A stretch of DNA of 64,000 nucleotides, taken from positions 5,084,001 to 5,148,000 of the forward strand of contig NC_042999.1 of the NCBI RefSeq assembly GCF_006345805.1, in the 5' to 3' direction. Below are positions 1 to 64,000 of the stretch, piece after piece (the first letter of the stretch is position 1; each line of letters opens with the position of its first letter). A program made the position numbers and the translations under genes. The notes below the pieces were generated by a model. It saw only the letters and a list, made by a program, of their open reading frames with translations, was not told where the DNA came from and made no database searches. The stretch comes from Octopus sinensis. Taxonomy: Eukaryota.

Positions 1-2461
1 ACAAACAGCAGAGCTTGGCGCAGTCCTCTGGCTTCCCAGCTCCTGTCAAACCATCCCAACCCATACCAGCATGGAAAGCAGACATTATGTCATGATGATG
101 TTATATTCTTTTTCTTTCTAAAAAAGATGGCTTAAAGGAATTACATCTTCAATAGAGACAAAGGCTCAACATCAAACACTTCCTACAAATGAATAATATG
201 CCGGTGGCATGTAAAAAGCACCAACCGATCGTGGCCATTGCCAGCCTCCTCTGGCCCCTGTGCCAGTGACACATAAAAAGCACCAGCCGATCGTGGACAT
301 TGCCAGCGTCCTCTAGCCTCTGTGCCGGTGGCACGTAAAAAGCACCCACTACACTCACAGAGTGGTTGGCATCCATCTGTAGAAACCATGCCAGATCAGA
401 TTGGAGCCTGGTGCAGCCTCCTGGCTTCCCAGACCCCGGCCGAACCGTCCAACCCATGCCAGCATGGAAAACGGACGTTAAACGATGATGATGATGATAA
501 AGCCCACTGAGCTGCTACAAATATTAGGCCACACAATCCTTGGTAGTCTTCCATGATGATCTAACGTACGCAACTTTGCCAAACATTTTTTTATCTTAGA
601 TGACCATAACAAGCCTGGTAGCAATTCCCCTGCCATATCACAACAGTAGCAAGGTGACAGGCTACCGGGATTGCCTACATTAAAAATAGGATAAGGTAGT
701 TGATTTTAGTTAGAGAAATGTCTTGTCATCTTATTAGTGGACATCTCATCAAATTGTTCACGTGTGTGATTGTCATATGTTTATTATTAAAAGTTTGCAT
801 TGGAACAGACAGTCCAACAAAGAGAACCGATTCCATTGGTTCTCTTCATTCTTTTATTTATGACAGCAGAATCTGTGTTGAGGGAGAAGCAAGAATATCC
901 CTGTGAACATCGCAAGTGTGGTAACTAGTTCAACATTTAGACTGTTGTAACTGTGGAGACCCTACGAGATACAAGAATTTACCTGCCATCATGCTTCAAT
1001 GATCATGATTTACAAACACCGTTTATCTGTAATAATATCATCATCATCGTTTAACGTCCGCTTTCCATGCTAGCATGGGTTGGACGATTTTGACTGAGGG
1101 CTGGCGAACCAGATGGCTGCACCAGGCTCCAATCTTGATCTGGCAGAGTTTCTACAGCTGGATGCCCTTCCTAAACGCCAACCACTCCGAGTGTAGTGGG
1201 TGCTTTTTACGTGCCACCGGCACGATGGCCAGTCAGGCAGTACTGGCAACAACCTCGCTCGAATCCTTTTACACATGCCACCGGCACAGATGCCAGTAAG
1301 GCGATGCTGGTAACGATCCTGCTCGAATGGTGCCTTTTACGTGCCACCGGCACGGAAACCAGTTAGCTGCTCTGGCAATGAGTGATAATCCATTAGAGTA
1401 TTTCTACATATTTTTGGTCAGATTTTTGAAATCACTTGTCACCACAAAATATTTACATTCCTTACTGACAGCACAACTAATTATCTTTGAAGTTCTGGTA
1501 ACTTTAGGAATAAAAGATCCCCTGAAAATACTGTCTACTGAAGGTAAGGTGAAGAAAAAAAATGCAAAACAGATATTAAGAACAAATGAAGATATGTGCT
1601 GTACAAAAACTGTATTTTGTCTGCCATATGTGGAAGGTCCCAGTTTCATATAAATGAAATTGACAATAGAGGGCATTGAAGTGAATGTGAGAAGTCTTGT
1701 GATGAAGCAGCTAAGGAATACGGCCAGAGGAAGAAATACTGCTAAGCATTTTGTCAGGCAAGGCGGCAAGCTGGCAGAATCGTTAGCACGCTGGGCAAAG
1801 TGCTTAGCGGTATTTCGTCTGCTGTTACATTCTGAGTTCAAATTTCGCCGAGGTCAACTTTGCCTTTCATCCTTTCAGGGTTGATTAAATAAGTACTAGT
1901 TACGCACTGGGGTCGATCTAATCGACTTAATCCGTTTGTCTGTCCTTGTTTGTCCCCTCTGTGTTTAGCCCCTTGTGGGTAGTAAAGAAATAGGTATTTC
2001 ATCTACTGCTACATTCAGAGCTCAAATTCCGCTGAAGTCGACTTTGCCTTTCATCCTTTCGGGGTCGATAAATTAAGTACCAGTTACACACTGGGATTGA
2101 TGTAATCGACTTAATCCCTATGTCTGTTCTTGTTTGTCCCCTTTTTTAGCCCCTTGTGGGCAATAAAGAAATAAGCATTTTGTCAGGCATGCCAACCGTT
2201 CTGCCAAAGTCCTAGAAACGACTAAATATGTATGAAAGGTATGAATCTTGAAGATTCTACAGAGAAAGAATGGCAGTATGAGTTTCTGCAGATATTTTCT
2301 TTGCCAGGATGTGGCTGATGGTAAAGCATCTAAACAACTGCATGCGATAAGGTGACAACCTTTATCTATAAGAAGTAAACACGGTAATTTGGAGCCAGTT
2401 GCAAAGTGGCTGGAGTTGGAGAAATTACACAATGAATATAAAAAATAATATTCTCATCACA

Positions 2462-2467
2462 TTTATT
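2462..2467 (-). terminator. Probable SF3B2 polyadenylation signal AATAAA
   Basis: tttatt on + strand about 75 nt past the stop codon. Confidence 0.5.
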
Positions 2468-2539
2468 TGTATACAATAACAAAAATATAATGGGGAAATG
2501 ATGGACATAAAAAATACACAGGCGATTTCCGTCAAACAC

Positions 2540-2602
2540 CTAGAACTTAAATTCTTTATATTTCTTGGCTTTTCCACTGTCTTGTTGCTGCCGCTTCCGT
2601 TT
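2540..2602 (-). CDS. SF3B2: SF3B2 coding exon 21 (KRKRQQQDSGKAKKYKEFKF*)
   Basis: Acceptor ttttag, TAG at 2542-2540, conserved C-terminal KKYKEFKF. Confidence 0.95.
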   Translation of the reverse strand, partial: KRKRQQQDSGKAKKYKEFKF

Positions 2603-5600
2603 CTAAAAGTAACAAAGAAAAAATTTTATTATTTTCAGAATTTTACAAAGAAATCCCACAATTGCAGCGTGGAAGGTGTTTGCAAGCCATTTAAGAAATA
2701 CACAAAAGCCATTCGATTCACTGCAACATTTAAGTTTAATTTGTCAAAATATTTTTGTCGCTAAAATCCGCGACCTGTTCACTGACAAAAACCCGTGCTG
2801 CATCCGAGAAAGTAACAGTTAGTTCGTCATATATATGTACATATGTATGTGTGTATGTATGTATACACGCATGTATGCATGCATGCATGAATGTATGTAC
2901 GTACATACGCCTGTGTGTATGTATGTATGTATGTATGTATGTGTGTATATGCACGCACATACATACTATAAACTTAAAGCTATAAACCTGTAGTGATGGA
3001 TAGATGTAGACTGACCACTCATCACAATAATATCAAATTTCAACCTCCCCCGCAGAAACTAGGAAGTGATTTACGACCCTCACCCCCAAAACAAAACTCT
3101 AAAACCTATTATCAGACATTTATCTCTATATCACAAAACATTTGTTTTACTATTACTTATCTTTTTTTTCCCCTTACATCTAGTTAGTTCAGGTTAAATA
3201 TATATATATATATTTTGGCAATTTGCAAGTGAACAATCTTAATGTAATTCTAATATTTTCCATCTTGTCTTACTAGTAGGGCTTCTGGGAATTACCCCAA
3301 TGTTTCAATTAATTAACTCCATAAGATTAAAACTATAATCAAAGTACTGTATTTTAACATGTATAAGAAACCCCTTTTTGTTAAAAATTAGGTTAAAAAA
3401 TATGGAAGTTTTTTTTATGCATGGATAGTATTATAATCCCTTACAAAACCTTATTTCCAAATTCTTAGCCCCCAAAATTAGGGGGTTCCTTATACATGTT
3501 AAAATATGGTACTTGTAACTTAGAACCAGTCAATCTGAACATAACTTGAAAACCTGTATGATTTGATCTTGTGGTGGTGCCACAAAAAAAAAAAGCACCT
3601 GTGCTGGTATCACATAAAATGAACACCCATACTGGTGCCACATAAAAAACACCTGTGTTGGTGCCACATAAAAAACACCTGTGCTGGTATCACATAAGAA
3701 CACCCATACTGGTGCCACATAAAAAACATCCATGCTGGTGCCATGTAAAAAATACATGGGCCAGTGTCACAAAAGCAGCACCCACGCCAGCATCCCATAA
3801 AATGCATCCATGCTGGTGCCATATAAAAAACACCTGTATTAGTGCTAGGTGAAAAGCGCCCATGCTGGTTCCATGTAAAAAAAAAAACTCCCAAAAGACT
3901 CTGTAAAACGACTGGCATTAAGAAGGACATCCAGCAGTAGAAATCTTGTCAAAACAGACAATTGTAGCCTGGTGCAGCTCTCCGGCAAGCCAACTCTGGT
4001 CTAACTGTCCAACCCATGCCAGCATAGAAAATGGATGTTAAATGATGATGATGATAAAATTTGACAATTCTAAACTGAATTCTTTCTTCCTTTTCAGAAT
4101 TTTTCAATTATCGAGAAAATGAAGATGTCGGTTCTTACCCTTTGTTTGGCAGCATGTTCAGCAACCATGTCTGTCAAATCTTCCTTCTCCAACTGAGACT
4201 GTTGTTCACGCATGGTTTGCTCATACTTGGCTTGCATTGCTGCACTGTCCATATCCAATTCTTCAGGATTCAAAGCCACTTCAATTGCCTCAGTTCCTCC
4301 CTTTTCACCAAACCGTTTCTGAGTCGGCATTCCAGTTACCTAAACAACATAAAAAGAAACAAAATTAGCATCGACCGAATAAATGGGAATAATCACATCC
4401 ACGTTAAAGTTCTAACAAATACAAACTCAACATCAAAAATCAATGGAAATTGTAGTTGTGATCCCTGTGCAAGTGGCACGTAAAAAGCATCCACTACGCT
4501 CTTGGAGTGGTTGGTGTTACGAAGGGCATCCAGCTGTAGAAACTCTGCCAGATCAAGATTGGAGCCTGGTGCACCATCTGGTTCGCCAGCCCTCATTCAG
4601 AATCGTCCAACCCATGCTAGCATGGAAAGCAGACGTTAAACGTTGATGATGATGATGATGTAGTTAACATTCAGAAATCGAATTCAAAATATGTGAGTGG
4701 TGAAGGAAAAGCAAGATTAATGACTAATGTAGTGAAGATTCCATCTCAAAGTAACATGTCTGCTAGTCTTCCTGAAATGATTGTTTTTAAGTTAGGCACA
4801 ACACTGGCATTTCTGACGGGAGACGGTTAGTCAATCCATAAGTATTGGACCAGTGCTCGACTGGTACTTTCCTTTATTGAATCTTAGTGGTTAGATAGCC
4901 TAACCACTAAGCCATGCACCTTCATGATTAAACGAAGGCAAAACTTGACTGAGTAGTCTGAATGCTAAATAGTTAAGCAAGGTAAGGTTATTTATAACAA
5001 ACTTTTAGTCTGACATGCATACATTTAACCCTTTCGTTACCGTATTTCTGTTGAGATGCTCTGTGTTTCTTTCAATTAATTTTAAATATAACAAAGAATA
5101 ACTTAGTTATCATTAAGCTAGTGTTAGGAATATAAATTGTGACTAAGGCTTAATGGAAGATTTTAAATCAAAACTTATGAAAACAAGACATTTATACAAC
5201 AGAGCCAGGGCCGGTTTCAGCCAGGTTAGTAATGAAAGGGTTAAAAATATCATGGTGACTTTAACCCTTTTGTTACCCTATTTCTGTTGAGATGCTCTGA
5301 TGATGATAACAAAGAAATTTAGTAAAATAACTTAATTATCATTAAGCTTGTGTTAGGAACATAAATTGTGACTAAGGTTTGGTGGAAAATTTTTATTCAA
5401 AATTTATGAAAACAAGACATTATTTGTACAACAGAGCCAGAGGCGGTTTCAGCCAGGTTGGTAACGAAAGGGTCAAAGCGCAGTCCATAGTTAAGCAAGG
5501 TTAGAATAATGCTAATACTTATACATACAGCAGACATATCATATATATGAGCCGAACCCATCATATTTGCTCCAACATTGGTTTTCTTCTCCGGCAGAAT

Positions 5601-8600
5601 TGTATAAAGAGCTGGTGTGTCACCACCTTGGTCAATTGCATCTTCTATACGCTTCTTCCTCAGTTCTATCATGTCAGGTGTTTCCACTCCCATCGGAACT
5701 GACGTTATTCCACTCGGTGTAACTAATCTGAAATAAATAGAGTGATTCATTAATTGAGATTGTGTTCATTAATGTTTTATATTTCCATCAATTTAAAAAA
5801 ACTTTTTTTTTTAAACTGGTTTATATTCAATGTACAATGCTAGAAAACAACAGAAATATCTACAGATCCAAACCATTATGTGAATTTTAATGGAAGTTTA
5901 ATTTGCTGCCAAACACCAAGAATCTAACTGTAAATTTGGAATACTACCAATTTTTACTCGTGAGCTTCATATTGTAACAATTGCAAGTTTTAGATTCAGT
6001 TCTTTTACCAATCTTTTCATCATCGTTTGATGATGATGATGATGATGATGAACCCCTTGACCCAGTTTATCATCATCATCAAACGATGATGATGATGATG
6101 AACTCCCTGACCCAGTTTTTACTCAGCCAGTAACTGCTGATCTTGGGTGATTCAAGAACCACTGCTGAATGAAGCTAGCATTAATCAATAGACTCTACCC
6201 AGAATCCTTCGGTACTTCAGGTCAGCATTGAGTCACAGCTCTGCCAGTTCTAATCCAACTACACTTGGCAAGGAATGTATTCAATTCTCATCAATCTGAA
6301 ACTATTAAAACGTAACCAAAAACAACGATCTTCTTCATCCCCATCAAAAGAATGTTTTGCAATCTTTTGACTGGGTCTGGAACGAAAAACCTCCAAACTA
6401 AGTTGCCTGTGTTCCATTAATCCCTGCTCGCTTAGACTGGAAGTTTCCATCAGACCGTGTCCTGTGATGGCAGAGCTCTCGTTCCCCTTCTGCACTCAAC
6501 ATTTTATTTTAATGCGGACCCTAATGTACAAATACATTTAACCCTTTAGTGTTTAAACCGGCCACATCCGGCCCAATATATTCTACATGTTTTATATTCA
6601 AACTGGCCATATCTAGCCCCTTACACCTAACCTACATTGACATTCTAAAAATAAATATTCACATCATTGAAACCTCAAAGCTATAAGATAATGCAGGATT
6701 AATTCAAAACAATTTGAGTGGAAAAGCATTACATTTAACAAGAGTATTCTGAACATTAAAGGGTTAAGCTGCCCCTTCTCCTCTTACAAACTACAAAAAA
6801 ACAAAAAACAAAAAAGAAAACCGAACAACATTCACTAGAGGTAAATTAAGAAACAAGGTACATACCCCTCGGCACCAGGGGTTATAAGCCCTGTTGTGTC
6901 TAATTCTTCTTCGGAAGACTCTTCTTCTGACTCTTCACATTCTGACTCTGATTCCAATTCACCCCAATGAGTCTTATCAATTTCTTCTTCAGAAACTATA
7001 GTCTGGTATACAAAAAAAAATTTTTAATTTAATAAACATAGAAATAATTCAAATAATCAGATTTTCTTTATTTATTCTCCCTTAACCCTAACGTTAATCC
7101 CTGACACTTGAAACACAACAAAAGAGAAAACTTGGATGAACTCTAACGGTTCTTTCTGCTTGAATATCATCACAGGTAATTGTTGGAGAAGTATCGACAA
7201 TTTATACATTAATCACTCGTAACAACTGGACTGCAGCCATGCTGGAGCACTGCTTTTTAATCACACATCATCATCATCATTGTTCGACTGTGGTCGAGAC
7301 AATGGAATTTACCATGCTACGCCAGACCTCACAGTCCATCATAGCATTACGGAGGTCCTGTTGCTGGATGCCTGTGTCCCTGGAGATTACATCAGGGTAG
7401 GAGAGTGTGCGCCCTCTGGTATCGCGAGCAGATGGCTTCCAGGGAAGAAGAGTAGATATTACCTCGTTTTCAGCTCTACAACAATGTCCAGCAAACTGGA
7501 CTCTCCTACCTTTCACAAGAGATGATACAGGTGGTAGTTTCCCATATATTTGCATTTTGGTTGGATGGCGCTTACACCTGCATCTAATCAATTCTTCAAT
7601 GGCTGAGTAGCTAAGTAGCTATTTGTGATACAATATATATACATATAAGAAAAGATCATTTGTTTACATTCAAAATACTCCTTAACCTTAAAAAATACCA
7701 TTGATGTTTTCAGCATATTGGTAACTTACATATTATAAAGTTAAGGAGATTCAGTTTTAGCATCAATCCACATGTTAATCATTTGGAAAGAGCATCATCA
7801 TAACCATTATCACCATCATTTAATGTCCATTTTCCATTCTGGCAGTTTGACAGGTGCTACAGCAGGCTCCAATTGTCTCTTTTGGCATGGTTTCTATGAC
7901 TGGATACCTTTCCTAACACCAATCCCTTTACAGAGTGCATTGGGTGTTTTTTTTACATAGCACAAGCACAGGGGCATAATATGTGGTACCAGCACCAGAT
8001 GAAGCAACAGAATAAAATCTCAGATGACCAACACCTTATCTGCTTGACTATTATAAATCCATAAAGAATCTATCATGTGCACAATTACAAGAAAGGAGTA
8101 CGGCTGATAGAATTGACTCAAAGATTGTACTTTGTGTTCTGTGAGAAAATTTTCTAGGCTAGATATAAAATAAAGAAAAGTAATTTATACTAGGCCATAG
8201 CCATTTCTGCCACTTTAATACATTTAGAACATCTATCATATATCAACAACACCATTAGCAGAGTTACCAAACGCTGTATTTGATACTGCACAAAGCAATC
8301 TTAAATAATATAGTATAATAATAATGAAGTTATTGTATACGGTGCTCAGGTGTATTACAGCTCATCAGAAAAAGTAGCTAAAACTGCATTTAAGAAGTTA
8401 TTTGTGATACAACTTCTAATAATTTTTTTCTAATAAGCCTACTGGCTATTCACAACATCAGTGCCTGTTTAGGCACAAAGATTCTATGTGTATCGCTGTT
8501 GTTCCCAGCAGTTGAGGATCTACCATTGACAAGGCCAAGGAAGGGTGAGATCACATTATCCGGTAGTCTCAGCTGTGGTGATGGCAGCTGATTTACCTCC

Positions 8601-11600
8601 CACTAGTGATATAAACAAGAGTGCTTACAAGCACCACAAAACTGAGAGATTCCCTCATAGTAAAGTATCACAGAATTCTGTGTTCTAAAAGTGCATCTAT
8701 TTTTAAGTGGGGATAAATATTACCTTTTGCCATTAATACCACTTCTGTTTCTAATAATTATTTGTTATCAAACCCATTTTTCAATGAAATTTATTTCTAT
8801 TATTAAAGACTGTATGATTAATTTGATATGGTATTTATAGTACTATCTTAGGAGATTCTGGTTATCATCAGTGCTTAAAGGGTAAGAAATATTTGAATAT
8901 AAATCAGTCAGAGATTTCTAACAAAAATGCAAGGAACTTTGAGACAACAGTTGTTTGAGGAACATTAACCCATTAGTACCCGTGGTCCTCTTTTAAGGAC
9001 CAGAAAGATAATCCATCATATTTCTGCAACACCTGTATTTTTCTGAGATACCTTTAGTTAGTCATCAAGACTGGAATGTCTTTCAAATATTGTAATAAAA
9101 AATTTTCTTTGTATATTTAGCATCAGATAAAGTTGTATAGAAAAAAATTTTTGGTAATAAATTAAATTTTTTAAATTTGGGCACCAATGGGTTAATCCCT
9201 TTTCTTATCTAACATTTGTTAACAGAATGAGAAATGAGAAAACGGACATAACGGTTTCATAAAGGAAACAAAAATACAAGAAACCTGATATTTACCTGGA
9301 ATTCTCCACTTTGGGTACCAAAAACATCACCATACAATGGCTTGCCTGATTCGTCAACAGGAGGTTTACCCCAACCGCCAGCATGATAACCGAATGAACA
9401 TGACTGTAATTAAAAAATAACAATTATAATAGTTTTATTCATAAACTGTTTCTCTGTAATGAGATTTACAAAGTATCTCAAAGCTGTTCAAAATCTTATA
9501 ATAAAACAGAGTTTGTGTGCGTGTGTGTGTGCGCACGCATGTTCCTTATGGATTCGAAAACTGGGTTGCCGATTTTGACGCATGAGGTTTCAAAAGATTC
9601 AGTAATGATGATTTTTTGCACAACTCCTTTTTACTACAAAATAACTTCAAAAACAAGGTCCGGTCACATAATTTTGAGGTCTTTAAGCTAAGGGAGGCAA
9701 CTCTCCCTGAACACTCTAAAATACATGGAGTCTTACCAGGGAATGAAACTTCAAAAATATACTGTCGACATTTTTAGTATTATTTATAGCAGATAATCTT
9801 TTAAGTGAAGTATGCTTGTCTGTGTTTTGTTTAGCCCAGAGTTGCCTCTGATACAGCAGACCCATCGCATAGTTTTTGGGGGTTTTTTCTTCCTGAAAAA
9901 CTGTAAATTTGTGTCTTTCTTTTGGTGAAAGCGTTTGTTTTAGGAGAGATTTGGTTGCTATTTGTAGTAGCTCAAGTTACGACAGAGACACTTCTGTGTG
10001 TGTGTGTTTTGTTGTGGTGAAAAAAACAACAACTTTTTCTCGGACAATTTTGCACAATAATGCACGATGATGATGAAAGATATAAGTTATAAATTTCCTC
10101 CTCTGTACATTGCGAATAAGTGATGTTCCTGTGTCTGATGACATCTATCTAAATTTTCTACATCAAGTTCCATGTTAGTGAAAAGAAGTCACAAATCCCC
10201 TCTTTGACTCACTGCAAATTTATTCTGTTACTTAGTCAGAATTGAAACTCCACACTGAATTACTATTATAGGTAAAATTTAGTATGTTAATTATATTATC
10301 TCATTGCCCCCCTAAAGCCTAACATATCTGACATGCCCAGGGCTCCCTGGGTGTGGGGAATACTGCCCATGTTGAAAACCACTTTGGTAAAGGAAGTAGG
10401 ATGTCAGTGAAATAGGAAATGTCGTATAATTAACAGGGAAGTATAATTAACAAGGAAGGTCGTCAAAAATTATGAAGTCTGTCAGTTGTAAAGTTTGTGA
10501 AAGTTTTATTTGTGTTGTTGTTGTTGTTGTTGATGAATAAAGAATTCTAGGAAGCTAATCCAGTCGTTCAGGTCTATCGAAGGACCATGAAGAAGGAAAA
10601 AAGAAGGTTGTGCATAAATCTCGAAAGGCAACAAAAAGTTTAATACATACTTCTGGGATTGGTGCATTCAAGCCAGGGATCTTGAGATTTGGGTAGGATG
10701 GAGGAGGTCCATATCGTTGCATAGCGATCAACCACGGCGGGGGAACTTTCTCTGAATTCTGAAATAGGTAAAAAAAAAAAAAAAAAAAAAAAAAAGATGA
10801 TGAAATACAATCTTCAGAACATTCAGTATGAGGGCATATGCACCTGAATATCTATTTCTTTATTACCCACAAGGGGCTAAACACAGAGGGGACAAACAAG
10901 GACAGACAAACGGATTAAGTCGATTACATCGACCCCAGTGCGTAACTGGTACTTAATTTATCGACCCCAAAAAGATGAAAAGCAAAGTCGACCTCGGCGG
11001 AATTTGAACTCAGAACGTAATGGCAGATGAAATATGGCTACGCATTTCGCTCGGCATGCTAACGTTTCTGCCACATCGCAGCCTTATGCACCTAAATATA
11101 GTACCAAAGAGCAACGGCTCAGAACGATAAAAGAATATGTGTGTGTGTGTGTGTTTCCCCTTGTGTTTGTCCTCTATCACTGCTTCACAACCAGTGTTGG
11201 TTTGTTTACATCCTCAAGTTCAGCAAAAGGAAACTGACAGGAGAAGCAACAAGTCTAAGAAAGCTTCCCAACCACATGCTTCTGAGTTCAATCCCTCTGC
11301 ATGGCACCTTGGGCAAGTGTCTTCTACTAAAGCCTTGGGCCAACCAAAGCCTGGTGAGTGGATTTGGTAGACGGAAACTGAAAGAAGCCTGTTGTCTATA
11401 TGTCCTTATATATAGGTACTGAAGGTCAGATGGTGGGGCATGCACAGTTGTTGATATATTCCTGGGTCCTCTCAGACGACCCATCGAGTAGAGTCCTGGT
11501 CAGTCCTCACCTCTGTGAGATACCTCCTCATCTGCAATGACCATGTGGAATGTAGTCAACAACACAAGCCATCAACCCAGCCAGATCCTCAGTGAGGAGA

Positions 11601-14600
11601 ACATAGTAACCAGGGTCTGACTTGGAAAATCTGCAGCCCTCTGGTCCTCCCTGTCCTGCTCTATACTTGTGAGACTTGGACACTTTCCTGGGCCCTTAGA
11701 TTACACCTGAACTCCTTAGCCACCAGGGTGCTTTGCAGGATTATGGGTTACCATCGGTTGGATTTTGTATCCAATCAACCACTCTGCTCAGGGATGTGCC
11801 TTGTTACTTGTATAATTTGGATGCATCAGCTCAAACTGCTTGGTCATGTGTGTGTGTGTCTGTCCCAATACCTATTTCTTTGCTACCCACAAGGGGCTAA
11901 ACACAGAGAAAACAAACAAGAACAGACAAACGGATTAAGTCGATTACATTGACCCCAGTGCGTAACTGGTACTTATTTAAACGACCCCGAAAGGATGAAA
12001 GGTAAAGTCGACCTTGGCGGAATTTGAACTCAGAACGTAGCGGCAGACGAAATACGGCTATGCATTTCGCCTGGCGTGCTAACGATTCTGCTAGCTCGCC
12101 ATCCCAATACCATCTGACAACTGGTGTTGATGTGTTTACATCCCCTTAACTTAGTGGTTTGGCAAAATGGCAAAAAAAAAGACAATAGAATGAATACAAA
12201 GCTTAAAAAAGAAAGAAAAGGGTTCAAGGTTTTGCACATTTCAATATAGTTTTCTAGTCATAAGGTGTGATGATGGGGTAGAGAGTATGATAAAGGTGAG
12301 GAAAAGGAGGAGAACAAGGAAGAAGATGGATAAGGAAAGAAATGATGAAGAAGAAAGCTTGAAGGAGCACTTAATCATTTGACCAACAAGCTGTAATTAA
12401 TGAGCCAACTTAATCGGAATTGAACTGCAGCTACACAAAAGCTAAAATAATACTCTTGATAATGGGAAAAGTTGGATTGTTACAAAGAGACTCTCAAAAA
12501 ATAGAAATTGGTTAATAAATATATGTAGGAAATTCATAAATAAATACATTAAAATAACTTACTGGACCAACTGGCATGCCTAGGGCTGTTCTCAGTTCAT
12601 CAGATAGATTACCAGGTTTTTTCTCTTTTAGACGTGTCTCAAATTCTTTACCCTGAAATATCAAGTCATAAGAAGACATATATAGATAGATATACACAAA
12701 CAGAATACAAAAATTATAAATAACATGAAGACAAGGTAAAACAAAAATAAACACAAAATGTCTATTAGTTTTACGCTCAGCAAAAATAAATGGAAAATCT
12801 TTTATGTCTTGAGCCAATGTTCTTGTAACAGAAAGAAGAGATGAGGAGAGAACAAAAAAAATGGAGGGAAAAAGAATGTATTTCAATGAGATGGTCACTA
12901 ATAGGAAAGTAGGAAAAGGTTACTTGAGGTGTGAGTAGCAAAGGGGACAACTGTGAGAGGTGAGTTGAGGTGTAGGTGGTTAAGGGAACATTTCTGAATC
13001 TGGCACATGTGTGTGTGTATGTGTGTGTCATACTTATATTTAAGTACACAACATAAAACTCCATATATTGCATTATACTCCAAAACGATGACTGAGAAGA
13101 AAATTTAAGTTATTTCACTGGAGACTCATCAGCAATAGAAGTCATAGAGTACAAGACAAGTGAATGTTTAAATTATAGATTTATAACATCATCATCATCG
13201 TTTAACGTCCACTTTCCATGCTAGCATGGGTTGGATGATTTGACTGAGGTCTGGCAAGCCAGATGGCTGCACCAGGCTCCAATCTTGATCTGGCAGAGTT
13301 TCTACAGCTGAATGCCCTTCCTAACGCCAACATCACCAAGAGTGTAGTGGGTGTTTTTACGTGCCACTGGCACAAGGGCCAGTCAGGCAGTACTGGCAAC
13401 GGCCACACTCAAATAGTGCTTTTTATGTGCCACCTGCACAGGAGCCAGTCCAGCGGCACTGGCAACAACCTCGGTCGAATGATAATATTCAATTCAAAGA
13501 TACTCGACTTCATTGTATTCTTTGCATGTTTGCATTTAGGCAGAGAAAATGTAAAACTTCAACTTCTGATTTGATAAAAAAATTTAAAAACGAAAAACAA
13601 AACATGAAAAAAAATGTCAGAATTTACCTCGTAATAAAGATCCCCATGAATGGTCAATTTGGGTTTGGTTTGCCATCGGAAGAAGGCATCATGGAGTTTT
13701 TGGTAATCAATATCAATCTTGCCAAGTTTAGGACGCACTTTCTCACGCATCTTTGCTTTCAAGGTTTTCTGGTCTTCCTGGAAAATACAATCCATAAAAA
13801 TGCTACATAAAACTGTAGAGAAGAATATAACCCCAAAAAGATGAACAGTAGCAGTCTTGTTACAGGTATAATTCTTTTCAATCTATTAATTTCACCTTTA
13901 ATATTCGTTTTAAATTTTGGCAGCACAGGGCCAGCAGCTTCATGGGTGGGGCTAAGTCAAATATTTCAAATTCCATTGCCCAAATCCCTTGCAAAGCCTT
14001 GGTCAGCCCTGGAGCTACAGTAAAAGACACTTGCTCAAGGTGCCTTACAATGGTATTGAACCCAAAACCACATTGTTGGGAAGTGAACATCTTAACCGTA
14101 CAACTATGCCTATTATCATCATTATTTAAAGTCCATTTTCCATTTTGGCATTGGTTGGATGGCTGGACAGGAGCCGGCAAGGTCAGGGCCCACACCAGGT
14201 TCCATAGTCTGTTTCTGGCTTGGTTTCTAATGCTCTTCCTTAATGCCAACCTCGTTAGAAAGTGTAATGGGTGCTTTTTATGTGGTACCCTCACCATGCT
14301 TTTTCATCATCATCATCATTTAACGTCTGCTTTCTATGCTAGCATGGGTTGGACGATTTGACTGAGGTCTGGTGAATCAGATGGCTACACCAGACTCCAA
14401 TCAGATCTGCCAGAGTTTCTACAGCTGGATGCCCGTCCTAACGCCAACCACTATGAGAATGTAGTGGGTGCTTTTACGAGCCACCAGCATGGGGGCCAGT
14501 CAGGCGGTACTGGCAACGACCTCACTCAAATGTTTTTTTATGTTCCACTGGCACAAGTGCCAGTAAGGTGACGCTGGTAACGATCATGCTCAAATGGTGT

Positions 14601-16535
14601 TTTATGTGCCACCGGCACGGAAGCCAGTTAGCCACTCTGGCAACAATCACGCTCGGATGGTGCTCTTAGTGCCCCACTAGCATGGATGCCTGCTCTTAGC
14701 ACCCCACTAGCACTATATGTAAATAATTTATTGGTCCTACCTTTTCAGCCAGAGCAGCTCTCATTTCCATAATTCCAGTAGCTTTGATAAAATCTGGTAG
14801 TTCAAAAGGTGGCTTTTCAATACCTCTCTTTCCTTGCAGGTATTTACTTTTAAAACACCAATGACGTGGGACTGGAACCGTATTCCTGGTAGCCTGAAGC
14901 AAAACAAACGTAAAATATAAGAACAGTAAATATAATCCAATCCAACAATTAAATTTACCAACCAAATAACTTCATGAAACAATTATAATTAGACTGCACT
15001 CAAAAGATATTAGATAAAGCAATTATAAAATTTTAATCATTTACAGATATTTAAAGATGATTATTAGGGTTGAACAATGGAGAACTATAACAAAGAATAG
15101 TAAATTTAACCCCCTCAAACCTGAGTCCTTGTCTAACTTTACCCTCCACCTGGGCTCCTGAGCTGACAAAAATAAATAGTTGTGTATACCGTTCAAGATG
15201 AATGACTGCAAGCCAACTAATACAGGTCAATCACAAAAAAATTCAGGAGAATCACAATAATAGGCCTCTCTCTGAACTATAGTCTTTGTTCACCCGAATC
15301 TTTACTTTCCTCATCACTTTCACCAGTCTGATTGCTCAAATTATTCTAATTGTCTGCGTAAGAGTAAAAATCTTTGTCCAAAGAATAAATACCTATTTCT
15401 TAACAACCCTCAAGGGGCTAAACACAGAGGGGACAGACAAACGGATTAAGTCGATTACATCGACTCCGAAAGGATGAAAGGAAAAGTTGACCTCGGCGGA
15501 ATTTGAACTCAGAACGTAACAGCAGAAGAAATACGGCTACGCATTTCGCCCGGCATGCTAACGATTCTGCCAGCTCGCCACCAATAATTTCTTCAATTGT
15601 AAAGAGTCTAGGCCTTGCTCATTTACCAGATGAAGTGCTGGGTTTATCATTCATTTCATTGCAAAATTTCGTTCTTTTTTTTGTTTTTTTTTTCAATTAA
15701 AAACCAAAGTAAACAAAAGCACTCAGAGAGGGCAAGCCTCTGCCAAAGCAACACCAACATCCTCTCAACGATTAGCCTATGGTAAGAAGAAAAAGCTCAA
15801 TGATCACATCCGGTCAAGAAACACAGGAGACATGGTCTTTCAATGCAGAGGATTTGTGAGAGTAAAGAGAAATGAAGAGAGCATCTTCTGCTGGATGCAT
15901 AAAGTTGATGTACAAGAAGAATGAGATACAATGTGCAAGGAAGAAGAGTGTGCTGGGATGGCCGTATGATGCACATGGAGAATGACAATTGCATAAAGTG
16001 CACACATACATACACTATCCTGTTTTATTAAACCCAAATATTTTCAAAAAATTCTAAAAAAAAATATCATTATGTATTTTTTGTAACCAAAACAAAAAAA
16101 AACAAAACAAAAGACATTCCTCTTTTCAAGTGTACAAGGTGGCAAAGAATAAAGTTGCCAATAAATTTCAAATAAAGAACAACTTACTTTGAGTTGTACA
16201 AGCAGTCTTGGATCCTGAGCTGTGGCATCATGCATCTCCACTACATCAGGTCTTGACACAAGCTAGACAAAAAAAAAAAAAAGAAAAAAAAGAAAATACA
16301 TAAAATGTTATTTCCATTTTGAGAAAGAGAGCTTTTAAAACAGAAGTCAAGGATATTGATCAGAGGCGCAGGAGTGGCTGTGTGGTAAGTAGCTTGCTAA
16401 CCAGCCACATGGTTGTGGGTTCAGTCTCACTGCGTGGCATCTTGGGCAAGTGTCTTCTACTATAGCCCCGGGTCGACCAATGCCTTGTGAGTGGATTTGG
16501 TAGACGGAAACTGAAAGAAGCCTGTCGTATATATG

Positions 16536-16568
<33 letters not shown>

Positions 16569-19500
16569 TTGTGTGTCTGTGTTTGTCCCCCTAGCATTGC
16601 TTGACAACCGATGCTGGTGTGTTTACGTCCCCGTCACTTAGTGGTTCGGCAAAAGAGACTGAAAGTATAGGTACTGGGCTTACAAAGAATAAGTCCCGGA
16701 GTTGATTTGCTCGACTAAAGGCGGTGCTCCAGCATGGCCACAGTCAAATGACTGAAACAAGTAAAAGAGTAAAAATGTTCTGGATACTTCTTTTGTCCTT
16801 TTTCTCCGTCTTTCAACATAAATCCCACCTCCCTGCAAAATGCTCTCAACAATCAGAAACCATTAATATGCTTTAGTGTTTTTATATTTATACATGTGTG
16901 TGATTGGATGTGTATGCATGTCTATGCGTTACCGTGTTTGTATGTGCATCTCTCAATTTCTTATTTCTTTATTGCCCACTCGGGGGGTACACTCTAGAGG
17001 GGACAAACAAGGACAGACAAAGGGATTAAGTCGATTACATCGACCCCAGTGCGTAACTGGTACTTAATTTATCGACCCCAAAAGGATGAAAGGCAAAGTC
17101 GACCTCGGTGGAATTTGAACTCAGAACGTAACGGCAGACAAAATACCGCTAAGCACTTCGCCCGGCGTGCTAACGTTTCTGCCAGCTAACCGCCTTCTGG
17201 TGTGTGTACGTCTATGTATGTGTCTCATTTTCTGGGGTGTGTGTATCTCATTTTTTGATGTGACCGGTCCTTCAGCTCATTATATGCTCAACAATAGAAA
17301 CAATTTCTTTCCCCCCATACTACAGGCCTGAACATACACCTCCCTGTCTCAGCTGATCATGAATTGCATTGACTTCACTAGTCAGGTAAAATTTGGAAGG
17401 TGCACGGGCACAGCAATTTTTCTTAGGGTACAATTTATAAGTTTATAAGTTACCAAACATCACAGAAACCTTGAAAACTTACCTGTTTTAATTGTGCAAT
17501 ACTCAAGCGAGTGAGTTTCTTCAACTTCTTCTTTGATAACTTTGGTACCTCGTCGTCAGCCACTAAGTCCTGTTAGAGAAATAATGCAATGTTCTGTTGA
17601 ATAAACTTGATTCGTTTGACAATGAAATTATTCAACAGCCAAAAAGATAAACACCTAAATAAATTTAACCCTTTTGTTACTGTATTTATTTAGAGATGCT
17701 CTGTGTTTCAATTTAATTATCATTCATCTAGTGTTAGGAACAAAAATTGTGACTAAGGTTTGGTGGAAGATTTTAATTCAAAACTTATGAAAACAAGACA
17801 TTTGTACTACAGAGCCAGAACCGGTTTCAGCCGGGTTGGTAACAAAAGGGTTAACAACAAAATATAACTTAAAAAGAGAAGGCCAAACAGAAACACTCCT
17901 GGAGACAAACCACAACAAACAAATAAAATATAAAAACTTCATTGTAAGTGAGAATCACAGAAAATTATCTAAGCAAGATGAGAAGAAATTTACATACCAG
18001 TGTGCCATGTGTCAGCACCATGTAAAAGCACCCATACCTAATGCCACATGGAATGCACCTGTACTGATGCTACATAAAAACACTCAGAGCATCCAGCTGT
18101 AGAAACCATGCCAAAACAAGATGACTGGGGCCTGGTGCAGCCCTCCAGTTTGCCAGCTGTTATCAAACTGTCCAACCCATACCAGCACGGAAAGCGGACA
18201 TTAAATGATGATGATCCTGACCCACCATCACCATCACTACCACCTTATCTCTCCATCTATGCACCAATGATGATGATGATGCTCCACTTTCCCCAACCAT
18301 AACCTGAAGTAGCACTGAATCACCTCCTACCCAACCCTTCTCCACTACCCTTATCTCTCAACGACCCCTTGACTCTACTTTTCCCTTTCCTTTCTATTAG
18401 CCATCTTTTATCTTTCATTCATGCAGTACTTCACCCATCCATGTACAAGGATGTGGTAACAATGCTTTTCCTTCTACTCAACCTTCACATCACCCCGTCT
18501 CACTAACTCTTGATACGATCTGATCCCTAACACTCCTGTTACTCCCTCCCCTAACATCGTCATCATTGTTTAACGTCCGCTTTCCATGCTAGCATGGGTT
18601 GGACGATTTGACTGAGGGCTGGCCAACCAGATGGCTGCACCAGGCTCCAATCTGATTTGGCAGGGTTTCTACAGCTGGATGTCCTTCCTAACGCCAACCA
18701 CTCCGAGATTGTAGTGGGTGCTTTTTATGTGCCACCGGCACGGGGGCCAGTCAGGCGGTACTGGCAACGACCTTGCTCGAATCCTTTTACACATGCCACC
18801 GGCACAGGTGCCAGTAAGGCGATGCTGGTAACGATCACACTCGAATGGTGCCTTTTACGTGCCACCAGCACGGAGGCCAGTTAGCCGCTCTGGCAACTAT
18901 CACGCTCGTATGGTGCTCCTAGCACCCTACTAGCACGGGTAACGATCGCACTTGAATGGTGCCTTTTATGTGCCACTGGCACGGAAGCCGGTTAGCCGCT
19001 CTGTCAATGATCGCCCTCGTATGGTGCTTTTTTGGTGCTCTTCGCACCCTGCTAGCACTGATGCCAGTCATCAAATTTGATTTTGATTTCACTTGCCTCA
19101 ACAGGTCTTCGCAAGCAGAGTTTAGTGTCCAAAGAAGGAAAAGGTGCCTCAGTTATTGTCTCCTCAACCACCCTCTTTCAACAAAAAAACCTAACTCCAA
19201 TAAGACCCGTCTTGGACCCTCAACAAACCACCCAAACCAGTGTTGCCTGTACAATCTGTAAAACAGTTGATATAAGGAAGGGCATACGAAAACGTGGTCC
19301 ACCAACCCATTGAACTCTCCTATCCATATCAGCATATGGTATGAACGTAAAACAACAATGGTGCTGCTGCCACCTACAATAAAGACTGAATGCTATAACG
19401 GTGATAATAAAAAATTAAAAAAAAGGGGAGGAAGTAACTCACTTCATCATCATCTATAATGAGTCCTCGAGCCTTTATAGGGACTTCTTCAGGTTTTTTT

Positions 19501-22500
19501 TCCTCTTCTCTTCTTTCTTCTGGTCTTTGGAAATCTTTTGGTTTTTCAGGATCTGCAATCTTCAGAAGAAATAAAAAAAAACAACAAATTATGGAAAATA
19601 TAGAAATGATAAGAATTATACAACTACATTCATTATTCCAGAAATTCAAAAAAAAACCAAACAAAACGTTTTAACCCCTTAGCATTTAAACCAGCCATAT
19701 CAGACCCAAATATTCTATTTTATGTCCAAACTGGCCAAATCCAGCCGCGCACACCTACCCTAACCCTACAATGTCATTTTAAACATAAACAATCACATCA
19801 ATCTCTTGAGGCTTTGAGATAATTCAGGATTAATTCGAAACAATGTGAATGTGAAAGCATCACATCTGACAGAGAAATCTGAATGCTGAAGAGTGGAAGT
19901 CAATTTTTGGTAAAACTCATTTTTGGTAAAGAAACTCAAAATAATTGCAACTCTGACTTCAAAAAATGTTTGAATATAAAATCAAAGCAGAAAAGATCAG
20001 TTTTTCTAGAATTAGGATTAAGCTTACAAAATAGAAGATCGCTTTGGAAAGTGATGACTATGAACAAATTACATTTTTTAAAGCAAATGATATATTTTAA
20101 CAGCTAAATTACCCTTGTAATCTCACACAAAACATAAAAAAGATTAATTTCATACAAGTTAAATTCGTCCTACAACATAATTTTTCAACATTGATATCAG
20201 CATTTACAAATAAATATCTAGGGCTGTAATGAGAACAAATGTTGCCCCAACATACACCAATTTGATCAAAGCATACCTAGAAGTCTAAATAATTTTGCTT
20301 TAACTTTATTGCAAATGCTTAACAATTCGTCTCCAGCTGTAATTTATTTATAAAGTATAGTGTAACCTTACAAATACAGTATATTAGGAAATAAAATCAC
20401 AACTCTTCCTTCACTGTAAACATTCATGTGATTGCAATTGCTGTGGGCTTTGCAAATGTTGCTCGGAAGTTAATTCTTGTCTTCAAACATGAAAATATTG
20501 TGCAATATAAAACAAAAATTAGTAAAATACTTTTCATATGACTTCCTAAATCCTAATACATACCTTGAAATTCTCAAATATCTTTGCAAAAACATGGTAG
20601 TTAACATCAAAGTGGCCAATATCTAACTGTTCTTGTACATACCTGAAAATAAAATAAAAAAATAGAGTCAACAAAATGTGTGCGTACCCAAAATTATTGA
20701 CAACCAATAAAAGTAACAAATGAAATACATCTTTTTTATGAACTATACAATAAGATTAAATGTTTAAGACAGGTTGTTAAGATTATCGTTTCCTGACTAT
20801 CAATTTCATATCTGAAGTGCATACTGACAATGCTTATGGAATGCGCCATAAGAAACAATACTTCTAGAAAAATGGCACATGGTTCAACAAAAAAAAAACA
20901 TGAAAGAAACAGTGTTCCTATCCCCAGAAGTGACGAAATGCTAGGGTCAGGTGCCTGCCATCCACATCACTCACCATGACAATCCCCACTAAGCCCTTTA
21001 CACCATGCCCCTCTTCCAATGATGATAGCAACTGGGCTGCCCCACCTGTTGAGAGTTACATGATTGTGTAAAACGTTCAACCAGCAACATTGAGTTGTGG
21101 TGGCCATGTGGATTATAGTCTTGCCGGAATATGCTTCCTCACCACCCACCCACCTATTTGATCCGGAGCTTGACCACCAATGTTCAGCAATGTGATGCAG
21201 ATAGTAGCAGTGATCCTGAGAGAAGTGAGGTCACAACCCCCAGGATCACCAGATATGATGGAAACATGGTATGCTTCGCCTTCTTGGGATCATTATTTCT
21301 GAGCCTCATCAACCCACTCAAAGCAGAGTTCCAAACAACCATAATGGTGAAATGTATGTAGGAACATCATCATCATCATCATCGTTTAATGTCCGCTTTC
21401 CATGCTGGCATGGGTTGGACGATTTGACTGAGGACTGGCGAACCAGATGGCTGCACCAGATACCAATCTGATCTGGCAGTTTCTACAGCTGGGATGCCCT
21501 TCCTAATGCCAACCACTCCGTGAGTGTAGTGGGTGCTTTTACATGCCACTGGCATGAGGGCCAGTCTGGTGGTACTGGCAACGACCATGTTCACATGGTG
21601 TTTTTTACGTGCCACTGGCACAGGGGTCAGTCCAGCAGCACTGGCAACGACCTAAACTTGTGTCTACCATAGTTTATGCCTATATAATGATTATGCTTAG
21701 TCATAAGGATACTAATAACCTGTTGTTAGAACTGAGGGTGTTCCAGCAACTCAAAACCCGACTGTTCAATGTTGTGGCTATGCATTGTTGTGTAACAATA
21801 ACACTTGCTTTGACAACAGACCTCAGTGTTTGGTGCTGGTTTCAGTCTGTTGGCCAGCATTTCACTGTAGCCTTCACTAGTGACTGCAGACTAGTTTTCC
21901 AGGTAATGTTCCAGTATAGGACTTTTTGCAACCCAAAAAACAGCATCACTTTTTTTGCAGAAGATCAAGTCTTGAATTTCTTTTGCGATGGCAATTCCAG
22001 GTGTTTCCACTGCATTCTGTCTTTTCGGGATTCTGGCTCAAACTGATGAGACCCAGGTCTCATCTCCTGTGACTATTCTTTCCAAACAAAATTCACTTTC
22101 ATTGTTGTAGCCATCAAGTAAGCATTGACAGAGCTCCACACCAATGTACTTGTGTACTTCAGTAAGCTCTCTAGTCACCCATTTTGCACAGTCTTTATAG
22201 AAGTGATGCTTGTCGTGGTCGATTTCGCAAGTAGAACCATGAATAATTTACAGTGAACTTGGCACTTTATCGTTGGTCATTCGTCAGTTCACCAGAACCA
22301 TCTCTTGAGCTAGTTGAGTGTTCATGTTAGCAGTGGAGTTGATGAACATCCTGCTCTCTCTTTTCATGCTCGTCCAGCCATTTTTAAACTTCTTGATCCA
22401 CTCATACATACCTCTACATGGCAGAGAGCTGTCCCCTTATTGTACTGCAATGAATTTCAGTCCCTGACACGCCTTAAGACCAGAGAAATTGGATCACTGA

Positions 22501-24173
22501 TCTCTTGTTCTGCCTCAGTGCACCCTGTCAGCAGAGTGGCCATGTTTACTCTGTAACACAAGGAAGAAAACTGGAGTGGTCAAGGTCAAACCACGGTTAC
22601 ATGACCACAAAAGTAGCCCCTTTCAGCATGGAAGCACTGAAAGCAGTGTGACTGACCTAAATAAAGTTATGCGGCGAAAGTGGGGGAAACTTTTTGACTT
22701 ACCTACTTAATTTAATTAATCTTTAATATCAAACTAAAATTAAGTGACAGCATGTTGTCAACTTAATGTGAGAGTCCCATGAAAGGGAAGAATGTTACTG
22801 TTATTTAACCCTAGGAAACACTGTTTCCTGTTGGACTTGACTCATTTCCTGTCTCCTTATGTTTTCAAAGTGGAGACAAGCACCTCCACCCAGCAAAGTC
22901 AGCATCCAGAGACTAGTTTCAGAGTCCTTGCTCCTCATCAGACTGGAGTAGCATGGCTTGATAGCTGTCGATGCCTATCCACCTTTGAAAACATATATAT
23001 TTCAAGTGAAATACATTCACTGGGGCTAAATAACAGTAGTATTCTTCCCTTTCATGGGACTGTCACATTAAGTTGACAACATTCTATCACTTTATCGTGC
23101 TGCTACTGCATAAATCTCTCAGAAAGTTTTAGAAATGAATTATTTCTATAAACTAAAATTAATTCAACCAAAAATCCAAGATGGAATGAAATCTGTACTT
23201 ACTCTATTTCCACACTGCGATCATTTTCATCATCTTTAGCAGGTTTTTTCTTTAAGTCATTTGCATCTTGCATGAATTCTGGATGTTTCTTCTTATTCTT
23301 CTTTTTCTTCTTCTTCTTTCTTATCCTGTTCTTTAATATGTAAAAAAAAAAGTATATAGAAAAAAAAATGAGATTTTCAAGTATTAAACATGAAAAATGT
23401 ATTCAAATACATGTTAAAGTAATAAAGAAATAAAAATTAGAATAAACACATATATACATAAATATACAATTATGAACACACACCCCATCATATCTACCTA
23501 CCTAGTTGTTGTCATCATCATCACTTAACATCTGTATTCCATACCAATATGGGCAGGATGGTCCGAAAGCAACTGGCACAGTCAGAAGGCTGCCCCAAGC
23601 TCTGCTGTCTGTTTTTACATGGTTTCTATGACTGGATGCCCTTCCTAATGCCAACCACTTTACAGAGTGTACTGGGTGCTTTTTACGTGTCACCAGCAGC
23701 AATGAGGTCACAAAGTAACTTGCAAGACATAACCCTTCAACTGATGGGAATAGTGCTTAGGGACAGAAAAGGTCTCTTGCATTAAAAGGGAAATATGGCT
23801 TTGTCTGTCTGTCTGGCTATGTATGTATGTATGTATGTATGTGTGTGTGTGTGTGTGTATGTGTATGTATGTATGTATGTATGTATGTATATATATATAT
23901 ATATATACACACATACACACACACACACGCACATATATACATACCTATATATATTCTTTTATTTGATTCAGTCATTTGACTGTGGACATGCTGAAGCACT
24001 ATCTTTAGTCGAACAAATCGACCCCAGGACTTATCCTTTGTAAGCCTAGTACTTATTCTATCAGTCTCTTTTGCTGAACTGCTAAGTTACGGGGACATAA
24101 GCACACCAGCATCAGTTATCAAGCAATGCTGGTGGGGACAAACACAGACACACAAATATACACACACACATAC

Positions 24174-24228
<55 letters not shown>

Positions 24229-27200
24229 GATGGGCTTCTTTCAATTTCCACCTACCAAATCCACTCACAAGGCTTTGGTTGGCTATAGTAGAAGACTATA
24301 GGCGCCACACAGTGGGACTGAACCTGGAACCATGTGGTTGGTAAGCAAGTTATTTACCACACAGCCATGCCTCTGTGTGTGTGTGTGTGTGTATATATCA
24401 ATTCGTTTTGGAAGATTCCCGATGTGAAATCGCATATTGAAACAGATATTGTTGTACTTCGAGATGGTCCTTTTATTAACTTCTTTTGGCCAAATAAACA
24501 CACACATATTTTTTTTTCTTTGCATATTTATTACTGTCATTTTATTATTTAACACCTGTCTACTGAATGGACTAAGTGAAGCTAGAACACACACAGAAAC
24601 GAAAAGTGTCGCTGAAGAGGTCATAGATGTGTGACGAAAGATAAAGATGAGAGGAGTGATGAGGAGCCAGCCTTAGCCGTAAGGTACCACTATACTTTCA
24701 GAACATCTTCTTGACCATTTCAGAATATATATTTCCCATGAGCTTTCAGTGCTTGTTATTCCTGAGCAAGTGCCACATGCAAAACCTGTTTTCTGCTTTA
24801 ATCTGCCAGCTTGCATTTTTTAATTATTTATTAAGCTGCATGTGACTATTTTGGATTATATACACATCATTCAAGCATGGCTGATGCCAGTGTCACCTGA
24901 CTGGCACCTGTGTCGGTGGCATGTAAAAAGTGCCATTCAAGTGTGACCAATGCCAGCACCTCTTGACTGGCACCCATGCTGGTGGCACATACAAAGCACC
25001 ATTGAGCATGGCTGATGCCAGTGCTGCCTGACTGGCTCCTGTGCCAGTGGAACGTAAAAAGCACCCACTACACTCATGGAGTGGTTGGCATAAGGAAGGG
25101 CATCCAGCTGTAGACACTTTGCCAAATCAGATTGGAGACTGGTGCAACCTCCCGGGTTGCCAGTCCTCAGTCAAACTGCCCAACCCATGCCAGCATGGAA
25201 AGCAGATGTTAAACAACAAAGATGATGTCAATGATGACATCTACACAAAATCTAACATGTGCCATACTCAATCCAGCATTAGCTGTAGATTTAGACATAC
25301 ATTGTCAAATATAAATTTAGAAGCATAGGACTAACCTCTTTTGCCTTATCTTGACTTTTTATATCGTCATCTTCCTCATCAGCATCATTTAGAGTTGCAC
25401 TTGTAACAGATATACTTGTAACTTCCTCATCATCCTCTTCTTCAGCATCAGCGATTCTGATTTGATTTTCTGGTACTTCTGAAAATAAAGGTGTTCCAAA
25501 AAATATTAGAAACTATTTTTCATTAATCACTTAAGCTCTCATCATGAGATATGTTGTAGCACATATTTTATTTTGCCCTGATAATAAGATAAATCACAAA
25601 AGAATCCTTCTGTTTTTTAATAGGTTATGTGGAAAGAATCTGGGGTAGAGAGAGACCCAGGAAGACATGGGACGAGGTGGTGAAGCATGACCCTCGAATG
25701 TTGAGCCTCACAGAGGCAATGACGAAAGACAGAGACCTCTGGAGGTATGCTGTGATTGAGAAGACCCAGCAAATAGAGTTCACAGCTGTAACCACACCAG
25801 TGTTGCATAACCAGCCCACTCAAAAAGTACCTTGGATCGTAGGGTGACATCCCATGCTTGAGGAGACCTATTGAGTTAAGCACATCAAAATCAAATCAAA
25901 TGGAAATTGTAGTTGTGACCCCCGTGCCGGTAGCACGTAAAAAGCACCATCCGAATGTGGTCGATGCCAGTGCTGCTTTGACTGGCTTCCATGCTGGTGG
26001 CATGCAAAAAGCACCACCTGAACGTGGTCGATGCCAGCTCTTCTGGCCCCTGTACCAATGGCACGTAAAAAACACCCACTACACTCATGGAGTGGTTGGC
26101 ATTAGGAAGGGCATCCGGCTGTAGAAACATTGCCAGATCAGATTGGAGCCTGGTGCAGCCGCCTGGCTTCCCAGACCCCGGTTGAACTGTCCAACCCATG
26201 CCAGCATGGAAAATGGATGTTAGATGATGATGATGCATTTAGTTGCTAAAACAATCTCTTATATTAACAAATCAAAAAGACTATTACAATTATTATTAGC
26301 AACTTTTGACGCAGAAAGGTGGCAATAAACATTTCGATCAGAGAATTATTGATATTCAACTTCCGATGTAATCAATTAAAAGATATGAAATCAATCAATA
26401 GACAAACAGATTTCACCTAAAATCTAATGTTGTAATAATAAACTCAACAGCTTTCCTGTACGTATTACTGGTACACTGAACTGTGATGATAGTGTTGAAA
26501 ACATTCAAAGCTCTTACCAGTTTTATCCATATCTTCTGATACTGCACCTATTTCCTGAGCACGTACATCCATAAAAGCGAGAATCTTTTCCAAAGCCTGG
26601 GGCAATTTTATCTCTTTCTGCTGTCGTTCAGAAGTCTGTCAATGTAAAAGGAAAGAAAGCAAAAAAAAAATAATAAATAGTAAGGGATTCTCGTATACAA
26701 TGTGGAAGTTCAGAATCTGTTTATCTGTTAGTGTATTCCTTAAGCTTTGTGAAAACACTCCATTATACCCCAACAGAAGTGTTTTAATCTTTCTTGCATA
26801 AAATCCTTGCAGTACAATTCTGGGCTCTGGAACCCAGAGGACAGAAAAATTCTGTACTTTATTTTATCAACAGAGAAAAGAAATTTACAACCTTTGATGA
26901 AATGAGACAACAGAAAACAAAAAAAACCCTTGCATACACACAGACATACATATGAAAAATACACACACATACACACATACACTTCTAACAGTGAAAGTGC
27001 ATACACATCCGTAAAAAGCATAACACAGAAACACATTCACAGGACGTGTGCAGGAGTGTTATATATATACATACACGTGGAGGCACAATGGCCCAGTGGT
27101 TAGGGCAGCGGACTCGCAGCCGTAGGATCGCGGTTTCGATTCCCAGACCGGGTGTTGTGAGTGTTTATTGAGCGAAAACACCATAAAGCTCCACGAGGCT

Positions 27201-30200
27201 CCGGCAGGGGATGGTGATCCCTGCTGTACTCTTTCACCACTCTTTCTCTCACTCTTTCTTCTGTTGGCCTGCTTGCTTAGCCAGCAAGGTGGCGTCATTC
27301 AAACGCTAAAACAGTGCAAACACATTGTGACCAGCGATGTGTAACATCTGATGGTCTGGTCGGTCACATAAAAAAAAAAAAAATACACACACACACACTA
27401 GCAATGCGCCTACAGCCACATTGTATTATTTGTTCCTTTCTTTTGGGCAGAATCGGCACATGAGGAATATGAAGCAAACAACTCTTCTTTATAAACATGT
27501 TTTAGAGTCATTTTCTGATGAACAACTCTGCAGTTGCTGTCCACCCAATTCAGGACTGAAATCAGATCCGCAGCTCCATTCCAATAATACATTGTGTAGT
27601 AATATATTTAAGTTATGAGACCCAAATGACACATGGCTCTAATTAAATCGTTAGTATATGTTGTGCGTGACAGGGAGAGTATTCATCACCATTATCATTT
27701 AACGTCTGTTGTCCATGCTGGCATGGGTTGGATGGTTTGACCAGGAATGGTAAGCTGGAAGGCTGCGCCAGGCTTTAGTCTGATTTGGCATGGTTTTCAA
27801 CAGCTGGATGCCCTTCCTAACACCAACCACTCCAAGAGTGTAATGGGTGCTTTTTAGGTGCCATTTGCATGACACCGGTATCTGCCACGACTGCGATTCT
27901 GCTCGGCTTGATGGGTCTTCTACTCAAGCACAACATGATGCCAAAGGTCCTGGTCATTGCTTCTGTAAAACCCAACACTTGAAAGGAACTCGGCCACTTT
28001 GCCCCATAAGGCCCAACACTCAAAAGACACTCAGCCACTTTGCCCTCATGGGGCCCAAAACTCAAAAGGAACTTGAAAGTGGAAATTTCAGACTTACCTG
28101 AGATTTTGTATCTATTGCTGTCGTAGTGTGAGTTCCCATGTTAGACTGACCTGCAATCATATTTGCACTGCTTGAATTGCCCGAGGTGGACGTAGAAGAA
28201 ACTATCGGTACATTCGGCTGACTGGTCATTAAAGACATAGGCGGTTGTAGTGATGGTGGTGGAGGCGGGGGAATATTCTGTTGCTGGGGCGGAGGCTGGT
28301 TGGTCATGGTGGCCGCTATCTGAGGTGGAGGCGGAGGTGGCATGCCCTGAGGTTGCGGTGGCATTCCTTGAGGAGGAGGGACTCCCTGATGTGGGGGTGG
28401 GATACCTTGTGGGGGCGGAGGAGGAGGAATGCCTTGTGGAGGTGGAGGAATACTCTGAAGGGAAGGGGGAGGAGGTGGTGGTGGTGCCATGCTCTGTGGA
28501 GGACCTGGTGGCTGCAATCCCGACGTTGGTGGTGGCGGTGGAGGCGGTGGCGGAGGTGGACCACTAGCCTGGGTCACAAACTGTGGAGGGGGGAGCTGAT
28601 TTTCTGAACTTTGAGGGGGTGGTGGAGGTGGAATAGGCATCATTTGAGCTGCAAGAGACAAAATCAGATATTTTATTAGTGATTATAATAATATTTCTTT
28701 TTTTTTTTTATTGCCCACAAGGGGCTAAACATAGAGGGGACAAACAAGGACAGACAAAGGGATTAAGTTGATTACATCGACCCCAGTGCGTATCTGGTAC
28801 TTAATTTATTGACCCCGAAAGGATGAAAAAGCAAAGTTGACATCAGCGGAATTTGAACTCAGAACGTATAGACAGACGAAATATTTCGCATTTCACCCAG
28901 CGTGCTAACATTTCTGCCAGATCGCCGCCTTATCATAATAATATATTAACATTTACATGTATTAATAGTTTAAATAATAATTTCTTATGCATTGGTGCCA
29001 CATAAAAAGCACTCCTACCAGTCCAGGTATAAAGCACCCATGCTGGTGCAACACGTAAAGCACCTGTGCCGGTGTCACGTTATTTTGTCTTTTAAATGAT
29101 ATCAATTCAAAGACATAAAGAACTAAACCAAAAACAGCAAAACCTTGAATTAAAGGAGAGGTGGTCACCTGATTGCATTTGGTGATGCATGAATTTTTGT
29201 TGCTCTTCTTTCTGTGCAGCCTCTTGTTGTTGTTGTATGATAGCCAGTTGTTGTTGGCGCATCATCTCTGCTTCATCTGCCTGGTGCTGATCTAGAATCA
29301 TCTGTTAGGAAACAAAATGGTAAAAAAAACCATTAACAAAGCAAATAAATTTCTCACCAAAGACTAACATGAACACGCTGTGAGGGGGTTTAACCCTTTC
29401 GTTACCAACCCAGCTGAAACCGCCTCTCGCTCTGCAGTACAAATGTCTTGTTTTCATAAGTTTTGAATTAAAACCTTCCACCAAACCTTAGTCTCAATTT
29501 ATGTTCCTAACACTAGCTGAATAATAACTAAGTTATTTTACTAAATTCTTTGTTATATTTAAAATTAATTGAAAGAAACTCAGAGCATCTCAACAGAAAT
29601 ATGGTAACAAGATGGTTAACTCTTGAATATAAATGGAACACAAAAATATACTGGAAGTGCAAGTATTCAAATTTAAACCAATAGCATGAAACATTAATGT
29701 CCTCATATCCAATTTTAAATATTATCATAAATCTCTTTAGTACCACCTTGGTAATGCTTGTCCAGGAGGGGTCATGCCCTGTCAACCTTCTCTCCCAACC
29801 CACATGTCATTCCCTAACACCCAAAAAGCACTGGTGCTAGTGTCATGTAAGAGCACTGAGTACATTCTGTAAAGTAGTTGGCATTAGGAAGGGTATCAAG
29901 CCATAGAAACCAGGCCGAAGCAGACAAGTGGAGTCTGGCGTGGATCCTGGCTTTTGCCAGCTCCTGTCAAACTGTCCAACCTGTTCCAACATGGAAAACA
30001 GGCAACAAATGATGATGATGATGACAATGATTTCTACCAACTCCCTTCAAAGGCAAACTTTATTCATTAATTTCTTTCTATTTGCTTTTTGCTTCTGAGT
30101 CTTCTTTTTACTCCCCCTGAAGTCACTCCCTATCAAACCAGACCAAGCACCCACTACATTCCTCACTTGCAAAAGTTTCAGTATTTACAATTATCTGCCA

Positions 30201-33200
30201 TTCTCATCATCATTGTTTAACGTCTCTTTTCCATGCTAGCATGGGTTGGACGGTTCAGCCGGGGTCTGGGAACCCAGGAGGCTGCACCAGGCTCCAGTCT
30301 GATCTGGCAGTGTTTCTACAGCTGGATGCCCTTCTTAACGCCAACCACTCCGTGAGTGTAGTGGGTGCTTTTTACGTGCCAGGCGAGGCTGGCAACGGCC
30401 ACAGAAAGCCAATCTTTCAATGATCCTTAATAGTCTTCATCTCTCTTCATGCTTTGTACTCAATCATAACTTCTGTATATCTATTAATATTCCCATTCTG
30501 GTGTCTCCCCCCATGACCAACCACAACACACATAACTGCCATCAATTCTTAAACATTTCATAAAGCCAATTCTTTTGATTTTTACCCTTCCTACTAAGAA
30601 CAAAGCACAAAATAGAGATGCTGATATCAAACTTAAGCAGAGCACAGGTGCCCTTCTTGTGGAGGTTTATGGATCATGAGATGATGAAGGATTCTCATAG
30701 TTACCCTTTGTTGCTGTTTTATTAACATCTGTTGCTGTTTCTCAGCCTCCAATAATTGCTGCTGCTGTTGAACTTTCTCCATCAATTGAAGGTATTCTCC
30801 TCCGGCAGCAGAACCAGCAGGTGATGCGTTGGGGCCGGAGGGTGGAGGCGGTGGAGGTTGTGGTAATGGTGGTTGTGGTGGTCCTTGCTGGGACATGACG
30901 GCTGCTACAGCCGCTGCTGCTGCAGCTTGCTGCTGATGCTGTTGAAGGGCCAACATCTGTTGCTGGAGAACAACTTTTTGTTGAAGTTCTTCATCCATTT
31001 CAGAAGGACCAGCCTGAAGAAAAAAAAGAAAATGTCATGAAATTAATGATTAGAAATAAAAATACTAATCTCTCTATATATAAAGCTGAAGTTATCTGTG
31101 TATGGCAGGTTTGGTAGCCTTCAACTAACACTATCTCCTCCGAGACCCTGCGGCACCAGTTGACCAAAATTGAGAGTATGATAGAAGAAGGCTTGCTCTT
31201 CCTTACGTAGAAGAAAAAATTCAAATCGGACCATGTTAACACCAAAAACGTGCTTTTTTTTCTATGAAAATCCCTATTTTTTACGATTTTTTTTTACTGC
31301 TGTGTCGCCATTTTTCGGTGTATTTCAACCAGAAAAATGTTCACTGAAAGAGAATAACAAGCTACATAATGCAAAATTTTTACTTTTCAAAAATTCCAAT
31401 TCTAAAGGGTCGAAAAGAAAACAAGCCCGAGCAACGCTGGGCTATACTGCTAGTTACTAATACAGTCATTTTGTTATTTTAAAAGAAAATAAAATGTTTT
31501 ACAAGATGGGAAATATTTTATCTGAAAACAAACGTTGAAACAAAAATGTATTAATTGTTGTCATTCATTTGTTTATATTTGGTCACAGGTTCCAGTCTTT
31601 TGCCACTTTTAGGATTGATCTTGACATCTGCCACTTTTGGTTTCCAGCAGAAATTCTTGCATTCTTTCACTTGTTTTATTCCTTCAACTGCAGTTATGGT
31701 AGGGCACTGCTATTAATAGTTTCAACTGCTACACCGATCCCCTCCATCACTACTCATTCAACTACGGTAATTATAAGAGTGGAACTGCATATTTCTCACT
31801 CTCCATCCTTGCCATTCACACTCCCTGGAACCTATTCCTTTTTTCCCCACAAACTCTCAGTATCATCCCTTCCTTCCTTAATTTCTCCTGCCCCTCTGCT
31901 ATACAACCTTCATTTTGCAAATGGCTCCCTTGCCCCTATTACCTCTCTCTTGCTCCCTCCCACCTTATGTATCTGATTTCACCCCTAACAATTTGCACCT
32001 CTTTCATGTATCACCCCTTCCCCACTCACTTCACACCATCTCCGCAGCTACCTCCAACAAATATTCATAAATGACCATACCCCCACCCATGTTCACTACC
32101 CACTCTATTTCCCTCTATCCATCTTCTACTTGCCTCTCACACTAGTCGGCGTTTGTGAGAGATGCAGCATTGAGGATGAATGAAGCCAGCTCAACCCACC
32201 CCGGGTGAATGCTGTCTCAAAAAAAAAGAAAACTTGCTCACCCACCCATACCACATCTCTTTCATTCACCTTCTTGCAACTTGAAGATACGCCCAGATAC
32301 ATCTTCACCCACCATTCTCCTTTCTCTTCCGACTGGGGTAGCCAAATATCTCCCTTACATCAAGACACTTGTCCCTCTCTCTCTATTATTAACCATCTTG
32401 CCAACAACCACCTTGAGCACCTTTTTGAGCTCCATGTGTCTAACACATGTAGGCATGCCTACAAAATCAGAAAACAGCACAGCTCGCATGACTTTCAGAA
32501 ACATTTTTTCTCACTCAGAGTTGCTGAAGCATGGAATAAACTATCTGCATCAGTTGCTAGTTGCAGAGACATTGCATCCTTTAAAACTTCCATGCTTCCT
32601 GAAATTCGCCAACACTACACTTGATATCCCCCCACCTCCATACGCATGCACACATGTATATCATGACTTATACACTGGCCACTTTCCTGACTTTTGTACA
32701 TAATTCTATAAACTATACATGCAACTGTTGTACCTCTATTCACCATTCTTCAAGTAAATCTAAAAAATACTATTATCAGATAACGAATATGCAATATGCT
32801 CACAAGAATAAAAATATATAAATTAACATACATCTTCATCCGATGCTGGATCCAGGTCCACGTCTGATCTTGAAGATGACATTTGTTGCTTCTTCTTGTT
32901 CCTGTCGGAAGAAAATTATTTAAACAAATTATATCACACTTGTCTGTAAAATAAATCCTTATCAATATGATGTTAAGTTTCAGCAGAAAATATTTATCCA
33001 GTTATATCTTTGGTTAATCTTTGGTTAATATGCAGTTGTTTAATAATATATTAATGCATCAATATGCATGGATAGCTAATATATTGATCCTGTAGATTGC
33101 TATATATTATGTATCTCAGGCCACCTTCGGTCATGGCTGACCATGGGTATCACGTCTGTCCATTTATTGTCTAGGTCGGGCCGCTCGGCTTGAGCAGCGT

Positions 33201-33634
33201 CTCCTGTGGCTATGGAGACCAATGCGAGAATGACAGTCTCGGTCGCATCTGTGTGTGGATTCTGGTCTGTCGATCCGTTACTTTGGGCTCACTTTTCTGC
33301 AGCTAACAGCCTCTCTTCACCAATCCGTAACTGTTTGAGAAGTGTGCTTTTCCACCTGGTGCAGCCCACTGCCAGGTCCTCCCAGGAGTTGATGTCGATG
33401 TTGAGAACCTTCATGTCCCTCCTGCACACATCCTTGCACCTCAACTGCAGGCAGCCCTTGTTCCTCTGTCCTGCTGCGAGTTCTCCATAGAGAATGTCTT
33501 TTGAGATTCGGCTGTCCTCCATACAGCAAACATGGCCTAGCCAGTGTAGTCGACATTGTCTCAGCAAGGTGTACATGGAAGAGAGGCCAGCATGAGTTAG
33601 GACATCAGTGTTGGTCACCTTGTCCTGTACAATG

Positions 33635-33697
<63 letters not shown>

Positions 33698-34362
33698 TAT
33701 ATATATATGTACAGGGTCGGCCTTAGGAGGTACAGGGCCCAATTGGTAACAATTTTGGTGGGCCTCTGGTTCCCAGTCAACTTGCACCAAGGTCTATAGA
33801 ATCATAAAAATATAAAAATCCAGCCACTGAAACTATGCTACCATCCAGTGCTACGTAAAAGCACTCAGTCCACACTGTAAAGTGGTGGTGTTAGGAAGGA
33901 CATCCAGATCTAGAAACCAAGCCAAAACAAACTATTTCTTATTTCTTTATTGCCCACAAGGGGCTAAACACAGAGGGGACAGACAAAGACATTAAGTCAA
34001 TTACATTGACCCCAGTGCATAACTGGTACTTAATTCATCCACTCCGAAAGGATGAAAGGCAAAGTCGACCTCGGCGGAATTTGAACTCAGAACGGTGGAC
34101 GAAATAGCACAAAGCATTTCGCCTGGCATGCTAATGTTTCTGCCAGCTCGCCAAAACAAACTATGGAACCTGGTGCAGCTCTTGATCTTCATCATCATCA
34201 TTGTTTGACCCTGGTCTTACCAGTTCCTGTCAAGCAGTCCAGCCCATTCTTTCTACAGAAAGAGGTAAATCAATTAAGGAACCCTAACTCATGTACCGAA
34301 CCAAAAACACACAGGAGGAAATAAAGCTTTTCAAATTGTACTTACCTTGAACGAGATTTCAT
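2540..34362 (-). CDS. SF3B2: Splicing factor 3B subunit 2 (SAP145/Cus1 orthologue), 21 coding exons, 1011 aa
   Basis: Exons translate to hallmark SF3B2 motifs: KLPQALEKIL, VEIEYV, PKLSKKKLKK, RPDVVEMHD.TAQDP, VPVPRHWCFK.KYLQGKRGIEKPPF, KIDIDYQKLHDAFF, PPPWLIAMQRYGPPPSYP, FGYHAGGWGKPPVDE, DMVAEHAAKQ, KKYKEFKF*. Exons (minus strand): 34362-34346, 32901-32832, 31013-30705, 29301-29169, 28648-28098, 26635-26518, 25478-25336, 23330-23203, 20642-20564, 19559-19443, 17569-17483, 16262-16188, 14893-14741, 13777-13628, 12652-12563, 10758-10651, 9403-9296, 7002-6866, 5727-5529, 4339-4139, 2602-2540. All junctions are GT-AG, phases are compatible, total 3036 nt. Confidence 0.96.
2830..2965. repeat. Compound (TATG)n/(CA)n microsatellite
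   Basis: Direct reading. Confidence 0.9.
3575..3885. repeat. ~25-bp minisatellite (ggtgccacataaaaaacacctgtgct) derived from the family-A internal unit
   Basis: About 10 degenerate units leading into a family-A core. Confidence 0.75.
4139..4339 (-). CDS. SF3B2: SF3B2 coding exon 20
   Basis: VTGMPTQKRF...EVALNPEELDMD...DMVAEHAAKQR; tttag/GTAAGA; 201 nt. Confidence 0.93.
5029..5240. mobile_element. piggyBac-type MITE (TTAA TSD, CCCTTT termini)
   Basis: TTAA 5025-5028 and 5241-5244; TIR cccttTcgttac/gtaatgaaaggg. Confidence 0.85.
5265..5472. mobile_element. Second adjacent MITE of the same family
   Basis: TTAA/TCAA flanks; same internal sequence as 5029-5240. Confidence 0.8.
5529..5727 (-). 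CDS. SF3B2: SF3B2 coding exon 19
   Basis: LVTPSGITSVPMGVETPDMIELRKKRIED...MMGSAHIYDMSA; ttcag/GTATGT. Confidence 0.95.
6542..6763. mobile_element. TTAA MITE, second family (related copy ~19675-19894)
   Basis: TTAA-CCCTTTAG ... TAAAGGG-TTAA. Confidence 0.78.
6866..7002 (-). CDS. SF3B2: SF3B2 coding exon 18
   Basis: TIVSEEEIDKTHWGELESESE...GLITPGAEG; ccag/GTATGT. Confidence 0.93.
7275..7595 (-). mobile_element. RTE-like LINE 3' fragment
   Basis: KIYGKLPPVSSLVKGRRVQFAGHCCR...RGRTLSYPDVISRDTG. Confidence 0.7.
8969..9191. mobile_element. TTAA MITE, third family
   Basis: TTAA-CCCATTAGTACCC ... GGGCACCAATGGG-TTAA. Confidence 0.72.
9296..9403 (-). CDS. SF3B2: SF3B2 coding exon 17
   Basis: SCSFGYHAGGWGKPPVDESGKPLYGDVFGTQSGEFQ; acag/GTAAAT. 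Confidence 0.96.
10651..10758 (-). CDS. SF3B2: SF3B2 coding exon 16 (PSP domain C-half)
   Basis: NSEKVPPPWLIAMQRYGPPPSYPNLKIPGLNAPIPE; ttcag/GTATGT. Confidence 0.96.
10852..11084 (-). mobile_element. tRNA-derived SINE 'family B' with 15-bp TSD
   Basis: TSD tatgcacct(g/a)aatat at 10837-10851 and 11085-11099; empty site in the duplicate. Other copies ~1760-2175(+), 11872-12100, 15385-15580, 16960-17195, 28700-28930, 33936-34149, 50027-50250 (-). Confidence 0.88.
12563..12652 (-). CDS. SF3B2: SF3B2 coding exon 15 (PSP domain N-half)
   Basis: GKEFETRLKEKKPGNLSDELRTALGMPVGP; ttcag/GTAAGT. Confidence 0.96.
13628..13777 (-). CDS. SF3B2: SF3B2 coding exon 14 (DUF382 C-part)
   Basis: EDQKTLKAKMREKVRPKLGKIDIDYQKLHDAFFRWQTKPKLTIHGDLYYE; ttccag/GTAAAT. 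Confidence 0.96.
14741..14893 (-). CDS. SF3B2: SF3B2 coding exon 13 (DUF382)
   Basis: ATRNTVPVPRHWCFKSKYLQGKRGIEKPPFELPDFIKATGIMEMRAALAEK; ttcag/GTAGGA. Confidence 0.96.
16188..16262 (-). CDS. SF3B2: SF3B2 coding exon 12
   Basis: LVSRPDVVEMHDATAQDPRLLVQLK; ctag/GTAAGT. Confidence 0.96.
16365..16772 (+). mobile_element. tRNA-derived CORE-like SINE 'family C'
   Basis: A/B-box head (ggctgtgtggtaag...ggttcagtc), CORE-like accttgggcaagtg, internal (TA/TG)n, tail gaaacaagtaaaagag. Other copies ~11230-11410, 13960-14100, 23955-24370, 34590-35055, 45328-45535, 48288-48703, 49780-49930, 56905-57220. Confidence 0.82.
17483..17569 (-). CDS. SF3B2: SF3B2 coding exon 11
   Basis: DLVADDEVPKLSKKKLKKLTRLSIAQLKQ; aacag/GTAAGT. 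Confidence 0.94.
17669..17850. mobile_element. MITE, same TTAA family
   Basis: TTAA both sides; ccttttgttac...gtaacaaaaggg. Confidence 0.82.
18557..19140 (-). mobile_element. Abundant SINE-like 'family A' element with (GAT)n tail and internal tandem units
   Basis: Core ggatgcccttcctaacgccaaccactc, end gctttccatgctagcatgggttggacg next to (CAT)n. About 30 copies, e.g. 200-497, 1037-1380, 3570-4055, 4440-4660, 13187-13480, 14305-14715, 21365-21655, 24860-25240, 25780-26236, 27690-28060, 30204-30405, 39782-40210, 42370-42683, 43156-43513, 43780-44061, 52957-53370, 53480-53875, 54296-54745. Confidence 0.85.
19443..19559 (-). CDS. SF3B2: SF3B2 coding exon 10
   Basis: IADPEKPKDFQRPEERREEEKKPEEVPIKARGLIIDDDE; gaag/GTGAGT. 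Confidence 0.88.
20564..20642 (-). CDS. SF3B2: SF3B2 coding exon 9
   Basis: (E)YVQEQLDIGHFDVNYHVFAKIFENFK; ttcag/GTATGT. Confidence 0.92.
21770..22560 (-). mobile_element. Degenerate mariner transposase fragment
   Basis: VTGDETWV motif at ~22050-22075 (gtcacaggagatgagacctgggtc) with many stops. Confidence 0.7.
23203..23330 (-). CDS. SF3B2: SF3B2 coding exon 8 (poly-Lys, NLS-like)
   Basis: NRIRKKKKKKKNKKKHPEF...DRSVEI(E); acceptor attaaag (weak), donor GTAAGT. Confidence 0.85.
23815..23950. repeat. Compound (TATG)n(TG)n(TA)n(CA)n microsatellite
   Basis: Direct reading. Confidence 0.9.
25336..25478 (-). CDS. SF3B2: SF3B2 coding exon 7 (acidic)
   Basis: (E)VPENQIRIADAEEEDDEE...DKAKE; ttttcag/GTTAGT, phase-compatible. 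Confidence 0.85.
26518..26635 (-). CDS. SF3B2: SF3B2 coding exon 6
   Basis: TSERQQKEIKLPQALEKILAFMDVRAQEIG...; gacag/GTAAGA. Confidence 0.9.
27079..27370 (+). mobile_element. tRNA-derived SINE (fourth family; fragment also at ~48060-48150)
   Basis: A box tggcccagtgg, B box ggtttcgattccc, followed by a non-tRNA body. Confidence 0.75.
28098..28648 (-). CDS. SF3B2: SF3B2 coding exon 5 (poly-proline)
   Basis: (A)QMMPIPPPPPPQ...DTKSQ; ttgcag/GTAAGT; 551 nt, phase 1 to 0. Confidence 0.88.
29169..29301 (-). CDS. SF3B2: SF3B2 coding exon 4 (Gln-rich)
   Basis: MILDQHQADEAEMMRQQQLAIIQQQQ...MQS; aacag/GTGACC. Confidence 0.82.
29394..29615. mobile_element. MITE, same TTAA family, opposite orientation
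   Basis: TTAA both sides; reverse complement of 5029-5240. Confidence 0.8.
30705..31013 (-). CDS. SF3B2: SF3B2 coding exon 3 (Gln/Ala/Pro-rich)
   Basis: AGPSEMDEELQQKVVLQQQ...LIKQQQR; ttcag/GTAACT; 309 nt. Confidence 0.85.
31069..31453 (+). mobile_element. Non-autonomous Helitron
   Basis: A|TC 5' end (TCTCTCTATATATAAAG), subterminal hairpin GCCCGAGCAACGCTGGGC, 3' CTAG|T. Confidence 0.75.
32385..32750 (+). mobile_element. CR1/L2 LINE 3' fragment
   Basis: INHLANNHLEHLF...FFSLRVAEAWNKLS; same family as 45625-46430. Confidence 0.82.
32832..32901 (-). CDS. SF3B2: SF3B2 coding exon 2
   Basis: (R)NKKKQQMSSSRSDVDLDPASDED; gacag/GTATGT; also conserved in the duplicate. Confidence 0.75.
33105..33638 (-). 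mobile_element. RTE-clade LINE 3' fragment (copied in the duplicate at ~55085-55610)
   Basis: TNTDVLTHAGLSSMYTLLRQCRLHWLGHVCCMEDSRISKDILYGEL, typical of the RTE C-terminus. Confidence 0.85.
33639..33709. repeat. (TA)n microsatellite (shorter orthologous copy 55611-55660 in the duplicate)
   Basis: Direct reading. Confidence 0.9.
33936..34149 (-). mobile_element. SINE family B with perfect 15-bp TSD
   Basis: gccaaaacaaactat at 33921-33935 and 34150-34164. Confidence 0.88.
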
Positions 34363-34406
34363 ATTTGTATTTCAAATTTGATCCTAGTTGACCAAAATAG
34401 ACAATT
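34346..34406 (-). CDS. SF3B2: SF3B2 first coding exon (5'UTR 34406-34363, ATG at 34362, MKSRS)
   Basis: Poly-T tract + tttcag acceptor, GTAAGT donor, ATG in phase with the next exon; the alternative start is the Met in the next exon. Confidence 0.7.
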
Positions 34407-36048
34407 CTGAAAGGTCAAAAAAAAAAATTTAATCAATAACGTTTTAGTTTTAGAAAGATTTTAGTTTCATGTACCATACCTTTTCCTCTAATTCCTTTGT
34501 GTTCTGAATTCTAATCTAATCTAATCAGAATCTACTTAGCAGTTAATCTTTTCAGGTTCAATAAAATAAACACTTATATCGAAATGGGCAACCTCATGGC
34601 TCCAGGTTCAATCCCACTGCGTGGCACCTTCAGTTCTCCATGAGTGCTGGTACCACATAGAAAAGCACTGGTGATGGTGTTATGTTAAAAGCACTGGTGA
34701 CAATACCAAGTAAATAACAACCAGTACACTCTGTAAAGTGGTTGGCATTAGGAGGGGCATTCATCTATAGAAACCATGCCAAGTATCTTCTACTATAGCG
34801 TTGGGTTGACCAAAGTCTTGTGAGTGATTTTGGTAAACGAAAACAGAACCAAGCCCATCACACACAAGTGTGTCTCCTATTACCACTTGACAACTGGCGT
34901 TGGTGCATTTACGTCCCTGTAACTTAGCTGTTCGCCAAAATACACTAACAAAGTAAGTACCAGCCTTAAGTACTGGGATCGATTCGTTCGACTAAAAATT
35001 CTTCGAGGTGGTACCCCAGCATGGCCACGGCCTAATGGCGAAAGCAAGTAAAAGATAGAAAGATGGAATGAAGAAAGCAAGGCAATTACCGCAAAACAAT
35101 ATTCTCCAGAATGCAAAGATGGCGAAAGAGAATGAGAAGAAAGGAGAAAATATTGTCAGAGGTGGAACTACATAACACCATTATTTCTGCTGGTTTTTAA
35201 GCATAATTAGATCTTGAAATCAGAAAGTTTGTTGTTTATGTAATGTTGTTTATAATTAGAAACGTCTAAGTTATCTAAATAAACACTTCTCTCCTCGCAA
35301 GACACGTTTTTAAGATGACATTATTTTGCCTCCCAAAAGTAAACAAAATTCCGGTTTCCATTTTGTGTCAGTAATCAAAACCATGTTTTTATGCATTCTC
35401 CCATTTCTTCGAAATTCACCAAATTCACTGATAAAATTAATTAAAATTTAATAAACAATGAACATGATATAACAACAGTAGATCAATATAATTAAAATAA
35501 GGATAATAAACCCGAGTTGACAATAACAAATAGAGATATAAGTGGAAGTGTGATGGGTTTTTGGTGTATTTACAATGATTTGTGGCCAAAGGGAAAATGT
35601 GGGAGTGAAAAATAATAATAATATTTAAAAGGGAAAAGAGAGGCAAAAAGAAGAAAAATTAAGGGAGGACTGTGAAATTTGGAAGTGTTTTGTGCAACGT
35701 TTGAATATTTAAAACAATAAATTAGTAATTATGGTAATGATTGCATTAATTGTAATTAGTAATTATTAAGATTAAAAACAGGTTTGGATTTGTTTGTATT
35801 ATTTTGAGACATTAAACAGAGATAAAACGATATAAAGGAACGATTTAAATGTGATCCAGGAGAGAAATAAATAAAGTTGCAGATTGAAAATGTAATTAAA
35901 GGAGAAAAGTGAAATAAATTAATTAAGGAAAGAAATTAATTGAAAGTTAATTGGAGGTGAGTGGAATAAAGTGACGGAGGAGGTAAAAGATATGAGACGA
36001 ACAATACGTAGGAGAGGAAGTTGGAGAAATGGAGAAGAAAGAACTCAC

Positions 36049-36150
36049 CGAGGAATTAATTTGGATTTATTTTCGTGAATCAAATAAAAAGAGAAAAAAT
36101 CCCAGAAAAGAAAATCCTGGGCAAACGCGGTCATTAACCGGAAGTTCTAG
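36049..36150 (-). promoter_or_regulatory. Probable non-coding exon 1 and promoter of SF3B2
   Basis: Consensus donor CG|GTGAGT at 36049/36048; ETS-type ACCGGAAGT at 36137-36145 in a small CpG-containing patch within very AT-rich DNA; TSS approximate. Confidence 0.55.
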
Positions 36151-36819
36151 CGTAAACCGGGATTGCAATGTCGTAATAACGTCAAGTGTTTCATTTTATT
36201 ATACAAAACGTTTGGAAATCGTTCAATGTTTCTCACTTTAATTATAAAAATTATAACTATGAAATGATAACATTCATTTTGTTATATAATTAAAAATTAT
36301 ATATATGAAAACATCGACTGCATGAAGGAATATTCTTATTTAATAAAAATATTCGTTATATATTTCCTAAAACCAAAATCTTGCAAATTCCTTTCGTTTA
36401 TAAAGCCTTTTATTCAAAAGAATCCAAAGTGCAACAAATATTCCTTAATTATTGACAAAATATCAAAATAACGACAGTAATGAAGGTTTGTGCCGTAAAT
36501 GATGATTTAAGACCAAAGGAGTTATCTCCCTTCTTCATTGGGTTACTCTTAAGATCAAGGTTCCCAAGTTTCCAATTGAAAGCCTTAAAACCCAGAAAAT
36601 GTGTTTTGTGTGCATGCCATTGCATTATCCGATGCATCTCTTCTTTGTTTGAGATTATAAACTGTGATTTGAGGTTCATCGCTGTTTTCATTGTTGTTTA
36701 CTGCCATGTCAGCTCTGATCTGGTTGACTTTTAATCAAAGCAATTCAACTGTCATTCCTCCCCGCTATTCAGTTTGCTTTTTAAGACACATCTCACAGTC
36801 TACACAACTCATATGTGCC

Positions 36820-37475
36820 GTCCCAGTTTTAAAATGATAGAGCTCTAGAACAGAAGGGCCTCAGAGTTAACCTAGCAGAAACCAAAGCCTTAGTAATTAG
36901 GAAAGCAGGCAAATCACAAATCCCTTCAGGTAGATGGACCTGCTCAATCTGTAGAAAAGGCGTAGGTAGAAATTCCATAAGATGTACCTGGTGTAAGCTA
37001 TAGATACATAAGAGGTGCAGCAATATCAAAGGAAAGTTAACAGGAAAATTAGTTTTTGTGTGTGGTAGGTGTACAGGTACAATCAACGCTATAAATGTTC
37101 AGAAAATGGACAATGAAATGCCGGATGGAGGGGGACTAGAAGTAGTCGATAACTTCCTTTACCTATGTGACCATATCAGTAGCAGGGGAGGATGTTCCAA
37201 GAGTGTACCTGTGAGAATAAGAATAGGTTGGGCAAAATTCAGAGAGCTCCGACCTCTGTTGGTAACAAAGTGCTTCTCTCTCAGAACAAAAGGCAGATTA
37301 TATAATGCCTGTGTGTGAACAGCCATACTACACAGTAGTGAAACATGGGCTGTGACTGCCAAGGACATGTGTAGGCTTGAAAGAAATGAAGCCAGTATGC
37401 TCCACTGGATGTGTAATGTCAGTGTGCATGTATGACAGAGTGTAAGCGTTTTGAGAGAAATGCTGGGCATAAGAG
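36820..37475 (+). mobile_element. RTE-clade LINE RT fragment
   Basis: EVVDNFLYL..ISSRGGC...RIRIGWAKFRELRPLL...KGRLYNACV. Confidence 0.8.
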
Positions 37476-38184
37476 GCTGTAGAAACTAACACTTCATTTT
37501 TCCAAGATGAGATTCGAAACCAAATTGAAGGATTCTTGCTTCTCTGATCCACCACTGGCCAAACAGGCACGAAAGAAAATGTAGTGGGAAATGGTGTAGC
37601 AAAAGATGTTGAGGTAGCAGAGGTAAAAGGCATGTGGACATCAAAGTAAAACAAAGGAAAAGCCTCAGATTGATTTTGAAATAATTTATTTAATCAACTC
37701 TTACATTTATTTGTTCACTACATGACATTACCAACTTGTTTTGAGTTACTGAAGAAGCAAATAAACAGGAGAAATACTGTGTCGATGTGATGAGGTAGAA
37801 CCAGACATGTTTTGTGTCTGTGTGTGCGTTGGTCATTCAGTTGTGTCCGTTTATGTTCTGCGACTACTACTGTGTTGGGTCGTTGATGTTGAATATGTGG
37901 TTGGCTGCTTGACCGGTGCAAGTTACTTGATAGTTCGCCTGGTGATGGCTGTCTCCACCATCTCTTGACGGATTGCTGTATTTATAATGGTCATGACAGC
38001 TAGAAGGACAGACATACCACAGGAACAATTTCTACCTATGTAGGTTGCCTCCTGTCCGCTTGAACCTTGAATGACATGGCTCAAGTTGTAGGTCGAAGGG
38101 AAATCCATCCATTACTTTTTGACAGGACAAAGAAATTTCTTTCACACCTGTTTGGCCAGTGGTGGATCAGACGAGCAAGAATCC

Positions 38185-38597
38185 TTAGACACCCATAAAA
38201 TTATTAACCATCTTACTAGCAATAACTCTGAGCACCTCTTCAAACTCCACCTGTCTAACACCTGTGGACATGTTTACAAAGTCAGAAAACAAAACAGCTC
38301 CCATGACTTTCGGAAACATTTTTTCACGCTAAGAATTGCTGAAGCATGGAACAAACTGCTGGCATCAGTTGTTAGCTGTCGGATCACTGCATCCTTCAAA
38401 ACTTCCATGCTTCGTGAGATTTGCCAAAACTACACCTGACTTTCTCCCCTTCATACACACACAAGCATGTATCTGACTCATACACTGTTCACTTCCCAGA
38501 CATTTGTACATTACTGCATATGCTTTATATGCACTTTTGACAAGTTGTGGTGCACCTGAGCACTGTATACAATAATTTCATTATTATTATTATTATT
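38185..38597 (+). mobile_element. CR1/L2 LINE 3' fragment
   Basis: HKIINHLT...FFTLRIAEAWNKL; (ATT)n tail at ~38580-38597. Confidence 0.85.
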
Positions 38598-38659
38598 AGA
38601 TTTGGTTTCAAATCTCAGCTCAGAAAAAAGGAAGTGTTAGTTTTTACACTACTCCACTT

Positions 38660-39402
38660 TTAATGCTGTTAGTACTTTTCTGACCTTGTCAACAAAATTC
38701 ATATTTTTTCCGTTTAAATGATTTTGCAGAATAAATGATAATCAGATGGGGGAAATGCCTGGCGAGTATGGTGGGTAGGGCAATGTTTCTCATTCAAACT
38801 GCTCCAGCCTTTGGAATGTCATTTTTGCTGTATGTGGTTGAGCATTATCCTGATGGAAGAGCACCTTTCATCTTGAAACCAAAGATGGTCGTTTTCCTTC
38901 AAGCACTGGTGTCAATGAATGTTTGAATGACCAAATTGAAGCTTTTCTGCAAGTTCTTCAACAGTTACAATGAGATTTTGTTCCACCAGGGTTTGCAGGA
39001 CATCCTTGTCGAGCTCTACAAATCTTCCAGGTCAAGACTCATCTTCTAGGCTGTAGGTTCAGGCTTGGAATTTCTGAAACCACCGTTGACACTGGCTTAT
39101 GCTTATTGTCTGATTCCCATATATTCCATTAATATTCCTCTCACTTTCCGTTGTGTTGTTGCCTTTATTGAACTCATAAAGCAAAATATGCCGAATATGC
39201 TCCTTTGTCACTTCCATTATAGCTTTGAAAAAATAAGTGTTAAAATTGAACTGCACTCTTCAAAACTTGCACTAAGAATAAGTACAAGGTAAAATTACTA
39301 CCTGCTTTTATAGCAAGTTGATGCAGGTAGTTTATCCTGTCCCCCTCCAACTTTTAGTTCATGCAATTGAAAAACCCGTATTATTTATGGGATGACCCAA
39401 TA
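38660..39402 (-). mobile_element. Mariner transposon remnant (5' end + transposase N-terminus)
   Basis: MEVTKEHIRHILLYEFNKG...AERNIN-like HTH, CQRWFQKF; terminal TATTGGGTCATCCCATAAATAA at ~39402. Confidence 0.8.
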
Positions 39403-42400
39403 TTTTTGTTATGGTAAGGTGTTACACTGAAGCTTCACAAACTCTAGCAAGGGCAGTGGAGAAGCAAAATGCATGAATTCCATTTTTAAAAAAATATTAC
39501 TGCATGCAGATCTAAAATTAGAACTTCATATTCTGAGCCATTGTGCATCAGTCTTTTCTAGAGGTCCGTCAGATCAGAGGGGAATGTAAGATTGAATATC
39601 AAAATGGGAACACTAAGTTCAGGGACATCATGTTCTTTCTTTTACCAAGAACAACCTGATTTCTTCTGACAAAGCAAAATCCTTTACAGAACACTTCTTT
39701 TCTTTCCGGGAGTTGGTTGAGTTTACATTTACACCCTAGCATCAGGGCTGAATTATGACCCTTTAAAGATTTTGGTCCCCTCATCATCATCATCATCGTT
39801 TAATGTCCGCTTTTCATGCTAGCATGGGTTGGACGGTTCAACCGGGGTCTGAAAAGCCAGGAGGCTGCACCAGGCCCAGTCTGAGCTGGCAGTGTTTCTA
39901 CAGCTGGATGCCCTTCCTAACGCCAACCACTCCATGAGCGTAGTGGGTGCTTTTTACATGCCACCGGCACGGAGGCCAGTCGGGGCGGCGCTGGCAATGG
40001 CCATGTTTGGATAGTCCTTTTACGTGCCACCGGCACTGGTATCACAACTACAACTTCCATTGATTTTTGAGCGATTTCGATTTCGATTTCACTTGCCTCA
40101 ACAGGTCTTTGCAAGCAGAGTTTTGTGTCCCAAGAAGGAAAGGTATGCATAAGTGGGCTGGCTACATCCCAGGTAGAGGCCACGGGTTATGGTCTCACTT
40201 GTCCTGCCGGGGGTCGCCAAACATATCTCTTGTTTTTGTTTTGTACAAATCTTTAAAAGGGAATCAAACCATCAGGTGATAAATGTTTTTAAAGTATGCT
40301 TCATTTGGATTGTCGTTTTCAGGAGGGTCGCTTCCATATGAATATAAATGAGTGTATGCATACACACATGTATTTCCATCATCATCATTTAACATCCATT
40401 TTCCATGCTGGCATGGGTTGGATGGCTTGACAGGAGCTTGCAAGCCAAACAACTGCACCAAGCGCCATTGTCTGTTTAGGAATGGTGTTTACAGCTGGAT
40501 ACCCTTCCTGACACCAACCATACTACAGAGTGAACTGGGTGCTTTTTACATGGCAAGGTCGGCTAATTACTGATCTAACTGTCCAATCTACTCCTTGAAT
40601 AAGCACAAAGGTGGCTGAGTACTCCACAGGCATGTCTACCCATAGTACAATTCTTCAGTGAGAATCAGCTTGACAGTATGAGCAAGGCCAGACCTTTGAA
40701 CAGGGCATCAAGCAGTTTCCTTTTCACTCTATTTCATTGACAAGGTTTGAGTTGAAGGCAAAAAGACGCCGCCTCAAGATATGACACAGTTCAAACCAGG
40801 AAACTCATGGTTTTTCTTCTCTTACTGAAAGAACACTGAAATCTATTTGAGATTTTTTTATAAAAAAATATATTTATTCTTATCATAAATAAAAAAAATA
40901 ATGTCCTTACTGAAAATGAAAAAACATTGGGACACTTTGGAGATTATTCTTCTTGGACTGGTGTGATAGTAGTAGCTGTGAAAATGCTAGATGGGCAATA
41001 TGTGTTGCTGTTGTCATCCGTCCATTGTTTGTGTTGTCGCAGCGCTCTGGTCAGTTGTTCCTTCAGCTGCTCTCTTCCGTGTCTGGTTTCATGCCTCATG
41101 TCCTCCTTCTGTTGTTAGTGGCTAAGATTCCATTGGTTGCTTTTGCTGCTCTCTTCTGTGTCTAGTCTCATGTCCTCCTCCTGTTGTCAGTGGCTAAGAT
41201 CCCATTGGGTTCACCACTTGTTACAAAGAAGAAATGTCTTTTGGTGTCTCTCCTTTGCCATCTGTTCATTACATTTGTGTTGTTCCAGTGCCCAAGTTAG
41301 GTACCACCCATCATCTGTTGTCTGTGGGGTTAGCTGTACTGAATATATAGTGTGGTTTGGCTCAGAAAGAAGCAACCCAGATTTTTGTAATGATGTGGCT
41401 GATGGAAAATTCAGAGCTACAACAACCACAGGGACATAAAAATCCATTCTTCTTCCATCCATATCAAAATGTGCCCCAACACAAGATACTGACTCCACCT
41501 GCAAATATACCTGCATTTTCCCATCATATTCTTGTACCTTTCATTCTCCACCTTTTGTGGATCTTCTCATGCCTTGCTCTCCCTGTTACCCCACACCCCA
41601 TAAAAACACCTCAATTTTATTCTACCTCCTCTCTTCAGAGTTCCTACAACATGTGTCTTGCAAACAACTTGCACATGCAAGTGCTACCAGTCAAAAACTC
41701 CAGCAAGTGTATGGGGTCATCAGGAGAGAATGCGTGCCGTTTCGGGGCCTACCTCTTGACGGCATCAATGCACACGAGCCCCCACCCCCTCACTGATATG
41801 AGACCCTGCTTGCTAGATCAGCTGGTTATCAAATAAAGCTCAATATCCTTCTAGCCATCGCTCATCGTCTCTTTTTAACCAAATCCAGTGGTTAGCCTTC
41901 TCCACTGTAGTTTGGATATCGGTCATGGTGGTATTGACTTTACAACAGATTACATAGAATTAGGTTTATAAGTCTCAAGAATTCCCTCTATCACTGCCCA
42001 CAGGCATAGTATAGTAAGTAAAGATATTGGTTAATGCAGTGCACTAAGAGGTTCTGAGTTCAATTCCAGGCAAGGCCATAAGGTAATTTACAAAAAAATC
42101 AACTGAGGCAAAAGTGTCACAAAATGCAGAGAGCAAAATGAAAACTGTACCCCTGTGGGTCAAATAAAGGATTAGGTTTGAAAGTCTGAAGCCTGCTAGC
42201 CACCGGATCACTTATCAGGTGAAGAATGTTGGCTTCCGACCTAGTGGGGGGGGGGGCTAGAAGGACCCAGAGACACAAACTCATACAGAAAAGGAAGTTA
42301 TGGAAGCTGAAGGATCCTTCGAATGGTGAGAGATGTAGAATTGTTCAAAATGAAGCATTTGGTGAGGAGGAAGAAATAGAGACATATGACACCATTCGAG

Positions 42401-42969
42401 CGAGATCGTTACCAACATCGCCTTACTGGCACCTGTGCCGTTGGCATGTGTAAAAGATTTGAGTGAGGTCATTGCCAGTGCCGCCTGACTGGACCCCGTG
42501 CCGGTGGCACGTAAAAGCACCCACTACACTCTCAAAGTGGTTGGCATTAGGAAGGGCATCCAGCTGTAGAAACTCTGCCATATCAAGATTGGAGCCTGGT
42601 GCAGCCATCTGGTTCGCCAGCCCTCAGTCATTCGTCCAACCCATGCTAGCATAGAAAGCAGATGTTAAACGATGATGATGATGAAGAGGGCAACTGTAAG
42701 TTCTTAGGGATTAACTTACACTGAAGTTGACAAATCAAATCTGTGGTTGGAGCAAAGCATGGTGGTGGAATGGCAAGGTTGACGGGGTCAGAAATAAGAA
42801 GGCACTGGTTTGGAAAGAATGGAAAAACAGGGTTAATGAAGAACTGTATCAGGTGGCTAAAAGGGAAGCAGAAAGGAAGCGGTGTCCCACTGTCATACAC
42901 TGCAAGGTGTTCCAGGATGCTTGGCTGTGGATCAAAGAGAGTCAAGATGTTGTGGAAGAGAAGTATGAT

Positions 42970-43699
42970 GGATGGAAATGGTATGCTTGCACTTAGTGAT
43001 TCTGAAAAGAAAGAGGTGTAGAACTTCCAGTTGCCCTCTACTACCACCGAGACGCTTAAAATATCTGATGCGGCCATTTGTTTCTTACTGGTATTTATGC
43101 CAGGGTTGGCCAAACCTTGGCTACTTGTCTGTTCACATATGTGGCTCATAGAAATCATCATCATCACCATCGTTTAACATCCGTTTTCCATGCTATCACG
43201 AGTTGGACGGTTCGACCGGGGTCTGGGAAGCCAGGAGGCTGCACCAGGCTCCAGTCTGATCTGGCAGTGTTTCTACAGCTGGATGCCCTTCCTAACGCCA
43301 ACCATTCCATGAGTGTAGTGGGTGCTTTTTATGTACCACCAGCACAGGTGCCAGGGGAGACTGGCAGCGACCACGATCGGTTGGTGCTTTTTACGTGCCA
43401 CCAGCACAGGTATCACAACTACAATTTCCATTTGATATTTATTTTGATGTTGATGTACTTGACTCAATAGGTCTCCTCAAGCTCAGCAGGTATGTTGCAA
43501 GAGAAGCAAGTTTGGATGGAAATGGTATGCTTGTACTTAGTAATTCTGAAAAGACAGAGGTGTAGAACTTCCAGTTGCCCTCTACTACCACCGAGATGCT
43601 TAAAATATCTGATGCGGCCGTTTGTTTCTTACTGGTATTTATGCCAGGGTTGGCCAAACCTTGGCTATTTGTCTGTTCACATATGTGGCTCATAGAAAT
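42970..43699 (+). repeat. 186-bp direct repeats (42970-43155, 43514-43699) flanking a family-A insertion
   Basis: Both copies run ggatggaaatgg...ggctcatagaaat with a few substitutions. Confidence 0.85.
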
Positions 43700-45624
43700 A
43701 TGTTGGTTAAGTTCTTTCTTACTACAGTTAATATAAAAGTTTTAAATATTTCAACCTTAATAATTATTTATTGGATATGAAGCCGATGCCAGTGCCGCCT
43801 TGACTGGCTTCTGTGCCAGTGGCACGTTAAAAGCACCAACCGATTGTGGCCGATGCCAGACTCCCCTGGCACCTGTGCCGGTGGCACATAAAAAGCACCT
43901 ACTACACTCTCGGAGTGGTTGGCGTTAGGAAGGGTATCCAGCTGTAGAAACACTGCCAGATCAGACTGGAGCATGGTGCAGACCGTGGCTTCCCAGACCC
44001 TGGTCAAACCGTCCAACCCATGCTAGCATGGAAAGCGGACGTTAAACGATGATGATGATGAACTGATACCAGCTATGTAGTGGCTGTGGGAACAGCTTTT
44101 CTTACTTTTACGGAAAGGGGGAAGAGCATTCCACAACTATTACAAATAAACCCAAATACAGAAATATTATGAATTTTTTCTTAATTTCAACCCCTTTTAT
44201 TCTAGCTTTCTACTCTGACTTTCTCAACATATTTTCCATTCAAATTCTAACCCAATAGATACATATTACTGTAGAAGGATATGTTAACTTCATCACTCTC
44301 TTATAAAACACACAACATTGTGTAGTTCGCACTAGAAACTGACAATGATTGAGAATATTTACTCAATGTCTCTCCACTCTGGGTCGGCTGAAATGCAAAA
44401 AGGCTGACCAAGATGCTCCCACAGAATGTAACCAAATGAGGCTAATTTTTCAACATAATCCCCCTTGCGATCAACACACTTCTTCCATCGGTGTTGCCAT
44501 GCTTGGATCCCATCGGTGAAGAAGCTTTCATCATGTTGGTCAGCTGCTATAAGGGTAAGGGAAATGCCTTAGAAAGAAGTAATTACAGAAGGTCTGCTTA
44601 CTCCAGGTGATGAAGGTTGCAGAGAAAAAGAATTAGGCTACATGAGGAAGCTAGGGATGAGCCATAAAAGAGGAATTTAGGACAGGATGCTCATGGGAAC
44701 TATTACTTGAATCTGTAACAGAACTAGAAAAGGAATTCCAAGTGTGGAAGCAAAACCTGGAATCAAAGGGCCTTAAAGTTACCTTAGCAGAGACCAAGGT
44801 AAATGGCCCTGTTCCATATGTAGAAAAGATGTAGCTAATTTGTTACCTAGGGGCCCTAATTCACCATCTCCAACTGGGTTATCCTTATATCTTTTCCACA
44901 GCCTCTCCTCAACTGGCACAAGGCCACCTTCCCCCAGTTAAAGAGACTTTGTCTTGTAAGTTACTTCATGATCCTGCCAGTGCTACGAAAAAAAGCACCC
45001 AGTGCACTCTGTAGAGTGGTTGGTGTTAAGAAGAGCATCCAGTTGTAGAAAGCATGCCAAAACAGACAGTAGAGCTCGACACAGACCTCTGGCCTGCCAG
45101 CTTTTGTCAAACCCATGCCAGCATGGAAGACAAGGCTTTAAGTGATGATGACGATGGTGATGATGATGATCATGCTGGACTTCATAGCAATGAAGCTATT
45201 CATTTTCCAAAGAGTAAAATGAGTTACATTTTTATTTCATGGCCATAAAGTAAAAATATTAATTAGAGTCTTAAAGAGATTCCACAGAATATGAAACTGT
45301 AACAAGCTTCTCAGGAAATATATTACAAGCATAGGAGTGGCTGTGTGGTAAGTAGCTTGCTTATGAACCACACGGTACCGGGTTCAGTCCCTCTGCGTGG
45401 CACCTTGGGCAAGTGTCTTCTACTATAGCCTTGGGCCAACCAAAGCCTTGTGAGTGGATTTGGTAGACGGAAACTGAAAGAAGCCCGTCGTATATATGTA
45501 TCTATATATGTGTGAGTGTCTGTGTTTGTCCCCCAACATCTTCTATAGTTCTGGTAGTGATTCTGCTATGAGGGCCAAGCCATCAGCATAGAAGAGCTCC
45601 TAGGGGTGTCTTGAATTCCTCTGT

Positions 45625-46430
45625 TATAATAATAATAAATAATAATAATTGTGTACAGTGCTCAGGTGCACTACAACTCATCTAAAGTGTATATATAATC
45701 AGGTGTAGTTTCGGCGGATTTCGGAAAGCATGAGGGCCTTAAAGGATGCAGTGTCATGGCAGTCAACAACTGACGCAGGCAGTTTATTCCATGCTTCAGC
45801 AACTCTGAGCGTGAAAAAATGTTTCCGAAAGTCATGGGAGCTGTGTTGTTTTCTGACTTTGTAGGCATGTCCACGTGTGTTAGACACATGGAGATCAAAA
45901 AGGTGTTCAGTGTTGTTGTTGGTGAGGTGGTTGATAACCTTGTGGGTGTTCACCAAGTCCGTCGCTAGACGCCGGAGCTTCAGTGAATCCATGCCCAGGG
46001 AAACAAGGCGCTCAGAATATGGTAGGTGTCTGATGGAGGGTATGCGTTTGGTTGCACGTCTCTGGACAGATTCCAGGAGGTCAATGTTCTGAGCAAGATA
46101 GGGGTTCCAAACTGATGATGCGAATTCCAAGTGTGGTCGTACCATAGCTGTATACAGTTTTAAATAGATGGCTGGAGAGCGGCTAACAAAAGTCTTGCTG
46201 AGTGATGCCAAGACACCCTCGGCCTTCTTGACAATTTTAGAGATATGCTTTGTCCAACGCAAATCACTGCTGACAGTGATGCCTAGGTCACGCTCGCAAG
46301 AGGATTTCTTGATATCAGTGTTGTGGAGGGAGTATGTGGACGCAGGGTTTTTTTCTCCCAAAATGCATGGTGGTACACTTGTCCACAGCCAGTTTCAGTT
46401 GCCAGTCTGTGATCCATTGCTGCATTATTG
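45625..46430 (-). mobile_element. 5'-truncated CR1/L2-clade LINE (RT C-terminus + 3' tail)
   Basis: ERDLGITVSSDL, YTAMVRPHLEFASSVWNP, LESVQRRATK, TRGH.YK, FFTLRVAEAWNKLP; (ATT)n tail. Confidence 0.9.
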
Positions 46431-47459
46431 CCTGGAGAACTATGATGAATAAGATGGGGATGAGGGCTGATCCTTGGTGGACACCTACCTGGAATTCTTC
46501 ACTATACTCATTGCAAATCCTAACCCTACTAACGGCATCTCTGTATAAGGGCCTGTACAGTCCTTATTTCATATCATTATTTCTGTGCTGCTATTCATCA
46601 CTTTCTCTCATTTCTGATCTACTCCCAATTGACATCCATCCATCATTTTTTGTCATCGTCCCCTTCACCATTCACCTCCAATATACACCTGACTGCCTCT
46701 CTTACTCTCTCTCCTCACATTCTGACAACTTTATTCTTCCCACTCCTGCTGATCCTCCTATTTCCATGCTCTCTTCTCTGCAACTCCTTGGTCATGTCAC
46801 CTCCCATTGTGGCACCACTCCATCCACACACTGTTTCTACTCCTTCCATCATTCTCAACAGTTTACAGGTGGCCACTCTATCTTCTACTTTGCTGAAGGG
46901 TCTCTTTAGCCACAAGAAACACACCTTGTGACCCTGTAAAGAAGTGGTTACAGTTAGAAAGAGTATCCAGCTGTATAAACTACACACAGAACCTGAGACA
47001 TTGGAACAAAATCTGATTCTTTAACTCATTGGATCCTAACTATCCAAACCATTCTGAGGTTAATGTGTCTGTCCTCCTTGCCAGTGTACAGGTGGAGAAA
47101 TCTCCACCAGTCTTACTGGTGTTGGAATATGGCACTGGGTGGTATGACCTTGTGGAGAAGTTCCTTCACTCTCAGATGAAGATGTCTGTTGTGGCATTAT
47201 TTCTATGGCTGGATGCCCTTCTTAAGACCAGCCACTTAACAGAATGTGCTGGGTGCTTTTCCTGTGCCACCGGCATGGGTGTATTTATGCAGCACCAACA
47301 TGAGAGCATTTTAATGTGGCCTCAGTACCTGCAAAGGACAAGTCTGTATGTATGGATGACAGCGGTTTAACTTAGCTTCACAGGTCTTCTCAAGAGCAGC
47401 ACATTCCCATAATTCCCAGTCCCTTGTCATTTCCTCAAGGAGGCCCAGCATCTGAAGAT

Positions 47460-47960
47460 CTTTTCTCACCATTTTGTCCCAATTTTTCCTGGGTCTAATC
47501 CCTCCACAATCAGAGCTTGGCCCTTGCTTATGCTGCAGTCCTCATCCCTACGCATCACATGACCAAACCAGCATAGTCTCCTCCCTTGCACACAACACCT
47601 GATGCCTCTTGTACCCAGGTTTCCTCTTAAATCATTTACCCTCTGTCGCACATGCACACTGACATTACCCATCAGATGGAGCATGCTAGCTTTGTTTCTT
47701 TCAAGCCTTTGCAAGTCCTCTGTAGTCAAAGCTTGTGCTTCACTGCCATGTAACATAGCCGCATGTACACAGGCATCATGCAATCTGCTTTTCACCCTAA
47801 AGGAGAGGCCCTTAGTTACCAACAAAGGTAGAAACTCTCTGAACTTTGCCCAGCCCGTTCTTATTCTAGCAACTACACTTTCAAATCTTCCTTCTCCACT
47901 GCTAACTTGGTCTCCTAGGTAACAAAAGCTAACACTTCTAATGATCCCCTGAACATTTGA
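47460..47960 (-). mobile_element. RTE-clade LINE RT fragment
   Basis: KSRLHDACVHAAMLHGSE...RRLCWFGHVMRR; same family as 36820-37475. Confidence 0.8.
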
Positions 47961-48449
47961 GTGAGTCTATTGTCTGTGCATTTTTAGAGCTTACTGTATC
48001 TGCACATTTGCCACACACAAAGACTATTCTCTCCACGTGTGTGTGTGTATATATATATATATATCACGTGACCGACCAGACTATCAGATGTTGTTACACA
48101 TCACTGGTCACAATGCATTCGCATTGTTTTAGCCTTCGAATGACGCCACCCCAAAGTACCTCAAAGCTGATCAAAATCTTATAATAAAACAGAGTTTGTG
48201 TGCGTGTGTGTGTGTGCATGTTCCTTATGGATTCGAAAACTGGGTTGCCGATTTTGACGCATGAGGTTTCAAAAGATTCAGTATGGTGCAGGAGTGGCTG
48301 TGTGGTAAGTAGCTTGTTTACCAACCACATGGTTCCGGGTTCAGTCCCATTGCATGGCACCTTGGGCAAGTGTCTCCTACTACAGCCTCGGGCCAACCAA
48401 AGCCTTGTGTGTGGATTTTGTAGAAGGAAACTGAAAGAAGCCCGTCGTA

Positions 48450-48493
<44 letters not shown>

Positions 48494-49453
48494 TGTGTGT
48501 GTTTGTGTGTCTGCATTTGTCCCCCTAGCATTGCTTGACAACCGATGCTGGTGTGTTTATGTCCCCATTACTTAGCGGTTCGGCAAAAGAGACTGATAAA
48601 ATAAGTACTGGGCTCACAAAAGAATAAGTCCCGGGGTCGAGTTGCTCGATTAAAGGCGGTGCTCCAGCATGGCCGCAGTCAAATGACTGAAACAAGTAAA
48701 AGAGATGTTTTTTGCACAACTTTTTTTTACTACAAAATAACTTCAAAAACAAGGTCAGGCCGCATAATTTTGAGGTCTTTAGCTAAGGGAGGCAACTCTC
48801 CCTGAACACACTTTAAATTACAGGGAGTCTTACCAGGGAATGAAACTTCAAAAATATACTGTCAACTTTTTTAGTATTATTTATAGTAGATAATCTTTCA
48901 AGTGAAGTATGTTTGTCTGTGTTTTCTTTAGCCCAGATTTGCCTCTGATACAGCAGACCCATCGCATAGTTTTTGGGTTTTTTTCTTCCTGAAAAACTGT
49001 AAATTTGTGTCTTTCTTTTGATGAAAGCGTTTGTTTTAGGAGAGATTTGGCTGATGAGATCTACCTAAATTTTCTACATCAAGTTCCATGTTAGTGAAAA
49101 GAAGTCACAAATCCCCTCTTTGACTCACTGCAAATTTATTCTGTTACTCAGTCAGAAATTGAAACTCCACACTGAATTACTACTACAGGTAAAATCTAGT
49201 ATGTTAATTATATTATCTCACTGCCCCCTAAAGCCTAACATACCTGACATGCCCAGGGCTCCCTGGGTGTGGGGAATACTGCCCATGTTGAAAACCTTGT
49301 TGGTAAAGGAAGTAGAATGTCAGTGACACAGGAAATGTATAATTAACAAGGAAGGTCACCAAAAATTATGAAGTCTGTCAGTTGTAAAGTTTGTGAAAGA
49401 TTTATTTGTGTTGTTGTTGTTGTTGTTGTTCATGAATAAAGAATTCTAGGAAG

Positions 49454-52400
49454 CTAATGGTAGGATGGAGGAGGTCCATATCGTTGCATAGCAATAAACC
49501 ATGGCGGGCGAACTTTCTCTGAATTCTGAAATAGGAAGAAAAAAAAAGATGATGAAATACAATCTTCAGAACATTCAGTAGGTGGGCATCTGCACCTGAA
49601 TATAATACCAAAGAGCAATGGCTCAGAACGATAAAAGAATGTGTGTGTGTGTGTGTGTGTGTGTTTCCCCTTGTGTTTGTCTTCTATAACAGCTTCACAA
49701 CCAGTGTTGGTTTGTTTACATCCTCAAGTTCAGCAAAAGGAAACTGACAGGAGAAGAACCAGGTTTAAGGAGAGCTTCCCAAACACATGGTTCTGGCTTC
49801 AGTCCCACTGCATGGCACCTTGGGCAAGTGTCTTCTACTAAAGCCTTGGGCCGACCAAAGCCTTGTGAGTGGATTTGGGAGACAGAAACTGAAAGAATGT
49901 GTTGTCTATATGTCCTTATATATATATAAGTACTGAAGGTCAGATGGTGGGGCATGCACAGTTGTTGATATATTCCTGGGTCCTCTCAGACGACCCATCA
50001 AGTAGAGTCCCGGTCAGTCCTCCTCTTTACTACCCACAAGGGGCTAAACGCAGAGGGGGACAAACAAGGACAGACAAATGTATTAAGTCGATTATATCGA
50101 CCCCAGTGCGTAACTGGTACTTATTTAATCGACCCCAAAAGGATGAAAGGCAAAGTCGACCTTGATGGAATTTGAACTCAGAACGTAGCGGCAGACGAAA
50201 TATGGCTATGCATTTCGCATGGCGTGCTAACGATTCTGCTAGTTCGCCGTCCCAATACCATCTGACAACTGGTGTTGATGTGTTTACATCCCCTTAACTT
50301 AGTGGTTTGGCAAAATGGCAAAAAAAGAAGACAATAGAATGAATACAAAGCTTAAAAAAGAAAGAAAAAGGTTCAACGTTTTGCACATTTCAATATAGTT
50401 TTCTAGTTATAAGGTGTGATGATGAGGTAGAGAGTATGATAAAGGTGGGAGAAAGGAGGAGAACAAGGAAGAAGATGGATAAGGAAAGAAATGACGTAGA
50501 ATAAAGCTTGAAGGAGCACTTAATCATTTGACCAACAAGCTGTAATTAATGAGCCAACTTAATCAGAATTGAACTGCAGCTGCACAAAAGCTAAAATAAT
50601 ACTCTTGATAATGGGATAAGTTGGATTGTTACAAACAGACTCTTGAAAAATAGAAATTGGTTAATAAATATATGTAGGAATACATAAATGAATACATTAT
50701 AATAACTTACTGGACCGACTGGCATGCCCAGGGCTGTTCTCAGTTCATCAGATAGATCACCAGGTTTTGTCTCTACATCAAGTATCTCAATTTTTTTACT
50801 CTGAAATATCAAGTCATAAGAAGACATATATAGATAGATATACACACACACAGTACAAAAATTATAGATGACATGAAGACAAGGTAAAACAAAAATAAAC
50901 ACAAAATGTCTATTAGTTTTACGCTCAGTAAAAATAAATGGAAAATCTTTTGTGTTTCAAGCTAATGCTTTTGTAACAGAAAGAATAGATGAGGAGAGAA
51001 CAAAAAAATGGAGAGAAAAAGAATGTATTTCAATGAGATGGTCACTTAGAGGAAAGTAGGAAAAGGTTACTTGAGGTGTGAGTAGCAAAGGTGACAACTG
51101 TGAGAGGTGAGTTGAAGTGTAGGTGGTTAAGGGAACATTTCTGAATCTGGCACATGTGTGTGTGTGTGATGCTTATATTTAAGTACACAACATAAAACTC
51201 CATATATTGCATTACACTCCAAAACGATGACTGAGAAGAAAATTTGAGTTATTTCACTGGAGACTCATCAGCAATAGAAGTCATAGAGTACAAGACAAGT
51301 GAATGTTTAAATTATAGATTTATAACATCATCATCATCGTTTAATGTCCGCTTTCCATGCTGTCATGGGTTGAACAATTTGACTGAGGACTGGCGAACCA
51401 GATGGCTGCACCAGGCTCCAGTCTTGATTTGGCAGAGTTTCTACAGCTGGATGCCCTTCCTATTCTTATAAATGTTTCAGTGACTGTTATAATAATGAAA
51501 TTATTGTATACAGTGCTCAGGTGCACCACAACTTGTCAAAAAGTGCGAATAAAGCATATGCAGTAATGTACAAATGTCTGGGAAGTGAACAATGTATGAG
51601 TCAGATACATGCTTGCGTGTGTATGGAGGGGAGAAAATCAGGTGTAGTGTTGTCGAATCTCAGGAAGCATGGAAGTTTTGAAGGATGCAGTGCTCTGACA
51701 ACTAACAACTGATGCCGGCAGTTTGTTCCATGCTTCAGCAACTCTCAGCGTGAAAAAATGTTTCCTGAAGTCATGGGAGCTGTGCTGTTTTCTGACTTTG
51801 TAAACATGTCCACGGGTGTTAGACAGGTGGAGTTTGAAAAGGTGCTCAGAGTTATTGTTTGTAAGATGGTTAATAATGTAATGATTACATAAGATTAACC
51901 GTATACAATTTTTTACCCAGACGTCTGCTTTCCATGCTAGCATGGGTTGGACGATTTGACTGAGGTCTGGCAAACCAGATGGCTGCACCAGGCTCCAATC
52001 TTGATCTGGCAGAGTTTCTACAGCTGGATGCCCTTCCTAATGCCAACAACTCGCACAAGGGCCAGTCAGGCGGTACTGGCAACAACCTCGCTCGAATGAT
52101 AATATTCAATTCAAAGATACTCGACTTCATTGTATTCCTTTCATGTTTGCTTTTAGGCAGAGAAAATGTAAAACATTTAAAAAAAAAAAAAAGACTTCAA
52201 CTTCTGATTTGATGAAAAATTAAAAAACGTAAAACAAAAAACATGAAACAAAATGTCAGGCTTTACCTTGAAAAGGTTCAATAATGGATCGGTTGGCCTT
52301 CGGTAGAAAGCATCAAAAATCTCGTCAGGTGTAAGAGGCACATACCCAGGTATCTTTGCTTTCAAGGTTTTCTGATATTCCTGGAAAATACAATCCATGA

Positions 52401-55400
52401 AAATGCTACATAAAACTGTAGAGAAGAATATAATCCCCCAATAAAGTGAACAGTAACAGTCTCGTTACGGGTATAATTCTTTTCTATCTATTAATTTCAT
52501 CTTTAATACTGGTTTTAAATTTTGACACAGGGCCAGCAGCTTCACAGGTGGGGCTAAGTTGAATATTTCAAATTCCATTGCCCAAATCCCTTGCAAAGCC
52601 TTGGTCAGCCTGGAGCTACAGTAGAAGGCACTTGCTCAAGGTGCCTTGCAATGGCACTGAACCCAAAACCACATTGCTGGGAAGTGAACATCTTAACCGT
52701 ACAACTATGCCTATATATCATCATATAAAGTCCATTTTCCATTTTGGCATTGGTTGGATGGCTGGACAGGAGCTGGCAAGGTCAGGGACCACACCCGGTT
52801 CCATAGTCTGTTTTCAGCCTAGTTTCTAATGCTCTTCCTTAATGCCAACCTCGTTAAAAAGTGTACTGGGTGTTTTTTACATGGCACCATCACCAGTGCT
52901 TTTCATGAGACACCATGGCCACAGCTTTTTATGTGGTACGATCACCATTGCTTTTTCATCATCATCATCGTCGTTTAACATCTGCTTTCCATGCTAGCAT
53001 GGGTTGGACGATTTGACTGAGGACTGGTGAACCAGATGGCTGCACCAGGCTCCAATCTGATCTGGCAGAGATTCTACAGCTGGATGCCCTTCCTAACGCC
53101 AACCACTCTGAGAATGTAGTGGGTGCTTTTACGAGCCACCAGCACGGGGGCCAGTCAGGCAGTACTGGCAACGACCTCACTCAAATGTTTTTTTATGTTC
53201 CACCTGCACAAGTGCCAGTAAGGTGACGATGGTAACGATCATGCTCAAATGGTGCGTTTTATGTGCCACCGGCACAGAAGCCAGTTAGCCACTCTGGCAA
53301 CGATCACACTTGGATGGTGCTCTTAGTGCCCCATTAGCACGGATGCCTGCTCTTAGCGCCCCACTAGCACTATATGTAAATAAATTGTAGGCCTACCTTT
53401 TTTAAATATAATTTAAAAAGAGAAGAAGGTCAAACAGAAACATTCCTGGAGACAAACCACAACAAACAAATAAAATTGGTTTGCTAAGGGTACCATACAA
53501 GCAAGATCTTTGCCAGAGCAACAAGCTGGCCTCCGTGCCGATGGCACATAAAAAACACCATTCAAGCATGATCGTTACCTGCGTCGCCTTACTAGCACTT
53601 GTGCCGGTGGGCTGGCTCCTGTGCAGGTGGCACATAAAAAGCACCATTTGAGCCTGGCTGTTGCCAGTACTGCCTGACTGGCCCTTGTGCCAGTAGCATG
53701 TAAACGCACCCACTACACTTTCAGAGTGGTTGGCATTAGGAAGGGCATCCAGCTGTAGAAACTCTGCCAGATCAGATTGGAGCCTGGTGCAGCCATCTGG
53801 CTCGCCAGACCTCAGTCAAAATCGTCCAATCCATGCTAGCATGGAAAGCAGACACTAAACGATGATGATGATGATTGTAAGTGAGAATCACAGAAAATTA
53901 TCTAAGCAAAATGAGAAGAAATTTACATGCCAGTGCCATGTAGAAGCACCCATGCCTAATGCCACATGCAGTGCACCTGTACTGATGCTACATAAAAACA
54001 CCCAGTACATTGGTGTTAGGAAGAGCATCCAGCTGTAGAAACCATGCCAAAACAAGATGACTGGTGCCTGGTGCAGCCCTCCAGCTATTATCAAACTGTC
54101 CAACCCATACCAGCAAGGAAAGCGGACATTAAATGATGTTTCCTGAAATTCGCCAAAACTACACCTGATATCCCCCCACCTCCATACGCATGCACACATG
54201 TATATCATGACTCATACACTGTTCACTTTCCTGACTTTTGTACATAATTCTATAAACTATAAATGCAACTCTGTTGTACCTCTATTCACCATTCTTCATC
54301 ATCATCATCATCATCATCGTTTAGCATCCACTTTCCATGCTGGCATGGGTTGGACGGTGCAACTGGGGTCTGGGAAGCCAGAAGGCTGCACCAGGCCCAG
54401 TCTGATCTGGAAATGTTTCTACGGCTGGATGCCATTCCTAACACCAACCACTTTGTAAGTGTAGTGGGTGCTTTTTACGTGCCACCGGCACAGGTGCCAG
54501 ACGAGGCTGGCAAATGGCCATGGTCGGATGGTGCTTTTTACGTGCCACCGGCACGGAGGCCAGGCCAGGCTGGCAAACAGCCACGATCGGATGGTGTTTG
54601 TTACGTGCCACCAGCACGGAAGCCAGTCAGGGCGGCACTGGCAACGGCCACGTTCGGATGGTTCTCTTATGTGCCACCAGCACTGGTATCACAGCTACAA
54701 TTTCCATTCATGTTGATCGATTTTGATTTTTGAATTTTTGATTTTAAAATACTATTATCAGATAACGAATATGCAATATGCTCACAAGAATAAAAATATA
54801 TAAATTAACATACATCATCATCCGATGCTGGATCCAGGTCCACGTCTGATCTTGAAGATGACATTTGTTGCTTCTTCTTGTTCCTGTCGGAAGAAAATTA
54901 TTTAAACAAATTATATCACACTTGTCTGTAAAATAAATCCTTATCAATATGATGTTAAGTTTCAGCAGAAAATATTTATCTTTGGTTAATCTTTGGTTAA
55001 TCTGCAGTTGTTTAATAATATATTAATGCATCAATATGCATGGATAGCTAATATATTGATCCTGTAGATTGCTATATATTATGTATCTCAGGCCACCTTC
55101 GGTCATGGCTGACCATGGGTATCACGTCTGTCCATTTATTGTCCAGGTCGGGCCGCTCGGCTTGAGCAGCGCCTCCTGTGGCTATGGAGACCAATGCGAG
55201 AATGACAGTCTCGGTCGCATCTGTGTGTGGATTCTGGTCTGTCGATCCGTTACTTTGGGCTCACTTTTCTGCAGCTAACAGCCTCTCTTCACCGATCCGT
55301 AGCTGTTTGAGAAGTGTGCTTTTCCACCTGGTGCAGCCCACTGCCAGGTCCTCCCAGGAGTTGATGTCGATGTTGAGCACCTTCATGTCACTGCTGCACA

Positions 55401-55606
55401 CGTCCTTGCACCTCAGCTGCAGGCAGCCCTTGTTCCTCTGTCCTGCTCCGAGTTCTCCATAGAGAATGTCTTTTGAGATTCGGCTGTCCTCCATACAGCA
55501 AACATGGCCTAGCCAGTGTAGTCGACATTGTCTCAGCAAGGTGTACATGGAAGAGAGGCCAGCATGAGTTAGGACATCAGTGTTGGTCACCTTGTCCTGT
55601 ACAATG

Positions 55607-55663
<57 letters not shown>

Positions 55664-56666
55664 GGTCGGCCTTAGGAGGTGCAGGACCCAATTGGTAACA
55701 ATTTTGGTGGGCCTCTGGTTCCCAGTCAACTTGCACCAAGGTCTATAGAATCATAAAAATATAAAAATCCAGCCATTGAAACTATGCTACCATCCAGTGC
55801 TACGTAAAAGCACTCAGTCCACACTGTAAAGTGGTGGTGTTAGGAAGGACATCCAGCCACAAAAAACATGCCAAACCAGACAGGTATCAGACGTTGCCCC
55901 TGGCTTATTGGCCCCTGTCAAACCTTCCAACCGATGTCAGCATGGAAAATGGACGTTAAATGATGATGTTTGTGACCTCCTTTAATTGCTGAGAATCTAA
56001 GTAATTAGCAAACCTTCCTCCCCTGACACACAGCAGTGATCAGACTTCCATTCAATGCAGAGTGAACTCTGTTGCTTTGGCTGTTTATATAACACTAGCA
56101 AGCTGTGTATCACTACAATACAAGTACAGTTAACACTCACACAGTGTCTTGCTTGGAAATCTCACACTAAACGCTTCGCCTAATCTTCTATGCTTGGAAA
56201 TAAACTACTCCATAACATCTTCTCTGGAGACACCCAATGGAGCTTTCCAGTTTGGGAGAGCCCACAGTGGCTATGGACAATGCTCACCTCCTCAAACTGA
56301 AATTAAAATGATTCCCTGAGATTTATTAACTCTTAACATCTTGTTGAAGATTTTAAAGTTAAAAAAACCTCAATCCTGTAATGATTTTGTTCCAGAACAG
56401 AGATGTGGGGATGTTAATGCGTTGTTGCATGAGAAGTTGACTGAACTGCACAAAATAGAAGTCTTTTACAATGAATCATTTTTTTATGACAATACAAATA
56501 CAAAATATAACATACATGAATTATTAAAAAGCACTGGTGCTGGTTCCACATAAAAAGTACAGAAAGAGGTAAATCAATTAAGGAACCCTAACTCATGCAC
56601 TGAACCAAAAACACACAGGAGGAAATAAAGCTTTTCAAGCTGTATTTACCTTGAACGAGATCTCAT
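49454..56666 (-). CDS. Putative SF3B2-derived mini-gene, 5 coding exons, 120 aa (alternative: unprocessed pseudogene)
   Basis: Exons 56666-56650, 54883-54814, 52380-52267, 50800-50711, 49525-49454; all splice sites intact, frame continuous: MRSRSRNKKKQQMSSSRSDVDLDPASDDD-EYQKTLKAKIPGYVPLTPDEIFDAFYRRPTDPLLNLFK-SKKIEILDVETKPGDLSDELRTALGMPVGP-NSEKVRPPWFIAMQRYGPPPSYH*; AATAAA at 49406-49401. Confidence 0.55.
51480..51880 (-). mobile_element. CR1/L2 LINE 3' fragment inserted in the duplicate only
   Basis: NHLTNNNSEHLFKLHLSNTRGHVYKVRK...WNKLPASV; absent at the parent site (~13.3 kb). Confidence 0.82.
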
Positions 56667-57486
56667 ATTTGTATTTCAAATGTGATCCTAGTTGACCAAA
56701 ATGGACAATTCTGAAAGGTCAAGAAAAAAAAATTTTAATCAATAACGCTTTAGTTTTAGAAAGATTTTAGTTTCATGTACCATACCTTTTCCTCTAATTC
56801 CTTTGTGCTCTGAATTCTATTCTAATCTAATCTAATCAGAATCAACTTAGCAGTTAATCTTTTCAGGTTCAATAAAATAAACACTTATATCGAAATGGGC
56901 AATCACATGGCTCCAGGTTCAATCCCACTGCGTGGCACCTTGAGCAAGTATCTTCTACTATAGCGTTGGGTTGACCAAAGTCTTGTGAGTGATTTTGGTA
57001 AACGAAAACAGAACCAAGCCCATCACACACAAGTGTGTCCCCTATTACCGCTCGACAACCGGCGTTGGTGCGTTTACGTCCCATAACTTAGCTGTTCGGC
57101 AAAAGTCACTAACAGAATAAGTACCAGGCTTAAGTACTGGGATCGATTCATTCGACTAAAAATTCTTCGAGGTAGTACCCCAGCATGGCCACGGCCTAAT
57201 GGCGGAAGCAAGTAAAAGATAGAAAGATGGAATGAGGAAAGCAAGGCAATTACCGCAAAACAATATTCTCCAGAATGCGAAGATGGCGAAAGAGAATGAG
57301 AAGAAAGGAGAAAATATTGTCAGAGGTGGAACTACATAACACCATTATTTCTGCTGGTTTTTAAGCATAATTAGATCTTGAAATCAGAAAGTTTGTTGTT
57401 TATGTAATGTTGCTTATAATTAGACAATTCTAAGTTATCTAAATAAACATCTATCTCCTTGCAAGACACGTTTTTAAGATGACATT

Positions 57487-58002
57487 TCTTTTGTTCATGC
57501 TTGTGTCTATGTTAGTCATAGCTTTCCCTTCCTCCCTCTCCGGTACCGGAGCATTGGTGGAGGGAAGAGGAGGGAAATCTTCAATGACGTCGAAAGTGAC
57601 GTCCTGGTTTTCTTTCTCCTTTCGAACAGTGCACGTGCTTTCAGCTTCGGAAGGAGGATCTTTGTTGCCTTTTATGGAGAGAAGTGGGCGGTTTGGAAAC
57701 GTTTTTGACAATGTGTGTGTTTGCGGAGGGTGTGGTGTTGGGAGAAAGGAACAGCTGACTGCTCGCTTCATAGCCATGTTTGTTGAAATGTATGTGTATA
57801 ATTTTCAAAATGTTCAAATTTCAAAACGTAATTTTACCCCCAATGGGGTAAAATTTTGCCGAGCCAACTAGCTCCGCTAGAAGTTAGTTGGCTTGGCCAC
57901 ACAAATATCAAAAAATGTAAAAACTTTTAGAGAAATTTCCAATCAAATTGGCACAAAACTTACTGAGCCACTTTACACACGTAAGTCGTCTTGGAAAGAA
58001 AG
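57487..58002 (-). mobile_element. 5' end (5'UTR + ORF1 N-terminus) of a second, diverged Tx1 copy, 3'-truncated against the SF3B2 duplicate
   Basis: MAMKRAVSCS...PPSEAESTCTVRKE...DVTFDVIEDFPPLPST aligns with MALKRAAGSS...PPSETESTRTVRRE...DVAFDVTLDFPPLPST. Confidence 0.88.
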
Positions 58003-58294
58003 AATAATAATAATACTAATTTATTCTTTTTATTGGCCACAAGGGCTGACACACATGATTGGTAAACATAAAGGGACAAAACAGGATGAAAGGTTACAAA
58101 GGGTTTTGTCCGTTTTTGAAAAATCCGTGTAAACAACAGTGTAACAATGAAAATATTTAACAACGAAAAACTCCCAAAAGGGGGAGGCGTTTCGAAAGGT
58201 TCCTGGTGGAAAAAAACCCATAAAAGCCAACGGGAGCCTAGTCAAAAAAGTGGGGTAGAGGGCCCCTTTTCTCCTTTTATATTACCTTTTTGAA

Positions 58295-61200
58295 TCACAG
58301 GCGAAACCTGAGAACTGGTCCACAATTCACCCACCTTTCATAAAACTTGCTATCGGACAGCACTCTCCTCTCTAACCTCATCTTCCTTTTCAAGTGAAAC
58401 TTGAAAAAGTTGATGAGGCCTTGACCAAAGCGGAAAGTGTCTGACTTTAGCCCTTTCAAACGGGTCCACCATACCACCTTTCGCCACAGCCACTAGGCAC
58501 AAGAAAACGGCCTCGCCCTCCTTCTTAAAGGAGGTCGGCGGGGCAATCTTCACTATGGATTCGGCCGATAGTCGGATCCGTCCTACACATGACAGTAGCT
58601 GTTCGACATAAACCCATAGTTCAGCAATACTCGGGCACTGGACGAGTGCATGCAGAACGGTTTCGTCGTCCTGGCAACACCTCGGGCAGGCCCGGCTGAC
58701 GGCACTTCCGTGCCGGTAGAGTTTATCCCGAACAGGCAGAGCCCCTCGGTAGCACTGCCAGGCGAGCGACCTCTGGAAATTATCCATCGGCCCTGGCCCG
58801 AAAGTCCTTCCAAACAGACCGCTCAGTTCGTTATCTTCAACGCCTAGAGTTTCCCCGAGAACGTCGTCGCATTTTTTCTCCACTAACCCTCTATAGAACG
58901 CTAGAGTGGAGCTGAAACCGATCGCATTGCCCGCTTGGCGGAGGGCGGAGAGAGCCTGACGGCACTCGAGGTCCCAAGTGCCCTTTCTCGGTCTACGCTT
59001 GATCCAGGTCTGCAGCTCTGTCAAAGAGACGAGCTGCGGAAAGTCGCGTCTGACAAAAGACGACCACACCTGTTCACCGTCAAGGAAACGCTTGAGATGT
59101 CGCAGCCTGAGCGCATCAGCAACCACGGCATTCCAAGGCCTCCGTTCAGCGGTCGTTGACAGCAGATGGATCGCCTGACCAGTGGCACCTGACCCTTCCA
59201 CAAAAAGTCGAAGAGCAGGCGTACCAGCTTGGCCAACCAGCGGTCGGGACAAGTAGATGATGGATGCGATGTACGCATTCGCCACCTCCGCTCGACCTTT
59301 CAGGGACAGCTTCCTCTCAGCCCATTTCTGGGTGAGATGTGCCACCCTGCTCATCACCTCTTCCCAGTTTTTATCCACCTGGAGGTCCGGACCGAACCAG
59401 ACCCTGAGCAGTTTAACGGGTCCGTCTGTCCAGCGCCCTACGACGCTGTTGGACGGCATGGGCTTGCCTCTCCAGGTGCCCAGTTGCAAGCCCACAGACT
59501 TTTCCGCGTTAATCTTTGCCCCTGTCACCGCTTCGTACTGGTTTAGCGTCTCGCCAATCAGGCCAATGTGCCTGTGGCTCGACACCACCACGGTGACGTC
59601 GTCGGCATAAGCAGACACGCTGTTTCCGCCTCCTAGATCGCGCGGGATACCCCTCAAAGCCTCCAACTTGCGCAGTAATGGCTCGAGAGTCAAAATGTAC
59701 AAAAGGGAGGAGAGAGGGCATCCTTGGCGGACCGAACGCGAGATGTCGAACGGTTCCGAAAGGTGACCGTTCACCCGTATCACCGAGCAGATGTTGCTGT
59801 ATAGAGCAGCTATCCACCCGCGGAAAACTGGACCGAAACCGGCTGCCTTGAGGACAGCCGCCAGGTACCGATGGTCGACCCTATCGAAGGCTTTACTCTG
59901 ATCCAAGTTGATCAAAGCCCCACCCGCGCCAGCGTCGTTACCCACCCTCTCTATGATGTAGTGCATGAGATGGAGGTTGTCGTGTATCGACCTGGTCGGC
60001 ACGGCGCATGTCTGCGTCTTGCCGACCAGCTTGTCCACGACAAGCGCCAATCTCTTGGCTAGCACCTTGGCCAAAATTTTCAACTCTGCATTGAGCAGAG
60101 TGATGGGCCGGAAATTCCCTATAACGTCCCCCTTGTTTGGGTCCTTCTTTAGCAAAGCCACCACCCCTCGACAGACAAAAGCAGGAATTCTCCCGTTTTG
60201 CTGCCAGTTGCAGTAGACGTTTGCCAACAGGTCCGCAAACAAGTCTGGCATTGAAAAGTAAAGCTCGTAGGGCAGACCATCCAAACCCGGCGATCTACCT
60301 CTCGTGCAACTCTTCATCGCTTCCTGTACTTCCCAGGCAGATATCGGTCCTTCGCAGCACTCTGCCTCACTGTCCGAGAGTTGCGGTAGGCCGTCCAGGT
60401 ACACACCGAAGTCTGCACCGTTGTCCGTTCAACCGCTCGTCCCAAACAGTTGAGCAAAGTGCCGCTGAAGCACCGTACACATCTGCTTCGGTTCGGTAAC
60501 CTCGCGCCCGTTCTGGTCCACCAAAGACCAAATGGTTGCTCTGTTGCCTCGCTTCGCCTCCGCCACGCGGGCCCATCGAGCGGCTCTAGTCCCCTCCCCG
60601 CTTAGCGAACGTGCCTTAGCTCTGACAACGCAACCTTCGTGTTTGGCGTCGAAGTGTTGGTCGAGGGCCAACCTTGCCGCCAACACGTCGGTCGCGATGC
60701 CAGTCTCAAGAGCCTCGTCTAGTTTCTTAACTAAATCCCGCTCTCTCTTCCTACGTTCAATAGCTAGAGTCTTACTATACCTAATCGACTCTACTCTAAT
60801 TGCTCTCTTGAGGGCAAACCACCAGTTGTTGTTGATGATTGTCCCCGTGAGCGCCCGCTTAACTAGTAAACTAATCCGGTCTCTGTAAGCTTTGCACGCC
60901 GTTAACGACGCGTTCAGCTTCCAGTAGCCGGGTCTCTGTCTATGTAGCCTATCTAAGTCGACCGTACAGATCACTAATTTGTGCTCCGTATATTCGACTA
61001 GGTGGAATTGTGGACACCCTACGCTGTCCTTATCCGCTGGCCTACAAAACACTCTATCTAAGTACGATCTAGACGAGCCGATGCGGTTTGTCCAAGTCCA
61101 CATTGGCACATTCGGGTTGTCTAGTCGAAACCTGTCAGACAGCTGAAAGCGGCCGAGTAGATTGGCGAGGCTCTTGCACCCTCCCCCTCTCCTATCAGAC

Positions 61201-61656
61201 GCTCCCCTGCCCACCCGATCGAAACGTTCGTCTAAGACAGCGTTCCAATCCCCAACTAGCACTAGAGTGCGTGACGTTCCCAGGAAAACTTCCAGACGTT
61301 TGAAATAATCCGACTGCCCTGCTCCTGTTGAAGCGTAGGCAGCCAGCAGTCTGAAAGCACCGCCGTCACTACCGTCCACGTCGAGGACCACCAACTTACC
61401 TTCCGGATCCAAGAAGACTGTCCTTATTTTCAGGTCCAGGCCCTTCCGAAACAACACCGCAGTACCACCACCGCCCGCTCCCGGCCGACACGGAGATAGA
61501 AATATCTCGTATCCGCCGAAAAGAGCTGCGAGTTCCTGCGGGTCGGAGAGCCTGGTTTCACTGATGGCTGCTACATCCACATCATGAAACCTCAGGTCGT
61601 TTAACAGGTGACCTGAGGCCTCTCACATTCAAGCAACCGATTCTAAGATTTGCCAT
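58295..61656 (-). pseudogene. Tx1/L1 ORF2 (endonuclease-reverse transcriptase), disrupted
   Basis: MANLRIGCLNVRGL start at 61656; AAISETR, LVGDWNAVLD, SYLDRVF, EHKLV; RT RPITLLN, DQSKAFDRVDH, QGCPLS, YADD; CPRC..ETVLH..C. Frameshift ~61610, in-frame TGA 60431-60429, compensating frameshifts ~59250/59115, frameshift ~58480. Confidence 0.92.
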
Positions 61657-61694
61657 GTTTCAAAAGTTAGGAAAAAAAAAGGAGAAAAAAGGCT

Positions 61695-63574
61695 CTACTT
61701 ACTGTTGTTGGTGGTGGGGGTGGCTCCCTTGTGCTTTTGCACGGGTGCTTCAATAATATTTTTGTAAAGTTTCTGAGAGAAACTTTTCCCTAACGATCCC
61801 ACATCGTTAGGGAATATTTGTTTTATTTCGTTGTAAACTGTTTTGTTTATTTTAATTGTGAGAATGTGTGCTGGTGGTGTGTTGTGTGTAGGTATTATGA
61901 AATCTGTAATGTTTGTGCTTGTTTTGTTTTTCAAATACTCAACCAGTTCTTGGTTTTTTGTATTTATCGCTGTAATCGTGTCTGTAATTGTGTCTGTGTT
62001 TGTTTGTGTCTGTGGCAGTAGTGGTGTCGAAAGTGTTGTTGTTGTTTGTTGTTGTGAATGTGTGTTGTTGTTGATGTTGTTGTTGATGTTGGGAAGTACT
62101 ATTTGTTCGTGCTTCCCCTGTAAATCTTTTTGTTTTTTCCACCTTTTCTTCTTTGGAGGCACTATGTTCCATTCTCCTTTGTTGGAATCAGAGCTCGCAC
62201 AATCCGACTCTTCATCCGGCAAAGGAATGGTTGAGGGGTCTGCTTCAGTAGCAGGACGAAAGGTTTTTGGTTCCGCCGGTATCGTTGGTGCTGCTGCTCC
62301 TGTTGCTGTTGATGTCGCTGCTATCGACCTTCGAGGTACTGGTGTCGGTGTTGGTTTGGTGGTGGTTGTCGGTGTTGGTTTGGTGGTGGTTGTCGGTGTT
62401 GGTTTGGTGGTGGTTGTCGGTGTTGGTTTGGTGGTGGTTGTTGTTGTTGGAGGTGGTGTTGTTGTTCGTCTTGGTGCTGGTGATGGTGTTGGTGGTGTGG
62501 CAGCTTTTGGTGTTTCGTGCTGTTTCTGTTGTTGTTGTTGCTTCCTCTTATTGTACTCCTCCATCCTCTTTTTCTGAATGGGGCAGTCCCTTTTCAGGTG
62601 GCTTTCGCTACTGCAGAGGAAACATTTTGGCTTTCGCCCCTCTACAGTAACATTTAGCCTGGTCCCATCCAGTAAGATGACAAAGTCAGGTATGGCATTG
62701 ATGTTTTCCTGCTGGATCTGTACCAGCAGTTGAATACCCATGCCTGACCAGTTCTTTTCTCGTACCCTCCGAACATTCAGAATAGTGGCAGTGTCCTCTA
62801 TGCCATAGAGGACAGCCGCCACTAGCCATGAGATTTTCTGTTCGGGGGGTATTGTGTTAATAGTTATTTTTTGTACCTTACGCCCGAGGTACGTCGGGAC
62901 GAGGAACAAATGTTCATTTTGCAAGGGCGAAATGGCGTTCGCCCTTGCAAGCTCCTCTGTTGGGAAGCGAACCTCCATGGTTCCAAAACGCTTCCCTCTT
63001 GTCACATAGCTCTTTTGGCCCCAAATGGGCTTCAGAGCTATTTCTAATTGTTGTGGTGTGGCGTTAAACAATCTTTTGGTTTTCTTTTCGAAAACTTTAT
63101 AGAATATTGTTTTTTTGTATGAATATTGTCTCATGTATGAGTTGTTGAGGTGTGTTGAGGAAAACACTGTTTCCCTCCTTTCTCAACAAATCTTGTGCCA
63201 ATTTTATGTCCTCCATTGTTATTTCTACATCTTCCGAAATTTGCTTCGCAGCAGAAGCAAAATCGTTAGAGACTTTTACATTTTTTTGTTGGTTCCTGTC
63301 TGTGTTTGTCTGTAAAAAGTTTCTTTTCCTCCCCCTTCGGTACAGCATCACTTGTTGAAGGCAGAGGGGGGAAATCAAGAGTGACGTCGAACGCGACGTC
63401 CCGACTAGCATTCTCCCTTCGAACGGTGCGCGTGCTTTCCGTTTCGGAAGGAGGAGCTCTGTTGCCTTTTACGGCCTGAAATGGGTTGTTCGTAACCCGT
63501 GACGTTAATTTTTGTTCTTGTGGAGGGGGTGTTGTAAGAAGGAGGGAAGAGCCAGCAGCTCGTTTCAATGCCAT
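61695..63574 (-). pseudogene. Tx1-type ORF1 (gag-like, CFLCSSESHLKRDC zinc knuckle, TTTKPTP repeats), frameshifted near 63.1-63.3 kb
   Basis: ATG at 63574 (MALKRAAG) continues across ORF-track frames 63266-63715, 63097-63411 and 61695-63167. Confidence 0.85.
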
Positions 63575-63793
63575 TTTGTAATGTGTGTGTGCAAAAAATG
63601 TCAATTTCAAATGGATAAACAGTAATTTCACACCGAATGGGGCAAAATTTCGCCCAACCGACGAGCTCCGCAAGAAGCCGGTCGGTTTGGCTACAAAAAT
63701 ATTAAAAAATATCAAAACTTATCAATAGATTTCCAATGAAATTGGTGTCAAATTCACGGAGCTGATTCACGTACGTCCATCAGCGTCGGAAAG

Positions 63794-64000
63794 AATAATA
63801 ATAATAATAATAATAATCAATTCTTTTTTATTGGCCACAAGGGCTGACACGCATGATTACATAAAGGGACAAGACAGGACGAAAGGTTACAAAGGGTTTT
63901 GTCCGTTTGTTAAAAAAAATCCGTGTAAAAAACTTTAAAGCAATGATTATTAAAAACAATGAAAAACTCCCAAAAGGGGGAGACGTCTCGAAATGTTCCC
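63794..64000 (-). mobile_element. 3'UTR and (ATT)n tail of a third Tx1 copy continuing beyond the window
   Basis: Homologous to 58003-58205 (ggccacaagggctgacac, aaaggttacaaagggttttgtccg, aaaaactcccaaaagggggag). Confidence 0.88.

What the first reader, a model, noticed from the sequence alone, without database searches (positions are those of the whole stretch)
49454..50764. The retained, conserved part is the PSP module: possible SF3B4/RBM7 decoy
Seen: from KPG onward the duplicate reads KPGDLSDELRTALGMPVGP-NSEKVRPPWFIAMQRYGPPPSY. Over these 40 codons I count 4 synonymous changes (CTA>CTG, GTT>GTC, CCG>CCA, ATC>ATT) and 3 replacements (N>D, P>R, L>F), a synonymous excess relative to the neutral ~1:3 expectation (small numbers). 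The new stop falls right after GPPPSY. Established: this proline-rich PSP segment of SF3B2/Cus1 binds the RRM of SF3B4/Hsh49, and the homologous ZCCHC8 segment binds RBM7 in the NEXT complex. Inference: a basic NLS-like N-terminus (MRSRSRNKKK) plus an isolated PSP module could act as a microProtein-style competitor or adaptor tuning U2 snRNP or NEXT.
Basis: partly seen in the sequence, partly recalled or inferred. Interest (0 to 1): 0.8.

Follow-up and report, generated by a model that had tools for sequence, protein, structure and literature searches.

The report
Truncated octopus SF3B2 duplicate keeping its PSP motif
An octopus genome carries a cut-down extra copy of the splicing-factor gene SF3B2 that still encodes a 120-residue protein holding the short motif that grips SF3B4 or RBM7, and its evolution looks selected rather than decaying, though what it does is untested.

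Summary
The window is Octopus sinensis chromosome CM016861.1. It is a DNA-level partial duplicate (window 48152-57486, minus strand) of the complete SF3B2 gene downstream (~34.4-4.1 kb).

That 4:3 count carries no weight alone. PSP nucleotide divergence (5.7%) equals the neutral paralog divergence (4.9%), and three replacements is what a neutral copy predicts.

Stronger evidence appeared elsewhere:
- The 40 codons just upstream are hyper-diverged (28/40 residues, pN 0.37 vs pS 0.10). The change stops at the exon-intron junctions, and two deletions there are in frame.
- The O. vulgaris orthologue differs at 1 of 363 exon bases against 2.6-2.7% in introns (P about 0.002-0.008).
- The retained residues match human SF3B2 605-645. 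Published work shows residues 603-647 bind SF3B4 RRM1 and RBM7.

Against function:
- The one O. vulgaris difference is a stop codon (R56*) upstream of the PSP.
- No transcript evidence was found.
- The parent's likely promoter was not copied.

Verdict: probably a young, selected microprotein-like paralogue. The decoy mechanism is plausible but unproven.

The parts
48152..57486 (-). Partial DNA-level duplicate of SF3B2. It is made of collinear blocks 90-95% identical to parent 9469-35322, and it lacks parent ~32592-18220 and ~17860-14745.
   Evidence: Self-BLAST of the window. Breakpoints were read directly. The same structure is present in O. vulgaris.
56650..56666 (-). Exon 1: ATG AGA TCT CGT TCA AG (MRSRS-R), followed by donor gtaaat. 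The parental counterpart at 34362-34346 reads MKSRS-R.
   Evidence: In-frame stops lie upstream of the ATG in both copies.
54814..54883 (-). Exon 2: (R)NKKKQQMSSSRSDVDLDPASDDD, ending in phase 0. It differs from the parent (32901-32832) at one base, giving E>D.
52267..52380 (-). Exon 3, 38 codons: EYQKTLKAKIPGYVPLTPDEIFDAFYRRPTDPLLNLFK. It is a remnant of the DUF382 C-terminus with in-frame deletions of 21 and 15 nt, and it is hyper-diverged from codon 10 on. A new GG|GTATGT donor follows 52346 and is the one used in the O. vulgaris model. Base 52302 is C here and T in O. vulgaris, which gives R56*.
50768..50800 (-). First 11 codons of exon 4: SKKIEILDVET against parental GKEFETRLKEK. This is the 3' end of the hyper-diverged segment, and the divergence starts at the first exon base.
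50711..50767 (-). PSP part 1: KPGDLSDELRTALGMPVGP, equal to human SF3B2 605-623. It contains the SF3B4-RRM1-binding helix (human 607-616).
   Evidence: PMC5275738
49454..49525 (-). Exon 5, PSP part 2: NSEKVRPPWFIAMQRYGPPPSY (human 624-645), then His and TAG (stop at 49456-49454). The 132-bp deletion junction lies at 49459/49458.
49401..49406 (-). AATAAA 47 nt after the stop, a possible poly(A) signal. It is inherited from the parental intron and also present in O. vulgaris.
   Evidence: No transcript evidence.
10651..10758 (-). Parental SF3B2 exon: NSEKVPPPWLIAMQRYGPPPSYPNLKIPGLNAPIPE, the full C-terminal part of the PSP.
12563..12652 (-). Parental SF3B2 exon: GKEFETRLKEKKPGNLSDELRTALGMPVGP.
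13628..13777 (-). Parental SF3B2 exon: EDQKTLKAKMREKVRPKLGKIDIDYQKLHDAFFRWQTKPKLTIHGDLYYE, the DUF382 C-terminus.
57482..58203 (-). A LINE 5'-end-like fragment, 75% identical to 63278-63999, lying directly against the 5' boundary of the duplicated block in the same orientation as the gene. It is a candidate substitute promoter, by inference only.

Best explanation
Shown. The locus is a young paralogue of SF3B2. It predates the O. sinensis / O. vulgaris split and is roughly twice as old as that split. It arose by partial genomic duplication and was then pared down by deletions to a five-exon, 120-codon ORF, annotated as XP_029633543.1. The ORF has three parts:
- the parental N-terminal 29 residues;
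- a 49-residue linker derived from the end of DUF382, of which 40 residues were rewritten in a burst of replacement changes before the species split;
- 41 residues of the PSP domain that correspond to the experimentally defined SF3B4-RRM1 / RBM7-RRM binding fragment of human SF3B2.
Since the species split the exons have been almost frozen while the introns diverged 2.6-2.7%.

Inferred. The ORF has been maintained by selection as a protein. The protein most likely docks through its PSP helices on the helical back face of SF3B4 RRM1, and possibly RBM7. It lacks DUF382 and the C-terminal half that tie SF3B2 into SF3b, so it would compete with full-length SF3B2, or with ZCCHC8, for those RRMs. This would be a microprotein or SRGAP2C-style truncated-paralogue antagonist or modulator. 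The rewritten linker lost basic residues (parental 52-residue stretch net +4, duplicate's 40-residue stretch net -2), which fits shedding of parental contacts. Transcription may depend on the LINE 5' fragment next to the duplication boundary, because the parent's CpG-rich upstream patch was not copied.
For: Identity and annotation:
- The 120-aa ORF is an exact match to XP_029633543.1, and locus L002 equals window 56666-49454.
- The O. vulgaris orthologue CAI9718980.1 lies at a collinear locus.

ORF integrity in O. sinensis:
- All eight splice sites of the 120-codon model are canonical.
- Three deletions left the frame open.
- P(no stop | 37 random substitutions in the linker) = 0.23.

Linker:
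- 37/120 nt and 28/40 residues are changed, against 4.9% neutral paralog divergence (P=4e-19).
- pN is 0.365 against pS 0.098 (Fisher P=0.006). Third codon positions are spared (P=0.007).
- The divergence stops at the exon-intron junctions.
- The same segment is near-invariant in canonical SF3B2 across animals, so simple relaxation of constraint cannot explain the contrast with the PSP.

Constraint between species:
- Exons differ at 1/363 bases against 182/6729 in introns (permutation P=0.007).
- Against 150-nt flanks the test gives P=0.008.
- Against unique parent-derived non-exon sequence (2.58%) it gives P about 0.002.

Binding module:
- Pfam PSP matches profile positions 1-36 of 46, E=7.8e-16, with no DUF382 hit.
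- The module corresponds to human residues 605-645.
- Invariant PSP residues are kept.
- The AF2 model places confident helices at 85-90 and 105-113.
- Published binding data for fragments 598-631 and 603-647 are in PMC5275738 and PMC5146272.
Against: - O. vulgaris carries CGA>TGA at codon 56 of this isoform. Its annotated 93-aa model rescues the frame only by pairing a new internal donor with an AG two bases inside exon 4. That looks like an ORF-maximising prediction.
- No transcript-derived copy of either protein exists in the collection. Both clusters have a single member, from the genome annotation.
- The parent's CpG-enriched upstream patch (35.8-36.4 kb) lies outside the duplicated block, which ends at 35322.
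- PSP divergence from the parent is neutral-like, and for the PSP alone the between-species test is marginal.
- The yeast minimal stable binding fragment extends about 25 residues beyond the duplicate's stop (PMC5435868), and the 598-631 peptide binds weakly, Kd about 50 uM (PMC5275738).
- P103R and L107F are unique to the duplicate among the 12 sequences aligned here. One snake SF3B2-like protein has S where the others have P.
- Only two closely related species could be compared.
Confidence: 0.5

Rival explanations
1. It is a dead or dying gene relic. On this view the partial duplicate has no function, its open frame and low exon divergence are luck over a short time span, and it is annotated only because gene predictors favour ORFs with homology to SF3B2.
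For: - There is a nonsense codon in O. vulgaris, and a contrived splice pair is needed to rescue its model.
- No transcript-derived proteins were found.
- The promoter-like CpG patch was not duplicated.
- PSP replacements equal the neutral expectation.
- The O. vulgaris annotation is an EVM consensus that includes ab initio and protein-alignment evidence (PMC10700109).
Against: - A neutral relic should show exon divergence equal to intron divergence. The observed value is 1/363 against about 9 expected (P 0.002-0.008).
- It should not show pN about four times pS and more than seven times the neutral rate in one coding segment bounded by splice junctions.
- Two of two exonic deletions are in frame.
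Confidence: 0.3
2. The locus is selected, but not as a PSP decoy. There are three versions of this idea:
- the rewritten linker carries a new interaction, and the PSP is a passenger;
- the transcript acts at the RNA level;
- exons 1-2 serve as alternative first exons spliced to the downstream parental gene on the same strand.
For: - The strongest selection signal is in the linker, not the PSP.
- Between-species conservation covers all exons equally.
- The duplicate lies upstream of the parent on the same strand, and exon 2 ends in phase 0 as in the parent.
Against: - The end of the ORF coincides with the end of the defined RRM-binding fragment (PMC5146272).
- The PSP contact residues are intact.
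- Alternative-first-exon use would not conserve exons 3-5.
Confidence: 0.15
3. The linker 'burst' is a mutational accident rather than adaptive evolution. Candidates are a complex or templated event, or conversion from another diverged copy. Alternatively, the duplication is much older than it looks, and gene conversion with the parent has homogenised everything except the linker.
For: - About 34 replacements accumulated during a period in which neutral sites gained about 1-2.4%. That implies an implausibly high omega of about 20-40.
- Parent-to-duplicate gene conversion does seem to occur: block 55881-54746 shows 4 O. sinensis-specific against 22 O. vulgaris-specific changes.
- pS in the linker rests on only 2.5 changes.
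Against: - A DNA-level cluster should not respect exon-intron junctions on both sides of a 1.5-kb intron.
- It should not spare third codon positions (P=0.007) or stay stop-free.
- The substitution spectrum is mixed and rich in transversions, not A>G editing-like.
- This rival concerns only the linker's history and is compatible with either function or decay.
Confidence: 0.2

Closest known systems
SF3B2 / SAP145 / SF3b145 (yeast Cus1), the parental spliceosomal SF3b subunit
   Same: The duplicate derives from it with introns retained. It shares the N-terminal 29 residues (2 changes) and PSP residues equal to human 605-645 (3 changes).
   Different: It lacks the Pro-rich N-terminal region, has no detectable DUF381-type match (no DUF382 hit), lacks the last 10 PSP profile positions and lacks the whole C-terminal half. 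It is 120 aa against 895 aa for human SF3B2, so it cannot act as an SF3b scaffold.
ZCCHC8 proline-rich segment (ZCCHC8Pro 285-324) and SAP145Pro 603-647, short PSP peptides that bind the helical face of the RBM7 / SF3B4 RRMs (PMC5146272; PMC5435868)
   Same: The length and boundaries are almost the same as the retained module. The Trp/Phe, Met and terminal Tyr/Trp positions and the two helices are all kept.
   Different: Here the module is a free-standing natural gene product rather than a laboratory fragment. It carries the P103R and L107F changes, and its binding has not been measured.
Truncated paralogues from incomplete segmental duplication that antagonise the parent, such as human SRGAP2C (from my own knowledge, not checked here)
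   Same: It is an incomplete, recent, lineage-specific genomic duplication that keeps the 5' end and an interaction module. Antagonism would be by partner sequestration.
   Different: It was further reduced by internal deletions. It shows a burst of replacement in the linker. No expression or functional data exist.
MicroProteins such as plant LITTLE ZIPPER or animal Id proteins (from my own knowledge; concept found in the hits)
   Same: It is a small, single-interaction-domain protein derived from a multidomain ancestor.
   Different: The defining dominant-negative activity is untested. I know of no precedent among spliceosomal SF3b components.

Membership tests
Pfam PSP domain (PF04046) | A match to the family HMM above the gathering score | tested here: met
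   58 bits against a cut-off of 19.6, E=7.8e-16. Residues 79-119 match profile positions 1-36 of 46, so the domain is C-terminally truncated.
Functional SF3B2/Cus1 orthologue | A DUF382 (PF04037) domain upstream of the PSP | tested here: not met
   no DUF382 hit in P0145 or P0001. The parental exon 3 matches DUF382 positions 75-127.
Functional SF3B2/Cus1 orthologue | A complete PSP plus the conserved C-terminal half (SCSFGYHAGGWGKPP... to the C-terminus) | tested here: not met
   The duplication ends at parent 9469, before the next exon, and only one copy of the downstream exons exists in the window.
SAP145Pro / ZCCHC8Pro-type RRM-binding peptide | Covers the experimentally sufficient fragment (human SF3B2 603-647, or at least 598-631) | tested here: met
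   residues 79-119 equal human 605-645. The fragment definitions come from PMC5146272 and PMC5275738. Only human 646-647 of the fragment are missing outright. The positions equivalent to 603-604 are present, with K604 replaced by T.
SAP145Pro / ZCCHC8Pro-type RRM-binding peptide | Reported contact residues conserved (L609, E612, I615, W632, M636, Y645 equivalents) | tested here: met
   All are kept except I615, which is T in both the parent and the duplicate. L633 (equivalent to the ZCCHC8 I310 outer layer) is F, and P629 is R.
SAP145Pro / ZCCHC8Pro-type RRM-binding peptide | Physical binding to SF3B4 RRM1 or the RBM7 RRM | not testable with these tools
   No complex prediction or assay was available. 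The yeast minimal stable fragment is longer (Cus1 290-350; PMC5435868).
MicroProtein / truncated-paralogue antagonist | A small protein with a single interaction module, derived from a larger multidomain ancestor | tested here: met
   120 aa, 13.8 kDa, with PSP the only detectable domain.
MicroProtein / truncated-paralogue antagonist | Is expressed and forms non-productive complexes with the ancestor's partners | not testable with these tools
   No transcript-derived protein is in the collection, and no RNA-seq data were accessible.
Pseudogene | A disrupted reading frame | tested here: inconclusive
   The frame is intact in O. sinensis. The same isoform has R56* in O. vulgaris, where an alternative 93-aa frame is open.
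Pseudogene | Neutral evolution, with exon divergence equal to intron divergence and dN equal to dS | tested here: not met
   (exons 1/363 against 2.6-2.7%). (linker pN 0.365 against pS 0.098 and 4.9% neutral).
Processed retrocopy | Introns absent, with a poly(A) tract at the 3' junction | tested here: not met
   Introns are retained and collinear with the parent. There is no poly(A) at the 48152 junction.

The most novel reading that the evidence does not exclude
Octopus sinensis and O. vulgaris evolved, within the last few million years, a dedicated microprotein that regulates SF3B4 or RBM7. A partial SF3B2 duplicate was trimmed to the exact RRM-binding PSP peptide. Its DUF382-derived linker was adaptively rewritten to shed the parental contacts. 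It was possibly placed under a LINE-derived promoter. The product would tune U2 snRNP assembly or the hand-over between NEXT and SF3b, and would be the first natural free-standing PSP decoy.
Probability: 0.25. Interest if true: 0.75.

Novelty: new variant of a known kind. Interest (0 to 1): 0.55.

Why it matters
If the protein is made and binds SF3B4 or RBM7, it would be a natural, lineage-specific competitor for a core U2 snRNP interface. That interface is otherwise near-invariant across the animal SF3B2 sequences compared here and conserved from yeast to human in the literature. It would also be a clean case of a new gene born by partial duplication, with the birth steps still readable: deletions that keep the frame, a burst of replacements confined to one coding segment, and then stasis. 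The case gives a directly testable handle on how SF3B2-SF3B4 and SF3B2-RBM7-ZCCHC8 competition affects splicing and intron decay, in animals noted for unusual RNA processing. If the protein is not made, the locus remains a useful warning. An ORF annotated in two genomes and carrying a conserved-looking domain can still be a relic, and a 4:3 substitution count says nothing either way.

Tried and rejected
Orthologue searches:
- The homology tool appears to return only proteins up to about 1.75 times the query length. The first search therefore could not have seen the 120-aa model, and full-length octopus SF3B2 was never retrieved.
- As a result I could not fetch the O. vulgaris parental locus for a positive-control exon/intron comparison, nor any third Octopus species.

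Look-ups that led nowhere:
It worked through the cluster look-up id.
- An exact look-up of the 55-aa product truncated at the O. vulgaris stop was not in the collection.
- A literature search for the accession found nothing, and a search for DUF382 function found nothing useful.
- Foldseek on the low-confidence model only re-found SF3B2 chains, with poor TM scores. Its ZCCHC8 hits were not significant.

Explanations rejected:
- Assembly or haplotig artefact. The two copies differ by 5% plus large indels, and the structure is present in two independent assemblies of two species.
- Retrocopy. Introns are retained and there is no poly(A) at the junction.
- LINE 3'-transduction origin. The LINE is absent upstream of the parent, and the rest of a second LINE is not downstream of the duplicate.
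- RNA-editing-derived changes. The substitution spectrum is mixed, not A>G.

One correction: forced global alignment of 200-nt flanks gave spurious 22-27% divergence where homology breaks off. I replaced it with local collinear blocks.
Full report
WHAT IS THERE

The window is eukaryotic DNA (41% GC). Its minus strand carries a complete SF3B2 gene. Exons run from an ATG at 34362 down to about 4139. They were located with tblastn, using a human SF3B2 sequence recalled from memory purely as a guide, and read directly.

Upstream on the same strand there is a second, partial copy. Self-BLAST shows collinear blocks, 90-95% identical, linking duplicate 57486-48152 to parent 35322-9469. Parent ~32592-18220 and ~17860-14745 are missing from the duplicate.

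The duplicate keeps five exons with canonical splice sites:
- e1 56666-56650
- e2 54883-54814
- e3 52380-52267
- e4 50800-50711
- e5 49525-49454

Joined, they give a 120-codon ORF. An exact look-up shows this is RefSeq XP_029633543.1, "splicing factor 3B subunit 2-like [Octopus sinensis]". The encoding locus on CM016861.1 is base-for-base the window. The feature is therefore already annotated, but I found no publication on it.

CHECKING THE OBSERVATION

The peptide, the seven listed substitutions and their synonymous or replacement status are all correct.

The stop comes from a 132-bp deletion that removes the last 14 codons of the parental exon, its donor and 84 bp of intron. The frame then reads His-TAG.

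- The Fisher test gives P=0.074.
- PSP nucleotide divergence is 7/123 = 5.7%, against 295/6012 = 4.9% in non-exonic collinear sequence (P=0.67).
- The parent is itself under strong constraint, so a fully neutral duplicate lineage predicts about 2.3 replacements. Three were seen.
- The 40-codon window was started exactly where an extremely diverged stretch ends.

WHAT THE TOOLS ADDED: THE LINKER

The 40 aligned codons upstream of KPG (e3 codons 10-38 plus e4 codons 1-11) differ from the parent at 37 of 120 bases and 28 of 40 residues:
- pN is 0.365 against pS 0.098 (Fisher P=0.006).
- Against neutral divergence the excess has P=4e-19.
- By codon position the hits are 13, 18 and 6. The chance of so few third-position hits is 0.007.
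- There are also two deletions, of 21 and 15 nt, and both are in frame.
- The divergence begins and ends at the exon-intron junctions, while the adjoining intron sequence shows only ordinary divergence of about 5-8%.
- The parental 52-residue stretch has net charge +4, against -2 for the duplicate's 40 residues.

In canonical SF3B2 from molluscs to vertebrates this segment is as invariant as the PSP. Relaxed constraint would therefore have affected both segments equally. The contrast of 28/40 against 3/41 residues (P=3e-9) needs either positive selection on the linker or an exon-confined mutational process.

WHAT THE TOOLS ADDED: A SECOND SPECIES

The best database hit to the PSP exons was CAI9718980.1 of O. 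vulgaris, 93 aa. Its locus (L001) is collinear with the window but only about 96-97% identical including indels.

Substitution divergence between the two species:
- 2.7% in introns (182/6729).
- 2.58% in unique, parent-derived non-exonic sequence (108/4190).
- 1 of 363 bases in the five exons.

Tests of the exon deficit:
- Permutation of equally sized non-exonic segments gives P=0.007.
- Fisher against 150-nt flanks gives P=0.008.
- Fisher against unique background gives P about 0.002.
- For the PSP alone the result is 0/129, P about 0.04-0.08, which is not decisive.

The single difference is CGA>TGA at a CpG, codon 56 of the 120-codon isoform, upstream of the PSP. The O. vulgaris model avoids it by using a GG|GTATGT donor, itself created by duplicate-specific substitutions, together with an AG two bases inside exon 4. 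That annotation is an EVM consensus of transcripts, protein alignments and ab initio predictions (PMC10700109). I cannot tell which kind of evidence supports this particular model.

TIMING

A three-way comparison of non-exonic sites used the O. sinensis parent, the O. sinensis duplicate and the O. vulgaris duplicate:
- 3.63% shared changes.
- 1.15% O. sinensis-specific changes.
- 1.32% O. vulgaris-specific changes.

The duplication is thus about twice as old as the species split. That split has been estimated at 2.5 My (cited in PMC10700109).

One block, 55881-54746, is strongly asymmetric, with 4 O. sinensis-specific against 22 O. vulgaris-specific changes. This points to a post-split gene conversion from parent to duplicate in O. 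sinensis, so the age may be underestimated.

Even so, about 34 replacements accumulated in an interval worth 1-2.4% neutral change. That implies an omega of about 20-40, which is extraordinary, and I regard it as not fully explained.

THE MODULE

- Pfam finds only PSP, matching profile positions 1-36 of 46, with no DUF382.
- Residues 79-119 align to human SF3B2 605-645.
- SF3b145 598-631 binds SF3b49 RRM1 through a helix at 607-616. The contacts are L609, E612 and I615, and Kd is about 50 uM (PMC5275738).
- SAP145Pro 603-647 pulls down SAP49 RRM1 and also the RBM7 RRM, in a mutually exclusive way with ZCCHC8. ZCCHC8Pro binds RBM7 with Kd 28 nM (PMC5146272).
- In yeast the smallest stable Hsh49-binding fragment is Cus1 290-350. 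There W312 equals human W632 and Y325 equals human Y645 (PMC5435868).

The duplicate therefore ends at the last residue of the human or ZCCHC8-defined fragment, but about 25 residues short of the yeast-defined one.

The contact residues are kept. P103R and L107F are unique to the duplicate among the 12 aligned sequences, although one snake SF3B2-like protein has S where the others have P. L107 corresponds to the outer-layer I310 of ZCCHC8.

AF2 gives a low-confidence chain overall (mean pLDDT 62). The PSP region scores 77-82 and has helices at 85-90 and 105-113.

EXPRESSION AND PROMOTER

- Both protein clusters have a single member, from the genome annotation. No transcript-assembly copy was found.
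- The duplicated block stops 960 bp upstream of the parental ATG, at 35322. The only CpG-enriched patch upstream of the parent (35.8-36.4 kb, observed/expected 1.6-1.8 against a window median of 0.40) lies outside it.
- Directly against the duplicate's 5' boundary, in the same orientation, lies a 720-bp fragment resembling the 5' end of the full-length LINE just upstream. This fragment could supply a promoter, but that is inference only.
- An AATAAA lies 47 nt after the stop and is conserved in O. vulgaris.

VERDICT

Set against this are a premature stop in one species, no expression evidence and no binding data.

My probabilities:
- About 0.5 that this is a selected microprotein-like paralogue acting through its PSP.
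- About 0.3 that it is a relic.
- The remainder goes to other modes of function.

The gene is annotated but uncharacterised. As a kind of thing it is a new variant of the truncated-paralogue or microprotein theme.

Noticed in passing
window 58350-63715 (minus strand): An apparently full-length non-LTR retrotransposon sits immediately upstream of the duplicate. It has ORF1 (490 aa, with a CCHC knuckle; 63167-61695), an endonuclease ORF (383 aa; 61580-60429) and a reverse-transcriptase ORF (684 aa; 60404-58350). It is GC-rich (56-58%) with CpG observed/expected about 1.0-1.25 in a window whose median is 0.40. It is also present at the same place in O. vulgaris.
   Followed up: partly
window 57482-58203 vs 63278-63999: A second, diverged copy of the LINE's 5' end (75% nt identity, about 50% aa identity) follows the LINE's 3' end. 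It lies directly against the 5' boundary of the SF3B2 duplication in the sense orientation. No remainder of this second LINE lies downstream of the duplicate.
   Followed up: partly
window 35800-36400: This is the only CpG-enriched patch upstream of the parental SF3B2 (observed/expected 1.6-1.8). It is probably the parental promoter or 5' UTR region, and it lies outside the duplicated block, which ends at 35322.
   Followed up: no
window 55881-54746 (parent 33932-32764): Three-way comparison shows 4 O. sinensis-specific against 22 O. vulgaris-specific changes and low shared divergence (1.6%). This is the signature of a post-speciation gene conversion from the parent onto the duplicate in O. 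sinensis.
   Followed up: partly
window 52340-52352 (minus strand): Three duplicate-specific substitutions (GAG AAA GTG to GGG TAT GTG) create a consensus-like 5' splice site, GG|GTATGT, inside exon 3. GTATGT donors are used elsewhere in this gene. With the normal exon-4 acceptor this donor would shift the frame.
   Followed up: partly
window 51463-52052: An insertion of about 590 bp in the duplicate's intron 3 is absent from the parental intron. It is related, in inverted orientation, to 38194-38587, and is a transposable-element copy.
   Followed up: no
window 33292-33801 and 45699-46361, 7280-7618: Reverse-transcriptase C-terminal fragments (LINE remnants) lie in parental intron 1 (copied into the duplicate), in the 13-kb spacer and in a 3' intron. 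No other gene-like ORF was seen in the spacer 35.3-48.2 kb.
   Followed up: no
L001 11253-12701 vs window 55389-54678: Intron 1 of the O. vulgaris duplicate is about 740 bp longer than in O. sinensis. The extra sequence is a tandemly repeated segment.
   Followed up: no
protein P0037 (Pantherophis guttatus 'SF3B2-like', 362 aa) in alignment A1: A snake SF3B2-like protein carries scattered unusual replacements in otherwise invariant positions (for example R>Q, R>W, P>S, D>Y). It may be another independent SF3B2-derived copy.
   Followed up: no

What the first reader, a model, noticed from the sequence alone, without database searches (positions are those of the whole stretch)
50765..52380. Exons diverged far more than the surrounding introns, without breaking the frame
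Seen: parent exon 14 (EDQKTLKAKMREKVRPKLGKIDIDYQKLHDAFFRWQTKPKLTIHGDLYYE, 150 nt) became EYQKTLKAKIPGYVPLTPDEIFDAFYRRPTDPLLNLFK (114 nt), barely alignable after KAK. The first 12 codons of exon 15 carry 11 substitutions in 36 nt and change 8 residues (GKEFETRLKEKK > SKKIEILDVETK). Flanking introns differ by only about 10% by eye, and exon 2 differs by 1 nt. Inference: coding change exceeding intronic change with no stop is the pattern expected from positive selection or neofunctionalisation of the linker next to the PSP module.
Basis: partly seen in the sequence, partly recalled or inferred. Interest (0 to 1): 0.75.

Follow-up and report, generated by a model that had tools for sequence, protein, structure and literature searches.

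The report
Truncated octopus SF3B2 copy, rewritten patch
A young, heavily truncated extra copy of the essential splicing-factor gene SF3B2 in Octopus had about 50 neighbouring codons rewritten almost entirely by amino-acid-changing mutations. The introns around them barely changed, which points to a short burst of selection on the protein rather than ordinary decay.

Summary
The window is Octopus sinensis. It holds SF3B2 (minus strand, 34362-2540) and, 13 kb upstream, a partial copy (57486-48152) with exons 1, 2, 14', 15' and a truncated 16'. These splice in frame to 120 aa, which is XP_029633543.1.

Formal alignment gives 6.2% non-coding divergence between the copies. Exon 14' nt 30-114 and exon 15' nt 1-36 each show 30.6%, plus two in-frame deletions. 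The two patches are contiguous in the mRNA.

Polarised with O. bimaculoides and the O. vulgaris copy, 34 changes fall on the duplicate's stem branch where 2.2 are expected. The tip branches run at neutral rate.

Codon positions are 13/18/3, and 27 codons changed with none changed synonymously. The tract is also rich in transversions. This rejects a codon-blind mutation cluster and an old donor, and no donor was found.

The tract equals human SF3B2 553-605: the C-terminal third of DUF382 plus the linker. It stops exactly where the SF3B4-binding helix begins, and that helix is kept.

Caveats: O. vulgaris carries a stop codon inside the tract, the copy lacks most of SF3B2, and expression is untested. 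An episodic burst of positive selection is the best reading. Neofunctionalisation is not shown.

The parts
2540..34362 (-). Parent SF3B2 gene, coding span (21 coding exons). It encodes a protein identical to O. sinensis SF3B2 (P0001, 1011 aa).
   Evidence: tblastn of P0001 against the window. ATG and exon 1 donor found.
13628..13777 (-). Parent exon 14 (EDQKTLKAK...DLYYE).
12563..12652 (-). Parent exon 15 (GKEFETRLKEKKPGNLSDELRTALGMPVGP).
48152..57486 (-). Partial SF3B2 duplicate. It equals parent 35322-32592 (promoter, exons 1-2), a SINE-rich filler, a 73-nt piece of intron 10, and parent 14745-9469 (last 5 nt of exon 13 through intron 16).
   Evidence: Self-BLAST chain; junction sequences.
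56650..56666 (-). Duplicate exon 1 coding part (ATGAGATCTCGTTCAAG|GTAAAT; K2R).
54814..54883 (-). Duplicate exon 2'. It differs from the parent by 1 nt (E>D) and ends in phase 0.
52267..52380 (-). Duplicate exon 14' (114 nt, EYQKTLKAKIPGYVPLTPDEIFDAFYRRPTDPLLNLFK).
52267..52351 (-). Rewritten tract, part A (exon 14' nt 30-114). 24 duplicate-lineage substitutions plus in-frame deletions of 21 and 15 nt.
50765..50800 (-). Rewritten tract, part B (exon 15' nt 1-36). 10 duplicate-lineage substitutions. It follows part A directly in the mRNA.
50711..50800 (-). Duplicate exon 15'. Beyond the tract it keeps PGDLSDELRTALGMPVGP, which corresponds to the SF3B4-RRM1-binding helix (human 607-616).
   Evidence: PMC5275738
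49454..49525 (-). Duplicate exon 16' coding part with stop (NSEKVRPPWFIAMQRYGPPPSYH*). A 132-nt deletion (parent 10560-10691) removed the exon's 3' end and its donor.
52340..52345 (-). New GTATGT inside exon 14' (CCTGG|GTATGT), created by three of the tract's substitutions. The O. vulgaris gene model uses it as a splice donor.
   Evidence: P0122 sequence compared with the DNA.
52300..52302 (-). Codon CGA (Arg) of exon 14'. It is TGA in the O. vulgaris orthologous copy.
53404..53476 (-). Fragment of parent intron 10 (17860-17929), joined directly to the last 5 nt of exon 13 plus its donor (AAAAG|GTAGG).
58353..60428 (-). Non-LTR retrotransposon ORF (RVT_1 + zf-RVT). Its 3' end abuts the duplicate's 5' boundary at about 57486. 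This is context, not part of the gene.

Best explanation
An SF3B2 copy arose in the common ancestor of O. sinensis and O. vulgaris, after that lineage split from O. bimaculoides. It covered the promoter through intron 16 and landed 13 kb upstream of the parent. Internal deletions removed exons 3-13 and the end of exon 16.

Because all the retained introns are phase 0, exons 1-2-14'-15'-16' still splice in frame. The product is a 120-aa protein. Its N-terminus is basic. It carries an orphaned C-terminal third of the DUF382 domain and the start of the SF3B4(SF3b49)-binding module: the helix equivalent to human 607-616, the conserved Trp, and PSP positions 1-36 of 46.

During a short interval (about 1.8% neutral divergence), selection on the peptide replaced 27 of 41 aligned codons of the orphaned half-domain plus linker (human SF3B2 553-605) and deleted 12 more. 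This removed 8 of 14 Lys/Arg and added prolines. The rewriting stopped exactly at the SF3B4-binding helix. After that the tract evolved no faster than neutral.

Shown: the architecture, the excess, its branch, and its codon-level pattern.

Inferred: that the cause was positive selection; that the product is a small SF3B4-binding protein which has lost the SF3B1-contacting part and so acts as a decoy or modulator; and that it is or was expressed from the retained housekeeping promoter.
For: - Architecture and in-frame model. The model is identical to XP_029633543.1.
- Excess on the duplicate's stem branch only: 34 changes in 121 aligned nt against 41 in 2227 non-coding columns (Poisson P = 2.6e-28). 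Tips: O. sinensis 0, O. vulgaris 1. Parent: 3, all synonymous.
- Codon positions 13/18/3. Under a neutral simulation with the local spectrum, P(position 3 <= 3) = 3e-4. 27 codons changed with 0 synonymous, P = 0.007. NG86: S=24.8, N=95.2, Sd=0, Nd=33, Fisher P = 2e-4. Nonsynonymous rate against the intron stem rate: odds ratio 28, P = 1e-28.
- Ts:Tv is 13:21 in the tract against 93:38 in introns, P = 6e-4.
- The two patches abut the same intron. That intron and the rest of exons 14-16 are at background.
- The same tract is present in an independent assembly of O. vulgaris.
- The tract maps to human 553-605 and to DUF382 588-713 / PSP 722-772 of P0001.
- Human 598-631 binds SF3b49 RRM1 through helix 607-616 (PMC5275738). 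The Cus1 minimal binding domain starts at the equivalent point and needs the conserved Trp (PMC5435868; 5lsb alignment). Both are retained in the copy.
- 3'-truncated duplicates that keep the promoter were all transcribed in the human-specific set studied and can antagonise the parent (PMC6169893).
Against: - O. vulgaris has a nonsense codon (CGA>TGA) inside the tract. Its only annotated ORF needs a predicted internal donor and a shifted acceptor.
- Outside the tract the stem branch shows 6 nonsynonymous: 1 synonymous change, so there is no sign of constraint.
- A roughly 15-20-fold acceleration is extreme.
- Six codons carry 2 changes each. Multi-nucleotide mutations are known to inflate tests for selection.
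- No expression or protein evidence could be obtained.
- The copy lacks the last third of the Cus1-type SF3B4-binding domain, and P>R and L>F changes flank the Trp.
- AlphaFold gives no confident structure (mean pLDDT 50).
- Only one outgroup sequence and one sequence per species were available.
Confidence: 0.55

Rival explanations
1. Selection to disarm a harmful fragment. The truncated copy, driven by a housekeeping promoter, first made a fragment that competed with full-length SF3B2 for its partners. Any radical change in the leftover half-domain was mildly beneficial. Many such changes fixed quickly, after which the locus drifted towards a pseudogene, as the stop in O. vulgaris would suggest. 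This is still positive selection, but for loss of function rather than gain.
For: - The changes are radical: 18 of 34 fall at codon position 2, basic residues are lost, and prolines and deletions appear.
- The burst was episodic and followed by neutral-rate evolution and a nonsense codon in O. vulgaris.
- There is no constraint elsewhere in the ORF.
- Truncated paralogues can act as dominant negatives from birth (PMC6169893).
Against: - A single nonsense, frameshift, start-codon or promoter mutation would disarm the fragment in one step. Thirty-four steps with the frame kept open and the SF3B4-binding helix untouched are hard to explain this way.
- Both deletions are in frame.
Confidence: 0.2
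2. Non-adaptive mutational event in a pseudogene. One or a few clustered multi-nucleotide events rewrote the tract, for example error-prone repair synthesis, short template switches, or RNA/cDNA-templated repair. The open frame is luck.
For: - Both patches have an identical 30.6% divergence, and the tract is contiguous in the mRNA, as a single cDNA-templated event would give.
- Six codons have 2 changes each and the tract is transversion-rich.
- The frame stays open in 23% of neutral simulations.
- The locus is a truncated remnant next to a LINE reverse-transcriptase ORF.
- There is a stop in O. vulgaris.
- A 12-mer of the rewritten exon 15' core recurs 1.7 kb downstream.
Against: - A codon-blind process should hit third positions and make synonymous changes. 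Observed 3/34 at position 3 (P = 3e-4) and 0 synonymous codons of 27 (P = 0.007). The joint result, together with no stop, occurred in 0 of 20,000 simulations.
- Genomic clusters should not stop at both edges of a 1.4-kb intron.
- A conversion tract copied from cDNA across the junction should have deleted the intron.
- About one 12-mer match is expected by chance.
Confidence: 0.13
3. Gene conversion or capture from an unseen donor. The tract was copied from another SF3B2-derived sequence elsewhere in the genome, such as an old retrocopy or a divergent paralogue.
For: The boundaries are sharp, both patches have equal divergence, and the tract is mRNA-contiguous. The octopus genome outside the window could not be searched.
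Against: - Third codon positions are almost unchanged relative to the parent (3 of about 40). An old paralogue or a neutrally decaying retrocopy is therefore excluded.
- The only proteins sharing 5-residue words with the tract are the locus's own products, XP_029633543.1 and CAI9718980.1. phmmer of exon 14' against 1.84 billion representatives gave no hit.
- No k-mer donor was found in the window.
- Any donor would itself have to be a young SF3B2 derivative that underwent the same nonsynonymous burst.
Confidence: 0.07

Closest known systems
NPIP / morpheus gene family on primate LCR16a segmental duplications
   Same: Young segmental duplicates in which particular coding exons diverged far more than the surrounding introns, through an excess of amino-acid replacements. 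The change came in a burst on one lineage while an ORF was maintained (PMC7419210).
   Different: NPIP is a multi-copy, dispersed, expressed family with repeated bouts of selection and whole-gene models. Here there is one tandem, heavily truncated copy of an essential spliceosome gene, one burst, no evidence of expression, and a stop codon in the sister species.
SRGAP2C (also ARHGAP11B, CHRFAM7A): 3'-truncated human-specific duplicates
   Same: A partial duplicate that keeps the parental promoter and 5' exons and encodes a truncated protein lacking domains. It acquired missense or splice changes after duplication that modified its behaviour, and it can antagonise the parent (PMC6169893).
   Different: SRGAP2C carries a handful of missense changes, not 27 replaced codons in a 41-codon tract. 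Its expression and antagonism are shown experimentally. The octopus copy also has a large internal deletion (exons 3-13).
SF3B2 / SAP145 / Cus1 proper
   Same: Derived from it. The copy keeps exons 1-2, the helix that binds SF3B4 RRM1, and PSP positions 1-36 of 46.
   Different: No DUF382 match. It lacks exons 3-13 and 17-21 and the end of the SF3B4-binding domain. It cannot be a functional SF3b subunit.
ZCCHC8 Pro-rich region bound to RBM7 RRM, and HIV-1 Vpr interference with the SF3b49-SF3b145 pairing
   Same: Precedents for a short PSP-type peptide binding the helical face of an RRM, and for a small protein disturbing the SF3B4-SF3B2 pairing (PMC5435868; PMC5275738).
   Different: These are analogies for the proposed decoy mechanism only. 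No binding was tested here.

Membership tests
SF3B2/SAP145/Cus1 splicing-factor family (functional subunit) | DUF382 domain (PF04037) | tested here: not met
   Pfam scan: the parent P0001 matches DUF382 at 588-713 (E = 1e-58). The duplicate products P0121 and P0122 have no DUF382 match.
SF3B2/SAP145/Cus1 splicing-factor family (functional subunit) | PSP domain (PF04046) | tested here: met
   P0121 residues 79-119 match PSP profile positions 1-36 of 46 at 58 bits (cut-off 19.6). The match is truncated at the C-terminal end.
SF3B2/SAP145/Cus1 splicing-factor family (functional subunit) | Complete SF3B4/Hsh49-binding domain (Cus1 290-350 equivalent, with the conserved Trp) | tested here: inconclusive
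   The helix (human 607-616) and the Trp are present. The copy ends about 23 residues short of the minimal Cus1 domain, and P>R and L>F changes flank the Trp. The human fragment 598-631 alone binds RRM1. Binding was not testable here.
SF3B2/SAP145/Cus1 splicing-factor family (functional subunit) | Full-length architecture (N-terminal region, Pro-rich region, C-terminal region) | tested here: not met
   Exons 3-13 and 17-21 are absent from the duplicate.
Unprocessed pseudogene evolving neutrally | Disabling lesion in the reading frame | tested here: inconclusive
   O. sinensis: the 120-codon frame is open. O. vulgaris: CGA>TGA in exon 14'.
Unprocessed pseudogene evolving neutrally | Substitutions blind to codon position, at the local neutral rate | tested here: not met
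   Tract: 15-fold excess, positions 13/18/3, 0 synonymous. Outside the tract and on the tip branches the rates are compatible with neutrality.
Positively selected young duplicate (NPIP-type exon hyperdivergence) | Exonic divergence significantly above intronic divergence | tested here: met
   30.6% against 6.2% pairwise. 34 changes against 2.2 expected on the stem branch.
Positively selected young duplicate (NPIP-type exon hyperdivergence) | Nonsynonymous rate significantly above the synonymous/neutral rate | tested here: met
   Nd=33, Sd=0, Fisher P = 2e-4. Odds ratio 28 against the intron rate. No likelihood branch-site test with a multi-nucleotide model could be run.
Positively selected young duplicate (NPIP-type exon hyperdivergence) | Transcribed and translated, with the ORF maintained across species | not testable with these tools
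   Only gene predictions exist (XP_029633543.1, CAI9718980.1). No transcript-derived entries were found. The ORF of the long form is broken in O. vulgaris.
Gene-conversion or templated-replacement tract | An identifiable donor sequence | tested here: not met
   No donor in the window or in the protein collections. L001 and L002 were not scanned for one. The rest of the octopus genome was not searchable.

The most novel reading that the evidence does not exclude
Octopus of the vulgaris/sinensis lineage evolved a small protein derived from a spliceosome subunit. It came from a truncated SF3B2 copy whose leftover half-domain was adaptively remodelled while the SF3B4-RRM1-binding helix was kept. 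The result is a lineage-specific titrator or modulator of SF3b assembly, and so of branch-site usage, in an animal group already known for unusual RNA processing.
Probability: 0.15. Interest if true: 0.7.

Novelty: new member of a known kind. Interest (0 to 1): 0.5.

Why it matters
SF3B2 residues 553-605 are almost identical between octopus and human. In this copy the same residues were replaced nearly wholesale within a sliver of evolutionary time, with no synonymous change. That is one of the cleanest small-scale signatures of selection-driven rewriting one can see without population data.

If the product is made, it would show how truncation followed by rapid remodelling of an orphaned half-domain turns a piece of an essential machine into a new small regulator. 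It would also give a natural SF3B4-binding peptide to test.

If it is not made, the locus is a warning. A striking dN>>dS pattern, and an NCBI protein model, can sit on a decaying remnant.

Tried and rejected
- Old divergent paralogue or retrocopy as the source. Rejected because third positions are nearly unchanged.
- DGR-like adenine-specific mutagenesis. Only 16 of 34 changes start from A in an A-rich tract.
- ADAR-type A>G hardwiring. Only 4 of 34 changes are A>G.
- APOBEC-type C>T / G>A. Only 8 of 34.
- An overlapping ORF on the other strand or frame that could impose the periodicity. None beyond the exon's own frame.
- Local template-switch donor. One 12-mer (ACTTGATGTAGA at 49073 and at the homologous 10157) matches the exon 15' core, but about one such match is expected by chance.
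- phmmer of the exon 14' peptide against 1.84 billion representatives: 0 hits.
- AlphaFold2 of the 120-aa protein: mean pLDDT 50, with the tract below 50. Uninformative, and not used.
- Test for present-day constraint. There is 1 coding difference in 363 nt between the O. sinensis and O. vulgaris copies, against 2.27% in the collinear non-coding sequence. However, exon-flanking introns are themselves only about 1% diverged by eye, and the one difference is a stop codon. I call this inconclusive.
- The presence of the copy in O. bimaculoides could not be checked. The 10-kb upstream flank of L002 ends at the equivalent of window 45186, short of the copy. Dating rests on divergence only: 5-6% between paralogues against about 15% between species.
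Full report
**What is in the window.**
A self-comparison and tblastn with the best database hit show that the window is Octopus DNA. The parent protein is identical to O. sinensis SF3B2 (P0001, 1011 aa). The parent gene lies on the minus strand, from the ATG at 34362 to the last coding exon at 2540, with 21 coding exons.

A partial copy lies 13 kb upstream in the same orientation (57486-48152). It is made of four pieces:
- parent 35322-32592 (about 0.9 kb of promoter, exon 1, exon 2, and part of intron 2);
- a SINE-rich filler;
- 73 nt of intron 10;
- parent 14745-9469 (the last 5 nt of exon 13 with its donor, then exons 14, 15 and 16 and their introns).

A 132-nt deletion removes the end of exon 16 and creates a stop after PPPSYH. 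Exons 3-13 and 17-21 are absent.

All retained junctions are phase 0, and the ATG and donors are intact. Exons 1-2-14'-15'-16' therefore read through as 120 codons. This model is identical to the NCBI prediction XP_029633543.1, 'splicing factor 3B subunit 2-like [Octopus sinensis]'.

**Checking the observation.**
The quoted peptides are at the stated coordinates. On a formal alignment of the 5.3-kb duplicated segment, non-exonic divergence is 6.2% (216/3512). Exon 14 nt 30-150 shows 26 mismatches in 85 aligned positions (30.6%) plus in-frame deletions of 21 and 15 nt. Exon 15 nt 1-36 shows 11/36 (30.6%). The binomial probabilities are 4.5e-12 and 6.8e-6.

The first 29 nt of exon 14, the last 54 nt of exon 15, and exon 16' are at background: 2/29, 3/54 and 4/67. 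Exon 2 differs by one base.

**Which lineage changed, and when.**
I fetched the O. vulgaris copy of the duplicate (L001) and the O. bimaculoides SF3B2 locus (L002), and aligned all four sequences. The parsimony counts in 2227 clean non-coding columns are:

| Branch | Changes |
|---|---|
| O. bimaculoides / root | 277 |
| Parent since duplication | 53 |
| Duplicate stem (before the O. sinensis / O. vulgaris split) | 41 (1.84%) |
| O. sinensis duplicate tip | 21 |
| O. vulgaris duplicate tip | 16 |

The copy is therefore younger than the O. bimaculoides split and older than the sinensis-vulgaris split.

In the 121 aligned positions of the tract, the stem carries 34 changes where 2.2 are expected (Poisson P = 2.6e-28). 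The parent carries 3, all synonymous. The O. sinensis tip carries 0 and the O. vulgaris tip carries 1. So the rewriting was a burst of about 15 times the neutral rate, and it ended before the two species separated. The three densest 36-nt windows of stem changes in the whole alignment are exactly the exon pieces.

**Mutation cluster, foreign donor, or selection?**
The 34 changes fall 13, 18 and 3 on codon positions 1, 2 and 3. Twenty-seven codons changed and none changed synonymously. Nei-Gojobori counts are S=24.8, N=95.2, Sd=0, Nd=33 (Fisher P = 2e-4). Against the intron stem rate the odds ratio is 28 (P = 1e-28).

I simulated 34 random substitutions on the ancestral tract, using the substitution spectrum of the neighbouring introns:
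- three or fewer third-position hits occurred in 0.03% of runs;
- no synonymous codon change occurred in 0.7% of runs;
- the observed combination, together with no stop, occurred in none of 20,000 runs.

By contrast, 'no stop' alone occurred in 23% of runs, so it is weak evidence by itself. The tract is also transversion-rich: 13:21 against 93:38 in introns (P = 6e-4).

Each alternative fails on specific grounds:
- An old paralogue or decayed retrocopy as donor is excluded, because third positions are almost untouched.
- A codon-blind cluster is disfavoured by the periodicity and by the way change stops at both edges of a 1.4-kb intron.
- Change types do not fit adenine-specific, ADAR-type or APOBEC-type processes.
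- No donor was found in the window, among proteins sharing 5-mers (only the locus's own two predictions), or by phmmer against 1.84 billion representatives.
- No competing ORF overlaps the exon.

The most economical reading is selection on the encoded peptide.

**What was rewritten.**
The tract is P0001 residues 670-722, which equals human SF3B2 553-605. That is the C-terminal third of DUF382 (588-713) plus the linker up to the first residue of PSP (722-772). It is more than a 'linker'.

These residues are nearly identical between octopus and human. In the copy, 14 Lys/Arg became 6, prolines rose from 2 to 5, and net charge went from +5 to -1.

The tract ends exactly where the SF3B4 (SF3b49) binding module begins. 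Human fragment 598-631 binds SF3b49 RRM1 through a helix at 607-616 (PMC5275738). The yeast Cus1 minimal binding domain (290-350) starts at the equivalent point and needs a conserved Trp (PMC5435868; 5lsb alignment). The copy keeps PGDLSDELRTALGMPVGPNSEKVRPPW with only N>D, P>R and, just after it, L>F.

SF3B2 in the spliceosome lies extended along the C-terminal HEAT repeats of SF3B1 (PMC5835773). Whether residues 553-605 make those contacts I could not check.

My proposal is inference, not a result. Once exons 3-13 were lost, the remaining half of DUF382 was an orphan, and it was remodelled under selection while the self-contained SF3B4-binding helix was retained. This would give a small protein able to bind SF3B4 without joining SF3b.

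**Evidence against a working gene.**
- In O. vulgaris the tract contains CGA>TGA. The O. vulgaris prediction CAI9718980.1 (93 aa) avoids it by using an internal GTATGT (52340-52345), created by three of the tract's substitutions, and an acceptor shifted by 2 nt.
- Outside the tract, the stem branch has 6 nonsynonymous and 1 synonymous change in 79 codons. That gives no sign of constraint.
- Between the two species the exons differ at 1 of 363 positions, against 2.27% in collinear non-coding DNA. This might hint at constraint. But exon-flanking introns are only about 1% diverged and the single difference is the stop, so I treat it as inconclusive.
- There is no transcript evidence in the collections I could query.
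- AlphaFold is uninformative.

**Comparison with known cases.**
The pattern of exons far more diverged than introns through replacement changes, in a burst, in a young segmental duplicate, is that of NPIP/morpheus (PMC7419210). The architecture resembles SRGAP2C and ARHGAP11B: a 3'-truncated copy that keeps the promoter and was modified after duplication (PMC6169893). The locus is not a functional SF3B2. DUF382 is not detected and most of the protein is missing.

I found no paper that mentions SF3B2 together with octopus. I rate it a new member of a known kind. It is notable for the intensity and sharpness of the signal and for the parent being a core spliceosome subunit. It is limited by the lack of any evidence of function and by the stop codon in the sister species.

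**Verdict.**
Selection on the peptide is the best explanation of the pattern (about 0.55, plus about 0.2 for the 'disarming' variant). Neofunctionalisation is unproven.

Noticed in passing
window 57482-60428 (-), boundary at 57486: A non-LTR retrotransposon with an intact 692-aa RT ORF (RVT_1 + zf-RVT) ends exactly at the 5' boundary of the duplicate, on the same strand. The same arrangement is seen in O. vulgaris. With the patchwork structure of the copy (promoter-exon 2, SINEs, intron 10 scrap, exon 13 tail to intron 16), this raises the possibility that the copy arose by LINE-associated transduction or template switching rather than simple tandem duplication. No poly(A) is present at the 3' boundary (48152).
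   Followed up: partly
window 52340-52345 (-) and 50799-50800 (-): Three substitutions of the tract create a consensus-like donor (CCTGG|GTATGT) inside exon 14'. The first substitution of exon 15' (G>A) creates a tandem acceptor (CAGAG). Together they allow an in-frame 93-aa isoform that skips most of the rewritten exon 14' part. This is the O. vulgaris gene model.
   Followed up: partly
window 50756-50758 (-), codon AAT>GAT in exon 15': The N>D change in the copy turns the octopus helix PGNLSDELR into PGDLSDELR, the sequence of human SF3B2 607-614.
   Followed up: no
window 49073-49084 and 10157-10168 (-): The 12-mer ACTTGATGTAGA, which forms the most scrambled core of the rewritten exon 15' stretch, also occurs in intron 16 of both the parent and the copy, about 1.7 kb downstream. 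About one such match is expected by chance.
   Followed up: yes
parent exons 14-16 (13628-13777, 12563-12652, 10651-10758): Since the duplication the parent accumulated 7 synonymous changes in about 105 synonymous sites of these exons (plus exons 1-2). That is higher than its intron rate of 2.4%. The numbers are small and this was not tested.
   Followed up: no
L002 12167-12227 versus window 32832-32901: O. bimaculoides exon 2 lacks 9 nt (QMS) present in O. sinensis. The O. bimaculoides protein model (902 aa) also lacks about 100 residues of the Pro-rich exon 5 present in the O. sinensis model. This could be annotation or real length variation.
   Followed up: no
whole window, e.g. 1037-1381, 13187-13481, 18552-18896, 42390-42687, 52961-53303, 53507-53872, 54307-54644: More than 25 copies of a roughly 300-bp SINE-like repeat (75-93% identity, both orientations) and several other interspersed families. 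SINE copies sit at the internal deletion junctions of the duplicate (53476-54136). They also account for the only non-exonic 'hot' windows in the parent-duplicate alignment (13320-13450).
   Followed up: partly
window 57482-58203 and 63278-63999: A direct repeat of about 720 nt at 75% identity, probably two copies of the 3' part of the same LINE family.
   Followed up: no
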